Assembly (NCBI GenBank): GCA_021324455.1
Contig: JAJPJA010000139.1
Location: forward strand, 6,207-70,206
Direction: 5' to 3'
DNA: 64,000 bases
Source: Pseudomonadota bacterium
GTDB taxonomy: Bacteria; Desulfobacterota; Binatia; Binatales; Binataceae
A program made the translations under genes and the position numbers. This document shows, one piece after another, positions 1 through 64,000 of this stretch (its first letter is position 1; each line of letters starts with the position of its first letter). A model generated the notes under the pieces. That model saw nothing but the letters and a program-made list of their open reading frames with translations. It searched no databases and had not been told where the DNA came from.

Positions 1-357
1 GTGCGCAAGGGCGACAAGCGGCTGATCGTGCTCGACGGCGAGCCGCTCGGATGCACGCTGCGGGTGCCGATGGCGGCCGAGCATCGCGGCAATATCCACG
101 TCGGCGGCACCTGCGTCAAAGCCCAGGTGACGGCGCGCGACCGCGAAATCTGCCGCGTGCTGAAACCAAGGCTGCAGCGCGACGGCCTGTATTTTGTCGG
201 CCTCGATATCATCGGCGATTTCCTCACCGAGGTTAACGTCACCAGTCCGACAGGAGTGCAGGAGATCAACCGGCTGGACGGCGTGAAACTGGAGCAGCAG
301 GTGATCGATTTCGTCGAGGCGCGGGTCAGGGCGTTGCCGCTGTCACAGAAGCATTAG
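1..357 (+). CDS. gshB: glutathione synthetase, C-terminal part (5' end outside window)
   Basis: ORF is open at the window edge. The translation GLYFVGLDIIGDFLTEVNVTSPTG matches the prokaryotic ATP-grasp GshB C-terminal signature (E. coli FVGLDIIGDRLTEINVTSPT, from memory). Confidence 0.85.
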   Translation: MRKGDKRLIVLDGEPLGCTLRVPMAAEHRGNIHVGGTCVKAQVTARDREICRVLKPRLQRDGLYFVGLDIIGDFLTEVNVTSPTGVQEINRLDGVKLEQQVIDFVEARVRALPLSQKH

Positions 358-475
358 CTGAGCGGCGATTCTCCAATGGCAGCCGGCCCCGGCCGCGCCT
401 GGGGCGGCGAATCAATACGGTATCGACAATATTCGGCACTGGCTTCGCACAGCCCACAACCCGAAAGGAACCGCG

Positions 476-916
476 ATGGACAAAATCGACGAACTATACG
501 ACCGCACCCTTATCAGCGAAGTCATCTATCGCTATTCGACCGGCGTCGATAGCAAGGATTGGGAGCTGTTTCGCACCTGCTTCACCGATCCGGTCAATGC
601 TGATTTCACTTCCACCGGAGTTCCCGCGCCGCGCGTCTTTCCCCTCGATACCTGGATTCGCGTGGTGCAGAAAACCCTGAGCCCGTTCAAGCTTACGCAG
701 CATTACAACTCCAACGTCATCGTCAAGCTGAACGGCGACGAGGCGACTGCCACCGTCTATCTCAAGGCGCGCCATCTGCATGGCGGTGATCGCGAAGGAA
801 AGTTCTGGGACGTGGGCGGTTACTACACCGACCGGCTGGTGCGAACAGCGCAGGGATGGAAAATCGCCGCGGTCAAATTCACCCAGACCTGGACCGAGGG
901 CGAAGCTCAGTCCTGA
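476..916 (+). CDS. SnoaL-like / NTF2-fold protein
   Basis: 146 aa. The N-terminal pattern DELYDRTLISEVIYRYSTGVDSKDWELFRTCF is typical of the SnoaL_4 / NTF2 superfamily. AAAGGAA lies upstream of the ATG. Confidence 0.7.
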   Translation: MDKIDELYDRTLISEVIYRYSTGVDSKDWELFRTCFTDPVNADFTSTGVPAPRVFPLDTWIRVVQKTLSPFKLTQHYNSNVIVKLNGDEATATVYLKARHLHGGDREGKFWDVGGYYTDRLVRTAQGWKIAAVKFTQTWTEGEAQS

Positions 917-1344
917 TGCTCCGTGACGGAGCCCGGTTCCAGCACGCAGCATTGCGCGATTTCGTCCGGTCCCTTGTCGGAGTCCACCGGATAGAGATGC
1001 GGATGGCCGATCGAAAAGCCCCATCCGATGTCTTCTTTGAGGTAATAAACGCCGCCGGGGCGAGTGTCGAATTCAACCGCGTCGGCGGTTTCGGTCTCGG
1101 TGCGGCAAACGACCGTGCCGGGCTTGACTTTGAAGACCTGGTAACCGCCGGGGCCCAGCCGCGCCACCGAATCGCCGCATACCACGGGCGGCCGCAGCAG
1201 CGACCCGGCAAAACTGTACGGACGATAGATATAGATTTCCGCCTGGTCCGGCGGCAGCGGCTGTTTTTCGAACTGACGCCCCTGCACCGCGCATCCGGCG
1301 CTCAGCGCCAAGCAGACCAGAAGGCTGATTGCACCGGCCCGCAT
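907..1344 (-). CDS. lipoprotein, DUF2846-like
   Basis: Signal peptide with lipobox LSAGC. The body (IYIYRP...GYQVFKVKPG) resembles small DUF2846 lipoproteins. Its 3' end overlaps the convergent gene by 10 nt. Confidence 0.6.
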   Translation of the reverse strand: MRAGAISLLVCLALSAGCAVQGRQFEKQPLPPDQAEIYIYRPYSFAGSLLRPPVVCGDSVARLGPGGYQVFKVKPGTVVCRTETETADAVEFDTRPGGVYYLKEDIGWGFSIGHPHLYPVDSDKGPDEIAQCCVLEPGSVTEHQD

Positions 1345-1362
1345 CGGCCCACCCCAATCCGC

Positions 1363-1968
1363 TTATCGCCCCTGCCCCGCAGCGGCGGCCAGGCGCGGAG
1401 CGTCGCGATAGAGTTGCTGGTCGATCTTCTCCCGCACCTGTGCTTTGGCGGCATGCTCCAGCTCCAGGTATGTGGGCTGATAGTAGAGCGTGTAATTGCG
1501 GGTTAGATGCACCTTGGCCGTGTAGTCGCCCAGTACGCGGTCGCCCTGGCTGATTCCCAGGGTGGCAAACGCGGTGACGCTGTAGCTGCCCAGCGGATAA
1601 CCGGCGTAAGTCAGGGGGTCAAAGGCCGAGATTGCCAGCGGCACCGTGTAATGGTCGTGAGTCAGCTCCTCGCGATAGTTGAACACCACGGTGCCATTGT
1701 CGGACAGCGCGGCGGCGACTGCGGGCGGCAACGCCTTGGGATTGCCGTCGATCAGGCGGCCCTTGAACGGCAGCGGAACCGCGGCGGCCGCGGTTTGCTC
1801 CGGCTCGGCCGCAGCCGCGGTATCATTGGCGGACGACGCGCCATTGGGAGCGCTGAAACTGTTGGCGTAGGTCTGGGCGGTGCAGCCCGCAAACAGCACG
1901 CAAAGCCCAATCGCGAGGAGATCCGCCGTAATTCGATGGAACACTGACACCAGCAAAGATCTAAGCAC
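1363..1968 (-). CDS. lipoprotein of unknown function
   Basis: 201 aa. N-terminal hydrophobic segment ends in lipobox LFAGC, followed by an Ala/Pro-rich linker. It lies 18 nt upstream of the next lipoprotein gene. Confidence 0.55.
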   Translation of the reverse strand: MLRSLLVSVFHRITADLLAIGLCVLFAGCTAQTYANSFSAPNGASSANDTAAAAEPEQTAAAAVPLPFKGRLIDGNPKALPPAVAAALSDNGTVVFNYREELTHDHYTVPLAISAFDPLTYAGYPLGSYSVTAFATLGISQGDRVLGDYTAKVHLTRNYTLYYQPTYLELEHAAKAQVREKIDQQLYRDAPRLAAAAGQGR

Positions 1969-2045
1969 GATCTTTAGACGCAGGTTAAGCTTTTTTTGTT
2001 ACAGCCGCCCGCCTGACGCATACCTTGCGGCGCCCTCTCGACGCG

Positions 2046-2073
2046 GCAGGGATTAGAGTGCAGGGATTAGAGT
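2046..2073. repeat. perfect 14-nt tandem direct repeat (GCAGGGATTAGAGT x2) in an intergenic region
   Basis: Read directly: 2046-2059 equals 2060-2073. It lies between the rSAM stop and the lipoprotein gene start. Confidence 0.9.
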
Positions 2074-2173
2074 AAGGAACGCGGTACGGAGCGAACCTTT
2101 CCCCGCTTTTCCTATAAAAAGTAGATGCGCGCAAATAACGCTCACGCGTCAATGACAGGCCGTGACGCCTGTC

Positions 2174-3670
2174 CTACTCATGAGCTGCGGCGGCGGCGCG
2201 GGCGACCTTGGGCGCGTGGACGTAGAGCGCATCGCCGGCAGGTCTCGCCCCGGTCTGCTTCGGCAGGGTCATCTCGTATTTCACCTGATTGAAATGGTCG
2301 CCGTACTGCCGTTTGGGATTGTAAACCTTGTGAAATTTCCACAGCATTTTGGCGAAGTTGGTCTGCCCCTGGAGCGCCAGTTTCGCCACCAGAAAGGCCA
2401 CGTCCTTGATAATCCCGAAGCCCATGTGCTTGCGATTGATCACCGACTGCGTCTTCACCAGCTCCTCGTAAAACCGATTGAGCGGCAGCCGCGTGGGCAG
2501 CACGGCGTGCTGGATATCGAACAGCCGGTAATCGCGCGTGGTCAGTTTGCGCGATTCGGTAAACCAGGTTTCCGTACCGGGATACGGCGTCGCCACCGTT
2601 AAATGGACGATCTCGGGGATGCTCAGCGCCCATTCGCGCACGATCTCGAAACGCCGCTCGTCCCAATCCGGGTCGGCGATCAGGTTAATCGCCACCGTGA
2701 CGCCGATCTTGCGCGCGATTTCCAGCGCCTTGGAGTTGATCCCCAACGACGAGCGCTTGCGATGAGCCTTCAACCCCTCCTCGTCGATCGCCTCCAGTCC
2801 GAGGAACATGTACTCCAGACCCAGGCGGCGCCAGTAGGCGAAAACCTCCTGGTTGCGGCACAGCACGTCGGACCGGGTTTCGAGATAGTAGCGCTTCTTG
2901 ATATTGCGCTTCTCCAGCTCCTGTCCGATCGCGAAGCCATGTTCGGGATGGATGAACGCGACGTCATCGACGATGAAGACGTTAGGCTCCCTGATCGACG
3001 CCATATCATCGGCCGCCGCCTCGGCGGTGGATTTGCGGTAACTGCGGCCGTAAAACGTCCAGGCGGAACAGAACGAGCAGTCCCAGGGGCATCCGCGGGT
3101 GAACTCGATCGAGGCGCAGGGGTCGAGCTCGCCGATGAAATACTTGTTGCGCCGCCGCCCCAAATGCCGTGCGGGCATGAAGCGGTCGAGATCGTCGATC
3201 AGCTTGGGCGGACCTCCCGAGCCATGCGCCGTCACCACGCCGGGCAGCTTGGAGATATCGCCGCCGCCCAGCCCTTCGAGAAGCTGCTGGGTGACGCGCT
3301 CGCCCTCGCCGCGCACCACGCAATCGATCGCGCCTTCAGCATGGTTGAGGATGTCGGGTGCGATGAACGATCCGCTGTGGCCGCCGACGAAGATAAAGCA
3401 ATCGGGGCGCAATTGACGCGTCGCCTTGGCCAAATCCACCACTTCCGGTACGTTGGCGAGGTAGTTGAGGGAAAAGCCGATGGCCTGGGGCTTGAAATTC
3501 TCAAGTTCGCCAAAGTAATCGCGATGGGTGAAGATCTGGAGGTCGATCATGCGGACGTCATGACCGGCCTCCAGGACGGCCGCGGCGACTCGTTCGAGGC
3601 CCAGCGGCTCCAGGCGCAAATACAACTCGCTGTACATCAGCGGGCTCGGGTGAACCAAAAGAACTCGCAT
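2174..3670 (-). CDS. B12-binding (class B) radical SAM enzyme, methyltransferase-like
   Basis: Start moved to the internal ATG (MRVLLVHPSP). The N-terminal domain is Rossmann-like and cobalamin-binding-like. The CxxxCxxC motif is FTRGCPWDCSFCSAW. The C-terminal LWKFHKVYNP tail is reminiscent of HpnR-type methylases (from memory, unverified). Confidence 0.85.
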   Translation of the reverse strand: MRVLLVHPSPLMYSELYLRLEPLGLERVAAAVLEAGHDVRMIDLQIFTHRDYFGELENFKPQAIGFSLNYLANVPEVVDLAKATRQLRPDCFIFVGGHSGSFIAPDILNHAEGAIDCVVRGEGERVTQQLLEGLGGGDISKLPGVVTAHGSGGPPKLIDDLDRFMPARHLGRRRNKYFIGELDPCASIEFTRGCPWDCSFCSAWTFYGRSYRKSTAEAAADDMASIREPNVFIVDDVAFIHPEHGFAIGQELEKRNIKKRYYLETRSDVLCRNQEVFAYWRRLGLEYMFLGLEAIDEEGLKAHRKRSSLGINSKALEIARKIGVTVAINLIADPDWDERRFEIVREWALSIPEIVHLTVATPYPGTETWFTESRKLTTRDYRLFDIQHAVLPTRLPLNRFYEELVKTQSVINRKHMGFGIIKDVAFLVAKLALQGQTNFAKMLWKFHKVYNPKRQYGDHFNQVKYEMTLPKQTGARPAGDALYVHAPKVARAAAAAHE

Positions 3671-4039
3671 CTCCGCCCTCCGCAGCGTCCGCGGCCGGCC
3701 CGGGACGGCGCCCAATTGCAGCGACATCGCCGGGAAGCCCAGGAAAATCGGCACATCAGGAGCTGATTTCGAAAGAATAAAACAGCTTACTTAACCTGCC
3801 TGACCGAGCGGATAGATGCAACCCATGGTGCGGATCAGGCTCGCGCCGGCCGCGCACAGGAAATGGCGGGAATTGCGCGGCTGCCGCGTGTGTTTCCCGC
3901 ATCTGGGGGGAAATACATAATATTGCCGGGGGATTTCCTGGCTCCTTCATGATTGACGCTGGGCGCTTGCTTGCGGGGTTGAAAGGCAGCCGCGGATACG
4001 GCAGTTTGCTGCCACCAATCGGATCGTTTTGAGGCGATA

Positions 4040-6580
4040 ATGGCGAACAAGCCCAAGTTGCTCGAGGGCGTTGCAGTGCTTGAAATCGGCAACGGTATCG
4101 GGGCCCCGCTCTGCGGCCGAATAATGGCCGACCTGGGCGCGGAAGTGGTCAAACTCGAAATTCCGCCGGGTGGCGACTGCACTCGCAACTGGATGTTCCC
4201 GGCGCCCAAAAACGGCGTCAGTCCCGCTTGGGTGTATTACAACCGCGGCAAAAGCAATATCGCCATCGACCTTGCCCGCCCGGAAGGCGCCCAGGCCGCG
4301 GCCGAACTGGCCGCGCGGTTCGACGTGATTATCGAAAATTTCCCGCCCGGCACCCTGGCCCGATTCGGACTGGATTACGCCACAATCAGGGCCAAAAACC
4401 CGCGCCTGGTGATGTGCTCGCTTTCCCCCCACGGGCAGACCGGACCGCTGGCCGCCGTACCCGGCGATGACGGCACCGCGCAGGCGCTGTGCGCGCTGGC
4501 GCAGCTTACCGGCAACGAAGACGGCTCGCCGGTCGTGATCGGCCAGCGTTACGCCGAGGGCGTGGGCGCGGTTTTTGCCTTGGGCGCGATAGCCGCCGCG
4601 CTGCGCTATCGCGACCGCGCCGGCATCGGCCAGTACATCGACCTCGCACTGTATGAGGGGCCGTTATACGTACATGACACCTCGCTGATGCAATATGCGT
4701 TTACCCATGGCGAGGAGGTCGCGTTCCCCACCGGGGCGCATCGTCCGGGCACGATGCCGTGCGGGATGTTCCGCGCCCGCGACGGCTATATCGTCTTCAC
4801 CATCCTGCAGCCGCAGGACTGGGAATGGTTCATCGCGCGCATCGGCCATCCCGACAAAGTGAACGACCCGCGATGGAGCAACGCGGACAATCGCTTCGAG
4901 GATCGCTACGAGATCATCCCGCTGATTGAGAAATGGCTGCAGAGCTTCCCCGGACGCGAGGAACCGGTCCGTCTGCTGCTCGAGCGTCATCTGCTGGCCG
5001 GTTCGGTCCTGAACCTGGACGAAGCCGCAAACCATCCGCAGTTGAGCGGCCGCGGATGGCTGCAGCCGGTCGAGGTGCCGGAATTCGGCCGCGTCCGCCT
5101 GATGCCGGTGCCCTACCGCTACTCCGACGCGGCGGTCGAAATCGCCTCGCGCATCGCGAATTTCGGCGAAGACAACGCCGCCGTATTGGAAAAGTATCTG
5201 GGCTGGAGCAAAGAGCGGATTGGAGCGCTGCAGAAAAGCGGCGCGCTGATCGACCGGCCGCAGGGCAGCACCAGCTTCACCCCCACTCCTGCTCCCGCAA
5301 TGCCGCCTTCAAAACCGTCAACTCATGCCAGGGTGCTCGACGGCGTGCGGGTGCTGGAAATCACCAATTATCTTGCCGGGCCGACCTGTGTCCGTATTAT
5401 GGCCGATCTCGGCGCCGAAGTGGTCAAGGTTGAAATTCCCCCAATCGGCGACTACATGCGCCGCCAGTACTATGCGCGCGAAGGGATGAGCGCCGGCTAT
5501 GCCTGGTTCAACCGGGGCAAGTCCAGCGTCTGCATCGATATCAAACGGCCCCAAGGCGCGCAGATCGTGCTCGACCTCGCGCCTCACTTCGACCTCGTGG
5601 TGCAAAACTTCACTCCCGGCGCGCAGGCCAGATACGGGCTCAGTTACGAAGCCTTCAGCGCCGTCAATCCGCGCATCATCATGTGTTCAATTTCCGGCTA
5701 CGGCGCGGACGGTCCCTACGCCCGGCTGCCCGGCAACGACACCTGCTCGCAGGCGATGTCCGGTCTTATCCAGCTCACCGGCAATGAAGATGGATCGCCG
5801 GTGTACAGCGGTATTTACCTCGCCGATATGAGCGGCGCGATCAACGGCTTCGCCAGCGCGATGGCGGCGCTGTTCGCGCGCGAGCGCACCGGCAAAGGCC
5901 AGCATATCGATCTGGCCCTGACCGAATGCCTCTTCCATATGCATGACGTGCCGCTGATCCAATACCTGTTCAGCCACGGCAAGACGGTGCCGCAGCCCGA
6001 CGGACCACACGGGCACGGCTTCAGTCCGTCGGGAATGTTCGAGAGCGCCGACGGTTACATCACCATGACCGTCGCGGACGACGCGCAATGGCGGCGGCTG
6101 ACGGAGTTGATGGGCCAGCCGGCGCTGGCGATCGACCCGAACTATGCTGACGCGGTCAAGCGGCACCAACGGCGCCGCGAACTGAAGCCGATGATCGAGC
6201 GCTGGCTGAAGTCCTTTGCGTCGCGCGACACCCCGCTGGCCTTGCTGCATAAGGCGGGGATCGCGGCGATGGCCATTTATCGCGTCGATGAAGTGGCCCG
6301 GCATCCGCATCTCGCCGCCCGCGGCTCTCTGACCAAAATCGAGGTTCCCGGATTTGGACAGACGCAGTTTCCGGTGCTGCCGTTTCGCTATTCCGAGACC
6401 GCGATCGAGGTGGGATCGAAATGCGCGCTGCTGGGCGAGGACAATTTCGAGGTGCTGAGCCGTTACCTGCAATATCCGCGGCAGAAAGTGGAACAGTTGC
6501 TGCGCGAAGGAGTTTTGTTCGAAAGCCAGTTCGCGGCGCAGCGCCGCAAGCAGTCAGCTCCGGCCGCGGGACACAAATAA
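4040..6580 (+). CDS. tandem-fused double family III CoA-transferase (CaiB/BaiF type)
   Basis: 846 aa. Two full copies of the family III fold are present (LEIGNGIGAPLCGRIMADLGAEVVKLE... and LEITNYLAGPTCVRIMADLGAEVVKVE...), joined by a Pro/Thr/Ser linker at about nt 5251-5325. GAGG lies upstream of the ATG. Confidence 0.85.
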   Translation: MANKPKLLEGVAVLEIGNGIGAPLCGRIMADLGAEVVKLEIPPGGDCTRNWMFPAPKNGVSPAWVYYNRGKSNIAIDLARPEGAQAAAELAARFDVIIENFPPGTLARFGLDYATIRAKNPRLVMCSLSPHGQTGPLAAVPGDDGTAQALCALAQLTGNEDGSPVVIGQRYAEGVGAVFALGAIAAALRYRDRAGIGQYIDLALYEGPLYVHDTSLMQYAFTHGEEVAFPTGAHRPGTMPCGMFRARDGYIVFTILQPQDWEWFIARIGHPDKVNDPRWSNADNRFEDRYEIIPLIEKWLQSFPGREEPVRLLLERHLLAGSVLNLDEAANHPQLSGRGWLQPVEVPEFGRVRLMPVPYRYSDAAVEIASRIANFGEDNAAVLEKYLGWSKERIGALQKSGALIDRPQGSTSFTPTPAPAMPPSKPSTHARVLDGVRVLEITNYLAGPTCVRIMADLGAEVVKVEIPPIGDYMRRQYYAREGMSAGYAWFNRGKSSVCIDIKRPQGAQIVLDLAPHFDLVVQNFTPGAQARYGLSYEAFSAVNPRIIMCSISGYGADGPYARLPGNDTCSQAMSGLIQLTGNEDGSPVYSGIYLADMSGAINGFASAMAALFARERTGKGQHIDLALTECLFHMHDVPLIQYLFSHGKTVPQPDGPHGHGFSPSGMFESADGYITMTVADDAQWRRLTELMGQPALAIDPNYADAVKRHQRRRELKPMIERWLKSFASRDTPLALLHKAGIAAMAIYRVDEVARHPHLAARGSLTKIEVPGFGQTQFPVLPFRYSETAIEVGSKCALLGEDNFEVLSRYLQYPRQKVEQLLREGVLFESQFAAQRRKQSAPAAGHK

Positions 6581-6616
6581 CGGCTTTGTACTCCCACAAC
6601 CCTGATCGGCTTCACG

Positions 6617-6650
6617 CAAGCCGTCGCCGCGTACGGCGCCGGCTTGTTTC
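6617..6650. terminator. hairpin plus short T-run between convergent genes (CoA-transferase / PLP enzyme)
   Basis: Nested stem CAAGCCG-TC-GCCG-CGTA-CGGC-GC-CGGCTTG followed by TTTCT. It lies 37 nt after the plus-strand stop and abuts the minus-strand stop. Confidence 0.55.
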
Positions 6651-7877
6651 TCAGGCCCGCAACGCGTTGAGGAAATCCTCGAGCAGGTCGCGCCAATGCT
6701 CGGTACCCACTGACACGCGCACCATCGCTTCATTGATTCCCGACTGCGCCAGTTCCTCGGCCGACAGCTCGCTGTGGGTGGTCGTCAGCGGATGGCAGGC
6801 CAGGCTCTCGACGCCGCCCAAACTGACGGCGTTGCGGGCGATGCGCAGGCGGCGCAGAAAATCGAATGCGGCGGCTTTGCCCTCATTGAACTCCAGCGTC
6901 ATCATCGAACCGGGAAAATCGGTCTGGGCGTCGCGGATGCGGCATTGCTCGGGGTCCGCAAAGAGGCTCGGATAGTAGATTCGCCGCAGCGCCGGATGCT
7001 CCACCAGGCGCGTCGCGATCCGCTGCGCGTTCTTGCTCTGACGGTTCATCCGCAGGCTGACCGTGGACAGGCGCGAATCCAAAATCCAGCATTCGTCGGC
7101 TTGCAGGATGTTGCCGAGCATCGCGCGCAGCCGGCGCATCCGCATCACCAGTTCGGTGTCCGGCGCCATCACCACGCCCGCGAGCAAATCGCTGAAGCCG
7201 CCCAGGAACTTGGTGGCCGAGTAAATCACCAGGTCGGCCCCATGCATCAGCGGATGCTGAAACGCGGGACCCAGCAGCGTGTTGTCCACCGCCAGCAGCG
7301 GCCGATCCGATCGATTCCTGATAGCGTCGGCCGCCGCGCCTATATCGGTCATCACCAGGGTCGGATTGGCCGGAGTCTCGACGAACACCACACGGAGATT
7401 TTCGGTCCGCTCGATGGCGGTTCTGAGTCCCTGCGTATCGCCCGCGTGCACCGGACAGGCGCTGATGCCCAGCGGCATCAGCACGCGCTGAATCAGATGA
7501 TGCGTGCCGCCGTACAGCGGCAGGGTGTAAACGATTGATCCGCCCGGTTCCAGCAATCCCAGCAGCACAGTCGATATCGCCGCCATCCCGGAGTTGAATA
7601 CGGCGGCGGCGCGGGCGCCCGGTTCCAGCGGCACCAGCTGATCCTCGACGATTTCGGCATTGGGATGCGACAGGCGGGCGTAAATCAGGTCGCCGACTTC
7701 CCGTTCCGGCTCGATCTTGCCCAACGCGACGGCGAACGCGCGCTCCGCCGCCTCTGGGCTGGGGAAGACGTAGGTGGAGCTGCGGTAAACCGGCGGGCGC
7801 GCGGATCCTACAGAAAGTCGCGGATCGAATCCCCGGGTCAGAACCGCGGTCTCGGGATGGATTCGTTGCGTGGCCAT
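6651..7877 (-). CDS. Cys/Met-metabolism PLP-dependent enzyme (cystathionine gamma-synthase / methionine gamma-lyase family)
   Basis: 408 aa. Family-typical PLP-lysine motif YSATKFLGG, with SVGTEH near the C-terminus. Confidence 0.85.
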   Translation of the reverse strand: MATQRIHPETAVLTRGFDPRLSVGSARPPVYRSSTYVFPSPEAAERAFAVALGKIEPEREVGDLIYARLSHPNAEIVEDQLVPLEPGARAAAVFNSGMAAISTVLLGLLEPGGSIVYTLPLYGGTHHLIQRVLMPLGISACPVHAGDTQGLRTAIERTENLRVVFVETPANPTLVMTDIGAAADAIRNRSDRPLLAVDNTLLGPAFQHPLMHGADLVIYSATKFLGGFSDLLAGVVMAPDTELVMRMRRLRAMLGNILQADECWILDSRLSTVSLRMNRQSKNAQRIATRLVEHPALRRIYYPSLFADPEQCRIRDAQTDFPGSMMTLEFNEGKAAAFDFLRRLRIARNAVSLGGVESLACHPLTTTHSELSAEELAQSGINEAMVRVSVGTEHWRDLLEDFLNALRA

Positions 7878-8192
7878 GATACGCCTCCCTTCGCGCGCCG
7901 GCTCCCGGCCTCAGTACGAGCGGGGCGGGCGGCGCCGCCCCTCGCTCGCCTGCAGCCGCATCGCCGCTGCTTCCATTGTCTTCCCCGCAATGAGTGGCGC
8001 GCAACCACAACTGAAAAAGATCGCGCCCGCGCGCACCTGTAATGCGGTAAGCCGCACCGTGTCATTTCTTCAGAGGGATGATTTGCCGCGGCGGAGAAAA
8101 CCCCGAACAGACGGGCCCGGTTCTGGCACGGCTGATGCTCCCCCGATCAATCCCTGTCCGTAACACCATTGAAAGCGCAGGAGGTGCATTGC

Positions 8193-8639
8193 ATGGCGCC
8201 GGTTCAAATCCTGGACCATCTGATCAGCGTATGCGTGGACAGCGAACGCCGTTACCGGCATGCGGCGCGTGACGTCAGCCGCGACGATTTGGAGGCTTTC
8301 TTCAATCAACAGGCCGACAACCGCAAAGCCGCGGCCGACCAACTCCAGGCCGAGCGCAGCCGCATGGGCGTGGTGAAAGAAGAATCCGGCACCTTCTCCG
8401 GCCTGATGGATCGCCTCGAGATGGACCTCAGCGTGGTCCACAGCATGGGCGACAGCGGCGTGGTGGATTGGTGCCGCCAGGACGCCGAACAGGTCGAAAG
8501 CGAATATCGGAAGGCGCTGGGCAGCGGCGATCTTCCCGCGCAGATACGTCCGGTGCTGGAGCGGCAGTTGATGGCCGTTCGCGCCACCCTATCCGAATTG
8601 GAACGCGTGCTGAAGGCTTACGGCGGGCCGCGATCCTGA
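8193..8639 (+). CDS. PA2169/DUF2383-family four-helix-bundle (ferritin-like) protein
   Basis: Start set at the ATG 8 nt after AGGAGG. The pattern ILDHLISVCVDSERRYRHAARDV...ESEYRKAL fits the DUF2383 family. Confidence 0.7.
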   Translation: MAPVQILDHLISVCVDSERRYRHAARDVSRDDLEAFFNQQADNRKAAADQLQAERSRMGVVKEESGTFSGLMDRLEMDLSVVHSMGDSGVVDWCRQDAEQVESEYRKALGSGDLPAQIRPVLERQLMAVRATLSELERVLKAYGGPRS

Positions 8640-8877
8640 GCGGCCGTATCGAGCAGAACCCGCGCCAGAGCGGCGCGGTGACGATGAGCCATGTTATCGA
8701 GCATGTGCGCGAACCGAAGCGGATTCTGGCCGAGTACCGCAATCGGGCGCGATGCAGCGGCGCAAATTCCATTCTCCGGGAGCGGCGAACAGCCGGCCGC
8801 GGCAGCGCCGCCTTGACCCCGCGATCCTCCTGTGGTGGGATGCTTTTACCGCGCAATTTCGTTCACACAGGACCGGA

Positions 8878-9891
8878 ATGGAAAATACCAGCCCCACGCA
8901 CCATCGCATCGAAAGCCGCTTCCACACCCTGTTTCAACGCGATTACGCGGTGCATGCACCCGACATGCGCCGCCTGTACGAAAACGCCAAGCGCGATCAG
9001 TGGAATGCCGCCGTCGACGTGGACTGGAGCGCGCCGGTCGATCTGGACGCGGGCGTATTCGCCGACGGCCTGATCGACGGCTATGGCAGCCCGCTGTGGG
9101 ATCGGCTCGATAGCGCCGCCCGCCGCCGTCTCAATTTGGAATTCTCATGCTGGCGGCTGTCGCAGTTTCTGCACGGCGAAGAGGGCGCGATGCTCGCGTG
9201 CAGTCAGTTGGTGGACATGGTTCCGGCCAACGACGCCAAATTTTTTCAATCCACGCAGGTGCTTGACGAGGCGCGGCATACCGAAGTGCTGAGCCGCTAT
9301 CTGAACGAGAAATGCGGCGGGCGCATTTATCCGATCGCCGACAATTTGCGCATCCTCTTCGATCACCTGCTCGGCGAGGGCAAGTGGTTCATCAAGACGG
9401 TTGGCTTGCAGCTAATCGCGGAGACCTTCGCGGTCGGGATGTTCCGGATGCTGGCTGAGACCGCGCAGGATCCGCTGCTGCGGTCGATCTGCCAGCGCAT
9501 CGTGGCCGACGAATCGCGCCACATGGGATTTTCCGTCCTCGGCTTGCCCGACGTTATCCGCGAACTGGACGGCGCCGAAATGCGCGAGCTGGAGCAGTTC
9601 ACGATCGAGGCGTGCCGGCTGGTGATGCGCGGGATGTTCGCGCGCGAAGCGTTCGAAGCCGCGGGCTTCAGCACCGAGCGTATCGCGGAGATCAAACGCA
9701 TCCGCGCCGAAGCCGCCCGCAGCAACGACTACGTCTATTTCCGCGCGCTGTTCAAGCGCGAAATGTACACCCAGGTTACGGGCAACCTGAAAAAAGTCGG
9801 CCTGATGACGCCGTGGATCGCCGGCCAACTCCGCTCCCTGGGCTTCGACCCCGAGGCCGACGGCCGCGCCCGCAATCCCGACCCGGTCTGA
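8878..9891 (+). CDS. ferritin-like diiron oxygenase (AurF-like family)
   Basis: Start set at MENTSP. Diiron ligand pattern is E...ExxH...E...ExxH (HGEEGAM, DEARHTE, AETFAV, ADESRHMGF). Confidence 0.75.
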   Translation: MENTSPTHHRIESRFHTLFQRDYAVHAPDMRRLYENAKRDQWNAAVDVDWSAPVDLDAGVFADGLIDGYGSPLWDRLDSAARRRLNLEFSCWRLSQFLHGEEGAMLACSQLVDMVPANDAKFFQSTQVLDEARHTEVLSRYLNEKCGGRIYPIADNLRILFDHLLGEGKWFIKTVGLQLIAETFAVGMFRMLAETAQDPLLRSICQRIVADESRHMGFSVLGLPDVIRELDGAEMRELEQFTIEACRLVMRGMFAREAFEAAGFSTERIAEIKRIRAEAARSNDYVYFRALFKREMYTQVTGNLKKVGLMTPWIAGQLRSLGFDPEADGRARNPDPV

Positions 9892-9902
9892 AAAAGCCCG
9901 CG

Positions 9903-10577
9903 CTACTCAAAACTTTTCGGCAGTATCGGATGTTCGTGGACCCAAACCACCGCGGACTGGCCGATGAACTTTCCGGAGTCCGGGCCGGATTCGTTCCTGT
10001 ACACGTCGGACTCGAAGGCGCGGCGAATCGCTTCGGGATTGTCGAACCATAGTTGCGCGGCGCCGTCCCATTTCGGCTCGGCGAAGGAATATACTTCGTC
10101 CAGCACCTCGCATTGCACGTAGCGGCGCAGTCCGGGCAGCTTGACAGCGATCGGCGCGTGGACTTCTTTCCAATACCGCCGGAACTCGGCCAGCGTCATC
10201 TCCGGCGGCCGCTTTACCGTAAAGATACCCTTGAGCATTTCCCTGCTGCGCGGCCCGTCGAGAATCACCCGGTCGATCACGGCAAGGTCTTCGGCGTGCG
10301 CATGATTGACGAAGTTCTCCTCGTCCTTTTTGAAGATCGGAATTACAGGGCTGCGGACCAGCGCGAGCATGTCCTCGAAGTCGTTGTGCCAGGTCTCAGC
10401 GATACCGTCGAAAGGCGCGGTGCTTTCCATCTCGGGCGCGCGATGGCTCTGGACGTAGCGTCTGATTTGCGGCACCGGAGCGGAGACGGCGCGCGGATGC
10501 CGCGTGCGCCAGTAGGTGAGGAACTGTTCCAGGGTGAGATCGCCGCGGCGGCCCATGAAATAGAATCTATGGATCAT
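9903..10577 (-). CDS. double EthD-domain protein
   Basis: 224 aa with two tandem EthD-like halves (LTLEQFLTYWRTRHPRAV...RRYVQ and MTLAEFRRYWKEVHAPIAV...RRYVQ). AAGGAG lies upstream of the ATG. Confidence 0.75.
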   Translation of the reverse strand: MIHRFYFMGRRGDLTLEQFLTYWRTRHPRAVSAPVPQIRRYVQSHRAPEMESTAPFDGIAETWHNDFEDMLALVRSPVIPIFKKDEENFVNHAHAEDLAVIDRVILDGPRSREMLKGIFTVKRPPEMTLAEFRRYWKEVHAPIAVKLPGLRRYVQCEVLDEVYSFAEPKWDGAAQLWFDNPEAIRRAFESDVYRNESGPDSGKFIGQSAVVWVHEHPILPKSFE

Positions 10578-10658
10578 TGAGATTTCTCCTTATAAGCGGG
10601 TTGCTGAGCGGACTCTTCCAGTTGCCGCCGCCCATTAAGGAACGGGCCCCGGCTCAGT

Positions 10659-11714
10659 TTACTTGATCGCCAATGCGTTGGGCGGAGAGCCGACCCCGCC
10701 GGGAATGTTGAGCGGCGCCGAGGTCAGGAAAAAGGTATATCGCCGGTCGGCGGCGCAATCCTCGGCCAACGCTTCCAAATCCCACATCTCGCCGATCGGC
10801 ATCCCGAAGAACGCCAGCAGATGCGGATGCAGCAGTTCGTTCATCCCCTGCGTATTGATCGCTTCGAAGGCCGGCGTGTCGGACGCGACCGCGGCGATGC
10901 GATTGTCCCACAGCCATCGCGCGGTTGCTCTGCTGCCCTCCACCCCGGGAGCATTGGGCGTCTGCGCGACCTGTTGCCTGATTTTTTGGTCGGATTCCAG
11001 GTAAGACTTGAGCCATCCCATCCGCACCAGCAGGATGTCGCCGGGCCGGAGTTTGGTTTTTTGCTCGGCCAGAATCGCCTCCAAATCCTTGACCGCAATC
11101 GCGTCGGTGCCGGTGCAGTGAATGCTCTTGCCGCGGCGTTCGAAGTAGCGCGCGGCGTCGACCAGCACGCCGCGCCCCGCGATTCCGTGCCGGGCCAGAT
11201 TCTCGATTCCCAGATGAGTGCCGCCGCCGCCGCGCCCGGTCACTTCGGTTTCCGGCAGCCCGTTGTAATGCCCGTGCACGGGATGCTTGATATGGCCGAC
11301 CGCGTCCCATTGCGAAGAGCATTGCGGATAGAAATTGTCGAGGTAATCGTCGGTAAAGAATTCGGCGTTGGGCAGCGGAAACACATGATGCCGCAGCGCG
11401 CCGCGTCCATACAGAGGAGGGTCGGGCAGGTTGAGCGGCAGATTGAGCGCAAACACGCGTCCGGTGCGGATTTCGGCCGCCGCCCTGATCACGGACCGCG
11501 GCGTCAGCAGGTTGATGGTGCCCAGTTCGTCGGCGTCGCCGAACACGCCCCATGCGGCGCCTTGCGGAGCGCCGGCGCGGATCGGCAGTTCGTCATAGCG
11601 CGGCAGCCTGGGCGCGGATGCGGCGGTGCGCGCGCGGGCTTTTGGTTTGGGTTTCGCGGCCGCGGCCATCCTGTTTCTGGCTTTTGCGGTGACTTTCCTG
11701 CGCGCTGTGGCCAT
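10659..11714 (-). CDS. cyclase-family protein (kynurenine formamidase / isatin hydrolase superfamily) with basic N-terminal extension
   Basis: Strong GGGAGGAG upstream of the ATG. The C-terminal signature PLNIPGGVGSPPNALAIK is shared with the paralog at 52390-53373. The N-terminal 40 aa are Lys/Arg/Ala-rich. Confidence 0.8.
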   Translation of the reverse strand: MATARRKVTAKARNRMAAAAKPKPKARARTAASAPRLPRYDELPIRAGAPQGAAWGVFGDADELGTINLLTPRSVIRAAAEIRTGRVFALNLPLNLPDPPLYGRGALRHHVFPLPNAEFFTDDYLDNFYPQCSSQWDAVGHIKHPVHGHYNGLPETEVTGRGGGGTHLGIENLARHGIAGRGVLVDAARYFERRGKSIHCTGTDAIAVKDLEAILAEQKTKLRPGDILLVRMGWLKSYLESDQKIRQQVAQTPNAPGVEGSRATARWLWDNRIAAVASDTPAFEAINTQGMNELLHPHLLAFFGMPIGEMWDLEALAEDCAADRRYTFFLTSAPLNIPGGVGSPPNALAIK

Positions 11715-11740
11715 GCACTCCTCCCTTCAGAGACCGTTGA

Positions 11741-13219
11741 TCAAAACGAGCTGCCCTCTTCTATCGCGGCTTCCTCGCGCACCAGTTCCCGGAACTCCTC
11801 ATCGATGATCCTCTTCTCGCGCCATCCGCCCCACATGAACAAATACCCCGCCATCACCGCCGACAGCACCGTCGTCACCGGGAACGCGTACCAGATGCCC
11901 CTGACGTGAAGCGCGGTGTGCGAGGACAGCACGTAGGCGAGCGGAAAACGCAGCACCCACAGCGAGATCATCGCCAGCACCATCGGAGCAACCGTATCGC
12001 CGGCTCCGCGCAGCGACCCGGTCAGCACCTGCTGCAGCCCGATGAAGCCGAAGGTAAGCGCGATCGATCGGATGAAGACCGAGCTTTCATCAATCACGGA
12101 CCCGCCTTGCGGAATGAAAAAGCGGGCAATTGACGGCGCGCCGAAATAAGCCAGCACTCCGGCCATGCTCAGGGTGATAAAGGCCAGCGAGCAACTGATG
12201 GTGTTGGTGCGCTCCGCGCGCGGCAACTGGCCGGCGCCGATGTTCTGGCCCACCAGCGCCGACGTCGCCACCGACAGGCCTATGGCCGGAACCAGCGCGC
12301 AGCTCATCACCCGCACGCCGATCCCGTACGCCGCCACCGACACGGTGCCGAAGCCCGCCACCAGCATGGTCATCACGGTCATGCCCAGGGCCTGGGTGGA
12401 TTGCTCGATCGAGGAGGGAAAGCCGATCCGAAAGATGCGGCGCATCAGATCGAAGTCGGGCGGCAGATCGCGCAGCCGCAGATGAATCCCGTGGCGGCCG
12501 CGCACCATCAGTGTCAGTCCGATGGCCGCCGCCAGCGCCTGCGTGCACAGCGTCGCCAGAGCCGAACCGGCCACGCCCATCTTGGGGAACGGTCCCCAGC
12601 CGAAAATCAGCAGCGGGTCGAGGGCGAAATTGATCAGGACCGTGATGAAGACGATGACCATCGGCGGGTAAACGATACCGCGCCCGCGCATCAGCGCCTG
12701 GTAGGCGAAAAAGGCGAAAACAAAGATGAAACCCAGCACCGCGATCTGGAAGAAGCGCACCGCGTCGGGCAGCACGTCGGGCGCCGCGCCCATCAGACGC
12801 ATCGTCGGCACCGCCAGCGTGTAGCCGATCGCGGCCAGCACCAGCGAGACCAGAAATACCATCAGCAGGGTCTGCGCGGCGACATGATTGGTCGCCTCCT
12901 GGTCGCCGCGCCCGGTGTACTGCGCCAGCAGTACGGTGCCGGCGATGGGCAATCCACCGCCCAGCGCAATCAGCAGGAAACTGATCGGAAAACAGAACGA
13001 AACCGCGGCCACCGCCTGTGCGCTCAGCCGTCCGACCCAGAAGGTATCGACCACCTGGTAAGCGGTCTGCAGGATGTTGGAAATTATGATCGGGAAAGAA
13101 AGGCGGATTATAGCCACACTGATGGATCCCTGCGTAAGCGGCGCGATATGACGCGGGGGCTTCAGCGGGTCCGCTTGCGGCGCGGCGCAAGCTACCGACC
13201 GTGGGACGGGCTTATCCAA
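11741..13219 (-). CDS. MATE-family efflux transporter
   Basis: Polytopic membrane protein with the MATE N-terminal pattern IIRLSFPIIISNILQTAYQVVDTFWVGRL. The start is uncertain. I chose TTG at 13219, 6 nt after AAAGGA. The long upstream ORF extension is Arg/Pro-rich and unlikely to be coding. Confidence 0.8.
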   Translation of the reverse strand: MDKPVPRSVACAAPQADPLKPPRHIAPLTQGSISVAIIRLSFPIIISNILQTAYQVVDTFWVGRLSAQAVAAVSFCFPISFLLIALGGGLPIAGTVLLAQYTGRGDQEATNHVAAQTLLMVFLVSLVLAAIGYTLAVPTMRLMGAAPDVLPDAVRFFQIAVLGFIFVFAFFAYQALMRGRGIVYPPMVIVFITVLINFALDPLLIFGWGPFPKMGVAGSALATLCTQALAAAIGLTLMVRGRHGIHLRLRDLPPDFDLMRRIFRIGFPSSIEQSTQALGMTVMTMLVAGFGTVSVAAYGIGVRVMSCALVPAIGLSVATSALVGQNIGAGQLPRAERTNTISCSLAFITLSMAGVLAYFGAPSIARFFIPQGGSVIDESSVFIRSIALTFGFIGLQQVLTGSLRGAGDTVAPMVLAMISLWVLRFPLAYVLSSHTALHVRGIWYAFPVTTVLSAVMAGYLFMWGGWREKRIIDEEFRELVREEAAIEEGSSF

Positions 13220-13404
13220 AACGCATCCTTTGCCTGCCAGAACACACGCGAATCCATACAGCAGGCCGCCGTTCTTGTCGAATCCCGCAATCGTTGCCGG
13301 CCCCGAGAGCGGCGCCGCCCACGGCCTTGACAGGCTTGAAGCCGGTGGGTTACTCGTCCGCCAGTTATTTCTCCCGCCGGCCGCGGGAGCCAAGGAGTAT
13401 CGCG

Positions 13405-14214
13405 ATGGACATGAAAGGCAAGGTTGCGATCGTAACCGGCGCCAGCCGCGGGATGGGCAAGCAGATGGCGCTGCGGCTGGCCAAACATGGCGCCAACGTG
13501 GTGCTCGCGGCGCGCACCGTGGACCCGGCACAGAGCGAATGGCCCGGCTCATTGAAGGAGACCGAACAGGAAATCCGCGCCCTCGGCGCCGACTGCACTC
13601 CCGTACGATGCGACCTGACGCAGCGCAAGGACGTGGAAAATCTGTGCGCAACCGCGCTGAAGAAATACGGACGGGTCGATATCCTGCTCAATAACGCCCG
13701 CTACGTCGGCCCCGGTCATTTCGATCCCTTCCTGCAGCTCGATATCGATACCTGGGAGAAGAACGTCAACACCAACCTGATGGCGCCAATCATCGCCAGC
13801 CGCATGTGCATTCCGAATATGATCCAGAACAGGACCGGCATGATCATATGCACCACCTCCTCGGCGGCGACGGCGAAATTCGGCCTGCCCGGCAAGGGCG
13901 GAATGGCGATGCATTATCCGATCACGAAACTGGCGCTCAACCGCTTTGTCCAATGCCTGGGCCAGGAGATGGAAGAACACCGGATTCCCGTCATCGCGCT
14001 GGATCCGGGCGGCGTGCTCACCGAGCGCATCGAGATGGAGATCAAGGCGGGGTCGGGCGCGGCCGCGGCCGGTTTCGATCCAAACGTGTTCAAGTCGATG
14101 AATATACCCGCCTCGGCGGTCGAATACCTGTGCTGCACCTGTCCCGATCCGATGCAGTATACGGGCAAGGTTGTGGTCTCGCAGGAGTTGGTGGATAAGT
14201 TTCATCTGGTATGA
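13405..14214 (+). CDS. SDR-family oxidoreductase
   Basis: AAGGAG upstream of the ATG. Cofactor motif TGASRGMG and catalytic YPITK are present. Confidence 0.85.
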   Translation: MDMKGKVAIVTGASRGMGKQMALRLAKHGANVVLAARTVDPAQSEWPGSLKETEQEIRALGADCTPVRCDLTQRKDVENLCATALKKYGRVDILLNNARYVGPGHFDPFLQLDIDTWEKNVNTNLMAPIIASRMCIPNMIQNRTGMIICTTSSAATAKFGLPGKGGMAMHYPITKLALNRFVQCLGQEMEEHRIPVIALDPGGVLTERIEMEIKAGSGAAAAGFDPNVFKSMNIPASAVEYLCCTCPDPMQYTGKVVVSQELVDKFHLV

Positions 14215-14226
14215 CGACGCGTCTTC

Positions 14227-14256
14227 GCTGCGCGGCCGCGGATGCGTCCGCGCAGC
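14227..14256 (+). terminator. GC-rich hairpin after the SDR gene
   Basis: GCTGCGCGG-N12-CCGCGCAGC begins 13 nt after the stop. No T-run follows. Confidence 0.3.
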
Positions 14257-14826
14257 GCGCTTGCGTGGCTTCGCCTCCATGGCGCCCAGACCAGAATGCG
14301 GGGCGCGCTCTCCCTGTCACTGAAATCGATCCGGCATTTTTTCGAAGCGGGGAGCCTGCCGTTAATCAATCGCGATCGGAGCGAACCCGCACGGGCCGCC
14401 GGAGTCCGGCCGGAATACCTCGGAACCATGATTCGTATTCGCTTTGGATTATCGTGACAGTTCTATTCTGAGCTAACGCAGGCTATACCCTCGACATGGG
14501 CCGACGAACCTGCGGGCCCGCAAGCGTCAGGTTGGCGCCAATCCATACAATCTGACCCCATCCGATGCAGCCTGCGCATGCCGCATCTGCGTCCAATCGC
14601 AACACAAAGACAGATTTCATTTCAATTTATCCAGAAATACTCACAACTGCATAAGTGGCACACACAATGCAAATTTCCGGCTTGTCCTGATTCGAAGAGC
14701 AGCGTATGAACAACAATCCTGAAGCGATAAGAAAAGATGGCGTATTGACCGACAGATAACCACTTTTTGGTTCGCCCGTCCGCTGCTTCCGCGCAACAGG
14801 GAATTTCAAACGCACGGAGGCTGCAA

Positions 14827-16416
14827 ATGAACGCTCGCCGCGGTTTTCTCACCGTCGCGATCACGGCAATCGCAATCCTTGGTGTCCTGATAACCGGTCT
14901 GCCCGGCATCCGGCTCACGCCAGCGAATGCCGCATCGACATACATCACGATTGGCTCGCCCGGCGGGGGCGCGACCGTTCACGGTACGATCACGGTTGCC
15001 ACTAAAGAAAGCGCAAACGTGAGTTGGGTCAACTTTTACGTCGACGGCCTATGGTTCGCATCCAATCCTCCCGCCGCATTACCGCCCTATTCGGTGGCCT
15101 GGAACTCGAAATCGGCCGCGGACGGCAAGCATACGCTGTCCGTCAACGGCTACAATTCCAGCAATGTAGTAATCGCCGGGGCCAGCGTGAACGTGACGGT
15201 GCGCAACTCGACAGCGCCATCGCCGACGCCGCGCCCAACTCCGACTCCAAAACCTACACTCAAGCCGACCCCGACCGCATCTCCCAAACCGAGTCCCGGA
15301 GCGTCTCCGAAACCAACCGCGACTGCATTGGCCTCGACCTATATAACAATAACGTCGCCCGCGGCGGGCGCCACCGTCAGCAATACGATTACTTTAGCTA
15401 CTCATGAAAGCAGCAATGTAAGCTGGGTCAATTTCTACGTGGATAATGTATGGTTCGCGTCCAATCCTCCCACCACTCCACCGCCGTATTGGATGGTTTG
15501 GAATTCAAACGCGGTAGGCAATGGCAGCCATACACTATCGGTCGACGGCTACAATTCGAGCAATGTAGTAATCGCGAGCGCCAAAATAACTGTCAACGTG
15601 GAGAATTTCACCAGTCCGACTCCAACCATGCGGCCGACGTCAACCGCGCGTCCAGGCACGACTCCAACCCCGCGCCCGACCATGCTTCCCACGGCGTCGC
15701 CCAAGCCCAGCCCATCTCCGGCGCCCTCGGTTGCCTATCCTCTTTCCGACGCCGCCGCGGCCGCCAAGGTAACGCTCAATGCGGCGTTCGAGCCGCGGCC
15801 CGGGAATTACACCCCCAACCACAAGGTTCCCAACGCCGGAGAGCTGGCGCTGATCGGCAGCCTGAGCTGGCTCGATACCCATGGCAATGGCCTGCTGACC
15901 AGGGCCACCGGCAATTACACCGGCACCACCGACGAGATTCTGCAGTGGGCGGCCTACAAGTGGGGTTTCGATCCGGATATAACGCGCGCCAACGCGGTCA
16001 CCGAAACGCATTGGTATCAGTACGATCTGGGCGATATCGGCAACGGCGTGAGCCTTGGTATCCTGCAGATCAAGTCGCGCGACTACGCCGGCACCTGCAA
16101 TCCGGTTTCGAGCAACGGCTTCAATACCAGCTACGTCACGGATCCGAACTGCCTGTCGTATAACTACACCGCATTCGCGGCCGACTACAAGTTGGCTTAT
16201 CAGCGCGCATGCATGGACGGCAGCATCACGTATCTCAATTCGCAGACTCCGACCAGCGGCTATCCGACATACGCCAATGCCACCGGCAGCGCGCGGTTAT
16301 GGGGATGCATAGGCGACTGGTACAGCGGCAACTGGTACGACAGCGGTGCTTTGTCCTATATCAAGGATGTGCAGAACAATTTGGCCAACAAGACCTGGCT
16401 GCAGCCCGGATTCTGA
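14827..16416 (+). CDS. secreted protein: two Ig-like repeats with Pro/Thr linkers plus a C-terminal lysozyme-like (transglycosylase-like) domain
   Basis: GGAGG upstream of the ATG and a signal/anchor segment. The 133-aa module is duplicated. The C-terminal TETHWYQ...GVSLGILQIKS resembles the E...GLMQI motif of lytic transglycosylases. Confidence 0.75.
   Translation: MNARRGFLTVAITAIAILGVLITGLPGIRLTPANAASTYITIGSPGGGATVHGTITVATKESANVSWVNFYVDGLWFASNPPAALPPYSVAWNSKSAADGKHTLSVNGYNSSNVVIAGASVNVTVRNSTAPSPTPRPTPTPKPTLKPTPTASPKPSPGASPKPTATALASTYITITSPAAGATVSNTITLATHESSNVSWVNFYVDNVWFASNPPTTPPPYWMVWNSNAVGNGSHTLSVDGYNSSNVVIASAKITVNVENFTSPTPTMRPTSTARPGTTPTPRPTMLPTASPKPSPSPAPSVAYPLSDAAAAAKVTLNAAFEPRPGNYTPNHKVPNAGELALIGSLSWLDTHGNGLLTRATGNYTGTTDEILQWAAYKWGFDPDITRANAVTETHWYQYDLGDIGNGVSLGILQIKSRDYAGTCNPVSSNGFNTSYVTDPNCLSYNYTAFAADYKLAYQRACMDGSITYLNSQTPTSGYPTYANATGSARLWGCIGDWYSGNWYDSGALSYIKDVQNNLANKTWLQPGF
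14935..15729 (+). repeat. in-frame tandem duplication (2 x ~399 nt) inside CDS 14827-16416
   Basis: Units 14935-15333 and 15334-15729 both begin STYITI(G/T)SP and share blocks such as SNVSWVNFYVD, WFASNPP and GYNSSNVVIA. Each ends in a P/T/S/K-rich linker. Confidence 0.9.
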
Positions 16417-16484
16417 CCCGCCGGACGCATCGCAACTCCCCATTGGAATGCCCTCTCCCGCGGCTGCTTCCGCGGGCTCGGGCT

Positions 16485-16967
16485 TCAGCCGTTGAATTGG
16501 ATCGGCTGGGGACAAGCGTTGCCGCCGGCGTTGTAGTCATACACCATACGGCCGCCGAAATCTGCGCCGATAGTCACTGCGGCGATCAGAACCAGCAGCA
16601 GAAGTAAAAACACGATCCCGCCCCGTACCGGCATCGGCCGCGCGATCCATGCCCAACTCGAGAGCACCACGCTCAATCCCAGCACGCCGAGCATGATGCG
16701 CTGATGATTTATCAGGAGGTGTTCGCGCACCGAGGGCGCCACCATCACACCTTCGGCGGCGTAAAGTCCGCTCGCAACCGCGGCGGCCGCGCCGATCGTT
16801 CCCAGGCCCAGCAGCCACAGCCCGCTCCACGCCATACTCTGCCGGCGCGCGAGTGAGGCGAGAAAGTACAGGAGCGCGGCGCCGAACAAAAACGCAATCG
16901 GAAAATGAACTATTAACGGATGAATATTCTGAAGATGCCGCGCTCCCGGAAGCAGATGCCCCAGCAC
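16485..16967 (-). CDS. DUF2231-family integral membrane protein
   Basis: 160 aa, about 4 TM segments. The N-terminal HPLIVHFPIAFLFG signature and the C-terminal GGRMVYDY are typical of DUF2231. Confidence 0.7.
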   Translation of the reverse strand: MLGHLLPGARHLQNIHPLIVHFPIAFLFGAALLYFLASLARRQSMAWSGLWLLGLGTIGAAAAVASGLYAAEGVMVAPSVREHLLINHQRIMLGVLGLSVVLSSWAWIARPMPVRGGIVFLLLLLVLIAAVTIGADFGGRMVYDYNAGGNACPQPIQFNG

Positions 16968-16971
16968 GATC

Positions 16972-17328
16972 CTACTTCACCGATTCGACGGTGAGGAAAT
17001 GCATTCCGCCCTTGGTGTACTCCTGCCCGGTCACCGTCACCTCATCCTCCATCTTGTCCAGCACCGCCGCCGGCAGCGCCTGTTTGTCCTTGGGCGGCAA
17101 GAGGACGAAGTACTTGTCGGTCTTGTTCTGTTCCAGCAGCACAGGAATTCCAGCCTTGGCGCACGCCATGGCGCATTCGTGATGGCCCGAGCCGTGAGCG
17201 CCCATAGTCAGATAGCAGAAGCTGTCCCTCAAATGGCCGGTGACCGTGCTCGGCGCCGCGAACGCCGCGCCCGCACTTCCCAATCCCAGCAGCAGGCCCG
17301 CGCAGCAAGCAGTGATTGACTTGAGCAT
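16972..17328 (-). CDS. small secreted Cys/His-containing protein
   Basis: GGGAGGGA upstream of the ATG and a signal peptide (AAFA/AP). The mature part contains C...HGSGHHECAMAC. It ends 4 nt before the DUF2231 gene starts. Confidence 0.55.
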   Translation of the reverse strand: MLKSITACCAGLLLGLGSAGAAFAAPSTVTGHLRDSFCYLTMGAHGSGHHECAMACAKAGIPVLLEQNKTDKYFVLLPPKDKQALPAAVLDKMEDEVTVTGQEYTKGGMHFLTVESVK

Positions 17329-17416
17329 TTCAGTCCCTCCCTGGCGACGTTGTTCAGGATGCGGTCCAGTCGCTAATTGATTTTTTGCCAGCTTCCATTT
17401 CGATAAGCAAGCGCCG

Positions 17417-17908
17417 CTAACGCGGCCGACTCGACGGCTCGCTCTGAACCCGGCCGCCGAGGTCGGCCTGGCCCTCGAATTCGGAAACGGGGCGGTAAGA
17501 ATTGGAAGGCGTGACCGGCGGATTTTCGCGGTTCACGAAATATCGTCGGGGCAGCGGCGGATGGCGTTGGAGTTCCAGCGCGCACGGCGACGCCGATGCG
17601 CGCGCGGCGAGCGCCCGCACAGCTTGCTCCAATTGTTCGTCGCGAGTCCACGCGCCCGCGCCTTCGCGGATGACGGTTCCGGTAAAATCGTAGCGATGCC
17701 AGTACACGATTCGTGTGCGCGCGCCGGCGGGGTCATCGGGCAGCGCGTTGTACGACCATTTTTCGTTGAAAATAACTCCGTGCTCGCCATGGTCGCGCGG
17801 ATCGTTGAGGCTGCCCTCGATTCTGTCCGGCGTGCCCAGCAGCCAGGTTACCAGATTGCGAATAATACGGACGCCCGCCGAATCGACTGATAGAGCTTGC
17901 CCCGGCAT
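17417..17908 (-). CDS. hypothetical protein
   Basis: Start set at the first ATG downstream of the nuoEF stop. Third-codon-position GC is good across the ORF. No family recognised. Confidence 0.5.
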   Translation of the reverse strand: MPGQALSVDSAGVRIIRNLVTWLLGTPDRIEGSLNDPRDHGEHGVIFNEKWSYNALPDDPAGARTRIVYWHRYDFTGTVIREGAGAWTRDEQLEQAVRALAARASASPCALELQRHPPLPRRYFVNRENPPVTPSNSYRPVSEFEGQADLGGRVQSEPSSRPR

Positions 17909-17958
17909 GCCGTACCTCAATTGGAAATTACTCAGTTTGACTTTCGCCGGCGCGCGTT

Positions 17959-19749
<1,791 letters not shown>

Positions 19750-19754
19750 CACGT

Positions 19755-21008
19755 TCACCGATCGCATTCGCCGCCGATCATGTTGATCATGTCGAAGGTC
19801 GGAATGATATCGGCGAGCTGACGGCCGATGATCATCCGTGCCAGCGGATGCATATTGCAAAGACTGGGTCCGCGCACGCGGCATTTGTACGGTTTGCCGG
19901 TGCCGTCGCTCACCAGATAAAACCCGAACTCGCCGTTGCCGCCCTCGATGGCGAAATAGGCCTCGCCCGCCGGCATCAGCCCGTTCTCTTCCACCACCAG
20001 CATGAATTGATCGATCAGCTCCTCCATGCGGTTGAAAACCCGGTTTTTGCCGGGCCATCGAAAGCGCGGATCGTCGACGTCCACCGGACCGGGCTGGATC
20101 TGATCCAGGCATTGCAGCGCCATGCGGCGGCTCTGGCGAATTTCCTCGACGCGCACCAGGTAGCGGTCGAAATTGTCTCCATGTTCGCCCACCGGCACGT
20201 CGAAATCGAGCCGGTCATAGACCAGGTACGGCTCGACGCGGCGCAAATCCAGCGGCACCCCGGCGGCGCGCAGAACCGGGCCGGTTACTCCGTAAGCGAT
20301 AAGTTCAGCGGCTGAAAGTGTGCCGGTCCCCTCCATCCGCTCGCGGAATATCGGATTGCCGGTCAGCAGCTTCTCCGCGTCATGCAGCAGCTTCATGGCG
20401 CCGTCGAGCTTGCGGCGACAAAAATCCGCAAAGCCGTCGGGCAGGTCCGCCGCGACGCCGCCGATTCGAATATAATTGGTGGTCACCCGCGATCCGCACA
20501 GGGCGTCGAGCAGGTCCCAGACCAGCTCGCGGGCTTCGAGCAGATACAGAAACGGCGTCATCGCGGCCAATTCCAGGCACGAGGCGCCGATGCATAACAG
20601 GTGATCCGCGATTCGCGAGAGCTCGCCGGCAATCACCCGCACGTACCTGCATCGCTCCGTGATCGCGATGCCAGCAAGTTTCTCGACCGCCATGCAATAG
20701 CCGATGTTGCACAAAATCGGCGAACTATAATTCAATCGATCCGTATAGGGTATATTCTGATAGTAATATCCGCTCTCGCATTCCTTCTCGAATCCGCGAT
20801 GCAGATATCCCACCTGGACGTCGGCGTTGAGGATCTTCTCCCCCTCCAGCTCCAGCATGATGCGCACCGTGCCGTGCGTGGCGGGATGCGAGGGGCCGAA
20901 CTGCAGCCGCATCGGCGGCGTCGGCAGTTCGCCGGGTTCGGACGGCTCAATCCTGCCCGGTGCGCCCGATATATGGCCGGCGGGGGAGATGTCCGCCGGG
21001 TCCGACAT
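19755..21008 (-). CDS. nuoD: NADH-quinone oxidoreductase subunit D
   Basis: Motifs FGPSHPATHGTVR, GYLHRGFEK and C-terminal IGGECDR are present. The start is ambiguous (21041, 21008 or 20912). I chose 21008 from codon usage. It overlaps the nuoC 3' end out of frame. Confidence 0.9.
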   Translation of the reverse strand: MSDPADISPAGHISGAPGRIEPSEPGELPTPPMRLQFGPSHPATHGTVRIMLELEGEKILNADVQVGYLHRGFEKECESGYYYQNIPYTDRLNYSSPILCNIGYCMAVEKLAGIAITERCRYVRVIAGELSRIADHLLCIGASCLELAAMTPFLYLLEARELVWDLLDALCGSRVTTNYIRIGGVAADLPDGFADFCRRKLDGAMKLLHDAEKLLTGNPIFRERMEGTGTLSAAELIAYGVTGPVLRAAGVPLDLRRVEPYLVYDRLDFDVPVGEHGDNFDRYLVRVEEIRQSRRMALQCLDQIQPGPVDVDDPRFRWPGKNRVFNRMEELIDQFMLVVEENGLMPAGEAYFAIEGGNGEFGFYLVSDGTGKPYKCRVRGPSLCNMHPLARMIIGRQLADIIPTFDMINMIGGECDR

Positions 21009-21618
21009 ATTCCTGGATGGGCTGTTCTTCCTGTTTGCCATAGTCCTTTCTCAGTGGATGGCCGACGAATTCGTCGTAAAGAAAGATCCGCCGCAGGTCC
21101 GGATGCCCGCTGAAGCGGATCCCGTAAAGGTCGTAAGTCTCGCGTTCCAGCCAGTTGGCGCCGGGCCATATTCCGGTCACGGTCGGTATGGCGGGATCCT
21201 CTTCGGGCACGCGGCATTTGATTCGCAGCCGGTGGATGAGAGCGGTCGAAAGCAGATGATAAACCACGGCGAACCGCGGCAGCGGACCGCGCTCGGGCAT
21301 CGCCACCCGATGCCGCGAATGGCTGACCCGCCTTGCGATAGGCCGGTTCTGATCCATTATCGGCGCCTGAAAGCGAAAGCCGTCGGGCTGGCCGCAATAG
21401 TCAATCGCGGTGACATCGATTAGCATGTCGAAAGACAGTCCGGGCGAGTCGCGCAATATCTGCGCCGCCGCCGCTATATTTTCGCGCGCGACATGGATTC
21501 GATCGTCGCCGCGCTCGCGATGATATTCGATTACCAGCTCGCCGAGCGCCGCAAGCACCTTTTCCATCAGCGGCGGCGCTGGTTCGCGATCGGGCGGGGA
21601 ATCGTTTCTATCTTCCAT
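20947..21618 (-). CDS. nuoC: NADH-quinone oxidoreductase subunit C
   Basis: Motifs RFAVVYHLLS, WPGANWLERETYDLYGIRF and GHPLRKDY are present. GAGG lies 7 nt upstream of the ATG. It overlaps the nuoI stop by 11 nt. Confidence 0.85.
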   Translation of the reverse strand: MEDRNDSPPDREPAPPLMEKVLAALGELVIEYHRERGDDRIHVARENIAAAAQILRDSPGLSFDMLIDVTAIDYCGQPDGFRFQAPIMDQNRPIARRVSHSRHRVAMPERGPLPRFAVVYHLLSTALIHRLRIKCRVPEEDPAIPTVTGIWPGANWLERETYDLYGIRFSGHPDLRRIFLYDEFVGHPLRKDYGKQEEQPIQEYVGPGGHLPRRPYIGRTGQD

Positions 21619-22144
21619 ACTGCGACCTCAGGAAATCGATACGGGTCCTCAGCCGGGACTCGGGAACCAAAAGATCCTCCTTGTGCCACAACGAGCCGCC
21701 GCGCGAATAGGTGCTGATCTCGATCTGCCGGCTCATCACGATCGCTTCTTCAGGGCAGGCTTCCTCGCACAGGCCGCAGAACATGCAGCGGGTCATGTCG
21801 ATATCGAAAATTTCCGGATATCTTTCCACTTCGCTGTCGGTCTCGGCGGGGAATATGCAGATGCAGCTGGTCGGACAGGCCCATTCGCATAAACCGCACG
21901 CGACGCATCGCTCCCGGCCGTTCTCCATCTGCACCAGCACCGGCATTCCGCGCAGCGCCGGGGCGTGAAGAAAACGCTGCTCGGGGTAATAGACGGTAAA
22001 ATCCTGGCGTCCGCGGATAAAACCGAACAGGTTTGCGATCAGGTGGCGGGTGGTAACCCACAATCCCGCTATGATTGCCAGGCCGGAGCGCCAACTGGTT
22101 ATTTGCGGCGGCGGACGTAAAACTTTTTTGACCTGTACCGCCAT
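21608..22144 (-). CDS. nuoI: NADH-quinone oxidoreductase subunit I
   Basis: Two 4Fe-4S motifs, CVACGLCEWACP and CMFCGLCEEACP. The ATG lies 4 nt after the nuoG stop. Confidence 0.9.
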   Translation of the reverse strand: MAVQVKKVLRPPPQITSWRSGLAIIAGLWVTTRHLIANLFGFIRGRQDFTVYYPEQRFLHAPALRGMPVLVQMENGRERCVACGLCEWACPTSCICIFPAETDSEVERYPEIFDIDMTRCMFCGLCEEACPEEAIVMSRQIEISTYSRGGSLWHKEDLLVPESRLRTRIDFLRSQYGR

Positions 22145-22148
22145 AATT

Positions 22149-23768
22149 CTAAGAAGGAGCCGTGTGAACTGTCTGCGGCCCAATGTTCTCCGGGTCAACC
22201 AGCGGAGCTCCCAAAGTGCCAAGCCGATCCAGCGACAGACCCGCAAAGCGCGGATTACCCGCAGCGATTTGCGACCAGACCGCCTCGGGACTGAAACGCT
22301 CGGCGCGGGACTCGATACGGTTGAGCAATTGCGTGAAAATCTCGCCGTCCGACATCCATCCGGGCGGCGGATCGACCGCGACCGCAATGCGCTGGGCGCG
22401 GCCCGCGTGGTTTACGAACACTCCATTTTTCTCGGCGAATGAGGTGGCGGGAAACGCGACGGCGGCGCGGGCGTATTCGGGAATCTGCCGCAGCGTCTGC
22501 ACCGCCACAAACTCCAGCGGCTGCAACAGCGCCGCGGTTTGCTCAGCGCCGATGACGCGCAGGAGATCCTCTCCGCACACGTAGAGAGCTTTGATGCGGC
22601 CGGCCCGCACCGATTGGAGCAGCGAGTTCAAACCGTCGTCCTCGCCGCTGACCAGACCCAATTCGCGCACGCCGCGCGCGTTGGCCGCCTTTTCCGCCTT
22701 GATCAGAAAATTATCGGCCGCTCCGCGCGGCACCGCCATCGCGAGCTTCTCCGCGCCCAACGCGCGCAGAAGCTCGCCGAAGCGGAAGTTCTCCTCGGTC
22801 GTAAGATGAGGCGAGATCAGCGCGCCGATTGCGGATCCGCCCCAGGTATCGCGCACGCGGATGAGGCCGCCGGCGGCGCGTTCCAGAGCTTCGGACCAGG
22901 TCGCGGCGGACGGCGCGCCGCTTTCATTGATCAGCGGATGCCGCAGGCGGGGACGGTTGACGAAGCGGTAACCAAGCCGTCCGCTGTCGCACATCCAGGT
23001 GTCGTTGACGGCATCATTGCGGCGCGGAAACAGCCGCCAGATTTGACCGTAGCATTCGTCCACCATGATATTGCAGCCATTGGAACAGCCCGGACAGACG
23101 CTCGCGGTCTGGGTAAAGAACCAGACCCGCAGCCGATGATGAAAGTCCCTGGTCTCCAGGGCCCCCACCGGACAGATGTCCGCGGTACACATTGAATAGG
23201 GATTGTCCAGGCGGGAATCGCCGATATCCAGTACGGAGCGATGGCCGCGATTGAATATAAGCAGTTCTCCGGTTTTGGTAATCTCGCGGCAAAAGCGCAC
23301 GCAGCGGCGGCATAAAATACATCGCTCCTGATCGAGCAGCATCCGCTCGCCGATGTCCAGGCGCTTGCCGAGCTTGCGGCGCGGCATGACGCTGCGCCCC
23401 CGGCGGCTGCCGAAGCGCACCGAGTAATTCTGCAGCCAGCATTCGCCGGCCTTGTCGCAGATTGGACAATCCAGCGGATGATTGAGCAGCAGCAATTCGA
23501 GCACGCCGCGGCGCGTCTGCGCGGCCTCTTCATCGTCGGTATGCACGAGCATGCCGGCACGCACCTGCGTATTGCACGCGATCTGCAACTTCGGCATCCC
23601 TTCGATTTTGACCGCGCACAGCCGGCAGCTCCCGTCGATGGAAAGCTTCGGGTGGTAGCAGTAATGGGGAACATCGATTCCCGCATCGAGCATCGCCTGC
23701 AGCAGCGGCACGCCCTCAGGCGCGGCTATGGTTCGCCCATCGACGACTATCTGAACGATATTTTCCAT
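22149..23768 (-). CDS. nuoG: NADH-quinone oxidoreductase subunit G (short form)
   Basis: N-terminal 2Fe-2S motif (CYHPKLSIDGSCRLC...C), HPLDCPICDKAGEC, CILCRRCVRFC...CPVGA and CPGCSNGC are present, followed by a short molybdopterin-like region. The ATG lies 2 nt after the nuoB stop. Confidence 0.85.
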   Translation of the reverse strand: MENIVQIVVDGRTIAAPEGVPLLQAMLDAGIDVPHYCYHPKLSIDGSCRLCAVKIEGMPKLQIACNTQVRAGMLVHTDDEEAAQTRRGVLELLLLNHPLDCPICDKAGECWLQNYSVRFGSRRGRSVMPRRKLGKRLDIGERMLLDQERCILCRRCVRFCREITKTGELLIFNRGHRSVLDIGDSRLDNPYSMCTADICPVGALETRDFHHRLRVWFFTQTASVCPGCSNGCNIMVDECYGQIWRLFPRRNDAVNDTWMCDSGRLGYRFVNRPRLRHPLINESGAPSAATWSEALERAAGGLIRVRDTWGGSAIGALISPHLTTEENFRFGELLRALGAEKLAMAVPRGAADNFLIKAEKAANARGVRELGLVSGEDDGLNSLLQSVRAGRIKALYVCGEDLLRVIGAEQTAALLQPLEFVAVQTLRQIPEYARAAVAFPATSFAEKNGVFVNHAGRAQRIAVAVDPPPGWMSDGEIFTQLLNRIESRAERFSPEAVWSQIAAGNPRFAGLSLDRLGTLGAPLVDPENIGPQTVHTAPS

Positions 23769-23770
23769 CT

Positions 23771-24361
23771 TCAGGTCAGCTTGCGGCCGCTGCCGTGTAT
23801 CAATTGCCACGGCTTGCCGGGCCTTTCGTTCTGGACCCGGTGCTGCAGCTTGATCAGTCCGTCGAGCACCGCTTCGGGACGCGGCGGGCATCCGGGTATA
23901 TAGATGTGCACCGGCACGATGCGATCGATACCCTGGAGCACGGCGTAATTGTCATACGGTCCGCCCGAGCTGGTACAGGCGCCGAAGGATACGACCCATT
24001 TGGGTTCGGTCATCTGGTCGTAGACGCGCCGCAAAACGGGCGCGAGGCGCTGGGTAATTGTTCCGACCACGAACAGCAAATCAGCCTGGCGCGGGGTGAA
24101 GCGGGGCAGAGCAGCGCCGAACCGATCGATGTCATAGCGGGGGCCGGCCACCGAGAAATACTCCATCCCGCAGCACGCGGTCACGAAAGGATAAGGAAAG
24201 AACGAATACTTGCGCGCCCACTGGACCGCGTCCTTAAGCCGGGTCACAACAAAGCTGTCGGGGAACGCGTCGGCCTCATTCGCCGCGCCCGGACCCGCAT
24301 GGCGTCCGCTGACGAGATAGGCGGAAATCCGTTTGCGTCGGTGTTCGCTTTGCTCACTCAT
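23771..24361 (-). CDS. nuoB: NADH-quinone oxidoreductase subunit B (divergent)
   Basis: GAGGTGA upstream of the ATG. N2 cluster ligands are present: tandem CC in TACCGMEY, then FGACTSSGG and IPGCPPRPEA. Confidence 0.85.
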   Translation of the reverse strand: MSEQSEHRRKRISAYLVSGRHAGPGAANEADAFPDSFVVTRLKDAVQWARKYSFFPYPFVTACCGMEYFSVAGPRYDIDRFGAALPRFTPRQADLLFVVGTITQRLAPVLRRVYDQMTEPKWVVSFGACTSSGGPYDNYAVLQGIDRIVPVHIYIPGCPPRPEAVLDGLIKLQHRVQNERPGKPWQLIHGSGRKLT

Positions 24362-24575
24362 GATTTCACCTCGCAATACGAAGCGGCCGCGATCCGGAGG
24401 CTTTGGCGCATGACGCGCAACCGTGTCATCCCACGGGCATGATGCAGAGATGTTGGTCATTCGCCGGGGGCCGCCGCACGGCGCATCGGCGAGGGTCGGA
24501 ACCTCGCCTGCTATAGTAACAGATGCGGCGGCGGCAGCGCTCGATTTGATTTCTTCCGCGCCGGCCAAAGCGGAA

Positions 24576-24941
24576 CTAATCCGGGTCGCGCAAGCCGGCT
24601 TCGAGCACCTCCTTGAGCACCACCGCCTGGTTGTGTTGCTCGTCCTTCGCGCTGTACACGAGCGTGAGCTTTCCCTGGCGGGCGATCCGGCGCAACTGAT
24701 CCAGCAACGCTTGCGCTTCGGGGCGTTTGAGCTCCTTGCGGTAGCGGCGGCAAAACTCGATCCAGCGATCGGGGTCGTGGCCGAAAAAGCGGCGCAGTTC
24801 GTTGCTGGGACCGAGCTCGCGCATCCATTGATGAACCTGCAGGTCCTGCTTTCTGACTCCGCGCGGCCACAGCCGGTCGACCAGGATGCGCGTGCCGTCA
24901 TCGCGCCCGCGCGGCAGGTATGCGCGCTTGATTGCGATCAT
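24576..24941 (-). CDS. DUF488-family protein
   Basis: 121 aa. The IAIKRAY...DRLWPRG...FCRRYRKEL pattern is typical of DUF488 (YeaO-like). Confidence 0.75.
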   Translation of the reverse strand: MIAIKRAYLPRGRDDGTRILVDRLWPRGVRKQDLQVHQWMRELGPSNELRRFFGHDPDRWIEFCRRYRKELKRPEAQALLDQLRRIARQGKLTLVYSAKDEQHNQAVVLKEVLEAGLRDPD

Positions 24942-24989
24942 GGGTTCGGCCCAAAAAAATATGGTTTTCGAGGCCGGCGAGCGGAATGC

Positions 24990-27074
24990 TTAAGGCGCAG
25001 GTGCGCCGGCCATCAACTTATCGAGCAATTCCGGCTCGACCGGTTTGGCCACAATGGCATCAACCCAGCGGCGGCGGGGATCGTTGGCATGAATCTCCTG
25101 CGCCCAGCCGGTAAATAGAAAAAAAAGCGGGGGATCGGAGCGCGATTTCACCCGGCGAGCGATATCCCATCCGTTTATCTCCGGCATCCCGAGATCGCAG
25201 AATACCACATCCACGGGGCATTCGCTGTGCATCAGCTCCTTGAGCGCGACCGCTCCGGAGCTGGCGCCGGAGACGCGATGCCCGCGCGCTTCCAGAAATC
25301 CCTTGAGCGCGTCGAGATTGGCGCGGTCGTCATCTATCACCATAACCCGGCGCGGCCGGATTTGCGCCTGCGACACGGGGGTGTTGTCCCGCCCAATGTC
25401 GCGCTGACTCAGCGGGAAGCGCAGGGTGAAGATCGCGCCGCCTTCAGCGCGATTGCCGGCGCTGATACTGCCGCCCAGCCGCGCCATCGCACCATAGGCG
25501 ACCGCCAATCCCAGACCGCTGCCGCGCTCGCCCTTGGTGGTGAAAAAAGGATCGAATATCCGATTGAGGTTTTCGGGCGGAATACCGCAGCCCTCGTCCT
25601 CAACCGTTACCACCACGCCATTGTCCGCGGCCTTAGCGGCGATGCGCACGGCACCGCCGCGCGGCATCGCATCATGAGCGTTCAACAAAAGATTAACGAA
25701 AATCTGCCGCAGCTCGACCGGTTCACCGAGCACCGCGGGCAAGCCGGGCAAATCCACGACAATCCTGATGCGCCCGCCGAAGACCGAGGTTTTCTCCTCC
25801 AGCGTGCTGTGAACCATCTCGACCGATTGATCTATGACGGTCTTCAGATCGACGGCGGCAACCGGACGATCGTGGCGGCGGCGGGCGAAATCCTGCAGCC
25901 GTCCGATTGTGGCGCTGGCGTCGCCGACAATACGCGACAGCAGTCCCAGCCGTTCGCGATATCGGTCGGGAAACTGCTGCTCACCGCACAGCAGTTCAAG
26001 GTGCAGGCGCAGGGCATTGAGGCTGTTATTCAGGTCGTGCGCGATGCCGGAGGCCAGTTCGCCCACGGCAGTCAGTCGTTCCTGATTGGCCATCGCCTCG
26101 CGATTGCGCCGCAGTTCCTCCTCGGCCGCCACTCGATCGGTAACGTCCTGTCCGACCGCCAGCACGCAGGGCTGTCCGTCGATCTGAAGCGTACTCCACG
26201 AGCATACGGTATGGATGACGTTGCCCTGGCGCCCGCGCCAGACCACCGGAGTCTGACTTGAACCAGCGCCTCCGTCCTTCAGCGACTCAATCCACTTCAT
26301 GTATTGGCGCGGATCCGGCCATGCGTCCAGATCGGTCAACAGCCGCCCGATCGCGTCGCGCCGAGAGTATCCAAAAATCGCCTCCCAGGCGGGGTTCACA
26401 TCGACTATATGCCCGTCGATCAGAGAGTAGATGCCGATCCAGGAACCGCTGGTCTCAAAGATCTGGCGGAATTTCGATTCGCTGCGGACCAACGCGCCGA
26501 GGTAAAGCTGGATGCTCTCACGCTGGCGGGTAAGCACTTCATTAACCAGATGCGCCCCGAGAATTGCCGCCACCATCGCCGAAAGCCCGGAAACCACCAG
26601 GCTGTCGCGCCATTCCAGTTGGCTGGCCAAAGCGGTGCCGAAAACAATGCAGATCGCGCTCATCCCGGCCTGCCAGCGCGTTTCCCACGGAAGACAGGTT
26701 CCGCCCACCGGCAGAAGAACCAGCAGGAACAGAAAGGGAGCCGGCGACGCGCCCTTTATCGACAGCAGACCCGAACTGAGTATCAGCAGGGTCGCGAAAA
26801 TCAACGTCGCCGGCTTCCATATCCGCAGGAAATTCGCGGACCATGTCGCGATCAGCAGCGCCACCGTGCAAGCTAGCCAGATGGCCTGGATCAGGATTGT
26901 CAACCAGTCAGGCCGGCGTAGGATTACGGTCTGGTAAACCGGCAGGATCAGTTCCGCGATCAGACTGACGGCGGCGGCCAGGCGCAGACGGATAATTGCT
27001 TCCTGGTCCGGAGAGGAAGGCCGCGACCACCTCAGAACCTCCCCCGGTGCTGATTTGGAGCTGCGAAACGGCAC
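24990..27074 (-). CDS. hybrid sensor histidine kinase (multi-TM, PAS, HisKA, HATPase, receiver)
   Basis: H-box SGIAHDLNNSL, N-box NLLLNAHDAM, G-boxes DEGCGI and GSGLGLA, and a C-terminal REC domain (VMVIDDD...CDLGMPEINGWD). The start is uncertain. I chose GTG at 27074, 6 nt after GAGG. Confidence 0.85.
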   Translation of the reverse strand: MPFRSSKSAPGEVLRWSRPSSPDQEAIIRLRLAAAVSLIAELILPVYQTVILRRPDWLTILIQAIWLACTVALLIATWSANFLRIWKPATLIFATLLILSSGLLSIKGASPAPFLFLLVLLPVGGTCLPWETRWQAGMSAICIVFGTALASQLEWRDSLVVSGLSAMVAAILGAHLVNEVLTRQRESIQLYLGALVRSESKFRQIFETSGSWIGIYSLIDGHIVDVNPAWEAIFGYSRRDAIGRLLTDLDAWPDPRQYMKWIESLKDGGAGSSQTPVVWRGRQGNVIHTVCSWSTLQIDGQPCVLAVGQDVTDRVAAEEELRRNREAMANQERLTAVGELASGIAHDLNNSLNALRLHLELLCGEQQFPDRYRERLGLLSRIVGDASATIGRLQDFARRRHDRPVAAVDLKTVIDQSVEMVHSTLEEKTSVFGGRIRIVVDLPGLPAVLGEPVELRQIFVNLLLNAHDAMPRGGAVRIAAKAADNGVVVTVEDEGCGIPPENLNRIFDPFFTTKGERGSGLGLAVAYGAMARLGGSISAGNRAEGGAIFTLRFPLSQRDIGRDNTPVSQAQIRPRRVMVIDDDRANLDALKGFLEARGHRVSGASSGAVALKELMHSECPVDVVFCDLGMPEINGWDIARRVKSRSDPPLFFLFTGWAQEIHANDPRRRWVDAIVAKPVEPELLDKLMAGAPAP

Positions 27075-27378
27075 CAAACACCTCTGACTACATCGACGCC
27101 TTACGCCGCTGCCGCATACGCAAGGCGGGGGCAAGCGGGAATCGTACTACGATGCCTGCGGATTTTAAATCGAAATGAGGCGGCGGGAAAAATTGCGGAA
27201 ATCGATCGCATCCATCCCTCGGCTACCGTCGCCGCCAATCTCATCGCTCCCCTGGTGGTGATTCACGAGGGCGCCGCAATCAGGTGCTGGCCGCCAAGGA
27301 AAAGAGCGACGCAGAAAATCGTCGCGAACGCCGACCGCCTCAGGCCGCTTGCCTGATTTCGCCTAAATGTTAATTCTC

Positions 27379-27407
27379 TTGACACGAAGTAAGTCAAGAG
27401 AGTAGGA
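27379..27407 (+). promoter_or_regulatory. candidate -35 box (TTGACA) embedded in a 9-bp inverted repeat upstream of CDS 27470
   Basis: TTGACA lies at 27379-27384. The inverted repeat TCTCTTGAC-N9-GTCAAGAGA spans 27375-27401 in an AT-rich stretch. The -10 candidate (TAGGAA) is weak. Confidence 0.3.
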
Positions 27408-27469
27408 AATCCGGCAGAATTTTAAACTTACGTTGGCATTTAAGAACCTGAAACAAAGATGAGGATGCA

Positions 27470-28135
27470 ATGAGAAGATTCGGAATGTCAGGTTTACCCG
27501 GATTCCTGATGCTGGCTGTGATGTGCGGCGGGCTCGCGGCTTCGGCTCAGGTATCCAGCGCAGCGGAAAGACTGACCGTCTGTTTTGGCGACTTCGCCCT
27601 GTGCGCGGCGTCAACCTGCACCCCCGACGGAAAGAAGATCGCCGTCAATGGCACCGATACGCTGTTCGACGAAGCACAGTGCACCTGTCCGATTCTGAAT
27701 GGCCCCAATATCGCCGACGTGAACGGCGGCAATATGCAGGGCAGCTGCGCTCCCCCTCCGACGTCCGGCGGCATCTGGTCGACCTATTCGTTTCAGTCGC
27801 ACATTCCACAAGCCATTAATGACTGGAAGAAACACGGCGACAAAGCGGCGTCACCCGGCTATGTTTGCCCAGCGAACCTGACCAACAACTACCAGTTCAC
27901 CAACTGTTTCAGTTTTGCCTGCCAGCGGGCCGGCAAAATCCACGGCGTTCCCGTCGCCACCTGCTATTGCCCTATCCAGGAGTTCGACGGCGGCCCGGTG
28001 GATCCGGGGACCCCGTTCACCACTCAAGCCGGACAGTGTAACGAATCGATATGCTCCCAATACCCGGTCGGCGGCGTCTTCAATTTTGACGATCTCGCTC
28101 CGGGAGAGTGCCTGGAGCCGCCTTCGGACAGCTGA
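27470..28135 (+). CDS. secreted cysteine-rich protein of unknown function
   Basis: GAGGA lies 4 nt upstream of the ATG. A signal peptide is followed by about 16 Cys residues with a repeated C-F-x-F-A-x-C ... C-x-C-P-I pattern. No family recognised. Confidence 0.65.
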   Translation: MRRFGMSGLPGFLMLAVMCGGLAASAQVSSAAERLTVCFGDFALCAASTCTPDGKKIAVNGTDTLFDEAQCTCPILNGPNIADVNGGNMQGSCAPPPTSGGIWSTYSFQSHIPQAINDWKKHGDKAASPGYVCPANLTNNYQFTNCFSFACQRAGKIHGVPVATCYCPIQEFDGGPVDPGTPFTTQAGQCNESICSQYPVGGVFNFDDLAPGECLEPPSDS

Positions 28136-28152
28136 TTGAAGGCTTGACCTGC

Positions 28153-28177
28153 GGCGGGGTGCCGCCGGCACCCCGCC
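28153..28177 (+). terminator. GC-rich hairpin downstream of CDS 27470-28135
   Basis: 11-bp perfect stem (GGCGGGGTGCC / GGCACCCCGCC) with a 3-nt loop, 18 nt after the stop. Only a short T run follows. Confidence 0.45.
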
Positions 28178-28224
28178 CTGATGTTTCGAAAGTTCCTTGA
28201 ACGATTGTCATCCCGAGGCGCCGC

Positions 28225-28301
28225 GAAGCGGGGAATAACGCGAGGCGATTTGCCTGGGCCGGATGGCGGAAATAATCGCCTCGCGTTGATTTCCCCGCTT
28301 C
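28225..28301. repeat. long imperfect inverted repeat (14 + 11 bp stem, 23-nt loop) between convergent genes
   Basis: 28237-28250 pairs perfectly with 28274-28287, and 28225-28235 pairs perfectly with 28291-28301. The two stems are separated by a 1/3-nt internal loop. Confidence 0.85.
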
Positions 28302-28352
28302 CCTGACGCTCTCAGCCGGCTGCCGCTCGGGCGCGGTGCGCATCATCCATCA

Positions 28353-28826
28353 TCAGCGCCGCATTCCACCGCCATGCATTCCGCCGCCGTGGAACCCGCC
28401 GCCGTGGAACCCGCCATGGAATCCGCCAAAGCCACCTCCCAGCCGTGCCCCGCCGAAATTGCGAGCGCCAAAGCCGCCAAAATTACCGCCATGGAACTCG
28501 TTATGCGAAACGAGGAAGCCCGGATTGTGCAGCGGATTCACTCCGAAGTTGTACGGATGGCCGAGCCAGGCGCGATTGCCCCATCCATGCCATCCGCCCC
28601 AGTCGTCATGGTCCCAATCGTCATGGTCCCAATCGCGATGGTAAGGATAGCCCCATCCACCGAAATCGCCCCATCCGTAACCGTACGAGGGATAGCCCCA
28701 ACTCGAGTAATATCCGGGATTGTATCCCGGATAGCCGCCGTAATAACCCGGCACATCCATGCAGCCTGCCAAACCAAACACCAGAACAACCAATCCGATA
28801 ACTGCGAACAGTTTTATGGTTTTCAT
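28353..28826 (-). CDS. low-complexity Gly/Tyr/Trp/His-rich lipoprotein
   Basis: Signal peptide with lipobox LAGC. The mature part consists of GYPGYNPGYY, DWDHDDWDHDDW and GGFHGGFHGGGFHGGGMHGGGM tracts. The ATG follows GAGG. Confidence 0.6.
   Translation of the reverse strand: MKTIKLFAVIGLVVLVFGLAGCMDVPGYYGGYPGYNPGYYSSWGYPSYGYGWGDFGGWGYPYHRDWDHDDWDHDDWGGWHGWGNRAWLGHPYNFGVNPLHNPGFLVSHNEFHGGNFGGFGARNFGGARLGGGFGGFHGGFHGGGFHGGGMHGGGMRR
28603..28632. repeat. perfect 15-nt tandem repeat inside the low-complexity lipoprotein CDS
   Basis: TCGTCATGGTCCCAA x2 encodes DWDHD x2 on the minus strand. A second perfect 15-nt tandem, GCCGTGGAACCCGCC x2, lies at 28386-28415. Confidence 0.9.
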
Positions 28827-28951
28827 GATCCTCAACGCCGACTGCGGCTGACGATCGACGGCTCAACGGCCCCTCACGGTCCGCCAGCCATCGCATCGGC
28901 GCGCCTGCGGCAGTGCGGCGCTCCCTGGTTGAAGCGGTACAGCAAGAGCCT

Positions 28952-29512
28952 TTACCTCGCGGCAGCGCGCGGACGCCCACGCCGGCGCCGCGGAACGCTC
29001 TCCTCAGCAGGGAGCTCTTCCGAAGCTTCGGCGGATTCCTTGTCGGCGGGCGATGGAGCAGCGGTTCTGTCCTCGCCCCACAGAATCGGGTTGTCGGCGC
29101 CGACGCGTTTGGAAAGCGACTCGCGAGCCTGCTGGCAATCCACGCACAGCAGAGTCCAGGGCATCGCCTGGAGGCGTTCGACGGGAATCTCCTCTTCGCA
29201 CATCTCGCACACGCCGTAACGTCCGTCGCGCAGGCGCTCGAGGGCGCTTTCGACCGCGGCCACGCGGCTGGCCGCCAGCTGAGCCATCGAGGCCACCAAT
29301 TCGCGGCTTTCATCCGAGGCGGCGCTGTCCCCCTCGTCGCCCACATTGCTCCACTCCAGAGGATTACGTTCGCGCATCGCGCGCATCCTGTGGATCTCCT
29401 GCAGACGCAGACCGGCGAGCAATGCGCGCAACTCGCGCGCTCGTTGGTCGGCGTAAAGATTGGAAACGTCCAGCGGCGCGGCCGCCGAAACAGTTTTTGA
29501 ATTGGATATCAT
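28952..29512 (-). CDS. DksA/TraR-family C4 zinc-finger protein with charged C-terminal extension
   Basis: GGAGGA lies 4 nt upstream of the ATG. Zinc-finger motif is CEMCEEEIPVERLQAMPWTLLCVDCQ. About 60 extra C-terminal residues end in RRRRGRPRAAAR. Confidence 0.75.
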   Translation of the reverse strand: MISNSKTVSAAAPLDVSNLYADQRARELRALLAGLRLQEIHRMRAMRERNPLEWSNVGDEGDSAASDESRELVASMAQLAASRVAAVESALERLRDGRYGVCEMCEEEIPVERLQAMPWTLLCVDCQQARESLSKRVGADNPILWGEDRTAAPSPADKESAEASEELPAEESVPRRRRGRPRAAAR

Positions 29513-29650
29513 GTATTCCTCCAAATTCTGTGAGCCTGGAATACCGGCTGAAGCCAGCCTCTATTCCCAAAGCAGTCCGGAAATGTCTCAAACGACGATC
29601 CGAGCGGGCGGCGTGCGCGGCATCGACCGGCGCGCCGACGCCAAAGGCGA

Positions 29651-29998
29651 TTATGCCGGCTCGGAACTGTCCGCGGAGGCAGGCGCCAGGAGCCGGCGCA
29701 CGGGCCAGATTTCGATTGGCCACGACGGAAGATCGACTCTCGCTGCGCGCAGCGCCGTCCGGCGGTTGGCCGGAACATCGGGCAGCAGGGCGGTCGCATA
29801 GGGTGGCCGCGGCGCGGCGCTGCGGGGAGCTACTTCCTGCAGCGCGTGGCGCGTCAGTTGCGGGCGCGAGGCGGTAATTGCGGTCGAGGCGCTATCGCCA
29901 ACGGATCGAAAGGGCCGCGCAACCTGAGCCACGCTCAATACGGATAGAAATCCGATAAGGAGCAGCGCGAGCCCGATGGATTGGCGATATTGTCGCAT
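29651..29998 (-). CDS. hypothetical signal-anchored protein
   Basis: 115 aa with an N-terminal hydrophobic segment and acceptable codon usage. No recognisable family and no clear SD. Confidence 0.35.
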   Translation of the reverse strand: MRQYRQSIGLALLLIGFLSVLSVAQVARPFRSVGDSASTAITASRPQLTRHALQEVAPRSAAPRPPYATALLPDVPANRRTALRAARVDLPSWPIEIWPVRRLLAPASADSSEPA

Positions 29999-30158
29999 TT
30001 AGGCGCCTCTACCGGAGAGACGATCCGGGTACAGGCTTTATTCAAATTCCATGCCGCAACGGCGCGCCGGCTGGCCCCTCGCCCGAGCACCGCGCCGCCG
30101 GAACAGCTAACTGTATTGCGGCTTTTTTACCGCCGATTTATTGCTCAGAGGCCTCGAT

Positions 30159-31559
30159 CTAATGGCCCGGGGGCCCTCCCGGCAGCGACTGTCCGGTCGC
30201 GCGGTCCACCTGCGATTTGGCCAACGAATAGCTGTACAAGGCGTTGGCGTAGTTGGCGTCGTCTTCGGTGTAATGCCGCTGAGCGTCTTCCAGTTCGACA
30301 ATATTGGTCAGTCCGGCCTCGTATCGCTTTTCGGCCAGTTCAAGCTCAACGCTCGACGCCGCCACGGCAGCTTCGGCGCGCCGAATCCGATCGAGCGACG
30401 CCTGCCAGTCGAGAAACGCGGTCTTTACCTGCAGGATTACGCGCTGGCGCAAATCGTCGAACGCATGCTCCAGCGCTTCCTGCTGGAGCCTGGTCTCCTC
30501 CACCTGATGCGTGGTGAGAAAGCCGTTGAACATCGGCCAGGTGATGACCAGGCCGACGTTGAAATTGTTGATCGCCGGCAACCCGGTGCCCATGGCGTTG
30601 TAACCGCCGACCGCGTTGGCGGTAGGCAGAAAATCGCTGCGATATTGTTTGATCACCGCGCCCATCGCACGAATCTGATCTTCGATTGCGGCAAGGTCGG
30701 GCCGATCGCGCATCGCGATCCGCACCAGGGCGCCCATGGTTGCGTTAATCTTGCTGTAGGTCAGAACGTCCGCCGGACGGTAATCCGGCGCCGCCTCGCT
30801 CAGTCCCATGGCATTATCCAGCGCCACCTTGCCGTCGGCGACGGCGTTGCGCGCGTCAACCAGCCGCAGTTGTGCGCGCTCCAATTCCGCCTGGGTGACG
30901 TAAACGTCAAGCTGCGGACGCAAGGCGGCGTTGGCCTTCACCTGGGCTTCATGCAGATGGTAGCGCCGCTGCTCCACCGCTTTTTCGTAAACCCGTACCA
31001 GCTGTTGGGCGGCCAGCAGGCTGAAATAGCGCTGCGAGACCTCAAAAATCAGGTCCAATTCGACCAGTAATTCCTGCGCCTTGGCGGCCGCAGCTTCATA
31101 GCGGCGCTGTTCGACGTAGCCGCGCCGGCGGCCGAAATCGAGCAGGAATTGCGAGATGCTGAAGCCGCCCAGATAGTTGTTGTAGGTGTCAGCCACCTGA
31201 CTGAAGTCGTTGGAGGGCAGGTCATGATTGCGGCCCGATTCGCGCGGAAACATCCCGCCCACATCGTAATATTGAGTGTTGCCGATCCCGTTGGCGGTGG
31301 TGCGCAGGTATTGCGCGCTGCTGTACACCTGCGGCAACAGTTCGGAGCTCGCCTCGCCCACCCGTTGCGCCGCCGCGCCGCTGTTGGCCGCCGCCTCGCG
31401 CCGCCGCGGATGGAACCGCAGGGCAATCGCGATCGCGTCCTTGAGGGTGAGCTGGGAGCCCGGGGTTATCGGACTCTGGTTGGCAGCCGGCATCGCCAGC
31501 CCGGGCAGCCCAATCATGATACAGCAGGCCAAAGCCACTCTGCTCCAGGTTTTGTTCAT
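30159..31559 (-). CDS. TolC-family outer membrane efflux protein
   Basis: 466 aa with a signal peptide and two repeated coiled-coil/beta halves typical of OMF proteins. It is the last gene of the RND operon. Confidence 0.8.
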   Translation of the reverse strand: MNKTWSRVALACCIMIGLPGLAMPAANQSPITPGSQLTLKDAIAIALRFHPRRREAAANSGAAAQRVGEASSELLPQVYSSAQYLRTTANGIGNTQYYDVGGMFPRESGRNHDLPSNDFSQVADTYNNYLGGFSISQFLLDFGRRRGYVEQRRYEAAAAKAQELLVELDLIFEVSQRYFSLLAAQQLVRVYEKAVEQRRYHLHEAQVKANAALRPQLDVYVTQAELERAQLRLVDARNAVADGKVALDNAMGLSEAAPDYRPADVLTYSKINATMGALVRIAMRDRPDLAAIEDQIRAMGAVIKQYRSDFLPTANAVGGYNAMGTGLPAINNFNVGLVITWPMFNGFLTTHQVEETRLQQEALEHAFDDLRQRVILQVKTAFLDWQASLDRIRRAEAAVAASSVELELAEKRYEAGLTNIVELEDAQRHYTEDDANYANALYSYSLAKSQVDRATGQSLPGGPPGH

Positions 31560-31585
31560 GAACCAATCTCTCCCTGCCTGAACCG

Positions 31586-32746
31586 CTACTCCTGGCTGGC
31601 GACATCGGCGCTGTCGCTCTTGCTGACCATGTATTGAACCGCCTCGCCGGCGCGCAATGTCGGGCGCACCGCGCTGACCACCAGTTCGTCACCGCTCAAG
31701 CCCGAAGTGATCTCGGCATAGCGGCCGTCATTGATGCCGATGGCGACCGGTTTTTTCACCAGATGTCCGTCGGCAACGACATAAACATAGGGCGATTTCC
31801 CCAGCTCTCCGATGCTGCCGATCGGCAGGCGCATGGCGTCGGGATGCCGCACCAGGTCGAGCGTGACGTGAGCATACATCCGCGGATAAAGCTGATGGGA
31901 CGGATTATCGATATCGATCTCGGTCATCATGGTGCGGGTGGCCAGATCCAGCGAGTTGGCGTAGCGGGCAACCACTCCGCTAAAGCTGCGTCCGGGAAAT
32001 TCCTCGAAGCGCAAGGTGGCCGGGGTCCCGCGGCGAATCAACGCGACCACCTGTTCGGGAACGTAAACATAAACCCGCAGCTTGTCGATTTTCGCCATCG
32101 TCAGCACCGGTCCGCCGCCGCCGCGATGGCCGCCCGCTCCTTCCACCGCACCGGGCGAAACCAAACCCGACATCTCGTTGACGCCGATATCGCCGCCGCC
32201 CGCCCGGATCAGGGCGCCGGGGTCGGCGAAACGGCCGGTGATCACGCCGTCGAACGGCGCCACGATTTTGGTGTAATCGCACATCGTGTGCAGCGTTTCC
32301 ACGGTCGCCTTGGCCTGTTGGAATTTGGCGAATGCGACGTCGACATCCTGCTGCGAAACCAGACGCGGATCGCTCTGCTGCACCTTGCGCAGCCGGTCGT
32401 AGGTGATGGTCTGGATCGACAGGTTGGCCTCGGCCTGACGCAGATTGGAGTGCAGTTCCGGCACCTGGATGGTGGCGAGCACCTGGCCCGCTTTGACCCA
32501 GTCGCCTTTGTCCACCGTGATGGTTTGAAGATAGCCGGTTACCTTGGCGTGCAGCGCAGCCTCATAGAAGCCCACCAGATCTCCGGGCAGCTCGATCGAG
32601 CGCATCATGTCCGCGCGCTGCGGACGCGTCACGCTGACTACCGGCTTGGGTAGAGTTGTTTTGGTCTCGGCCGGCGCCTCGCAGCCGGCAACCGCGGCGG
32701 CAAACGCCAGCGCCGCAAGCAGCACCATCGGACGGTACGTTGTCAC
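31586..32746 (-). CDS. efflux RND periplasmic adaptor (MFP/HlyD family)
   Basis: Lipobox AGC, a biotinyl-lipoyl-like motif (VDKGDWVKAGQVLATI) and beta-barrel and MP domains. Its start abuts the RND stop. Confidence 0.85.
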   Translation of the reverse strand: MTTYRPMVLLAALAFAAAVAGCEAPAETKTTLPKPVVSVTRPQRADMMRSIELPGDLVGFYEAALHAKVTGYLQTITVDKGDWVKAGQVLATIQVPELHSNLRQAEANLSIQTITYDRLRKVQQSDPRLVSQQDVDVAFAKFQQAKATVETLHTMCDYTKIVAPFDGVITGRFADPGALIRAGGGDIGVNEMSGLVSPGAVEGAGGHRGGGGPVLTMAKIDKLRVYVYVPEQVVALIRRGTPATLRFEEFPGRSFSGVVARYANSLDLATRTMMTEIDIDNPSHQLYPRMYAHVTLDLVRHPDAMRLPIGSIGELGKSPYVYVVADGHLVKKPVAIGINDGRYAEITSGLSGDELVVSAVRPTLRAGEAVQYMVSKSDSADVASQE

Positions 32747-35700
32747 TTACCTACTTTCCTCCCTGCGCGCATAGAAAAATTCGTAGATGCTGGGAACCAG
32801 GAACAGTGTCAGTATGGTCGATACGGCCAAGCCGCCGACCGCGGCGCGGGCCAGCGGCGCCGACGCTTCGGAGCCCTCGCCCAGCTTCAGCGCGATCGGC
32901 ATCAGCCCGGCCACCGTGGCCAGCGCCGTCATCAGGATCGGACGCATCCGGATGCGCGCCGAATCCACTACGGCGCGCCGCAGCACCTCTCCCTGACGGC
33001 GCCGCTCGTTGGCGAAGTCCACCAGCAGAATCGAGTTTGAAACCACAATCCCGACCATCACGATGATGCCCATGAACGATTCGATGTTGAGGGTCGTGTC
33101 GGTTGCCCACAGGGTCCAGATGACGCCGATCAGACCCATCGGCACCGCGAACATGATGATGAACGGATCCAGGAAGGATCGAAATTGCGCCACCATCACC
33201 AGGTACAGCAGGATCACGGCGAGCCCCAGTCCAAGACCAAAGCTGGAAAACGACGCGTGCATCGCGGCGACCGAGCCCAGGTAATCGATCGATACTCCCG
33301 CCGGCATTTTCAGATTCTCAAGCCGCTTCTGGATCGCGATCTGGGTGCCGCCCAGATCCTGCGTGCTGGGAGCGACCAGCACGTCGACCACGCGCTGGAT
33401 GTTGTAATGGTCGGCTTCGGACGGATTGGTTTCGTGCGCGATGGTCGCGACGTCGCGCAGCAGCAGGCTCTGCGCGTGTCCGTCTTCGCCGCTGTAGCTG
33501 CGCACCGGGATGTTCTCCAGCGACTGGATCGCGTCGAAACCAGAGGCCGCCTCGCGGTACTGCGCGGTCAGGAAGTAGTCGTCATTGTTGTGATGGTCGA
33601 TCCAGATCGAGGGCGACAGGTAGAGGTTGGAATTGAGCGCCGTGATTACCGACGATACCACCTGCTTCTGCGTCAATCCCAGGCGCGCCGCCTTGATCCG
33701 ATCCACCTTGATATTGAGGGTCGGGTACTCGGCTTCCTGCGGAATGAAGGTCTGCGAAACCGCCGGCATCGCCGCTATGGTGCGCTGAACCTCAAACGCC
33801 GTACTGAACAGGGTCTTGAATTCGGGCCCCCGCAGTTGCACGTCGATCGGAGCCTGCGCGCCGAAGTTCAGCACCGCGTCGATGATGCTGCCGGAGGAAA
33901 ATAACGTCGTCGCCTCGGGCAGGTCGCGCGGCAGCACACGCTTGAGCCGCTCGACGTAGTATCTGGTCGGCCGCTGATGATCCTCTTTGAGTTCGACCTC
34001 GATAAATCCGGTCTCCTGCGAGGAATTGGGCGAGTAGATGGCCGAGATGCTGGGGGCCAGCCCGATGTTGGAGACCACCATCTCAAGGTCATGCGGGGGA
34101 ATCACCTTGCGGATCTCGGCCTCGATTTGACGCGCCAACGCGGTAGTCAATTCCAGGCGCGTGCCCGGAGCGGCGCGGAAGTTGATCGTAAAGGTGCCGG
34201 CGTCGGTTTCGGGAAACAGCTCCGACCCCAGCCGCGGATACATCGCCAGGCTGACGACGAAGAGCAGAGCCGCCCCCAGCACCACGACCAGCTTGTGATC
34301 CAAAGCATGCGTCAGGATCCGCTCATAGCGATGGGCGAAGCGCTCGTACACGCGGTTGAAGCCGGCCAGCAGCCCGCCGCCTTCGCTGTGTTCGGCCGCC
34401 TGGGCGTCTTCGATGGTCAGGAAGCGGGCGCAGAAAATCGGAATTACGCTCATCGCCACCAAGTACGACGCCGCCATCGACAGCACCACGGCCAGCGCCA
34501 GCGCGCTGAACAGATACTTGGCCACCCCGAACAGGAACATGACGGGAAAGAACACGATGCAGGTGGTCACGGTGGAAGCGAGCACCGGCAGCGCGACTTC
34601 CTGGGCGCCGTCCAGCGCCGCCGCCATCGGTTCCTTGCCCATTTCAAGATGGCGGTTGATGTTCTCCAGCACCACCACGGAATCGTCCACCAGGCGCCCG
34701 ATCGCCAGCGCGAAGCCGCCCAGTGTCATGATGTTGATGGTCGATCCGTTCAGGTACAGGCCAAAGGCGCCGGCCAGAATCGAAAGCGGAATGGAGAGGA
34801 AAATCGCGAACGTGGATCGGAAGCTGCCCAGGAAAATCAGGATCATGACCGAGGCCAGCACCGAACCGGAAATCGCCTCGTGGGCCAGTGTCTTGACCGC
34901 CTGGCGCACGTAGATCGACTGGTCGAAGATGGTCTTCAGTTTCATCCCGGGCGGCAGACCGAACACTTTGGGCACCAAATCCTTGATTCCGTTGACGACC
35001 GAGATGGTATTGGCGCCGACCTGACGCAGGACTGGAACATAGACCGACGGACGGCCGTCGATCAGCACCTTGTTGTACTGAATCTGCGAGGAGTCCTCGA
35101 CCGAACCGACGTCCCCCAACAGCACGGGAGCCTGGCCGCGCCCGATTTTCACCGGAACGTTGTTGATGTTCCGGACCTTCGGAATCATGCTGTTGGAATA
35201 GATGTAGTAGTCGGTAGGGCCGATCTTGGCGTCGCCCGCGGGCAGGATCAGGTTGGATTGGTCGATGGCATGGACCACATCCATCAGGGACATTCCGCGC
35301 GCCTGCAACGCCTCGCGATTGACGTAGGCCATGATCTGGCGGAACTTGCCGCCGAACGGAATCGGCACCGAAGCGCCGGCTACCGTCGCCAACTGGTTGC
35401 GCACGTTATAGCGGGCCTGGTCCTCGAGCTGGGTCTCGTCGTAAGCCTGCCCTTCCAGCGTCACCAGGACAACCGGCAGCGAAGAGGCGTCATACTGCAG
35501 AACCAGCGGCGGCAGCGTGCCGGGCGGCATGATCCCCAGATCGGCCATCGCCAAGGTGCCCATCTGGGCCGCGGCCGTAGCGGCGTCGGTGCCCGGTTGA
35601 AAAAAGACTTTGATTATACTTACGCCCGCCAGCGAACGCGATTCGATATGTTCAATATTGCTGCCTAAAGTGAAGAACCGCTCGTAGCGGAAGGTGATGT

Positions 35701-35878
35701 TGTCTTCCATGTCCAGCGGCGGCATCCCCTGGTAGAAGGTCGCAATGACTACCGCCGGAATCTTTATGTTGGGGAACACGTCGACCGGCATCTTGCCGAA
35801 CGCCGTGATTCCTAAAATTGTGATCGCCAGAGCGCCTACGATTATGGTGTAGGGATTGCGCAGTGCGAATTTAGGCAT
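32747..35878 (-). CDS. RND efflux transporter permease (AcrB/CzcA superfamily)
   Basis: 1043 aa with 12-TM architecture, two large periplasmic loops and the N-terminal ALRNPYTIIVGALAITILG pattern. Confidence 0.92.
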   Translation of the reverse strand: MPKFALRNPYTIIVGALAITILGITAFGKMPVDVFPNIKIPAVVIATFYQGMPPLDMEDNITFRYERFFTLGSNIEHIESRSLAGVSIIKVFFQPGTDAATAAAQMGTLAMADLGIMPPGTLPPLVLQYDASSLPVVLVTLEGQAYDETQLEDQARYNVRNQLATVAGASVPIPFGGKFRQIMAYVNREALQARGMSLMDVVHAIDQSNLILPAGDAKIGPTDYYIYSNSMIPKVRNINNVPVKIGRGQAPVLLGDVGSVEDSSQIQYNKVLIDGRPSVYVPVLRQVGANTISVVNGIKDLVPKVFGLPPGMKLKTIFDQSIYVRQAVKTLAHEAISGSVLASVMILIFLGSFRSTFAIFLSIPLSILAGAFGLYLNGSTINIMTLGGFALAIGRLVDDSVVVLENINRHLEMGKEPMAAALDGAQEVALPVLASTVTTCIVFFPVMFLFGVAKYLFSALALAVVLSMAASYLVAMSVIPIFCARFLTIEDAQAAEHSEGGGLLAGFNRVYERFAHRYERILTHALDHKLVVVLGAALLFVVSLAMYPRLGSELFPETDAGTFTINFRAAPGTRLELTTALARQIEAEIRKVIPPHDLEMVVSNIGLAPSISAIYSPNSSQETGFIEVELKEDHQRPTRYYVERLKRVLPRDLPEATTLFSSGSIIDAVLNFGAQAPIDVQLRGPEFKTLFSTAFEVQRTIAAMPAVSQTFIPQEAEYPTLNIKVDRIKAARLGLTQKQVVSSVITALNSNLYLSPSIWIDHHNNDDYFLTAQYREAASGFDAIQSLENIPVRSYSGEDGHAQSLLLRDVATIAHETNPSEADHYNIQRVVDVLVAPSTQDLGGTQIAIQKRLENLKMPAGVSIDYLGSVAAMHASFSSFGLGLGLAVILLYLVMVAQFRSFLDPFIIMFAVPMGLIGVIWTLWATDTTLNIESFMGIIVMVGIVVSNSILLVDFANERRRQGEVLRRAVVDSARIRMRPILMTALATVAGLMPIALKLGEGSEASAPLARAAVGGLAVSTILTLFLVPSIYEFFYARREESR

Positions 35879-35933
35879 CTTTGCAGATTCTCCAATCCTT
35901 CAGCTCAGCGGCCGCAACCGGAGCTTTCCCCGT

Positions 35934-36398
35934 TTACGACTCTCGATTCGCGCCGCCCGGCGGATTTGTACCGTCCTTGGGTCTGATCGTGAGCACCGGG
36001 CAGTCCGCTTCGCGAACGATAGTTTCGGTAACGCTGCCCAAAATGAAATGCGCCAGACCGGTCCTGCCATGCGTGGCCATCACGATCAGGTCGGCGCGGA
36101 TTTCGGCGGCCACTTCGATTATTGCGGTTTCCGGAATTCCGGGGCGTACCATCACCTCGTACTCGACGCCGCCATCCAGCCGCTGGCGCGCGATCCGGCT
36201 CAGGCTGTTCTCTGCCTCGACTTCCCAGTGTGGATGCGGCGCGATGGCGACCGGAACATCCATGTCCGGTCCCGGAGTACGTGGAACATTGAGAAGGTAG
36301 AGTTTGGCGCCGTTGAGCCGGGCAAGTTCCGCGGCGTAACTCAACGCGGACAGTGAATCGTCCTCCAGAACCACCGGACACAGTATCGCGCGCAGCAT
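35934..36398 (-). CDS. universal stress protein (UspA family)
   Basis: 154 aa. Contains VMATHGRTGLAHFILGSVTETIVREADCPVLTIR, the ATP-binding G-2x-G-9x-G(S/T) type. Confidence 0.8.
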   Translation of the reverse strand: MLRAILCPVVLEDDSLSALSYAAELARLNGAKLYLLNVPRTPGPDMDVPVAIAPHPHWEVEAENSLSRIARQRLDGGVEYEVMVRPGIPETAIIEVAAEIRADLIVMATHGRTGLAHFILGSVTETIVREADCPVLTIRPKDGTNPPGGANRES

Positions 36399-36885
36399 TT
36401 TGATAACCCCTGACGGGCCGATCTAACGTCCACGCCGCGGTTGGGATGGACCCCTCAAACCGCGAACCTGCCCGATCGACGCACGCCTTTTTCTGAGCTT
36501 ACACGCCGGATCTCGGCGGCCGGCTGCCGAATTCGTGCTCCCCGTTGCGTGCGCGGCCGGGTCAGGCGCCGCGCCGCCGCCTTCATCCTTCGCACCTGCT
36601 TTTCCACTGGCACAAGAGGCTATCGCCAGCATTAAAGAATCTGCGTTTGCCGCTTCAGAAGGGTCGGAGCGGCCCACCAGGTATTGGGCAGCGCGCCGCA
36701 GGGCAGCGTTGGCGGCAAGGTGGCGAATCGAGAGGAATTCGGCCCACATACACCAAATCTTCGCCTTGTAACCCGTGGTGAGATCCATGTTCATCCACCA
36801 TTGTTGAAGAACGGAAATGTTCTCGCTGCGAGGCGGACGCAATGCCGCTGCGCAGCAGTAAAATCGTCGGACAGCGAAAAGCCGG

Positions 36886-37299
36886 CTATGAAACGGACCA
36901 GGCGCTGGGGTCCGGGTCGCGGGATCTGGAGCGTGGGATATGACGATAGACCGCGGCAAACACAATGCACCAGTTGTCCGGCATGCGCGCGCCAGCCAGC
37001 TTGGGCCCGGGCTCGCGGAGCTGCGTCAGCAGCGGGGGATCGCCGGACAAGAAGGAAGGATACGGTCCCGGAAGCTTGGGAATCCCGATTCCGACCTCCA
37101 GGTAGGTGTGACGACTGATTCCCTGGTGGGTTTGGCGCCAGTCGGGGGCGAAGTTGAACTTCGCGCGGCTCAGGGGGGTTACCACCCCAGACGTGATCAG
37201 GGCAAAAAAGAATAGCGCGAGGACCGCACGACCGCACAGCCATGAGAAGCGCGCGCCATTCATGGATCTTATTGCGCCAAAATTAACGGCCCAAGGCAA
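36886..37299 (-). CDS. hypothetical protein with N-terminal hydrophobic segment (start and integrity uncertain)
   Basis: Third-position GC is good through most of the ORF. The alternative ATG is at 37263. The reading frame quality decays near the 3' end (see finding). Confidence 0.3.
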   Translation of the reverse strand: MPWAVNFGAIRSMNGARFSWLCGRAVLALFFFALITSGVVTPLSRAKFNFAPDWRQTHQGISRHTYLEVGIGIPKLPGPYPSFLSGDPPLLTQLREPGPKLAGARMPDNWCIVFAAVYRHIPRSRSRDPDPSAWSVS

Positions 37300-37373
37300 C
37301 AGCTCCGGATTTCTCCGCTCCAGTGCTTGCTTTTTTCACTTGCTTAAACCGGAGGATACGCATTTTTATCGGG

Positions 37374-37589
37374 TCAGGCGCAAAGACGTGCAGGATTCTC
37401 GCCGTTCGCCGCGAAACGCGGACGCAGCCGCAGCATCCCATGTTCATCACGATAAGCCTCTTCGCCGTTAAACGCACCGCGGCTGCCGTCGGGAAAAACG
37501 AACCCGTCCTCGCTCCAGACTCCGCCGCGGCCTTCCACCTCCGCCATTCGCGTCACTTTGATGCTGGCCAATTCCTGCGCGATAGTCAT
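37374..37589 (-). CDS. small hypothetical protein (71 aa)
   Basis: GGAG lies 9 nt upstream of the ATG (MTIAQEL) and codon usage is coding-like. No family recognised. Confidence 0.35.
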   Translation of the reverse strand: MTIAQELASIKVTRMAEVEGRGGVWSEDGFVFPDGSRGAFNGEEAYRDEHGMLRLRPRFAANGENPARLCA

Positions 37590-37713
37590 GACCATGAACT
37601 CCATTATGCCTGTGAGCAGCTTCAATATTTTGAAGAGCTTCAATTTTTCGGACGGCACGGCCAGCTGAAGCGGAGCGAAGGCGGCATCGGGCCGCCCTCG
37701 CTCATTCAAGCAC

Positions 37714-38157
37714 CTAGCCTACCTCCACCCTCTCGTTCGGGATGCCGGTGACGCATTTGTCCGCGGCGCGCAGGTGGTCGATGGCCTGCGCATACCGGCC
37801 GTTGCCAAACGCCCGGACTCCGGCGCCGTACTCGGCTTCCGCCTGCGAGCTGTAGAAGGAGCTCCGCTTGGCGTGCCGCAGATGGCGGCCGACGTCGCGA
37901 ATGAGGAGCTGAGCCTGCTCCTTGGAATCCATGACCGCCATTTGCGTCGCCGGGTTTGCGCTCTTGAGCGGCGCGGTCTGCAGGCTCATACCGGTCACGT
38001 CGCTCGGTTTGATTCCCGGCGGCAGTTTGGCCGCCACTTCCGGTGTCAGCGGGACCAAAGTCAGCCCGCCGAAACTCGCGGTTGCCGGTCCGTAGATTCC
38101 GCCCGTCAGCAGCATCCCCGAAACCAGCGCCGCCGCCGTCCTTTTGAAAATACGCAT
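37714..38157 (-). CDS. secreted hypothetical protein
   Basis: AAGGAGGA upstream of the ATG (MRIFKRT), a signal peptide ending ATA/SF, and a TPR-like C-terminal helix pair. Confidence 0.55.
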   Translation of the reverse strand: MRIFKRTAAALVSGMLLTGGIYGPATASFGGLTLVPLTPEVAAKLPPGIKPSDVTGMSLQTAPLKSANPATQMAVMDSKEQAQLLIRDVGRHLRHAKRSSFYSSQAEAEYGAGVRAFGNGRYAQAIDHLRAADKCVTGIPNERVEVG

Positions 38158-38415
38158 ACCTCGATCCTCCTTTGTGGAACTCCTTTCTAGAGCTCTCATC
38201 AGGGAGGCGTTATGAAGGCGTGAACAATTTGTTCAGCGCGGTTGAACGGCCGCATCCGAAACCCAGAAAACCGCCTCCGCCCGCGCACCGATCGCGTCCT
38301 CAGCGGCTTGGATTCGGAAAAGAATTCGCTTGCCCCGATCCAATCGGCAAGTCGGGGAGAAGCTGCCGCTGCGATGATGAGAATTTCATGGCGGGGCGCA
38401 GGACTCAGGACGGCG

Positions 38416-39321
38416 TCATCGAGGTTTGCCGAAGCTGATCAGCAGGTGGCGCAAGCTGCCGTCGATCAGTCCGCGCCGCATCATTGCATGGACTTCAAGC
38501 GACTTAGCCGATTCGCCGCAATCGACGCGGCCGGCGGATTCCGACTCAATCAGGGCCATCGTCGCGCCCCAGAAGTTAGCTGCCGGATTGGAGACATCCC
38601 GGATTGCGCGCACAATCAGCCCGGCGCCGCGGGCGGCGTTCAGATATTCAGTGAAGCCACCGAAGTCGGCGTGCCAATACCGGTCCAGAGCGGCTTTCAT
38701 ACCCTCGCGCTCGACCAGACAGTCGGCAAGAAACAGACCGCCGCCCGCGGTCAGAAGTTGGGCGGCCCGCCTGAACCATTCCCGGCGCCGCAGATGGCAT
38801 GAACTGTCCAGCGCCACAATCGCCTCGAAGCGCTCCGCGCCCGGCACTTCGAGCGCGTCACACAGCATCGGATGAACCCGCGTCGCGACGCCGGCCTGCG
38901 CGGCGAATTCAGCCGCCAGACCAACATGAGACGGTGCGATGGTAATGGCGGTGACGTCGGCGCCAAACTCCTGCGCCCAGAAGATTGCCGGGCCGCCCAG
39001 TCCGCATCCGACATCGAGTACGCGGCGGAAATCGATTCTCCGCAGATTCCAGAACTCGGCGCTGTCGGTAAGCATACGATGCTGCGAACGGCGCAGCATC
39101 GCGCGCAACTGCAGCGCGCTCCTTGCGGCGCATTCCGCCCGCTCCAGCAGGCCGACATGAAAGTGCACTCGCGGACCGGGTCCGTAGCGGCGCACAATGG
39201 ACTCCGTTTTGCGCTCGTAATATTCCGCGACCGAAATACCAGAGGCAGAGGACCCGTGGCCGCCGCTTTCCACAACCGCAAAGCCGGCTGAAGCGCCATC
39301 AAGCCGGGACGGCCCGTTCAT
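38416..39321 (-). CDS. class I SAM-dependent methyltransferase
   Basis: Motif I is VLDVGCGLGGPAIFWA. Post-I and II motifs (DVTAITIA, FEAIVALDSSCHL) are present. It is the last gene of the STAND-led operon. Confidence 0.8.
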   Translation of the reverse strand: MNGPSRLDGASAGFAVVESGGHGSSASGISVAEYYERKTESIVRRYGPGPRVHFHVGLLERAECAARSALQLRAMLRRSQHRMLTDSAEFWNLRRIDFRRVLDVGCGLGGPAIFWAQEFGADVTAITIAPSHVGLAAEFAAQAGVATRVHPMLCDALEVPGAERFEAIVALDSSCHLRRREWFRRAAQLLTAGGGLFLADCLVEREGMKAALDRYWHADFGGFTEYLNAARGAGLIVRAIRDVSNPAANFWGATMALIESESAGRVDCGESAKSLEVHAMMRRGLIDGSLRHLLISFGKPR

Positions 39322-39335
39322 TGGGTGTGCTCGAA

Positions 39336-40430
39336 TTATCGAAAAAGCGGAAACAAATCATACATTTCGACCGTGGTCACGCCGTACGCCTGCACACCGT
39401 CGTAAAGGCCCTCAACCTTCGCTTTCGCCTCGACCCGATGGGCGTTGAAAGCTGATACTATTTCCGGCTCCTGCTTAAACGGGAGCAGGGTTACGGTGAG
39501 ATCCGCTTTTCCAGGAATCGTGACGCGCCACTTATTTGCATAAATACGGCCGGTTTTACTGCTCGTCCACTTTTCCAGTTCCGATATAAGCGCACTGGCC
39601 GAATGCAAACTGTCGTCCGCGCACAGGATCGTAACGAAGCTGTCTTTGCCGCCCACGTGGGAATCCGGATGGGCGTCGTCGTTCTGCTGATCCCACAGAC
39701 TCATCTTGACCTGGTTGCGCAGCTCGATATTCATCCAGGTCCATTTGCACGCTCCGAACCGGCCCCATTCGCGATCCAGCCAGGAAGTCCCGGTTACCGA
39801 ATAGGATTTTCCCGCGAAGCCGAGGGTGCCCGAGGTCGCCAGATGCGGCAATGCGTATTCGTAATCGATACCGTCCGAGAACGGAATCATCCCGGTAGCA
39901 AGATTCGGCAGCGGATGTCCCAAAGGCTTCATGGTGAAATTCAGCTCCAGACTTTGCGCACCGCTCTTCACGCCCCCCTCGATTTGCAATTGGTCGATAG
40001 TCCCGTACACGCGGCCCACTCCCGCGATCCGAATATCAAGACCTTTTTCAGCCACGGTCGTGTCCGCCAGCCATAGCCGGTTTTCCTCTTTGGAAAAGTA
40101 ATCGCCCTGGTCGTCATCGAATATCGACATGGCCAGCTGAGCTATCGGTGTTCCGAGCGATTTGGCTATCAGCAACAGGTGAAACAGCACGGAGAAATTC
40201 CGCTGCCCGTCGCTTACATAACTGACGAAATAGTAAGAGTCTCCGTCCGAAGTTCCGATCGAATGCGGGGGTAAATCGTCGGCGGGCTTCAGAATCGGCT
40301 GACGGTCCATGGCGACACGAATCGGTTGGGCCGCCGCCAGTATTTCCCTGGTCGGACGTCGGTCCGGGATATGCGGCGTGTTTTCCGTTTTCAATCCGGC
40401 CGCCTCAAAAGTTCGGGGCAAAGGCGACAC
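39336..40430 (-). CDS. AttH / CrtC-like lipocalin-fold protein (carotenoid 1,2-hydratase superfamily)
   Basis: GTSWLDREWG and the surrounding beta-rich sequence resemble the AttH/CrtC family. The GTG start is uncertain (alternative ATG at 40310). Confidence 0.7.
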   Translation of the reverse strand: MSPLPRTFEAAGLKTENTPHIPDRRPTREILAAAQPIRVAMDRQPILKPADDLPPHSIGTSDGDSYYFVSYVSDGQRNFSVLFHLLLIAKSLGTPIAQLAMSIFDDDQGDYFSKEENRLWLADTTVAEKGLDIRIAGVGRVYGTIDQLQIEGGVKSGAQSLELNFTMKPLGHPLPNLATGMIPFSDGIDYEYALPHLATSGTLGFAGKSYSVTGTSWLDREWGRFGACKWTWMNIELRNQVKMSLWDQQNDDAHPDSHVGGKDSFVTILCADDSLHSASALISELEKWTSSKTGRIYANKWRVTIPGKADLTVTLLPFKQEPEIVSAFNAHRVEAKAKVEGLYDGVQAYGVTTVEMYDLFPLFR

Positions 40431-40448
40431 GGCCTTGCCGCTGCCGCT

Positions 40449-40829
40449 TCATCGCATGGGAACGGCGAAAGCATTGATCATCCGCCAGTCTTCGCCTGTT
40501 CCATCTCTGGTAAAGATGAAGGCGAATTGGATGGGAATGGCGCCGTAGTCGTTTTGCTTGTCCTTGTACTTAGCCCTGCCGGTAACTATTCCATGCGTTC
40601 CATCCTGTCCCATGTAAGCAACATCTTCGAAATCCCTGATCTGAGGCATCTGCGACTTCTGCTGCGTATTGAGGTACGCGATAATGTTGCCGATTCCCAC
40701 AACCGAACCCGGATCGTCGACCCGCTTCAGAATCGCGTCGATATGCAGCAACGCGCCGAGTTCGTCGTAGCTGCCGCGGTTGAAAAGGTCCGTCGCATGC
40801 TTGAACGTTTGGCTCAAGTCGTTTGACAT
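40449..40829 (-). CDS. NTF2-like (SnoaL/DUF4440-like) small protein
   Basis: AAGGAGGA lies 6 nt upstream of the ATG. The 126-aa protein has an alpha+beta cone-like pattern (ATDLFNRGSYDELGALLH...FIFTRDGTGEDWRMI). Confidence 0.55.
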   Translation of the reverse strand: MSNDLSQTFKHATDLFNRGSYDELGALLHIDAILKRVDDPGSVVGIGNIIAYLNTQQKSQMPQIRDFEDVAYMGQDGTHGIVTGRAKYKDKQNDYGAIPIQFAFIFTRDGTGEDWRMINAFAVPMR

Positions 40830-40890
40830 TTCAGATCCTCCTTGTCGTGCGAGGCGGCGCCTCAGCCGCGAACCGCGTTGAGCCTGCGGC

Positions 40891-43800
40891 TCAGTTCACG
40901 AGATTGCTGCCGGTATGAAGATTTTCGAGCAGTGCGCGCGCCTCCCTCAAATCAGGGGTATCGAAGCCCTCGCTGAACCAGTCAAAGACTCCGGCCAGCA
41001 GCCGGCGTCCTTCGGCGGCGCGGCCCTGTTTGAGACGCAGCCGGCTGATACTCACAGCCGCGCGCAACTCCAGCGATTTGGCGCTCTGCTCCGTGCTTTT
41101 CGCCAGCGCCTGGGCAAAACATTCTTCGGCGGCCGCTTCGTTCTCCCCGGCCGCTTGCTGCAAAAGCAGCTCGCCCCGGACGCGGCTGAATTCCGCCACC
41201 CAGTAGCGATCCACGCATTCGATCGAATCGAGCACGCGCAAACCGTCGGCGGGACGGCCATTGTGGCCGTACACCTGCGCCAGCAGGGTTGAGAAGTAGG
41301 GGATCATGATGACGCCGTCAGTGGAATGGAAGGCCTCGATGCCCATACGCATTTGCGCGCTTCCTTCCTCGACCCGGCCCCGCTGCGCCAGCGCCCAGCC
41401 GCAAAGAATGGCGCCCATGCAACGGTAAAAGGCGAGTTCATATTCGTTGGACAACCGGACCGCTTCCGCCGCAATTCGCTCGACAGCTTCCGCCTTGCGT
41501 TGAAACTGGTAGGGTAATGCGCCGAATGCGGCCGCCATCGCCATCGTCGCCGGATGGTTGAGGCGCCGCGCCAGTTCGATCCCCTCCTCGTCCCGTTTAA
41601 TCGATTGATCCGGGTAGCCCAGAAACCATAAGGCCCATCCGGCATGGAACAGACACGCTACCGCGGGGTCCTGTCCGTAGATGAATTTAAGCCTTTCGTG
41701 TTCGACCGGATTATAGATTGCAATCGCCTGTTCGAGATGGCCGAGCCCGGCGGCGAACTCCCCGGCGGTACAGCAGCTCACGCCCAGGGCATGATGTGCT
41801 TCGACCAGGAGACCGGAATCGCCGCTGCTGCGCGCCAGCTTGAGGCATTGCTCTCCCATCTCGAATCCGGCGGCGTATTCGGATCGCGAGGCGTAGTTGA
41901 TCCAAAGACCCCAAAAGGCGCGGAACAGCTGAGGAGTTTCCTGCACCTGCTGACTCAATTCGCGCGCGCGGGCGAATACACGGCCCACTTCCAATGAGGA
42001 AAAGCCCCGGGTCGATACCAGGGCCGTTCCTAGCGCCGCGTTAAGCATGAATTCCTGTCTCAGCAACCGCGGCGTGCGGGCAATGCCGCCGGCCAGCGTA
42101 AGCCCGTTGCGAAAATGATTGATGGCTTCAAGGTTGGCCGATCGCTGGCTGGCGCGTTCGCCGGCCAATTGCAGGTAATGCAGAGTTTTGCCGGGGTCCG
42201 CGCCCGCGCCCGCGTTCCACAGATGATGCGCCAAGTCCTCGGCGTGGTCTTCCACGGTGTCGCTCCACAACTGTTCGATTGCGTTGGCGGCTTCCAGATG
42301 GAGCCGCTGGCGCCGCGGGGCGGACAGATCGCTGAGCACCGCCTGCCGGATCAATTCGTGTGAAAACCGAAAGCGCGCCTGCGGATAGTCCAGCGTCGCC
42401 GTAATCAGACCGGCCCGTTCCGCTTCTTCCACGCAGTCGAGCAGTGAATCGGCCGCCGTATGCGCCGCCGCCCGCAGCAAGTCGAAGGTAAAAGATCTTC
42501 GAATCACCGCCGCGGTGCCGAGCGCCTTGCGGGTGGATTCGTTCAGCCGCGCCAGCCGCCTGCGAATCACCACGCGCAGATTGCGCGGGACATCAGGCTC
42601 GCCCATCTCAAGGCCGCGCCGAAAGTTTCCGTCCTCATCGAGCAGCCTGCCCTGTTCGGATAAATGCCTGAACAACTCTTCGACGAAGAACGGATTGCCT
42701 TCGGTGTTGGCGTAAAACAGCCTTACCACAGGCTCCGGCGGCTGCTGCCCGCTGAGCGCCCGCAGCATGCCGGCAACTCCGTCGATCGGCAATCCGCGCA
42801 GACTGAAGCTCTCAATCAGGCGTTCGCGAATCAACTCGTCAAGCGTTCTAATCAGCTGCCCGCCCGGGTCGGGCTCGTAGGTGCGGTAGGTTCCCAGGAT
42901 CATCACCGGAAGCCCGGGGATCAGTTGCGCCAGATGATTGAGCAGTAACAGCGTGCCTTCGTCGGCCCAATGCAGATCGTCGAGCAGACAAAGCACGGGC
43001 GCACTGAGCGAAAGCCGGGCGAGGATTCCGGCCACCGCGCCGAACAGCAGACGGCGCGACTGCTCTGGCGGCAACTCCGCGGGCTGAGGAATATCGGGAA
43101 ACAACCTGCGCAAGTGCGGTACCAGCCGGCTGAGTTCCGCCGCGTCATCGCCTAACGCATCGCGAAAGACGCTGGGGTTCCGCGCCCGGGCCATCGCGGT
43201 TTCAAGTATCTCGACAAACGGAATAAAAGGAACCGGGTCGCTGCGGTCGTAGCATCCGCCGGCGAAGGTTAAAAAGCCGCGGCGCGAGGCCTCGGCGGCG
43301 ATTTCGGCCGCCATCCGCGTCTTGCCGACGCCGGCCGCACCGTCGATCAGCACCAGCTTTCCCGTTCCCTGCCGCGATTGCTCGAGCAAAGCCAGCAGCG
43401 CCGCACGTTCCGAATCTCGGCCCACCAGTACGCTTGCGGCGGGGTAGGAAGGGGCGAAGCTGGTTGGTTTGGGGGTAAATACCGCCTGCGGCTGCGGGGT
43501 CTGGATCTCGGTTCCGTCAGGCTTAAGTACAAATTGCCAGCTTATCGGAGTCTTCGGGTCGGGAACGTAAGTGCAGAAAGAACCGGTGCGGATGCAGCGG
43601 TTGAGAGTCGCACCCAGCGCGGAATCCTGTTCGGCAATTTTGTCCAGCGCCGACCTGACCGCGCGGGTGACATTAAGCCGGGCGCGCTCGGCGGCGGAAC
43701 CGGCGCGGCGCAGGCGCCCGCCCAGGCCCACGGCCCGCGAAATTTCGCCGGCAAGAAATTCTATTTCCGATTCGATCCGATCGGCGCCGGCGGCATCGCC

Positions 43801-44193
43801 GCGCTCGCGGGATTGCGTCAGATCTTCCTTCAGGTCGGTCAGGCGGCGCCGATATTCCCTTTTCGCGCGCTCATCGAGCAACTCCCCGGCGTCGCCCTGC
43901 AATCCGCGCCGGAAGGAAACTCCGGCCGCAAGCGCGCTTTCATTTTTTTCGATCAGATCGCTCTCGGCAACCGGGCCGCAGCCGCCCAGCACATCCAATG
44001 CGTGAAATTCCTCGCCCGGATGCTGAAGCAGGCGCTGGATGTAACCGAGTCCTTTGACATGCCGGACGGAGAACAGGGCGCCGGCCGGCCCGATCGTCCA
44101 GTATTCGCCGGTGCAGGCAAAAATCGCGCAGGATTGCCGCGTGGCGCCGGACCCCGGCCTTAAAGGCGCCGCGTCCCGGCTTTTACGTCCCAC
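40891..44193 (-). CDS. STAND-class NTPase (AAA_16-type P-loop plus helical and TPR sensor region) with N-terminal domain of unknown function
   Basis: Walker A is GAAGVGKT and Walker B is LCLLDDLHWADEG. The C-terminal part is long and TPR-like. The N-terminal GEYWTIG...KGLGYIQRLLQHPGEEFHALDV motif recurs in large regulator-like ATPases (from memory). GTG start after AAAGGGG. Confidence 0.8.
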   Translation of the reverse strand: MGRKSRDAAPLRPGSGATRQSCAIFACTGEYWTIGPAGALFSVRHVKGLGYIQRLLQHPGEEFHALDVLGGCGPVAESDLIEKNESALAAGVSFRRGLQGDAGELLDERAKREYRRRLTDLKEDLTQSRERGDAAGADRIESEIEFLAGEISRAVGLGGRLRRAGSAAERARLNVTRAVRSALDKIAEQDSALGATLNRCIRTGSFCTYVPDPKTPISWQFVLKPDGTEIQTPQPQAVFTPKPTSFAPSYPAASVLVGRDSERAALLALLEQSRQGTGKLVLIDGAAGVGKTRMAAEIAAEASRRGFLTFAGGCYDRSDPVPFIPFVEILETAMARARNPSVFRDALGDDAAELSRLVPHLRRLFPDIPQPAELPPEQSRRLLFGAVAGILARLSLSAPVLCLLDDLHWADEGTLLLLNHLAQLIPGLPVMILGTYRTYEPDPGGQLIRTLDELIRERLIESFSLRGLPIDGVAGMLRALSGQQPPEPVVRLFYANTEGNPFFVEELFRHLSEQGRLLDEDGNFRRGLEMGEPDVPRNLRVVIRRRLARLNESTRKALGTAAVIRRSFTFDLLRAAAHTAADSLLDCVEEAERAGLITATLDYPQARFRFSHELIRQAVLSDLSAPRRQRLHLEAANAIEQLWSDTVEDHAEDLAHHLWNAGAGADPGKTLHYLQLAGERASQRSANLEAINHFRNGLTLAGGIARTPRLLRQEFMLNAALGTALVSTRGFSSLEVGRVFARARELSQQVQETPQLFRAFWGLWINYASRSEYAAGFEMGEQCLKLARSSGDSGLLVEAHHALGVSCCTAGEFAAGLGHLEQAIAIYNPVEHERLKFIYGQDPAVACLFHAGWALWFLGYPDQSIKRDEEGIELARRLNHPATMAMAAAFGALPYQFQRKAEAVERIAAEAVRLSNEYELAFYRCMGAILCGWALAQRGRVEEGSAQMRMGIEAFHSTDGVIMIPYFSTLLAQVYGHNGRPADGLRVLDSIECVDRYWVAEFSRVRGELLLQQAAGENEAAAEECFAQALAKSTEQSAKSLELRAAVSISRLRLKQGRAAEGRRLLAGVFDWFSEGFDTPDLREARALLENLHTGSNLVN

Positions 44194-44337
44194 CGAAAGC
44201 CCCTTTCTGGATCCTCCGCCTTGCAGGCGGTCCGGACCCGGCTCGTAAACTTAAAAGCCGTGAGCACCAGGTTCGAGACGCAGGAATTCGGTTAGTAGCA
44301 GTATATTCGTGATATGTAAAGAGCCTGCTGATATACG

Positions 44338-44365
44338 ATTATATAAAAAAGAAAGTGCTTTTGAA
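44338..44365 (-). promoter_or_regulatory. candidate sigma70-type promoter for the STAND-led operon
   Basis: On the minus strand the sequence reads TTCAAA-N16-TATAAT (plus coordinates 44360-44365 and 44338-44343), inside an AT-rich island. An imperfect inverted repeat (44302-44316 / 44331-44345) overlaps the -10. Confidence 0.35.
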
Positions 44366-44813
44366 TAAACTTGACTTCCATGCATATGCAGATCACAGAA
44401 GCGGCTTCACGTTGCAGCGGATCCGGAATTGATTAATCCGCCGCCGGCGCCTGAACGCACCCGCCAAACGGCCATCTGAATTCAATCGGACCGCTGAAAT
44501 CGCCGCCGGGCGGCCGCTTCGCCTCCGCCGCGAAGACCACGACCCGCGGGCAGCCTGCTGCCCTCTGGAATCGGCCTGCCCGCTGCGGACTGCGAGGACG
44601 CCTCAGCCTTGAAGATGGCGCCTGCGGGTAACAGCCGGCTCGCTGTCAGAGCGGCAGCAGCGCCTCTTGTACAGGCATCCTGGAATTCATCACACTCGCG
44701 GGTTGTGCTCATGCATGACCCGATCGTTATCGACTATACGTAATCGCGAGGGCGCGGCGACGCACTTCATGTCGCTGCGATGCGCAGGCGCCCGGACTAT
44801 GCACGTTTGCCGG

Positions 44814-45380
44814 CTAGAACAATACCTCCAGTACCGATCGCAATTCGCGCTGCTCGCCGATCCCGTACAGGAGTTGATCGGTTGCCTGGTTTTTGAGCCG
44901 CATCGCTTCTGACTTGGCGGCCAGAATCGAGGAATCGCCTTCGGTATCAAGCAGCGCCAACGCCACCGGGACTCCAAACAACTCCTGCAGGTCATTGGAT
45001 TTGCCCACCAGGTCCAGCACCCAATCCACCGACTGCGAAATCCGCCCGATCTGGCGCTTCATCGCCGGATCCCGCAGACGAAGCTGCTGCAGCGCGTCGA
45101 CATGCGCGATAATGCCGGTGACGCTTTCCGCGACGCCCTCGGAAAAACGATCGCCGCCGATTGAAAGCAGGGCGCGCTGATCGATACTCAGACGGTCCAG
45201 GTCGTCCACAATGCCGTCGACATGCTCAACCACCACGAAACTGCGCGCCAGACTGTCCCTGACTTCGGTAAGGCTGCGGTTAAACGCCAGGCGCAGGCCG
45301 ATGCCCGCGCAGATCAGCAAGGCGGCGGCCCCCGCGGCTGCTTTGACGAGTTTGGAATCTTCCAGTGAGTTGCGGTCCAT
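44814..45380 (-). CDS. membrane-anchored stand-alone CHASE3-like sensor domain protein
   Basis: One N-terminal TM segment is followed by LSIDQRALLSIGGDRFSEG...LRLRDPAMKRQIGRI, resembling the CHASE3 pattern QRGYLLTGD..fLepy...dnp.Q. No output domain is present. Confidence 0.55.
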   Translation of the reverse strand: MDRNSLEDSKLVKAAAGAAALLICAGIGLRLAFNRSLTEVRDSLARSFVVVEHVDGIVDDLDRLSIDQRALLSIGGDRFSEGVAESVTGIIAHVDALQQLRLRDPAMKRQIGRISQSVDWVLDLVGKSNDLQELFGVPVALALLDTEGDSSILAAKSEAMRLKNQATDQLLYGIGEQRELRSVLEVLF

Positions 45381-45634
45381 GGCCCGACCAATCCCTGAAG
45401 CAGGCGATCCAACCCCCAGACCGGACGGCCAAACGCTCTGGATACAACCGGATCATAACTGGATGCATGGCTGGGTCAAACCCACCTGATCCCGCAGCGG
45501 ACTTCGTCAAACACTCAGGAAGATGCCGGCGCACAATCCGGTGCGCGCGCCGCGCGACCCGGTAAAGACCGCCGGCGCCGGGCGCTTTCCATCGCGCGCC
45601 CCAATCCGAACCCTTCCGGTGAGGCTTTGACTGG

Positions 45635-45657
45635 TATAGGGTACCCCCCAGGGTATA
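45635..45657. promoter_or_regulatory. candidate RcnR/CsoR-type operator (C6 tract flanked by inverted TACCC/GGGTA)
   Basis: The sequence TATAGGGTACCCCCCAGGGTATA lies 11 nt upstream of the regulator ATG. It contains TACCC-N4-GGGTA dyad symmetry and a C6/G6 tract, like the E. coli RcnR site TACT-G6-N-AGTA (from memory). Confidence 0.5.
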
Positions 45658-45667
45658 TGATTCCAGC

Positions 45668-45946
45668 ATGGGGCACACCATCAAGGAAAAGGAAAAACTT
45701 CTCAACCGGGTGCGGCGCGTGCGCGGGCAGATCGAGGCGTTGGAGCGCGCGATCGGCCAGGAAAAAGGCTGCGCCGAGGTGCTTCACCTGGCAGTCGCGG
45801 CGCGCGGCGCAATGAACAGCCTGATGGCCGAGATTATCGAGGATCATGTCCGGATGCATGTCGTCGATCCGAACCGCGAGCGCAACAGCGAGCGGGCCAA
45901 AGGCGCTGAGGAACTGATCGAGGTGGTTCGCGCCTATCTCAGATAG
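45668..45946 (+). CDS. CsoR/RcnR-family metal-sensing repressor, RcnR-type H-C-H-H fingerprint
   Basis: 92 aa of the DUF156 fold. His3, Cys35, His60 and His64 occupy the W-X-Y-Z ligand positions. Confidence 0.85.
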   Translation: MGHTIKEKEKLLNRVRRVRGQIEALERAIGQEKGCAEVLHLAVAARGAMNSLMAEIIEDHVRMHVVDPNRERNSERAKGAEELIEVVRAYLR

Positions 45947-46006
45947 CCCCGCTTCCCGTTTTATACGCGCCGATTTTTTCTGGCCGATTGGCACTGGCAA
46001 TCCGCC

Positions 46007-47980
46007 ATGAGGATGGTGAACCCGGCTTCCGAATCAAAGCGGCATGCAGGCTCCGTCAATCCGGCTGCCGGCGTATCGGCCGACCCTGAAGGGCACGCCG
46101 CCCTGGGACTGGCTGACGGACTTCGAATCGCGCTGGTGGCATTCGCCGCCGCCGCCGTTCAAATCCATTTGTGGGAGCCATTGAGGCAAGTCAGTTTGAT
46201 CGGCGCGGCCGGAGTTCTAATCGGCGGCTGGCCCATTTTCAAAGAGGCGGCGGAAAACATCGCGGCGCGGCGGATGACGATGGAGCTATCGATGAGTATC
46301 GCGATCGCCGCGGCGGCCGCGATTTCGGAATTCTTCACCGCGCTGATTATCACGCTCTTCGTTTTGGCCGCCGAGGTGCTCGAAAAGCTGACCGTCGCGC
46401 GAGGGCGGCGCGCGATCCGCGACCTGATCGATTTTCTGCCGCGCCGCGTGGCGGTGCGGCGCGGCAATGAAATCCGGCAGACCCCGGCCGAAAGTTTGCG
46501 CGCCGGCGAATCGGTGCTGGTCAATCCCGGCGGTCTTATCCCGGTGGACGGTATCGTTACCAGCGGGCATTCGTTCGTCGATCAGGCGCGGATCACCGGC
46601 GAGTCGAAGCCGGTGGAGAAGCTGGCGGGCGCAAGGGTCTACGCCGGAACCATCAATCAGGCCGGCGCGCTCGAGATCCGGGTCGAGCGTATCGGCCGCG
46701 ATACCAGTTACGGAAAGATCATCGAGGCGGTTGAAGCCGCCGAGCGCTCGCGCGCGCCGATGCAGCGGATCGCCGATCGGCTGGCCGGTTACCTGGTGTA
46801 CTTCGCGCTGATTGCCGCCGCGCTGACCTTTGTGGTGACGCGCGACATCCGCTCCACGATCTCAGTCGTGATCGTGGCCGGTGCGTGCGGGGTCGCGGCC
46901 GGCACGCCGCTGGCCATTCTCGGCGGTATCGGCCGCGCCGCGCGAATGGGGGCAATCGTCAAGGGCGGTCTGTTCCTGGAGACGCTGGGACGCGTCGATA
47001 CGGTGGTGCTCGACAAGACCGGCACTCTGACCCTCGGCCGCACCGAAGTGCAGGCGGTGGTTCCGGTCGCCGGAGTGCCCGAATCCACCGTTCTGGAGCT
47101 GGCCGCAGCCGCGGAAATGCGATCGGAGCATCCGCTGGGCAGAGCGATCGTGGCGCGCGCACGGGCCGCGGGATGCCGGCTTAAGGAAGCGCAGGAATTT
47201 CACTCCAGGCCCGGCCGGGGAATCTCCGCGATAATCGGAGGCGATTGCGTCCTGGTGGGCAGCCGCGGGCTGATGGCTTCATATAACGTTGAGACGCCTC
47301 GGGATTTGGCCAACTGCCGCGAATCCGCTTCCGAGGTTTTCGTGGCGCGCGGCGGACGCGTTGTGGGATCGATTATCATCGCCGATACGATCCGGCCCGA
47401 AGCCGCGTACGCGGTCCGCTCGCTGGATCGGATGGGTATCCGCATCGTGCTGCTGACCGGAGACGCCGCACCGGTGGCGAACGCGGTGGCCAGGCGCCTT
47501 GGGATTGCCCAGGTCGAGGCCGAACTTCTGCCCGACGCCAAGCTGGCGCGAATCCGGGATCTGGTGGCGGCGGGGCGCGCGGTCGCGATGGTCGGCGACG
47601 GCGTCAACGACGCGCCCGCGCTGGCTGAAGCGAACGTTGGCGTGGCGATGGGATCAGGCACTGACGTCGCGCGCGAAAGCGCCGATATCGTGCTGCTCGG
47701 CAACGACCTGGCCAGGTTTGCCGAGACGGTCGCGATAGCGCGCTGGACGCGGCGCATCATCTGGCAGAATTTCGCCGGTACGATTGCCGTGGACCTGGCC
47801 GGAATCGGGCTGGCCGCGGCGGGATTGCTCGGTCCGGCGCTGGCCGCCTTCATCCATGTCGCTTCGGAGATGACCTTCATCCTCAACTCCGCGCGCCTGT
47901 TGCCGCGCCGGGAGCATCGCCGCCCGCAGCCGCACGGGCGCGCAGAAACTGTCCCGGGGAGCGTCGTCAGCACCGGCTGA
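46007..47980 (+). CDS. P1B-type heavy-metal translocating ATPase lacking an N-terminal metal-binding domain and the (C/S)PC motif
   Basis: TGES, DKTGTLT and GDGVNDAPAL motifs are present. The TM4 position reads VAGACGVAAGTP instead of CPC/SPC. The last TM segment reads HVASEMTFILNSARLL. No CxxC HMA domain is present. Confidence 0.9.
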   Translation: MRMVNPASESKRHAGSVNPAAGVSADPEGHAALGLADGLRIALVAFAAAAVQIHLWEPLRQVSLIGAAGVLIGGWPIFKEAAENIAARRMTMELSMSIAIAAAAAISEFFTALIITLFVLAAEVLEKLTVARGRRAIRDLIDFLPRRVAVRRGNEIRQTPAESLRAGESVLVNPGGLIPVDGIVTSGHSFVDQARITGESKPVEKLAGARVYAGTINQAGALEIRVERIGRDTSYGKIIEAVEAAERSRAPMQRIADRLAGYLVYFALIAAALTFVVTRDIRSTISVVIVAGACGVAAGTPLAILGGIGRAARMGAIVKGGLFLETLGRVDTVVLDKTGTLTLGRTEVQAVVPVAGVPESTVLELAAAAEMRSEHPLGRAIVARARAAGCRLKEAQEFHSRPGRGISAIIGGDCVLVGSRGLMASYNVETPRDLANCRESASEVFVARGGRVVGSIIIADTIRPEAAYAVRSLDRMGIRIVLLTGDAAPVANAVARRLGIAQVEAELLPDAKLARIRDLVAAGRAVAMVGDGVNDAPALAEANVGVAMGSGTDVARESADIVLLGNDLARFAETVAIARWTRRIIWQNFAGTIAVDLAGIGLAAAGLLGPALAAFIHVASEMTFILNSARLLPRREHRRPQPHGRAETVPGSVVSTG

Positions 47981-47989
47981 TAACGCCGC

Positions 47990-48709
47990 TCAGGGCAGCA
48001 GGCGAGTCGCGGCGAACATCGCCAGCATACCCATCGCGGTGGCGACGCCGACCAGCGGCGAGTCGTGCTCGCGCGCTTCGGGCAGCAGGTCCGAAGCGCC
48101 TATATAAAGGAATGAGCCGGCGAAAAATGCCAGCACCCAGGGCAACAGGCCCGCGCGCAGGTCCAACGGCAGCGTGATCGCCGCGCCGATCACCGGCGCG
48201 ATCATGTCGATGCCCAGCCAGAAGGTCGCGCGCTGAAGCGGATTTCCGTGCGCCAGTACAACGGTGACCGTGTTAAGTCCGTCGCTCAGATCGTGCGCGA
48301 TTACCCCCATCGCAATCAGCAGTCCGATGTTGAAATTGGCCTGAAAGCCGGCGCCAATCGCGATTCCGTCCAGGAAGCTGTGCACCGCCAGCCCTCCTGC
48401 CGTCCACGCACCCAGTTCCTGCTCGTGAGCGGCGATGGCATGAGCGTGCTCGCGCGGCCGATGCATCGCGGTGTAGCGCTCCAGTCCGAAGAAGGCCAGA
48501 AAGCCCAACGCCGCCACCGGCATGTACGAGGCGCCGCCATCGATCGCGAAAATTTCCGGCAGAATGTCGAACAGCGCCACGCCCAGCACGGCGCCGGAGC
48601 TGAATCCCAACAAAAGATGGAGACGGTCGCGCAGGCGGATTGCGGCCAACCCGCCTAATCCGGTCGAAATCAGTGTGAGGGCGGCAAAAATCAGCGGCAT
48701 CAGTCGCAT
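47990..48709 (-). CDS. ZIP-family divalent metal transporter (ZupT-like)
   Basis: 239 aa, about 8 TM segments, with the HSFLDGIAIGAGF signature and a His-rich loop (HRPREHAHAIAAHEQE). Confidence 0.85.
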   Translation of the reverse strand: MRLMPLIFAALTLISTGLGGLAAIRLRDRLHLLLGFSSGAVLGVALFDILPEIFAIDGGASYMPVAALGFLAFFGLERYTAMHRPREHAHAIAAHEQELGAWTAGGLAVHSFLDGIAIGAGFQANFNIGLLIAMGVIAHDLSDGLNTVTVVLAHGNPLQRATFWLGIDMIAPVIGAAITLPLDLRAGLLPWVLAFFAGSFLYIGASDLLPEAREHDSPLVGVATAMGMLAMFAATRLLP

Positions 48710-48763
48710 GGCGCCATCGACATTATCCGCTCCTGCCGGGCGAGGCGACCGATGCCGCAGGGT

Positions 48764-49741
48764 TCAGCCGCGTTGCAGGACGGCGGGATTGATCACATGC
48801 ACCGGCTTACCCGCAGCGTACTCCAGGATCTGGTCGAAGCATTGCCCCATGATGTATTCGAGCTGATTGCGCTCGACGTATCCGAGATGCGGCGTGCACA
48901 CCACGTTGTCCATGGCGAGCAGCGGATAATCGGCCGGCGGGGGCTCCTCTTCAAAGACGTCGACCGCCGCCATCCCCGGACGTCCCGCGCCAAGCGCCGC
49001 CGCCAGCGCACCGGGGGCGATTATTCCGGCCCGGCTCGTATTCACCAGCAGCGACGTGGGTTTCATCCGCGCCAAATCGGCCGCGCCCACGATTGCGCGC
49101 GTCTCGGCAATCAGCGGGATGTGCAGTGAAACAACGTCGGATTGCGCGAAGAAAGCTTCCCTCGATGATGCGACTTCAAAGCCGTCTGCGGCGGCGCGGG
49201 TCTTCGACGCTTCTCTGCCCCACACGATCACTTTCATGCCGAACGCCTTGCCGTATCCGGCGACCACGGCGCCGATGAGTCCGTAGGCGTAAACGCCCAA
49301 AGTCTTGCCGCGCAAGCCGACGCCGAGCGGATACGCCTGCCATTTGCCGGCCTTGAGCGCGGCCGCCTCCTGCGGGATATAGCGCATCGCCGCGATGACC
49401 AGGCCCCAGGTGAATTCGGCCGTCGCATAGGACGGCGCCCCGGCGCCCATGCGCGAGCAGAACACCACGCCCCGGCGCGTACAGGCGTCGACATCGACGT
49501 GCGGATAAGGACCGACGTGGCTGATTATTTTCAGGTGCTCCAGCCGATCCAGCAGCGGCGCGGTTATCGGCGTTCGCTCGCGTATCAAGACCAGCGCCTG
49601 CGTGTCTTTGAGGCGATCGGCCAGCGTATCGACGTCTTTGGTATGGTCGTTCCAGATGGCGACGTGGTGTCCGGCGATTTTGGCGAAAGCCGCCATCCCG
49701 CGCACCGCATTCTGATAATCGTCGAGAATAGTGATTTTCAT
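48764..49741 (-). CDS. D-isomer-specific 2-hydroxyacid dehydrogenase family protein
   Basis: NAD-binding motif GKTLGVYAYGLIGAVVA and catalytic region DVFEEEPPP...VVCTPHLGY. Confidence 0.85.
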   Translation of the reverse strand: MKITILDDYQNAVRGMAAFAKIAGHHVAIWNDHTKDVDTLADRLKDTQALVLIRERTPITAPLLDRLEHLKIISHVGPYPHVDVDACTRRGVVFCSRMGAGAPSYATAEFTWGLVIAAMRYIPQEAAALKAGKWQAYPLGVGLRGKTLGVYAYGLIGAVVAGYGKAFGMKVIVWGREASKTRAAADGFEVASSREAFFAQSDVVSLHIPLIAETRAIVGAADLARMKPTSLLVNTSRAGIIAPGALAAALGAGRPGMAAVDVFEEEPPPADYPLLAMDNVVCTPHLGYVERNQLEYIMGQCFDQILEYAAGKPVHVINPAVLQRG

Positions 49742-49910
49742 GTTTGATCTGTCGTGTTCACACCGAAAATTTCAAATGGCATACATCGGCCCGCGACAGA
49801 GGGTCAATGCCGCTGTGCGCGACGGGCTGGCGACGCTTCGCTTAAAGCGTTATGGATCGCGTGCGGGATGAAGGCAGCATCTCGTCGAATCTCTTGAGAA
49901 GGAGCGTGCG

Positions 49911-50297
49911 ATGATCAAAATAATCGGCCTGATCAAACGCAAGCCCGGCATCAGCCGAGAGGAATTCCTGCGCCATTGGAAGGATGAGCATGGACCGCTC
50001 GTCGCCGGCATCCCGGAACTCGCCCGCCATGTCCGCAAATACGTCCAGGTGCATCGGGTGAGCATCCCGGCTTTGGACGCGCAGGAACGCTACGGCCAGA
50101 CCTCGCTGCCGGCGGAGTACGACGGCGCGGTGGAGATGTGGTTCGACAACGCGGACGAGATGCAGAAGGCGTTCGCCGTGCTGGCCGACCCGGTTATCTG
50201 CAAACGCCTGCGCGAGGACGAAGACAGTTTTATCGACAACTCCGTAAGCCTGTCGGCGATGGTGGGGCAGGAGTTCCTTATTTACGAGCAAAAGTGA
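49911..50297 (+). CDS. EthD-domain protein
   Basis: AAGGAG upstream of the ATG. The pattern IKRKPGISREEFLRHWKDEHGPLV...RKYVQ is characteristic. Confidence 0.7.
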   Translation: MIKIIGLIKRKPGISREEFLRHWKDEHGPLVAGIPELARHVRKYVQVHRVSIPALDAQERYGQTSLPAEYDGAVEMWFDNADEMQKAFAVLADPVICKRLREDEDSFIDNSVSLSAMVGQEFLIYEQK

Positions 50298-50376
50298 CGA
50301 TGCGGTCCGCCATCCGGAGAAAATGCCGGACTGGGCCGCTCACCCACCGAGGCAAGATTAAGTTGGTCCGTAATCT

Positions 50377-51171
50377 TCAGCGGCCGGTGAATTTCGGCTC
50401 GCGCTTTTCCGCGAACGCTTGCAGCGCCTCTTTGAAGTCGGACGTGTTCATGCATGCAATCTCCGACAGTACTTCGAACTGCGTCGCCTCGACGAATCCC
50501 GAATTGATTCCGCAGTGAAGCGCCTGCTTGGAGAGCTGCAGCGCCAGCGGCGGAGCCTTGAGCGTCATGCGGGCCATCTCGCACGCCTGCTCCAGCAGCT
50601 GGTCGGCCGGCACGACTTTATTGAGCAATCCGATTTCCGCGGCCTGCGCGGCGTTCAGCGTGCGGCCGGTGAGCACCAGCTCCAGGGCTTTTCCCAAACC
50701 CAGAATGCGCGGCAGCATGTAGGTGCCGCCGAATTCGGGAATCAGGCCCACGCGCGTGAAAGTCAACCCCAGGGTGGCGCCTTCGGCCGCGATCCTGATG
50801 TCGCAGGGCAGCGTCATATCGACGCCGGCGCCCACCGCGATACCGTTGATCGCCGCAATCAGCGGCTTGGGAAAGCGCATGAACTTCAGCGGCGCGACGG
50901 TCGCCAATTCGCGCGACTCGGCGATGCGCTCGGGGGTCATCGGCTGGCGCTGCTCGGCCAGATCCAGTCCGGCGCAGAACGCGCGCCCCGCGCCGGTCAG
51001 AATCACCGCCCGGGTGTCGGCGTCCTCGGCCAGCCGGTCCAGCACCGCGATCAGGTCGAGGATCATCTGGCGGCACAAAGCATTGAGCACCCTGGGCCGA
51101 TTCAAGGTGATGGTGGCGATGCTTTGCTGCCGGCTGAGAAGCAGAGTTTCGTAGGCGCCGTCCGATGCCAT
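50377..51171 (-). CDS. enoyl-CoA hydratase/isomerase (crotonase) family protein
   Basis: Start at the ATG after AAGGA. Oxyanion-hole region is VILTGAGRAFCAGLDL. Confidence 0.85.
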   Translation of the reverse strand: MASDGAYETLLLSRQQSIATITLNRPRVLNALCRQMILDLIAVLDRLAEDADTRAVILTGAGRAFCAGLDLAEQRQPMTPERIAESRELATVAPLKFMRFPKPLIAAINGIAVGAGVDMTLPCDIRIAAEGATLGLTFTRVGLIPEFGGTYMLPRILGLGKALELVLTGRTLNAAQAAEIGLLNKVVPADQLLEQACEMARMTLKAPPLALQLSKQALHCGINSGFVEATQFEVLSEIACMNTSDFKEALQAFAEKREPKFTGR

Positions 51172-51261
51172 CGGGCTTTCCTTTCGAGGAAAATTCAAAG
51201 GCGCCGCGAGCACTGCGCGGCGCCCCTGATTTTAACCGGCTGACGCCGGATTTACGATTGC

Positions 51262-52347
51262 CTACTTCGATTTCTTCTTCAGCTTCGGCATCACTTCTTT
51301 GGCCAGCAGCTCGATCGAACGCATGATCTTGTCGTGCGGCGTGGTGTACATCTGCATGAAGAGCAACGCTTCGTCCACCCCCGCGTCGGACAGGTACTGC
51401 AGGACTTTGAGGCAGGTCTCGGGGCTGCCGATACAGGCGCCGCCGGCCTTGACGATCTCTTCCATCGGCACGGTCTGCGCCTGCTTGCGCGACTCCATGA
51501 ACTGCTTCATGAAGAATTCGTAGGAGCGCGGCGGCTTGCCGTCGATCCACGGCGCGAACAGGTTGCGCACGGCGTCGTTGTAGGTCCTGAAGTTGGCGCC
51601 CTGAATGGACAGCGCTTCCGCGTCGGTATCGCAGCACAGGGTGAAAGTCAGCAGCGCGAACTTGTCATTGACGAACGATCCGATCGGCTTGCAGTTCCTG
51701 ATTCGGTCCCGGTACAGGCGGACGTAATCGTTGGACTGGCCCTGGCCGATACCGAAGCCCAGCACGCCGATGCCATGGTCGCCGGCAAATTCGATGCTGG
51801 CGGGCTGAGTGCACGCCACCCACATCGGCGGATGCGGCTTCTGAACCGGCTTGGGCACCACCTGGCGCTCCGGCACCTTGATGGTGGGGCTTTCCCAGCT
51901 GAAGGTGTCCTGCGTCCACGCTTTGGGGATGATTGCGAGCGACTCCTCCCACTGCGCGCGCGTCACTTCGGGATCGACTTCGAAGCCGCTCAGCTCGGAT
52001 TCGGAAATCGCGCGGCCACCGCCGAAATCCACCCGTCCGTTGGAGAGCACGTCCAGTGTCGCGATACGCTCCGCCACCCGCACGGGATGATTGATGCGGA
52101 AGGGCAGCAGCACGATGCCGTGTCCCAGGCGGATGTTTCTGGTCTTCGCGGCCAGATGCGAAAGCACCAGTTCAGGCGAGGAGCTGTAGGAAAATCCGGG
52201 CAGGAAATGATGTTCGGTAAACCACACTCCCTTGTATCCGAGCTTGTCCGCCAGCATCACCTGCTCGACGCATTCGTCGAAGGTGCGCTTGACGCCGGCC
52301 TCGGACATGTCCGAGGTTTCGAGTTCAAAAAACAGACTCAGTTCCAC
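51262..52347 (-). CDS. LLM-class flavin-dependent oxidoreductase (luciferase-like)
   Basis: GTG start after GGAGG. Contains WFTEHHF...HPVRVAERIATLDVLSNGR. It is a paralog of 54200-55306. Confidence 0.85.
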   Translation of the reverse strand: MELSLFFELETSDMSEAGVKRTFDECVEQVMLADKLGYKGVWFTEHHFLPGFSYSSSPELVLSHLAAKTRNIRLGHGIVLLPFRINHPVRVAERIATLDVLSNGRVDFGGGRAISESELSGFEVDPEVTRAQWEESLAIIPKAWTQDTFSWESPTIKVPERQVVPKPVQKPHPPMWVACTQPASIEFAGDHGIGVLGFGIGQGQSNDYVRLYRDRIRNCKPIGSFVNDKFALLTFTLCCDTDAEALSIQGANFRTYNDAVRNLFAPWIDGKPPRSYEFFMKQFMESRKQAQTVPMEEIVKAGGACIGSPETCLKVLQYLSDAGVDEALLFMQMYTTPHDKIMRSIELLAKEVMPKLKKKSK

Positions 52348-52389
52348 ACGCGAGCCTCCAGGTTGGATATTTTTCCGGAATAGAGTTCC

Positions 52390-53373
52390 TTACTTGATCG
52401 CCAGGGGAGCGACCGGTGAACCAACCGCGCCCGGAATCAGCAACGGCTGCGCCACCAGCATGAATTCGTAAACCTTGTCCTGGGCGCAGTCGGCGGCCAG
52501 TTCGTCCAGCGCCCAGATTTCGCCCAGCATCAGGCCCATCTCGCGCAGCGTCAGCATGTGCAGCAGCAGCGTGGTGCCTTCAATCTCCGCCGGGCTGACC
52601 TCGACCGCGACGTTATCGACCGCGACCGCCGCCGCCTTTTTGTCGTGCAGCCACTCCGCGCAGCGCCAGGAGAGGCCGGGCGATCCGGTCAGAAAGGCCT
52701 CGCCGTCGCGGGTCTCGACGAACCTCCCCCACCATCCGGTGCGCACCAGCACCACGTCGCCCTGCTCCACCGCGATGCTCTGCGCGCGGGCCGTCGCGTC
52801 GAGTTCCTCGGGCGTGACGATGGTGTTGGGCGCCAGATGCTTTACCCCGTTTTTGCCGGCCACATCGAGCAGCACGCCGCGGGTCACCACCTGTCCGCGC
52901 TCGGCGACGCGTTCGATACCGTTTTTGGTGGTGCCCAGACCGGTCACCGCGGAGGCCGGGTAGCCGTTGTATAGTTTGTGATCGTACCACACGTGGGACA
53001 GCGCGTCCCATTGAGTGCCGGACTGCAGATTCATCACGATCACGTCGTCGGCAAAGCGCATCGGCCCCTGGTACATCATCTTGAACGCTTCGCCGACGCT
53101 GCCGCCGAAGCCTTCCAGATGATCGGCGATCTGTTCGTCGCCGCCGTGAACGATCATCAGGCGAATCGGATTGCGGCGAAAGAACGAACCGCTCCAAGGT
53201 CCGTCGGCCTCGTAGGGGGCGCACAGCGGAAAGCTGCGTCCGCGCTTGACCAGCCGGGTTGCCGCCACGATCTTCTCGGGCGTTATATAGTTCAGCGTTC
53301 CGATCTGATCGGAATCGCCCCACTTGCCCCAATTGCGTACGCGCTTGGCGACTTCACGCCAGTCTTCCGCCAT
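52390..53373 (-). CDS. cyclase-family protein (paralog of 10659-11714)
   Basis: AGGAGG upstream of the ATG (MAEDWREV). Shares the DQIGTLNYITPE and PLLIPGAVGSPVAPLAIK blocks with the other copy. Confidence 0.8.
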   Translation of the reverse strand: MAEDWREVAKRVRNWGKWGDSDQIGTLNYITPEKIVAATRLVKRGRSFPLCAPYEADGPWSGSFFRRNPIRLMIVHGGDEQIADHLEGFGGSVGEAFKMMYQGPMRFADDVIVMNLQSGTQWDALSHVWYDHKLYNGYPASAVTGLGTTKNGIERVAERGQVVTRGVLLDVAGKNGVKHLAPNTIVTPEELDATARAQSIAVEQGDVVLVRTGWWGRFVETRDGEAFLTGSPGLSWRCAEWLHDKKAAAVAVDNVAVEVSPAEIEGTTLLLHMLTLREMGLMLGEIWALDELAADCAQDKVYEFMLVAQPLLIPGAVGSPVAPLAIK

Positions 53374-53398
53374 CTGAAATCCCTCCTGCCGTTCGCGC

Positions 53399-54145
53399 TC
53401 AATGCTGCGAGGCGCCGCCGTCAATGGTGTAAGTTGCCCCGGTGATGTAAGCGGCCTCGTCCGAAGCCAAAAAGGTGATCAGATAGGCCACTTCCTCGGG
53501 ACGCGCGACCCGCGGAATGGTGCCGGGCCGCGAGGTCATCGAGGTCAGCCCCAGCTTCTTCATCGATATCTGGAGCATCGGCGTGTCCACCGGACCGGGG
53601 CAAATCGAATTGCACCTGATGTTCTCGGCCGCATTCTGGAAGGCGACCGCGCGCGTAAGTGCGGTCACTCCTCCCTTGCTGGCGGTATACGAGGTGCCGC
53701 CGCCGCCGCCCAGCGCCGCACCCGACGCCAGGTTGACGATGGCGCCGCCGCCCGCGCGTTTGAGATGCGGCACCCCGTACTTGCACAGCAGAAAAACTCC
53801 GCGCAGGTTGACCGCGATGGTGCGGTCGAAGGTTTCCTCGGAGACATCCACGATTCTGGTGTCCTGCATCAGCGAGATGCCGTGGCAGACCGCCATCGTG
53901 GTGATCCTGCCCCAGCGCGACGCCGCCGCATCGAGCGCCCGCTTCACATCCTCGGATTTGCTTACGTCGGCCGGCGCGACCAACGCCTGCCCCTCGGGGA
54001 TGGTATGGAGGGTTTCGTTCAGCCCTGCCTCGTTTATGTCGACCAGGGCGACCTTGCATCCTTCGCGCGCAAAGACCTGGGCCACGCTGCGCCCGATGCC
54101 CGACGCCGCCCCGCTGACGATCGCGACCTTATCTTTGAGTCTCAT
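53399..54145 (-). CDS. SDR-family oxidoreductase
   Basis: Cofactor motif SGAASGIG, NLASGA and catalytic YTASK. Confidence 0.85.
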   Translation of the reverse strand: MRLKDKVAIVSGAASGIGRSVAQVFAREGCKVALVDINEAGLNETLHTIPEGQALVAPADVSKSEDVKRALDAAASRWGRITTMAVCHGISLMQDTRIVDVSEETFDRTIAVNLRGVFLLCKYGVPHLKRAGGGAIVNLASGAALGGGGGTSYTASKGGVTALTRAVAFQNAAENIRCNSICPGPVDTPMLQISMKKLGLTSMTSRPGTIPRVARPEEVAYLITFLASDEAAYITGATYTIDGGASQH

Positions 54146-54199
54146 GATTTTCGCCTTCCCGCGGTTTTGACCGCGTCAACCTGGTAAATACGGCCGTCT

Positions 54200-55306
54200 T
54201 CAATTGCGCGAGAAATGCGGGATAACGTGCTTGCCGAACAGCCGGATCGAATTCATCACCTTCTCATGCGGAATCGACCAGAACTGCTGCATCCCCATCA
54301 GGTGATCCAGTCCGGTCACCTTCTGGATGTGCTCGAGCTGCTTGATGCAGGTATCGGGGCTGCCGCAGATCACCGTGTGATTGTTGATCAGGTAATCCAT
54401 GTTGATCTGATCCTGAGTCACCCCCTTGGGCAGGTTGGCGCCGGCGCGCTGCGGCACGTCGCGGGTGCCTTCCTTGACCGCGGCCTGGAGCTGGCCGTTC
54501 ACGGTGAACAGCGTATTGACGTACGACATGAAGGCGCGTTCGGCGTTCTCGCGCGCTTGCTTGTCGGTCTCCGCGCAGTGAACCATGTAGAAGACCGCGG
54601 CCCTGTTGTTGACGTACGCCCCGACCGGCTGCGCCTCTTTGAGGGCGTCGCGATAGATTTTGATCCGGCGCGCGACCTCTTCCGGATCGACCATCACCAC
54701 CAAAGTCAGCAATCCCAACCCGAGCTTGCCGCAGATCTGATGCGTGTCCTCGTTGCTGGAGGCCAGCCAGATTGGCGGATGCGGCTTCTGTACGGGCATC
54801 GGCACCACGGTTCGCTCCGGAATATCGAAGTAGCGTCCCTTCCAGGAGAAGGTGCCGTCATTGCTGCCCCAGACCTTGAGCAGGATGCGCAGTCCCTCTT
54901 CCCAGCGGGCGCGGGTTTCTTCCGGGGGAATGCCAAAGCCGCCCAGTTCCTGGATGGTGGCCGAGCGCCCGGTGCCGACCTCGACGCGTCCGTTGCTCAG
55001 GATGTCCAGCGTGGCGATTCTTTCGGCTACGCGCACCGGATGGTTATAGGGGAAGGGCAGCAACACCACGGCATGACCGATACGAATCCTGGAAGTCCGC
55101 TGGCTGAGGGCCCCGTAGAGCACTTCGGGCGCGGAACAATGGGAGAATCCGGGCTGAAAATGATGCTCGACGCTCCAGAAATTGTTGAAGCCCATCTCTT
55201 CCGCCAGGGCCACCTGATCGAGCACCTGGTGAAACACCTGGGCCTCGCGGTCCCGATGCTTGAGGGGGCTGTTAACCTGAATTTCATAAAAGATGCCGAA
55301 GTCCAT
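54200..55306 (-). CDS. LLM-class flavin-dependent oxidoreductase (luciferase-like)
   Basis: AAGGAG lies 6 nt upstream of the ATG (MDFGIFYE). Contains WSVEHHF...HPVRVAERIATLDILSNGR. Confidence 0.85.
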   Translation of the reverse strand: MDFGIFYEIQVNSPLKHRDREAQVFHQVLDQVALAEEMGFNNFWSVEHHFQPGFSHCSAPEVLYGALSQRTSRIRIGHAVVLLPFPYNHPVRVAERIATLDILSNGRVEVGTGRSATIQELGGFGIPPEETRARWEEGLRILLKVWGSNDGTFSWKGRYFDIPERTVVPMPVQKPHPPIWLASSNEDTHQICGKLGLGLLTLVVMVDPEEVARRIKIYRDALKEAQPVGAYVNNRAAVFYMVHCAETDKQARENAERAFMSYVNTLFTVNGQLQAAVKEGTRDVPQRAGANLPKGVTQDQINMDYLINNHTVICGSPDTCIKQLEHIQKVTGLDHLMGMQQFWSIPHEKVMNSIRLFGKHVIPHFSRN

Positions 55307-55653
55307 GCCGCTCTCCTTCAAAAGCCGAGAATAATCCGTTCCCCCCGGAGTTCCAACCCGTGCACTTAACCATTTCCGCGCGTGCGCCGCAAAGTTGACC
55401 GCTCCCGCTGCCGGTACGCAGTTATACAGGCGGGTACAGGCTCAACGGGGAAAATCCGCGCTGCCGGATTGGAGATTACGAACCGCAGCTCGCCGCGCTC
55501 CCCAGGCCGTACACCGGAAGAACGGGTCCGGGAGTGCCGCACCTGCCGATTCGCCCATGAACGCAGTGGATAGCGGGCTGTGTCGGAACGTGGCAGCAGA
55601 AAGCTCTAATGAGGGATTTAGGGCACTTTATAATTATTGCATTGGGCGTTCTC

Positions 55654-55683
55654 TTGACACTGATTCTATGGGTCAGCTATACG
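55654..55683 (+). promoter_or_regulatory. candidate sigma70-type promoter in an AT-rich intergenic island
   Basis: TTGACA (55654-55659)-N18-TATACG (55678-55683), about 300 nt upstream of CDS 55956. Confidence 0.3.
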
Positions 55684-55955
55684 GGATTTTACAAAATGTA
55701 GAAAGCTGCTCTTAACTTGAAAAAAAGCGTCTTGATGGGCAATTGCTGGCGATAACTGCCGATTCTTAATAAGCCTTTCGAAGAGTTTGATAAGTTTGGC
55801 AGCCTGAATAAACAGTTGGCGAATATAGCTTGGAATAAATCAGATTCTCAGAGGCAGTTTGCAATGCATGCGTCCCTGTTGCGTGTTGGCGGACGCTGCG
55901 GCGCTGGGCGATAGGGTACTAACACAAACCAATCAACGGGAGGCAACAAAAACCT

Positions 55956-56507
55956 ATGTCGCGCAAACACTCATTTTCAGCCGGCTTCGTATCGATCGTC
56001 GGTCTGGTCTTTCTGGCCTGCTCCGGGGCACCCGCCGCCGCTTCGCAGCATCTGGTCGTCTGCGATACCGACGGGCAGTCGATTCCGGCCCATTCGTCAG
56101 CCTTTGTCCATTGCGAAACACCGCCGCTCCTGCTCTCCACCTTCAACCATATCACCGTGGAGCACGTGGGCTCGGACGCCTCCGCCTCGGCGGTCGGGGT
56201 TGTGATCCAAAGCATCGAAACAACGCTGAACATGCTCGACGCCGGAAATTCTCTGGTGGATTTCATTGACCTCGCGTTCTCGCCTTACGCGAACGTCGAT
56301 GCCGGCGGCCAGAACGCCACTTTCGGCGGAATCAACACCCCGGACGATTTCACTATATTCAAGAACACGCTGGCCAGCGATCCGATCTCGATTGAGTTTT
56401 CGGATCCGGTGGTGTCGGTTCAGTTTCAGCTGCAGGTATTCGTGAACAACACGACCGGCTCGACCCAGACCGCGTCCGAATCGCTGCGCGTGGTAGCCGA
56501 TTACTAA
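55956..56507 (+). CDS. secreted protein of unknown function
   Basis: GGGAGG upstream of the ATG and a signal peptide (LVFLACSGAPAAAS). The body is beta-rich, with no recognised family. Confidence 0.55.
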   Translation: MSRKHSFSAGFVSIVGLVFLACSGAPAAASQHLVVCDTDGQSIPAHSSAFVHCETPPLLLSTFNHITVEHVGSDASASAVGVVIQSIETTLNMLDAGNSLVDFIDLAFSPYANVDAGGQNATFGGINTPDDFTIFKNTLASDPISIEFSDPVVSVQFQLQVFVNNTTGSTQTASESLRVVADY

Positions 56508-56606
56508 TCCCAGGTTCTTCGCGGCTGGAAGCGATTGCGATCGAATATCCAAAACGGGGCCGGGACGAACCAAATCCCGGCTCCGTTTAGGTCCGGCGCC
56601 GCGGTT

Positions 56607-57131
56607 CTAGGAGCGGCGCATGGCGGCGGACACCCGGACGTCCCCGGCCCATCCTTCCTTGAACGGCACGATGAAATGCGGGGTGAACGTCATACTGGTA
56701 AAGCGCCAGCCGCGTTCGGTCCTCAGGTAAGCGTCGTCGTAGCGTCCGGCAACCATGTGCGCTTCTCCATTGATGACGGGACGCGCCTCCAAATAGCTGA
56801 ATCCCCTGGCTCGGTCTCCCTGGATTTCGAGCACGTGATTGTGGATGTACTGTTTGACGTAGGTGAAATGCGGCCCCGCACCGCCGCCGCCTGAGGCGGG
56901 CGGCCCAAGGCGCTTGAAGAATCCCAGGATGCCGCTGCTGCCTTTGGCCTTGCCCAAGGGACCGAATTCCAGCTCTCCGTCTTCGGTAAAGAGGTCGACA
57001 ATCTCCGCGAATTTCCCTTCGTTGATGTATTCATGGTAGCGGAAACGAAGATCGCGAAGCGCTTCGCGATCCTTTAGTTCGCGCACCGCGCCTTCAAGTT
57101 CCCTTATGCGCGCTTCCAGGTCCGCAGCCAC
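56607..57131 (-). CDS. SnoaL-like / NTF2-fold protein with N-terminal coiled-coil
   Basis: GTG start 7 nt after AAGGAGG. The LRDLRFRYHEYINEGKFAEIVDLFTEDG pattern matches SnoaL_4. Confidence 0.6.
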   Translation of the reverse strand: MAADLEARIRELEGAVRELKDREALRDLRFRYHEYINEGKFAEIVDLFTEDGELEFGPLGKAKGSSGILGFFKRLGPPASGGGGAGPHFTYVKQYIHNHVLEIQGDRARGFSYLEARPVINGEAHMVAGRYDDAYLRTERGWRFTSMTFTPHFIVPFKEGWAGDVRVSAAMRRS

Positions 57132-57313
57132 CGGCGTATCCTCCTTTGATCGATGATGCAGCCGCACCATAGCATAAACCTGGGCGGCCCGGTGCGGCGC
57201 TGTTCTCAATCGCCGCGCAATTCGGCTAAAGTCAGCGCTGGCCGGCCGCATCGGCTGCGCTCCGGCCCGGCGGGTTGTCGTTGCGATTGCAACACTGCGG
57301 GAGGAACTTCAGG

Positions 57314-58075
57314 ATGCTGCATCAGGACAGGGTAGCGGTAATCACCGCCGGAGCCGGCGGTTTCGGCAGCGCCACGGCATTGATGATGGCGCGCGAGGGT
57401 GCCCGAGTGGTCATCGCCGACATCGACCGGGAGTCATCGCAAGCCTTGATCAAGCAGGTCGAACAAGCCGGATCGCAGGCCATCTTCGTCAATACCGACG
57501 TCAGCAAAAAGGCCGACGCCCGAAACATGGCACAAGCCGCGGTGGATAAATTCGGCCGCCTCGACATGCTGATCAATATCGCCGGCATCGGCGGCGGCGG
57601 ACTGCTCGAGGAAATGAGCGAAGAGGACTTCGACCGCGTCATCGCGGTGCACCTCAAGGGCACCTTTCTGTGCAGTCAGGCCGCCATCCCGCACATGAAG
57701 AAGAATCAATACGGCCGGATCGTAAACATCATCTCGCGCGCCGCCTTCAAACCGCGGGTGGGAGTGGGCGCTTACACCGCGGCCAAGGGCGGCATCCTGT
57801 CGATGTCGCGGGTGCTGGCGGCGGAAGTTGCGCAATACGGAATCAACGTCAACTGCGTGGCGCCGGGCACTGCGGAAACCAAGATGGTCAAGGCCAATTT
57901 TTCCACCCCCGAAGCGCGCATGCAGGAAGCCACTTTCACCGGCGTCATCACGCGGCCCATCCGCCTGGCATTTCCCGAAGAAATCGCCGCCGCCATCATG
58001 TTTCTGTGCTCCCCGGCCTCAGCCCACATCACCGGCAGCACGATTCATGTCAACGGCGGAACCTTCATGCCATGA
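57314..58075 (+). CDS. SDR-family oxidoreductase
   Basis: GGGAGGAA upstream of the ATG. Cofactor motif TAGAGGFG and catalytic YTAAK. Confidence 0.85.
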   Translation: MLHQDRVAVITAGAGGFGSATALMMAREGARVVIADIDRESSQALIKQVEQAGSQAIFVNTDVSKKADARNMAQAAVDKFGRLDMLINIAGIGGGGLLEEMSEEDFDRVIAVHLKGTFLCSQAAIPHMKKNQYGRIVNIISRAAFKPRVGVGAYTAAKGGILSMSRVLAAEVAQYGINVNCVAPGTAETKMVKANFSTPEARMQEATFTGVITRPIRLAFPEEIAAAIMFLCSPASAHITGSTIHVNGGTFMP

Positions 58076-58082
58076 ACGCACG

Positions 58083-59003
58083 ATGACCGCGTTTCCCGAC
58101 CCGCATCGCACGCTCGAACTCCGGATGGCGGACGGCGCTGTCATCCTGGTGCGCCAGTATGGCCTGATCGACGCTCCGCGGCTGGTGCTCAGCCACGGCA
58201 ATGGTCTGGCGATCGACGGTTACCTGCCTTTCTGGAATCCGTTGTGCGATCGGTACGAGGTAATCGTTTTTGATTTTCGCCAGCACGGGCGCAATCCCTC
58301 CAATCCGGAGTGGGCGCACGACTGGCCGACGTTGGTCGGCGACATGGAGCGCGTATGGCAGGAGCTGCAGGCAGGCTTCGGGCGCAAGCCGACGGCCGGG
58401 GTGTTCCATTCAATGGCGGCCATCTGCGCAATCCTTCACACATTGGATTACGGCGCGCGATGGGACCTGCTGGCCCTGTTTGATCCGCCCTTTTTCGCGC
58501 GCGACGGCCATCCGCTGCGTGCGCTGAATCAAAGCGCCAAGTTCGACCTTGCCGCACGCGCCAGGCGGCGGCGCGAATTCTACAACAGTCCCGAGGAATT
58601 CGCGCGTCAATTGCGGGGCGTACCCGCGTTCCGCCGCTGGGTGCCCGAAGCCTTCGAACTGATGGCGCGGGCAACCCTGCGCCGCCAGGATTCCTCCGGC
58701 TGGACGCTCGCCTGTCCGCGCGAACTCGAGGCGCGGATTTTCGAAGCCACCGCCGATCCCACCATCTGGCCCCGGATGGCGCGGCTGCCCGTGCCGGTCG
58801 AACTGTTTTGCGCCGACCCCGGAGCCGAAGATGCGGGGCCGCCGGCGCTGATTGGACAGGCAATGGCGGTGGAACTGCCCATCGAGTACGAATCGATTGC
58901 CGATACCAGCCATTTTCTCCAGATTGAACGGCCCGCTGAATGCCGCCGCGCGGTCGAGGCTTTTCTCCTGCGCCATGGATTCCCGTCCCGGCAGCCGCGA
59001 TGA
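58083..59003 (+). CDS. alpha/beta-hydrolase fold protein
   Basis: HGNG oxyanion region (LVLSHGNGLA), a nucleophile elbow variant (VFHSMAA) and a C-terminal His region (IADTSHFLQIE). Confidence 0.7.
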   Translation: MTAFPDPHRTLELRMADGAVILVRQYGLIDAPRLVLSHGNGLAIDGYLPFWNPLCDRYEVIVFDFRQHGRNPSNPEWAHDWPTLVGDMERVWQELQAGFGRKPTAGVFHSMAAICAILHTLDYGARWDLLALFDPPFFARDGHPLRALNQSAKFDLAARARRRREFYNSPEEFARQLRGVPAFRRWVPEAFELMARATLRRQDSSGWTLACPRELEARIFEATADPTIWPRMARLPVPVELFCADPGAEDAGPPALIGQAMAVELPIEYESIADTSHFLQIERPAECRRAVEAFLLRHGFPSRQPR

Positions 59004-60559
59004 AGGAGCTGCTCGACGCGATCGCGTTTCTCAAGCGCCACGGCCCGGCGGAACTGGCGCGGTTGGCCAAATCGAACGCTGGCACCATTAATGCCGCGGT
59101 GCGGTTCGAAGTTGTCTTCCGGCGCAGCGCCAGCGCCGAGAATGGAGCGCCGCGCCGCACCTCTGAGCATGAGAGCGCCGCCCTCGGAATCAGCGTGGCT
59201 ACGGGCGCCGCGCATGCGATCGGCTACGGGTACAGCGGAATAGACATCGGCCGCGCGGCTTTGCGCCGTGCCCGGCTGATTGGCTCGCTGCGCAGCGGAT
59301 TCGAAGCGGCGTACGAGCGCGCTCGCCTGTGCGAAAAGCGCAGCGCGGAACTCAGGCGCGAATTTGGAATCGGCGCCGGCCACTGGGCCGCGGCGCCGCC
59401 GCTGCAGGCCGACAAGGCCGCGGCGTACGCTCGCGACCCGCGCTCGGTGCCCAACGGCGAGATCGCGCATCTGGTGGCCGAAACTTCACGCGCCGTGGCA
59501 CAACTCGGACGCGAGGTCGCGTTCAATGCCATAAGCGCTTTCACCGAGTCGCGCCACGAGCTTTTCATCGACAGCGACGGAAGCGTCATTTCTCAGGCAT
59601 TTGCCGTGAGCCAGGGCGACTGTTACGTCGTGGCGCAGAGCGACGGCGGCGGCGTGCAGGAATCGCACGACACCATCGGGCAGCAGCGCGGACTGGAATG
59701 CCTGACCGACGGATGGCCCGAGCAGCCGATGAGCAATCCCGGCTTGACGGACTTCTCCATCGATCTGGCCCGCGAGAGTTGCGAATTGGCCGCGGCGCCG
59801 CCGCTTAAGCCGCCCGCGGGCGAGGTCGTGGTGGTAACCGACCCGCATTTCAACGCGCTGCTGGTGCATGAGATCGTCGGCCATCCCAGCGAGGCGGACC
59901 GCGCACTCAAGATGGAAGCCGGATACGCCGGGCGCAGTTGGCTTTTGCGCTCGCTGCGGGACAACGAGATCGGGCGCCGGATCGGATCGCCCCTGCTGTC
60001 GGCCTGCTCCGATCCCGCGATTCGCGCCTTCGGCCATTACGGCTACGACCACGAAGGCACGCCGGGGCGGCGGGTGATGCATATCGATCGGGGAATCTTC
60101 AGCGGCTTTATGAATTCCAGGGCGACCGCGGCAATCATGGGAGCGGAGCCCAATGGATCCGTGCGCGCCAGCAATGTGCGCTTCGCGCCGCTGATTCGGA
60201 TGTCAAACACGTTCTTCATGCCCGGCGATTCGGCGCCGGGGGATATTATCGGCGAGGTCGAACACGGCTACTACGTGTGCGGCAACCGCATCCCGTCGAT
60301 CGCGGAGTCGCGCGAAAGCTTCCGCATCTCCGCTCGCCGCGTTTACGAGATCGATCACGGCCAACCGGGACGCCTTTTTCGCGCCGGCAGCGTGATCGGC
60401 GGATCCAAACACTTCTTCATGCACGTCGACGCGGTGGGCAACGATCTGAGGCTCATCGCGATCCCCAACTGCGGCAAGGGACAGCCGATGCAGGTCAAGA
60501 GGATGTCCAACGGGGGGCCGACGCTGCGGTCGCGCGCGCGGCTGGCGGGCGGCGAGTAA
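59000..60559 (+). CDS. tldD: TldD-family metalloprotease
   Basis: HExxxH motif in LLVHEIVGHPSEAD and a C-terminal GxC...PxLR beta-rich domain. The ATGA start/stop overlaps the hydrolase gene. Confidence 0.8.
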   Translation: MKELLDAIAFLKRHGPAELARLAKSNAGTINAAVRFEVVFRRSASAENGAPRRTSEHESAALGISVATGAAHAIGYGYSGIDIGRAALRRARLIGSLRSGFEAAYERARLCEKRSAELRREFGIGAGHWAAAPPLQADKAAAYARDPRSVPNGEIAHLVAETSRAVAQLGREVAFNAISAFTESRHELFIDSDGSVISQAFAVSQGDCYVVAQSDGGGVQESHDTIGQQRGLECLTDGWPEQPMSNPGLTDFSIDLARESCELAAAPPLKPPAGEVVVVTDPHFNALLVHEIVGHPSEADRALKMEAGYAGRSWLLRSLRDNEIGRRIGSPLLSACSDPAIRAFGHYGYDHEGTPGRRVMHIDRGIFSGFMNSRATAAIMGAEPNGSVRASNVRFAPLIRMSNTFFMPGDSAPGDIIGEVEHGYYVCGNRIPSIAESRESFRISARRVYEIDHGQPGRLFRAGSVIGGSKHFFMHVDAVGNDLRLIAIPNCGKGQPMQVKRMSNGGPTLRSRARLAGGE

Positions 60560-60563
60560 TACG

Positions 60564-62081
60564 ATGCTGCCGCGGGCTGAATTGAAGCGCTTTGCGGCCC
60601 AAGCGGCGGCGATGCTGGCGCGCGACCGCGATTTGGCCGCGTTCGAGGTCTATGCCTCCAGCACCGAACAGATCGTGGCGCGCATCAACTGCACCGGCGA
60701 GATCGTCTCGCGCGGCGTCGAGGAAGTGAAATCGCTGGCTGCCGACGGCTTTGCCTTGCGCATCGTGACCCGGCGCGACCCGCATGAAACCGGATCCGCT
60801 TTTGTGGCCGGAGACCTGAGCACGGCCAGCGTAAAACAGGCGCTCGCCCAGGCGCTTGACGCCCTGGTGGTGGATCCTGACTTTCCCGGATTGCCGCCGG
60901 GCAGCGGCGGAATCGCCGCGGGCGGGGGCCAAAAACCCGGCCTTATCGGAGTCTCCCATTTGGTCGTGGCGCGCGCCGCGTGGACAACCCTTAAAGGAGC
61001 CGTCGCTGAGTTCGCGCGCCGCGCGCCCCCTCATCTGCGCAACCCGGGTTTGATCATCGGCGGCGATTTCACCCTCACGCGGGAGCGAATCGCGATTGGA
61101 AGTTCGCGGCGGGCGGACATCGGCTGCGATCAGGACGCCTACTTCAGCGCCTCCGTCACCGTCATCATCGAGGAGACTCAGGCCAAAGCCACCGCCAGCG
61201 CGATCGGCCGATCGTCAGAGGAACTGCGCCGCGCACAGACGTCGTTGGGCAGGGACGCGATGAGGAGGGCGCTGGATTCAAGGCCGCCGGTGCGCCCCGG
61301 CTCGGGCCGCTACCGGGTGCTGATCGGCCCGCAGCCGCTGGGTGAGATCCTCAGCTACATGGTGGTCCCGTCGCTCACCAGCGGCGCGTTTTATCGCGGC
61401 GACTCCGCGTATCAGGGCCGCTTCGGCAGCTCCGTGATGGATCCGCGCATCAGCCTGATTGAGGACGCCACTGCGCCGCACGGCGCTATACAACGATCGA
61501 TGACCTGTGAAGGACTGCCGGCGCGGCGCACACTGCTGATTCGCGACGGCCGCCTGAGCGGACTGCTCTCGAATTTCTATGACCGTAACCGGCTGCTGTC
61601 GGACGATGCGCGGCTGCGCAAGCTGGGAGCTTCAGCTCCCGCCGCGCTCGACATAGCGGCCGGCAATGGCTACCGAATCGGAGAGCATGGGGCGCGCAGC
61701 TTCGATACCGCAATTCATTCCAGCGCCAGCAACATCATCATAAAGACCAAAGACGGCGCCAGCCTTGCCCAATTGATCAGGCAGGTCGGCAACGGGATCA
61801 TGATCGGCAGAGTCTGGTACACCTACCCGATCAACGGTCAGCGCGCCGGCGATTTCACCTGTACGGTAAGCGGCGATTCCTACCTGATCGAGGACGGCCG
61901 CATCTCCGCCCCGATCGCCCCCAACTGCCTGCGCATCAACGCCCACATAGACCAGGTTTTCGCCGCTCCCGCCGCACTGACCGCGCGCTCCACTCCAACC
62001 TTCGTCTGGGGCCAACCGGAAGCGTTCTATCTGCCGGCGCTGATGGTCGATGGCCTGCCGCTGGCAAGCGCAAGCCAATGA
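60564..62081 (+). CDS. pmbA: PmbA/TldE-family protein (TldD partner)
   Basis: 505 aa with the TldD/PmbA fold but no HExxxH motif. It starts 4 nt after the tldD stop. Confidence 0.75.
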   Translation: MLPRAELKRFAAQAAAMLARDRDLAAFEVYASSTEQIVARINCTGEIVSRGVEEVKSLAADGFALRIVTRRDPHETGSAFVAGDLSTASVKQALAQALDALVVDPDFPGLPPGSGGIAAGGGQKPGLIGVSHLVVARAAWTTLKGAVAEFARRAPPHLRNPGLIIGGDFTLTRERIAIGSSRRADIGCDQDAYFSASVTVIIEETQAKATASAIGRSSEELRRAQTSLGRDAMRRALDSRPPVRPGSGRYRVLIGPQPLGEILSYMVVPSLTSGAFYRGDSAYQGRFGSSVMDPRISLIEDATAPHGAIQRSMTCEGLPARRTLLIRDGRLSGLLSNFYDRNRLLSDDARLRKLGASAPAALDIAAGNGYRIGEHGARSFDTAIHSSASNIIIKTKDGASLAQLIRQVGNGIMIGRVWYTYPINGQRAGDFTCTVSGDSYLIEDGRISAPIAPNCLRINAHIDQVFAAPAALTARSTPTFVWGQPEAFYLPALMVDGLPLASASQ

Positions 62082-62222
62082 TACGGAAAACAACCGATCG
62101 ACGGCTGAAAAGCCCAAAACCAATCTTCAATCCGGTCGGCACATTCAATGCCGGATACCGATTCGAATCGGCAACATCCAGTTGTCGAGCGAAGCGTTCT
62201 CCCCGCCCATCAACGCAACATA

Positions 62223-64000
62223 TCATTTATATACCCGCATGCAGGAAAATGACCGGAGCGCCGGCGGTTTCAAATTCAGCATGAGGAAATGCACTGCTGC
62301 GTCGCCTGCCGGGCTGCCGGCATATCGCTTTGGATAAGGATAAGCCACCTGATCAATATCCTTTGAGTAATGGGAAATAAGGCCGCGTACGGCCGCCGGC
62401 GAAGCTGGCATGCCGACCGCAATTCCCCCATCCGCTCCCGGACCTACCCAGATTTCGTTCGTTACGCCGTGCGCGGCTCCGGCAAGCAGCAAATCCTGAT
62501 TTTCACTCCACCGGGAGGTTGGCAACAGACTTAGCGCGGATGCGCGAGCGGGGTTCAGAGTTGCAACTTCGCCGCGCAGCGCCAAAAAACGCTGCGCCGC
62601 GCATACCATCATCCGAAACCATCCCTCCGCGGCGATTAGTTGAAGCTCAGGCAGTTCGGCGCTGTCCTCACCGGCCGTGCGAGATGTCAAGCGATAGAGC
62701 GCAACACCGCCCAAATCAAGCGGTCGCAAACCCAGCGACTTCGGCAAATCGCGCAATATCCCTTGCTGACTGTCCGCCACAACAATTGCGTCGACCCCGT
62801 GAGCGGCCAGAAACGACCCCAGCTGGGCGGCTGGCGCCGATACTGGAATCCCCGTCAGTAAAGTGTTTACAATCGGCCAGCGGCGGAATTCTTCCGGCAT
62901 CACGCTGAGATCTCCTCCGGTCATGCGAAAGAACATTTTCGATTCCGCCTGCCAGGCCATGCTTGGCCCATCATGCCCGAATGGTATAACCAGAACATTC
63001 TCGCCCGGCTTAAGATAACGACTATACATTTTCTGGCTGAAGAATGCCGGAGTCGGATAGGCGGATATCCTGAAAAGAAACGACGAGTTCGGCACTATTG
63101 TAACCAAACATATCGCCGTGACGGCCTTGCGCATACGCACGGCGGGACCCGCCAGCCATAGAGAGAAGATCGCGGCGATGATCAGAAGCGCGTAGTTCAC
63201 GAATCTGATCGGCAGAGCGTGCTGGAGCAGCGGCAGGAGTTGTATACCGGCCCAGGGCAGGATACAAATCCGGCGCCGATCCACCTGCAATACCGGTCCC
63301 AAAACGGCCAGAAGCATTACGCACAGCGCCACTGCCATCAGCAGCGCGGCCCGCTGACGCCGATTGCGCCATAACCAAAACAGCGCCACAGACAACAGGG
63401 GAACCCCGATATAGGCACTCTCCCACATATTCCCGGCAACGTTCGCGGCGATTCGTCCGGAATTCGGCAGTCGCAGCAACATCAATGGTCCGGGAAAAAC
63501 AAAACCCGCCGGTACGGCCGAAAAAAAAGATGACGCAAAAATCGGTTCTTTTGGCATGTCGCCCCGAAGCAGCGCGTAGTACAGAAACGGCGACACAATG
63601 ACTGCCGCCGCCAAATAGGAACATGATACCAACAACATGATGCGCATCAGCGATCTTCTCCGATCGGGCAGCAGCGCGAGAGCAATCGATAAGATCGCGA
63701 TTCCAGACAGCGTCATGGTGGCCAGCAGCTCGGTGGATGTGAGACATTCAATGACCAACGCCGCTGTGAACGCCACGACAAAGGTGCGGGCCTTGATTTC
63801 ATCCTGCATCCTCATCAAAACGAGCACCACACACAGGGGAACAATGGCGCCGCCCACGCTCATGTGCAGATGCCCCGCCAGCACCTGGCCGGTTTCATAG
63901 GGAGAAAATCCGTAAATCAGACCGCCGGCGAAGCTCGCCGTGCTATCGCCGGTCATCCAATCGCACAGGACATAGGCGCTTGCCGCGCAAAGCGCGGGCG
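62223..64000 (-). CDS. large polytopic membrane protein with C-terminal soluble domain (5' end outside window)
   Basis: The reading frame stays open upstream of the first ATG (63956) to the window edge. There are more than 10 hydrophobic segments and then a ~230-aa soluble tail. It may be GT-C/YfhO-like, but this is not verified. Confidence 0.55.
   Translation of the reverse strand, partial: PALCAASAYVLCDWMTGDSTASFAGGLIYGFSPYETGQVLAGHLHMSVGGAIVPLCVVLVLMRMQDEIKARTFVVAFTAALVIECLTSTELLATMTLSGIAILSIALALLPDRRRSLMRIMLLVSCSYLAAAVIVSPFLYYALLRGDMPKEPIFASSFFSAVPAGFVFPGPLMLLRLPNSGRIAANVAGNMWESAYIGVPLLSVALFWLWRNRRQRAALLMAVALCVMLLAVLGPVLQVDRRRICILPWAGIQLLPLLQHALPIRFVNYALLIIAAIFSLWLAGPAVRMRKAVTAICLVTIVPNSSFLFRISAYPTPAFFSQKMYSRYLKPGENVLVIPFGHDGPSMAWQAESKMFFRMTGGDLSVMPEEFRRWPIVNTLLTGIPVSAPAAQLGSFLAAHGVDAIVVADSQQGILRDLPKSLGLRPLDLGGVALYRLTSRTAGEDSAELPELQLIAAEGWFRMMVCAAQRFLALRGEVATLNPARASALSLLPTSRWSENQDLLLAGAAHGVTNEIWVGPGADGGIAVGMPASPAAVRGLISHYSKDIDQVAYPYPKRYAGSPAGDAAVHFLMLNLKPPALRSFSCMRVYK

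What the first reader, a model, noticed from the sequence alone, without database searches (positions are those of the whole stretch)
16485..24361. Peripheral-arm-only complex I gene set (nuoB-G-I-C-D-EF) in non-canonical order, with no membrane-arm genes in the window
All hydrophilic complex I subunits (B, C, D, E, F, G, I) are encoded back to back on the minus strand, with gaps of 5 nt or less or with overlaps. The order is B-G-I-C-D-E/F instead of the canonical A-B-C-D-E-F-G-H-I-J-K-L-M-N. None of nuoA/H/J/K/L/M/N appears anywhere in the 64 kb. The cluster is bounded upstream by a DUF488 gene and a histidine kinase. The next same-strand genes downstream are a hypothetical protein, a secreted Cys/His protein and a DUF2231 4-TM protein. 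Cofactor motifs look intact: the N2 tandem CC in NuoB, FMN and NADH motifs and N3 in NuoF, and the 2Fe-2S and 4Fe-4S sets in E, G and I. The genes are therefore probably functional. NuoB is noticeably divergent around the CC motif (FPYPFVTACCGMEYF versus the usual WPMTFGLACCAIEMM, from memory). Two readings are possible. This may be a split nuo system with the membrane arm encoded elsewhere. Alternatively, it may be a separate NADH-oxidising module that docks to a different membrane partner. The second reading is speculation.
Basis: partly seen in the sequence, partly recalled or inferred. Interest (0 to 1): 0.7.

Follow-up and report, generated by a model that had tools for sequence, protein, structure and literature searches.

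The report
Split complex I operon in Binatia
This is the cytoplasmic half of an ordinary respiratory complex I, encoded apart from its membrane half (a separate nuoAHJKLMN operon found in related Binatia genomes), so it is a rearranged operon rather than a new enzyme; the one new element is a small conserved unknown protein that always follows it.

Summary
Window 17959-24361 (minus strand) encodes NuoB, a short NuoG, NuoI, NuoC, NuoD and a fused NuoE-F, tightly packed, with all cofactor motifs intact. No membrane subunit is found in the 64 kb.

The organism belongs to Binatia. The B-G-I-C-D-E-F order is invariant in 85 loci; 256 GTDB species carry a close NuoD relative. No locus has nuoA/H/J/K/L/M/N within 10 kb.

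The membrane arm exists elsewhere. Two Binatia MAGs carry a stand-alone nuoA-H-J-K-L-M-N operon. One of them (DASXLI01) also carries the peripheral cluster on another contig.

The DUF2231 and Cys/His neighbours occur only in the window and its closest relative, so they are not partners. Split nuo operons are already published for Bdellovibrio and myxobacteria.

Newer points:
- The exact arrangement in Binatia, with the E-F fusion and a truncated NuoG.
- A NuoB/NuoD signature; its two NuoD changes match those a paper reports for Myxococcales.
- An orphan protein "X" (17417-17908) that follows NuoF in 69 of 72 loci. In four further sampled clusters without membrane-subunit genes it follows NuoD (three arrangements) or NuoF.

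Copy number of B/C/D/I in this genome is unresolved.

The parts
24362..24575 (-). 214-nt intergenic region upstream of nuoB; presumed promoter region of the operon
   Evidence: It is the only sizeable non-coding gap at the head of the cluster. A GAGGTG ribosome-binding site precedes the nuoB ATG. No sigma-70 consensus match was found above background, so promoter function is inferred only.
23771..24361 (-). nuoB (196 aa), N2 cluster subunit, divergent FVTACCGMEY motif
   Evidence: Matches Pfam Oxidored_q6. Passes NCBIfam NuoB subfamily cut-offs (NF005012 and TIGR01957). Best PDB matches are complex I PSST/NuoB at about 1e-51, against MBH/FHL at 1e-24 to 1e-26. Cys ligands at 63, 64, 129 and 158.
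22149..23768 (-). nuoG (539 aa), truncated C-terminal molybdopterin-like domain
   Evidence: Matches Pfam Fer2_4, NADH-G_4Fe-4S_3, Fer4_Nqo3, Molybdop_Fe4S4 and Molybdopterin. Scores 407.6 on TIGR01973, below the 470 cut-off. N1b, N5 and N4 motifs and a CPGCSNGC motif are present. Median length across loci is 535 aa.
21608..22144 (-). nuoI (178 aa), two 4Fe-4S clusters
   Evidence: Matches Pfam Fer4 families. NCBIfam NuoI models are the best hits but fall just under their cut-offs. Carries CVACGLCEWACP and CMFCGLCEEACP.
20947..21618 (-). nuoC (223 aa)
   Evidence: Matches Pfam Complex1_30kDa at 1.5e-43. Passes the TIGR01961 cut-off. Fused to NuoD in some Binatia lineages, for example L002.
19755..21041 (-). 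nuoD (428 aa by longest ORF, overlapping nuoC by 95 nt)
   Evidence: Matches Pfam Complex1_49kDa at 1.6e-96. Passes the NF004739 equivalog (456 against 360). PDB complex I 49-kDa/Nqo4 matches reach about 1e-100. Carries GPSHPATHG, DRLNY and GGECDR, with no NiFe Cys motifs.
17959..19749 (-). nuoE-nuoF fusion (596 aa): N1a, FMN, NADH site, N3
   Evidence: Matches Pfam 2Fe-2S_thioredx, Complex1_51K, SLBB and NADH_4Fe-4S in one ORF. Passes NF010120 NuoF. Motifs confirmed. The fused product was also called in other loci.
17417..17908 (-). X: conserved orphan protein (163 aa) that closes the cluster; candidate accessory subunit or assembly factor
   Evidence: Lies within 400 nt downstream of NuoF in 69 of 72 testable loci. 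Distant homologs sit directly after NuoD or NuoF in other membrane-less Nuo clusters. No Pfam, NCBIfam or PDB match by sequence or fold. Only 82 representatives among 1.84 billion. A GAGG ribosome-binding site precedes the ATG.

Best explanation
The cluster is the peripheral-arm operon of a conventional 14-subunit respiratory complex I (NADH:quinone oxidoreductase) of a Binatia bacterium. It covers the N-module (NuoE-F, NuoG) and the Q-module (NuoB, C, D, I).

In this lineage the nuo genes are split into two transcription units. One is nuoB-G-I-C-D-EF-X, seen in the window. The other is a separate nuoA-H-J-K-L-M-N operon elsewhere in the chromosome.

Proposed mechanism:
- NADH is oxidised at the FMN of the fused NuoEF.
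- Electrons pass along the Fe-S chain of NuoG, NuoI and NuoB (cluster N2).
- Quinone is reduced in the cavity formed by NuoB, NuoD and the separately encoded NuoH. The quinone is probably menaquinone, because the published Binatota survey reports menaquinone biosynthesis in all genomes.
- This drives proton pumping by NuoL, M and N.

The small protein X is co-transcribed. It most likely acts as an extra subunit or an assembly factor for the hydrophilic arm.

Shown: gene identities, cofactor motifs, conserved order, absence of linked membrane genes, existence of the separate membrane operon in relatives (one in the same MAG), and linkage of X.

Inferred: co-transcription, physical assembly of the two halves, quinone type, and the role of X.
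For: - Identity of all seven core hydrophilic subunits, with intact cofactor motifs.
- NuoB and NuoD match solved complex I far better than group-4 hydrogenases: 1e-100 and 1e-51 against 1e-35 to 1e-24.
- The quinone-site His (THG) and Tyr (DRLNY) are kept.
- The order B-G-I-C-D-E-F is invariant in 85 loci, and 256 GTDB species carry a close NuoD relative.
- No A/H/J/K/L/M/N gene lies within 10 kb of any locus.
- Stand-alone nuoA-H-J-K-L-M-N operons occur in Binatia MAGs GCA_036496285.1 (L217) and GCA_029243485.1 (L219), with the same upstream neighbours.
- L217 (contig DASXLI010000029.1) and peripheral locus L071 (contig DASXLI010000018.1) come from the same MAG and have matching GC, 0.690 and 0.688.
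- The Binatota survey states that all complex I subunits are encoded in all genomes (PMC8262859 and its Text S1).
- Split nuo operons are documented for Bdellovibrio (PMC13147790, PMC4758237) and myxobacteria (PMC2330069).
Against: - The membrane operon was not seen in the window's own genome. Its contig could not be extended. The paired MAG is only 67% identical in NuoD.
- Copy number of B/C/D/I is unknown. One homolog is named 'nqo6 1' by its depositor, which hints at a second NuoB in that MAG.
- NuoG, NuoI and NuoE fall below the curated equivalog cut-offs, and NuoB is unusual around N2. Some functional divergence is therefore possible.
- Co-transcription and assembly are untested. Promoter and terminator scans were uninformative.
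Confidence: 0.85

Rival explanations
1. The cluster encodes an alternative (second) peripheral arm. Binatia would also have another set of B/C/D/I, and possibly E/F/G, in a second nuo operon. The two hydrophilic arms would be isoforms, for example with different quinone or inhibitor sensitivity, that share or compete for membrane arms.
For: - One homolog carries the depositor name 'nqo6 1', which implies at least one more nqo6 in that MAG.
- The NuoB/NuoD quinone-pocket signature (FVTACCGME; D86N and D401N) is unusual. PMC4758237 discusses the same NuoD changes as natural inhibitor resistance in Myxococcales.
- Many soil bacteria carry two nuo operons (PMC4758237).
Against: - The membrane operons found in Binatia contain no B/C/D/I of their own, so they need the products of this cluster.
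- Every one of the 85 loci has a single set.
- No second Binatia-type NuoD turned up, but the scan used variant-specific peptides, so this is weak evidence.
Confidence: 0.1
2. The cluster encodes a stand-alone NADH dehydrogenase module. It would work as a soluble enzyme or dock to a non-Nuo membrane partner: DUF2231 in the window, or the MFS protein inserted between nuoG and nuoI in many relatives.
For: - No membrane Nuo gene is linked in any of the 85 loci.
- An MFS gene sits inside the cluster in at least 34 loci.
- A DUF2231 gene follows the cluster in the window.
- Soluble relatives of this subunit set exist (HoxEFUYH); this rests on established knowledge.
Against: - DUF2231 and the Cys/His protein are present only in the window and L005.
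- The MFS gene is absent from the window and from about half of the loci.
- NuoD keeps the quinone-binding His and Tyr and lacks NiFe ligands.
- The genomes carry a membrane operon that lacks exactly these subunits.
Confidence: 0.04
3. The cluster is a decaying or non-functional remnant of a rearranged operon.
For: - The gene order is non-canonical.
- nuoC and nuoD overlap by 95 nt.
- NuoG is truncated.
- Several subunits score below curated cut-offs.
Against: - All ORFs are intact and all cofactor ligands are kept.
- The same order and the same truncation are conserved across 85 loci at 63-90% NuoD identity, and 256 species carry a close NuoD relative.
- Genes are tightly coupled, with ribosome-binding sites.
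Confidence: 0.01

Closest known systems
Canonical bacterial complex I (NDH-1; E. coli nuoA-N, Thermus thermophilus Nqo1-14)
   Same: It has the same seven hydrophilic subunits with the same cofactor ligands and quinone-site residues. The best sequence matches are to solved complex I structures. The same seven membrane subunits are present in related genomes.
   Different: - The genes form two operons instead of one.
- The order is B-G-I-C-D-EF rather than B-C-D-E-F-G-(H)-I.
- NuoE and NuoF are fused.
- NuoG is about 535 aa, against 783-908 aa.
- NuoB has FVTACCGMEY instead of FGLACCA(I/V)EMM.
- NuoD has D86N and D401N (Thermus numbering).
- An extra gene, X, is present.
Split nuo organisation of Bdellovibrionota (nuoAHJKLMN cluster separate from the remaining genes; PMC13147790, PMC4758237)
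   Same: A membrane-only A-H-J-K-L-M-N cluster lies apart from the hydrophilic-subunit genes.
   Different: It is a different phylum. Whether Bdellovibrio has X is unknown.
Myxobacterial split nuo clusters (nuoEFJKLMN plus nuoIHGDBA; PMC2330069) and the Myxococcales NuoD quinone-pocket substitutions (PMC4758237)
   Same: The gene order is rearranged into two clusters. The NuoD substitutions D86N and D401N reported for antibiotic-producing Myxococcales are also present here, as PYTDRLNY and NMIGGECDR.
   Different: The split point differs. In myxobacteria NuoH and NuoA stay with B/D/G/I, and E/F stay with J-N. In Binatia all hydrophilic genes are together and all membrane genes are together. 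The signature comparison rests on the paper's text, not on an alignment made here.
Streptomyces nuo2 partial cluster (nuoA2,H2,J2-N2; PMC6676996, from its title and term counts)
   Same: A membrane-subunit-only nuoAHJKLMN cluster exists as a separate unit.
   Different: From my own recollection, not checked here, the Streptomyces cluster is an extra copy beside a complete nuoA-N operon. In Binatia the membrane-only operon appears to be the partner of the peripheral-only operon.
Soluble NAD-reducing [NiFe] hydrogenase HoxEFUYH and group 4 membrane-bound hydrogenases
   Same: The subunits are homologous: E, F, the G N-terminus (HoxU), B (small subunit) and D (large subunit).
   Different: The NuoD here has no NiFe cysteine motifs. 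It scores 1e-100 to complex I against 6e-35 or weaker to MBH and FHL. NuoC and NuoI are of complex I type.

Membership tests
Respiratory complex I (NDH-1/Nuo), hydrophilic arm | NuoB with four Cys ligands of cluster N2, including the tandem CC | tested here: met
   C63, C64, C129 and C158 are present. The protein passes NCBIfam NF005012 and TIGR01957.
Respiratory complex I (NDH-1/Nuo), hydrophilic arm | NuoD without NiFe ligands and with the quinone-binding His (beta1-beta2 loop) and Tyr | tested here: met
   GPSHPATHG, DRLNY and the C-terminal GGECDR are present. The protein passes the NF004739 equivalog cut-off.
Respiratory complex I (NDH-1/Nuo), hydrophilic arm | N-module: FMN and NADH sites and N3 in NuoF, N1a in NuoE, and N1b/N4/N5 in NuoG | tested here: met
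   All motifs were found. NuoF passes NF010120. NuoE (109.9 against 142.4) and NuoG (407.6 against 470) fall below their cut-offs.
Respiratory complex I (NDH-1/Nuo), hydrophilic arm | NuoI with two CxxCxxCxxxCP motifs and a score above the curated cut-off | tested here: inconclusive
   Both motifs are present. TIGR01971 scores 109.6 against a cut-off of 113.05, and NF004538 scores 117.5 against 135.
Respiratory complex I (NDH-1/Nuo), whole enzyme | Membrane subunits NuoA, H, J, K, L, M and N encoded in the same genome | tested here: inconclusive
   Not testable for the window's own genome, because the contig could not be extended. The feature is met in the related Binatia MAG DASXLI01, with the peripheral cluster on contig 18 and nuoA-H-J-K-L-M-N on contig 29. 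The membrane operon is also present in MAG JAQWRY01.
Respiratory complex I (NDH-1/Nuo), whole enzyme | Physical assembly of both arms and NADH:quinone oxidoreductase activity coupled to proton pumping | not testable with these tools
   This needs biochemistry or complexome profiling.
Split nuo operon (Bdellovibrio-type) | A nuoAHJKLMN cluster without hydrophilic-subunit genes, and hydrophilic genes clustered elsewhere | tested here: met
   L217 and L219 show A-H-J-K-L-M-N only. The 85 peripheral loci have no membrane subunit within 10 kb.
Group 4 [NiFe] hydrogenase / Hox-type soluble hydrogenase | Large subunit with N-terminal RxCGxC and C-terminal DPCxxC NiFe-binding motifs | tested here: not met
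   The N-terminal region reads FGPSHPATHG and the C-terminus reads MIGGECDR. PDB matches to MBH and FHL are 65 or more orders of magnitude weaker than matches to complex I.
Myxococcales-type NuoD quinone-pocket variant (PMC4758237) | D86N and D401N (Thermus Nqo4 numbering) | tested here: met
   PYTDRLNY is invariant in 84 of 84 NuoD sequences, and N is at position 401 in ...NMIGGECDR. Numbering comes from my own recollection of the Thermus Nqo4 sequence. The other substitutions the paper lists (T135A, R350) were not checked, and no Myxococcus sequence was aligned.

The most novel reading that the evidence does not exclude
Protein X (window 17417-17908) defines a previously unrecognised accessory subunit or dedicated assembly factor of the complex I hydrophilic arm. 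It is an orphan domain of about 80 aa with the motif G(T/E)P...(E/Q)GS.N(D/E)P....E......NEKW.Y...R..(Y/L)W.RYDF.G. It would be specific to a clade of bacteria whose nuo genes are split and carry the FVTACCGME / DRLNY / GGECDR quinone-pocket signature. In that clade the hydrophilic arm is made as a separate unit and must be matured and docked onto a separately expressed membrane arm.
Probability: 0.45. Interest if true: 0.5.

Novelty: new variant of a known kind. Interest (0 to 1): 0.3.

Why it matters
The finding does not reveal a new enzyme class, so its weight is modest.

It still adds three things:
- It documents that a whole, globally abundant soil lineage (Binatia; 256 GTDB species carry a close NuoD relative) builds complex I from two clean genetic modules: all hydrophilic subunits in one operon and all membrane subunits in another. 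That makes it a natural system for studying how the two arms are expressed in balance and joined.
- It flags X, a conserved orphan protein co-encoded with the Q-module or N-module in several lineages, as a testable candidate for a new bacterial complex I accessory subunit or assembly factor. Few such factors are known.
- The metagenome scan shows that nuo operons lacking nuoI between nuoH and nuoJ, with B, G, C/D or E/F variously relocated, are common in soil. Annotation pipelines that score complex I by operon completeness will misjudge these genomes.

Tried and rejected
- **Extending the window's 142.9-kb contig.** I looked up end-of-window proteins. One returned only contigs of about 1.3 kb and the other was not on record.
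- **Promoter and terminator scans of 16000-25200.** Counts were within the shuffled expectation, so they were uninformative.
- **DUF2231 or the Cys/His protein as membrane partner.** Rejected: both are found only in the window and L005.
- **Identifying X.** Pfam, NCBIfam, a PDB sequence profile and a Foldseek search of an AlphaFold2 model (mean pLDDT 71, core about 90) gave no significant match.
- **Literature.** Searches for the exact gene order or for Binatia plus nuo found nothing specific. The supplementary figure of PMC4758237 with delta-proteobacterial operon maps is not held as text.
- **Group-4 hydrogenase or Hox-like soluble complex.** Considered and rejected on the missing NiFe motifs and on score gaps.
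- **A single contig carrying both operons.** None of the NuoH hits shares a contig length with any peripheral-cluster contig, so no genomic distance could be given.
- **Second NuoB/NuoD copies in Binatia.** Not searched.

Full report
**1. What is in the window**

Seven genes lie back to back on the minus strand between 17417 and 24361. Pfam and NCBIfam identify them as follows:
- NuoB, 23771-24361, 196 aa.
- NuoG, 22149-23768, 539 aa.
- NuoI, 21608-22144.
- NuoC, 20947-21618.
- NuoD, 19755-21041.
- A single ORF that fuses NuoE and NuoF, 17959-19749, 596 aa.
- An unannotatable 163-aa protein, here called X, 17417-17908.

Junctions are tight:
- B/G: gap of 2 nt.
- G/I: gap of 4 nt.
- I/C: overlap of 11 nt.
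- C/D: overlap of 95 nt.
- D/EF: gap of 5 nt.
- EF/X: gap of 50 nt.

Ribosome-binding-site-like sequences (GAGG or AAAGGA) precede nuoB, nuoC, nuoD and X.

Every expected cofactor ligand set is present:
- N2 in NuoB: CC, GAC and PGCPP.
- Two CxxCxxCxxxCP motifs in NuoI.
- N1a in the NuoE part.
- FMN site, NADH site and N3 in the NuoF part.
- N1b, N5 and N4 in NuoG.

The window contains no nuoA/H/J/K/L/M/N. tblastn with the E. coli subunits and with Binatia's own membrane subunits finds nothing. The only polytopic ORFs are a MATE transporter, an RND pump, a P-type ATPase, a ZIP transporter and a sensor kinase.

**2. It is true complex I, not a hydrogenase relative**

NuoD and NuoB match the 49-kDa/Nqo4 and PSST/Nqo6 chains of solved complex I structures at about 1e-100 and 1e-51. 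MBH and FHL subunits match only at 1e-35 to 1e-24.

NuoD lacks both NiFe cysteine motifs. It keeps the quinone-site His (GPSHPATHG) and Tyr (DRLNY).

Against curated thresholds:
- NuoD, NuoF, NuoB and NuoC pass.
- NuoG, which is truncated, falls below.
- NuoE falls below.
- NuoI falls marginally below.

**3. Whose genome, and how conserved**

The 120 best NuoB homologs are 73-100% identical. Where named, they are Candidatus Binataceae or 'Deltaproteobacteria bacterium'.

A scan of one genome per GTDB species with NuoD found 256 species with a close relative. The best 80 (63-90% identity) are almost all labelled Binatia or Binataceae.

Across these loci, four from other assemblies, and the window (85 in all, about 1.4 Mb), the order B-G-I-C-D-E-F never varies. 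Variations on the theme:
- nuoC and nuoD are fused in some lineages.
- An MFS transporter gene is inserted between nuoG and nuoI in at least 34 loci.
- NuoE and NuoF are separate genes in a more distant relative (L091).

So are GPSHPATHG, PYTDRLNY and NMIGGECDR in NuoD.

By Thermus Nqo4 numbering, which I recalled from memory, these NuoD motifs include D86N and D401N. Degli Esposti reported the same two substitutions for antibiotic-producing Myxococcales and discussed them as quinone-pocket and inhibitor-resistance changes (PMC4758237).

**4. Where the membrane arm is**

None of the 85 loci has a membrane subunit within 10 kb. The published Binatota survey states that all complex I subunits are encoded in all genomes, and that all genomes can make menaquinone (PMC8262859 and its Text S1).

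I had no Binatia NuoH to use as a query. I therefore scanned JGI metagenomes with a DNA pattern that requires the conserved NuoH C-terminal Y-D-Q...W motif, then 230-290 nt, then the NuoJ V-Y-x-G-A motif. This spacing is possible only if nuoI is not between them.

One hit, L112 (GC 0.65), is a clean nuoA-H-J-K-L cluster. Its NuoH retrieved proteins named Candidatus Binatia. The genomic contexts are decisive:
- In MAG GCA_036496285.1, contig DASXLI010000029.1 carries nuoA-H-J-K-L-M-N and nothing else of Nuo (L217).
- Contig DASXLI010000018.1 of the same MAG carries the B-G-I-C-D-EF-X cluster (L071).
- The two stretches have GC of 0.690 and 0.688.
- A second Binatia MAG, GCA_029243485.1, has the same seven-gene membrane operon with the same divergent upstream neighbours, an APH kinase and a nucleotidyl transferase (L219).

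Binatia complex I is thus encoded by two complementary operons.

**5. What the neighbours say**

The Cys/His secreted protein and the DUF2231 protein occur downstream only in the window and in its 90%-identical relative L005. Flanks otherwise differ from lineage to lineage. These two genes are not partners of the cluster.

X is different. It lies within 400 nt after NuoF in 69 of 72 loci where this can be judged.

A profile of X against 1.84 billion representative proteins finds only 82 relatives, mostly 80-150 aa. Four contexts of distant members were sampled, and all are Nuo clusters without membrane genes:
- B-I-C-D-X (L088-L090, GC 0.54).
- B-G-I-C-D-E-F-X (L091).
- sucB-lipB-I-C-D-X-Y (L092-L094).

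A fifth look-up, for the more distant member P0194, returned only contigs of about 1.1 kb with unannotated neighbours, so it says nothing either way.

The NuoB and NuoD proteins I translated from these clusters (L088 NuoB and NuoD, L091 NuoB, L092 NuoD) share the signature above.

X has no Pfam, NCBIfam or PDB relative by sequence profile. Its AlphaFold2 model (mean pLDDT 71, core residues 17-106 about 90) has no significant Foldseek match. It has no conserved cysteines.

The best inference is an accessory subunit or assembly factor of the hydrophilic arm. This is inference from linkage only.

**6. How it most likely works**

The proposed mechanism is the standard one:
- NADH is oxidised at the FMN in NuoEF.
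- Electrons pass through the Fe-S chain to N2 in NuoB.
- Quinone, probably menaquinone, is reduced at the NuoB/NuoD/NuoH pocket.
- NuoL, M and N translocate protons.

The unusual steps are genetic and assembly-related. The hydrophilic arm is expressed as one unit, and the membrane arm as another. The E-F fusion and the shortened NuoG are lineage traits.

**7. Comparison with what is known**

Split nuo organisation is already published:
- A nuoAHJKLMN cluster separate from the rest in Bdellovibrionota (PMC13147790; PMC4758237 calls Bdellovibrio 'split').
- nuoEFJKLMN plus nuoIHGDBA in myxobacteria (PMC2330069).
- A partial nuoAHJKLMN cluster in Streptomyces.

No paper in the searchable library combines Binatia and nuo.

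The Binatia layout is therefore a new variant of a known kind. It divides cleanly into hydrophilic and membrane units, and adds the order B-G-I-C-D-EF, the E-F fusion and X. It is not a new system.

The metagenome scan also shows that relocation of nuoI, and often of B, G, C/D or E/F, is common in soil bacteria. Relatives with the same NuoD signature have other layouts, such as A-C-D-E-H-J-K-L-M-N (L218, L159, L198). This lowers the surprise of any single arrangement further.

**8. What remains open**

- The membrane operon was not seen in the window's own genome.
- Copy number of B/C/D/I in Binatia is untested. One depositor's name, 'nqo6 1', hints at a second NuoB in one MAG.
- Co-transcription, assembly and the role of X are inferred.

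Confidence:
- Split complex I: 0.85.
- Alternative-isoform arm: 0.10.
- Stand-alone or otherwise-anchored module: 0.04.
- Decaying remnant: 0.01.

Interest is modest, at 0.3. The most novel reading still open is that X is a new complex I accessory or assembly protein (probability about 0.45, interest if true about 0.5).

Noticed in passing
L001 12388-13957; also about 34 of the 85 Binatia loci, between nuoG and nuoI: An MFS-type transporter gene (about 470 aa, Pfam MFS_1 in the precomputed calls) is inserted inside the peripheral-arm operon in a large Binatia subclade. It is absent from the window. Its function and its relation to complex I are unknown.
   Followed up: partly
Local tblastn shows many operon types without nuoI, such as A-C-D-E-F-G-H-J-K-L-M, A-B-C-D-E-F-H-J-K, A-E-F-H-J-K-L and A-H-J-K-L. 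Relocation of nuoI, and often of B or G, is therefore common in soil bacteria.
   Followed up: partly
L218 7353-16919 (ENA ERZ28669063 ctg10791, 1.34 Mb, GC 0.53); also L159 and L198: Operon nuoA-C-D-E-H-J-K-L-M-N without B, F, G or I. Its NuoD has the same GPSHPATHG / PYTDRLNY / NMIGGECDR signature as Binatia, and its membrane subunits are as close to Binatia's as two Binatia lineages are to each other. This is a different split of the same enzyme type.
   Followed up: partly
L092 1212-5141; L093 974-4797; L094: Another lineage has sucB(E2)-lipB-nuoI-nuoC-nuoD-X followed by a conserved 182-188 aa protein 'Y'. Y has only a sub-threshold DUF1285_N hit, and its start overlaps the stop of X. nuoB is not adjacent.
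   Followed up: partly
window 16485-17328 (minus strand); L005 13647-14406: A signal-peptide protein rich in Cys and His (118 aa, no family match) is paired with a DUF2231 4-TM protein, 4 nt apart. The pair is conserved only in the closest relative. It may be a small metal- or redox-related membrane module unrelated to complex I.
   Followed up: partly
window 20947-21041: nuoC and nuoD overlap by 95 nt in different frames when the longest NuoD ORF is taken. In several Binatia lineages the two are one fused gene (for example L002, 584 aa). The true NuoD start may instead be the Met at 20912, just before the conserved core.
   Followed up: partly
L217 3049-4841; L219 605-2382: The Binatia nuoA-H-J-K-L-M-N operon has the same divergently transcribed upstream pair (APH-family kinase plus nucleotidyl transferase) in two MAGs whose NuoH proteins are only 66% identical. 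The location of the membrane operon therefore shows conserved synteny.
   Followed up: no
P0111 (NuoB homolog of MAG CTSoil_040; locus L044): The depositor's product name is 'nqo6 1'. This suggests that the annotation pipeline found more than one nqo6 in that MAG, and so hints at a second NuoB copy.
   Followed up: no
window 14767-16416 (plus strand): A 549-aa secreted protein has two Big_7 Ig-like domains separated by long Pro/Thr/Ser-rich linkers and an unassigned C-terminal domain of about 200 aa. It is convergent with the end of the DUF2231 gene.
   Followed up: no
window 45947-48763: A heavy-metal P-type ATPase and a ZIP-family metal transporter lie tail to tail (assigned by reading the translations). 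An RND efflux system (OEP, HlyD, RND pump) is at 30159-35899.
   Followed up: no
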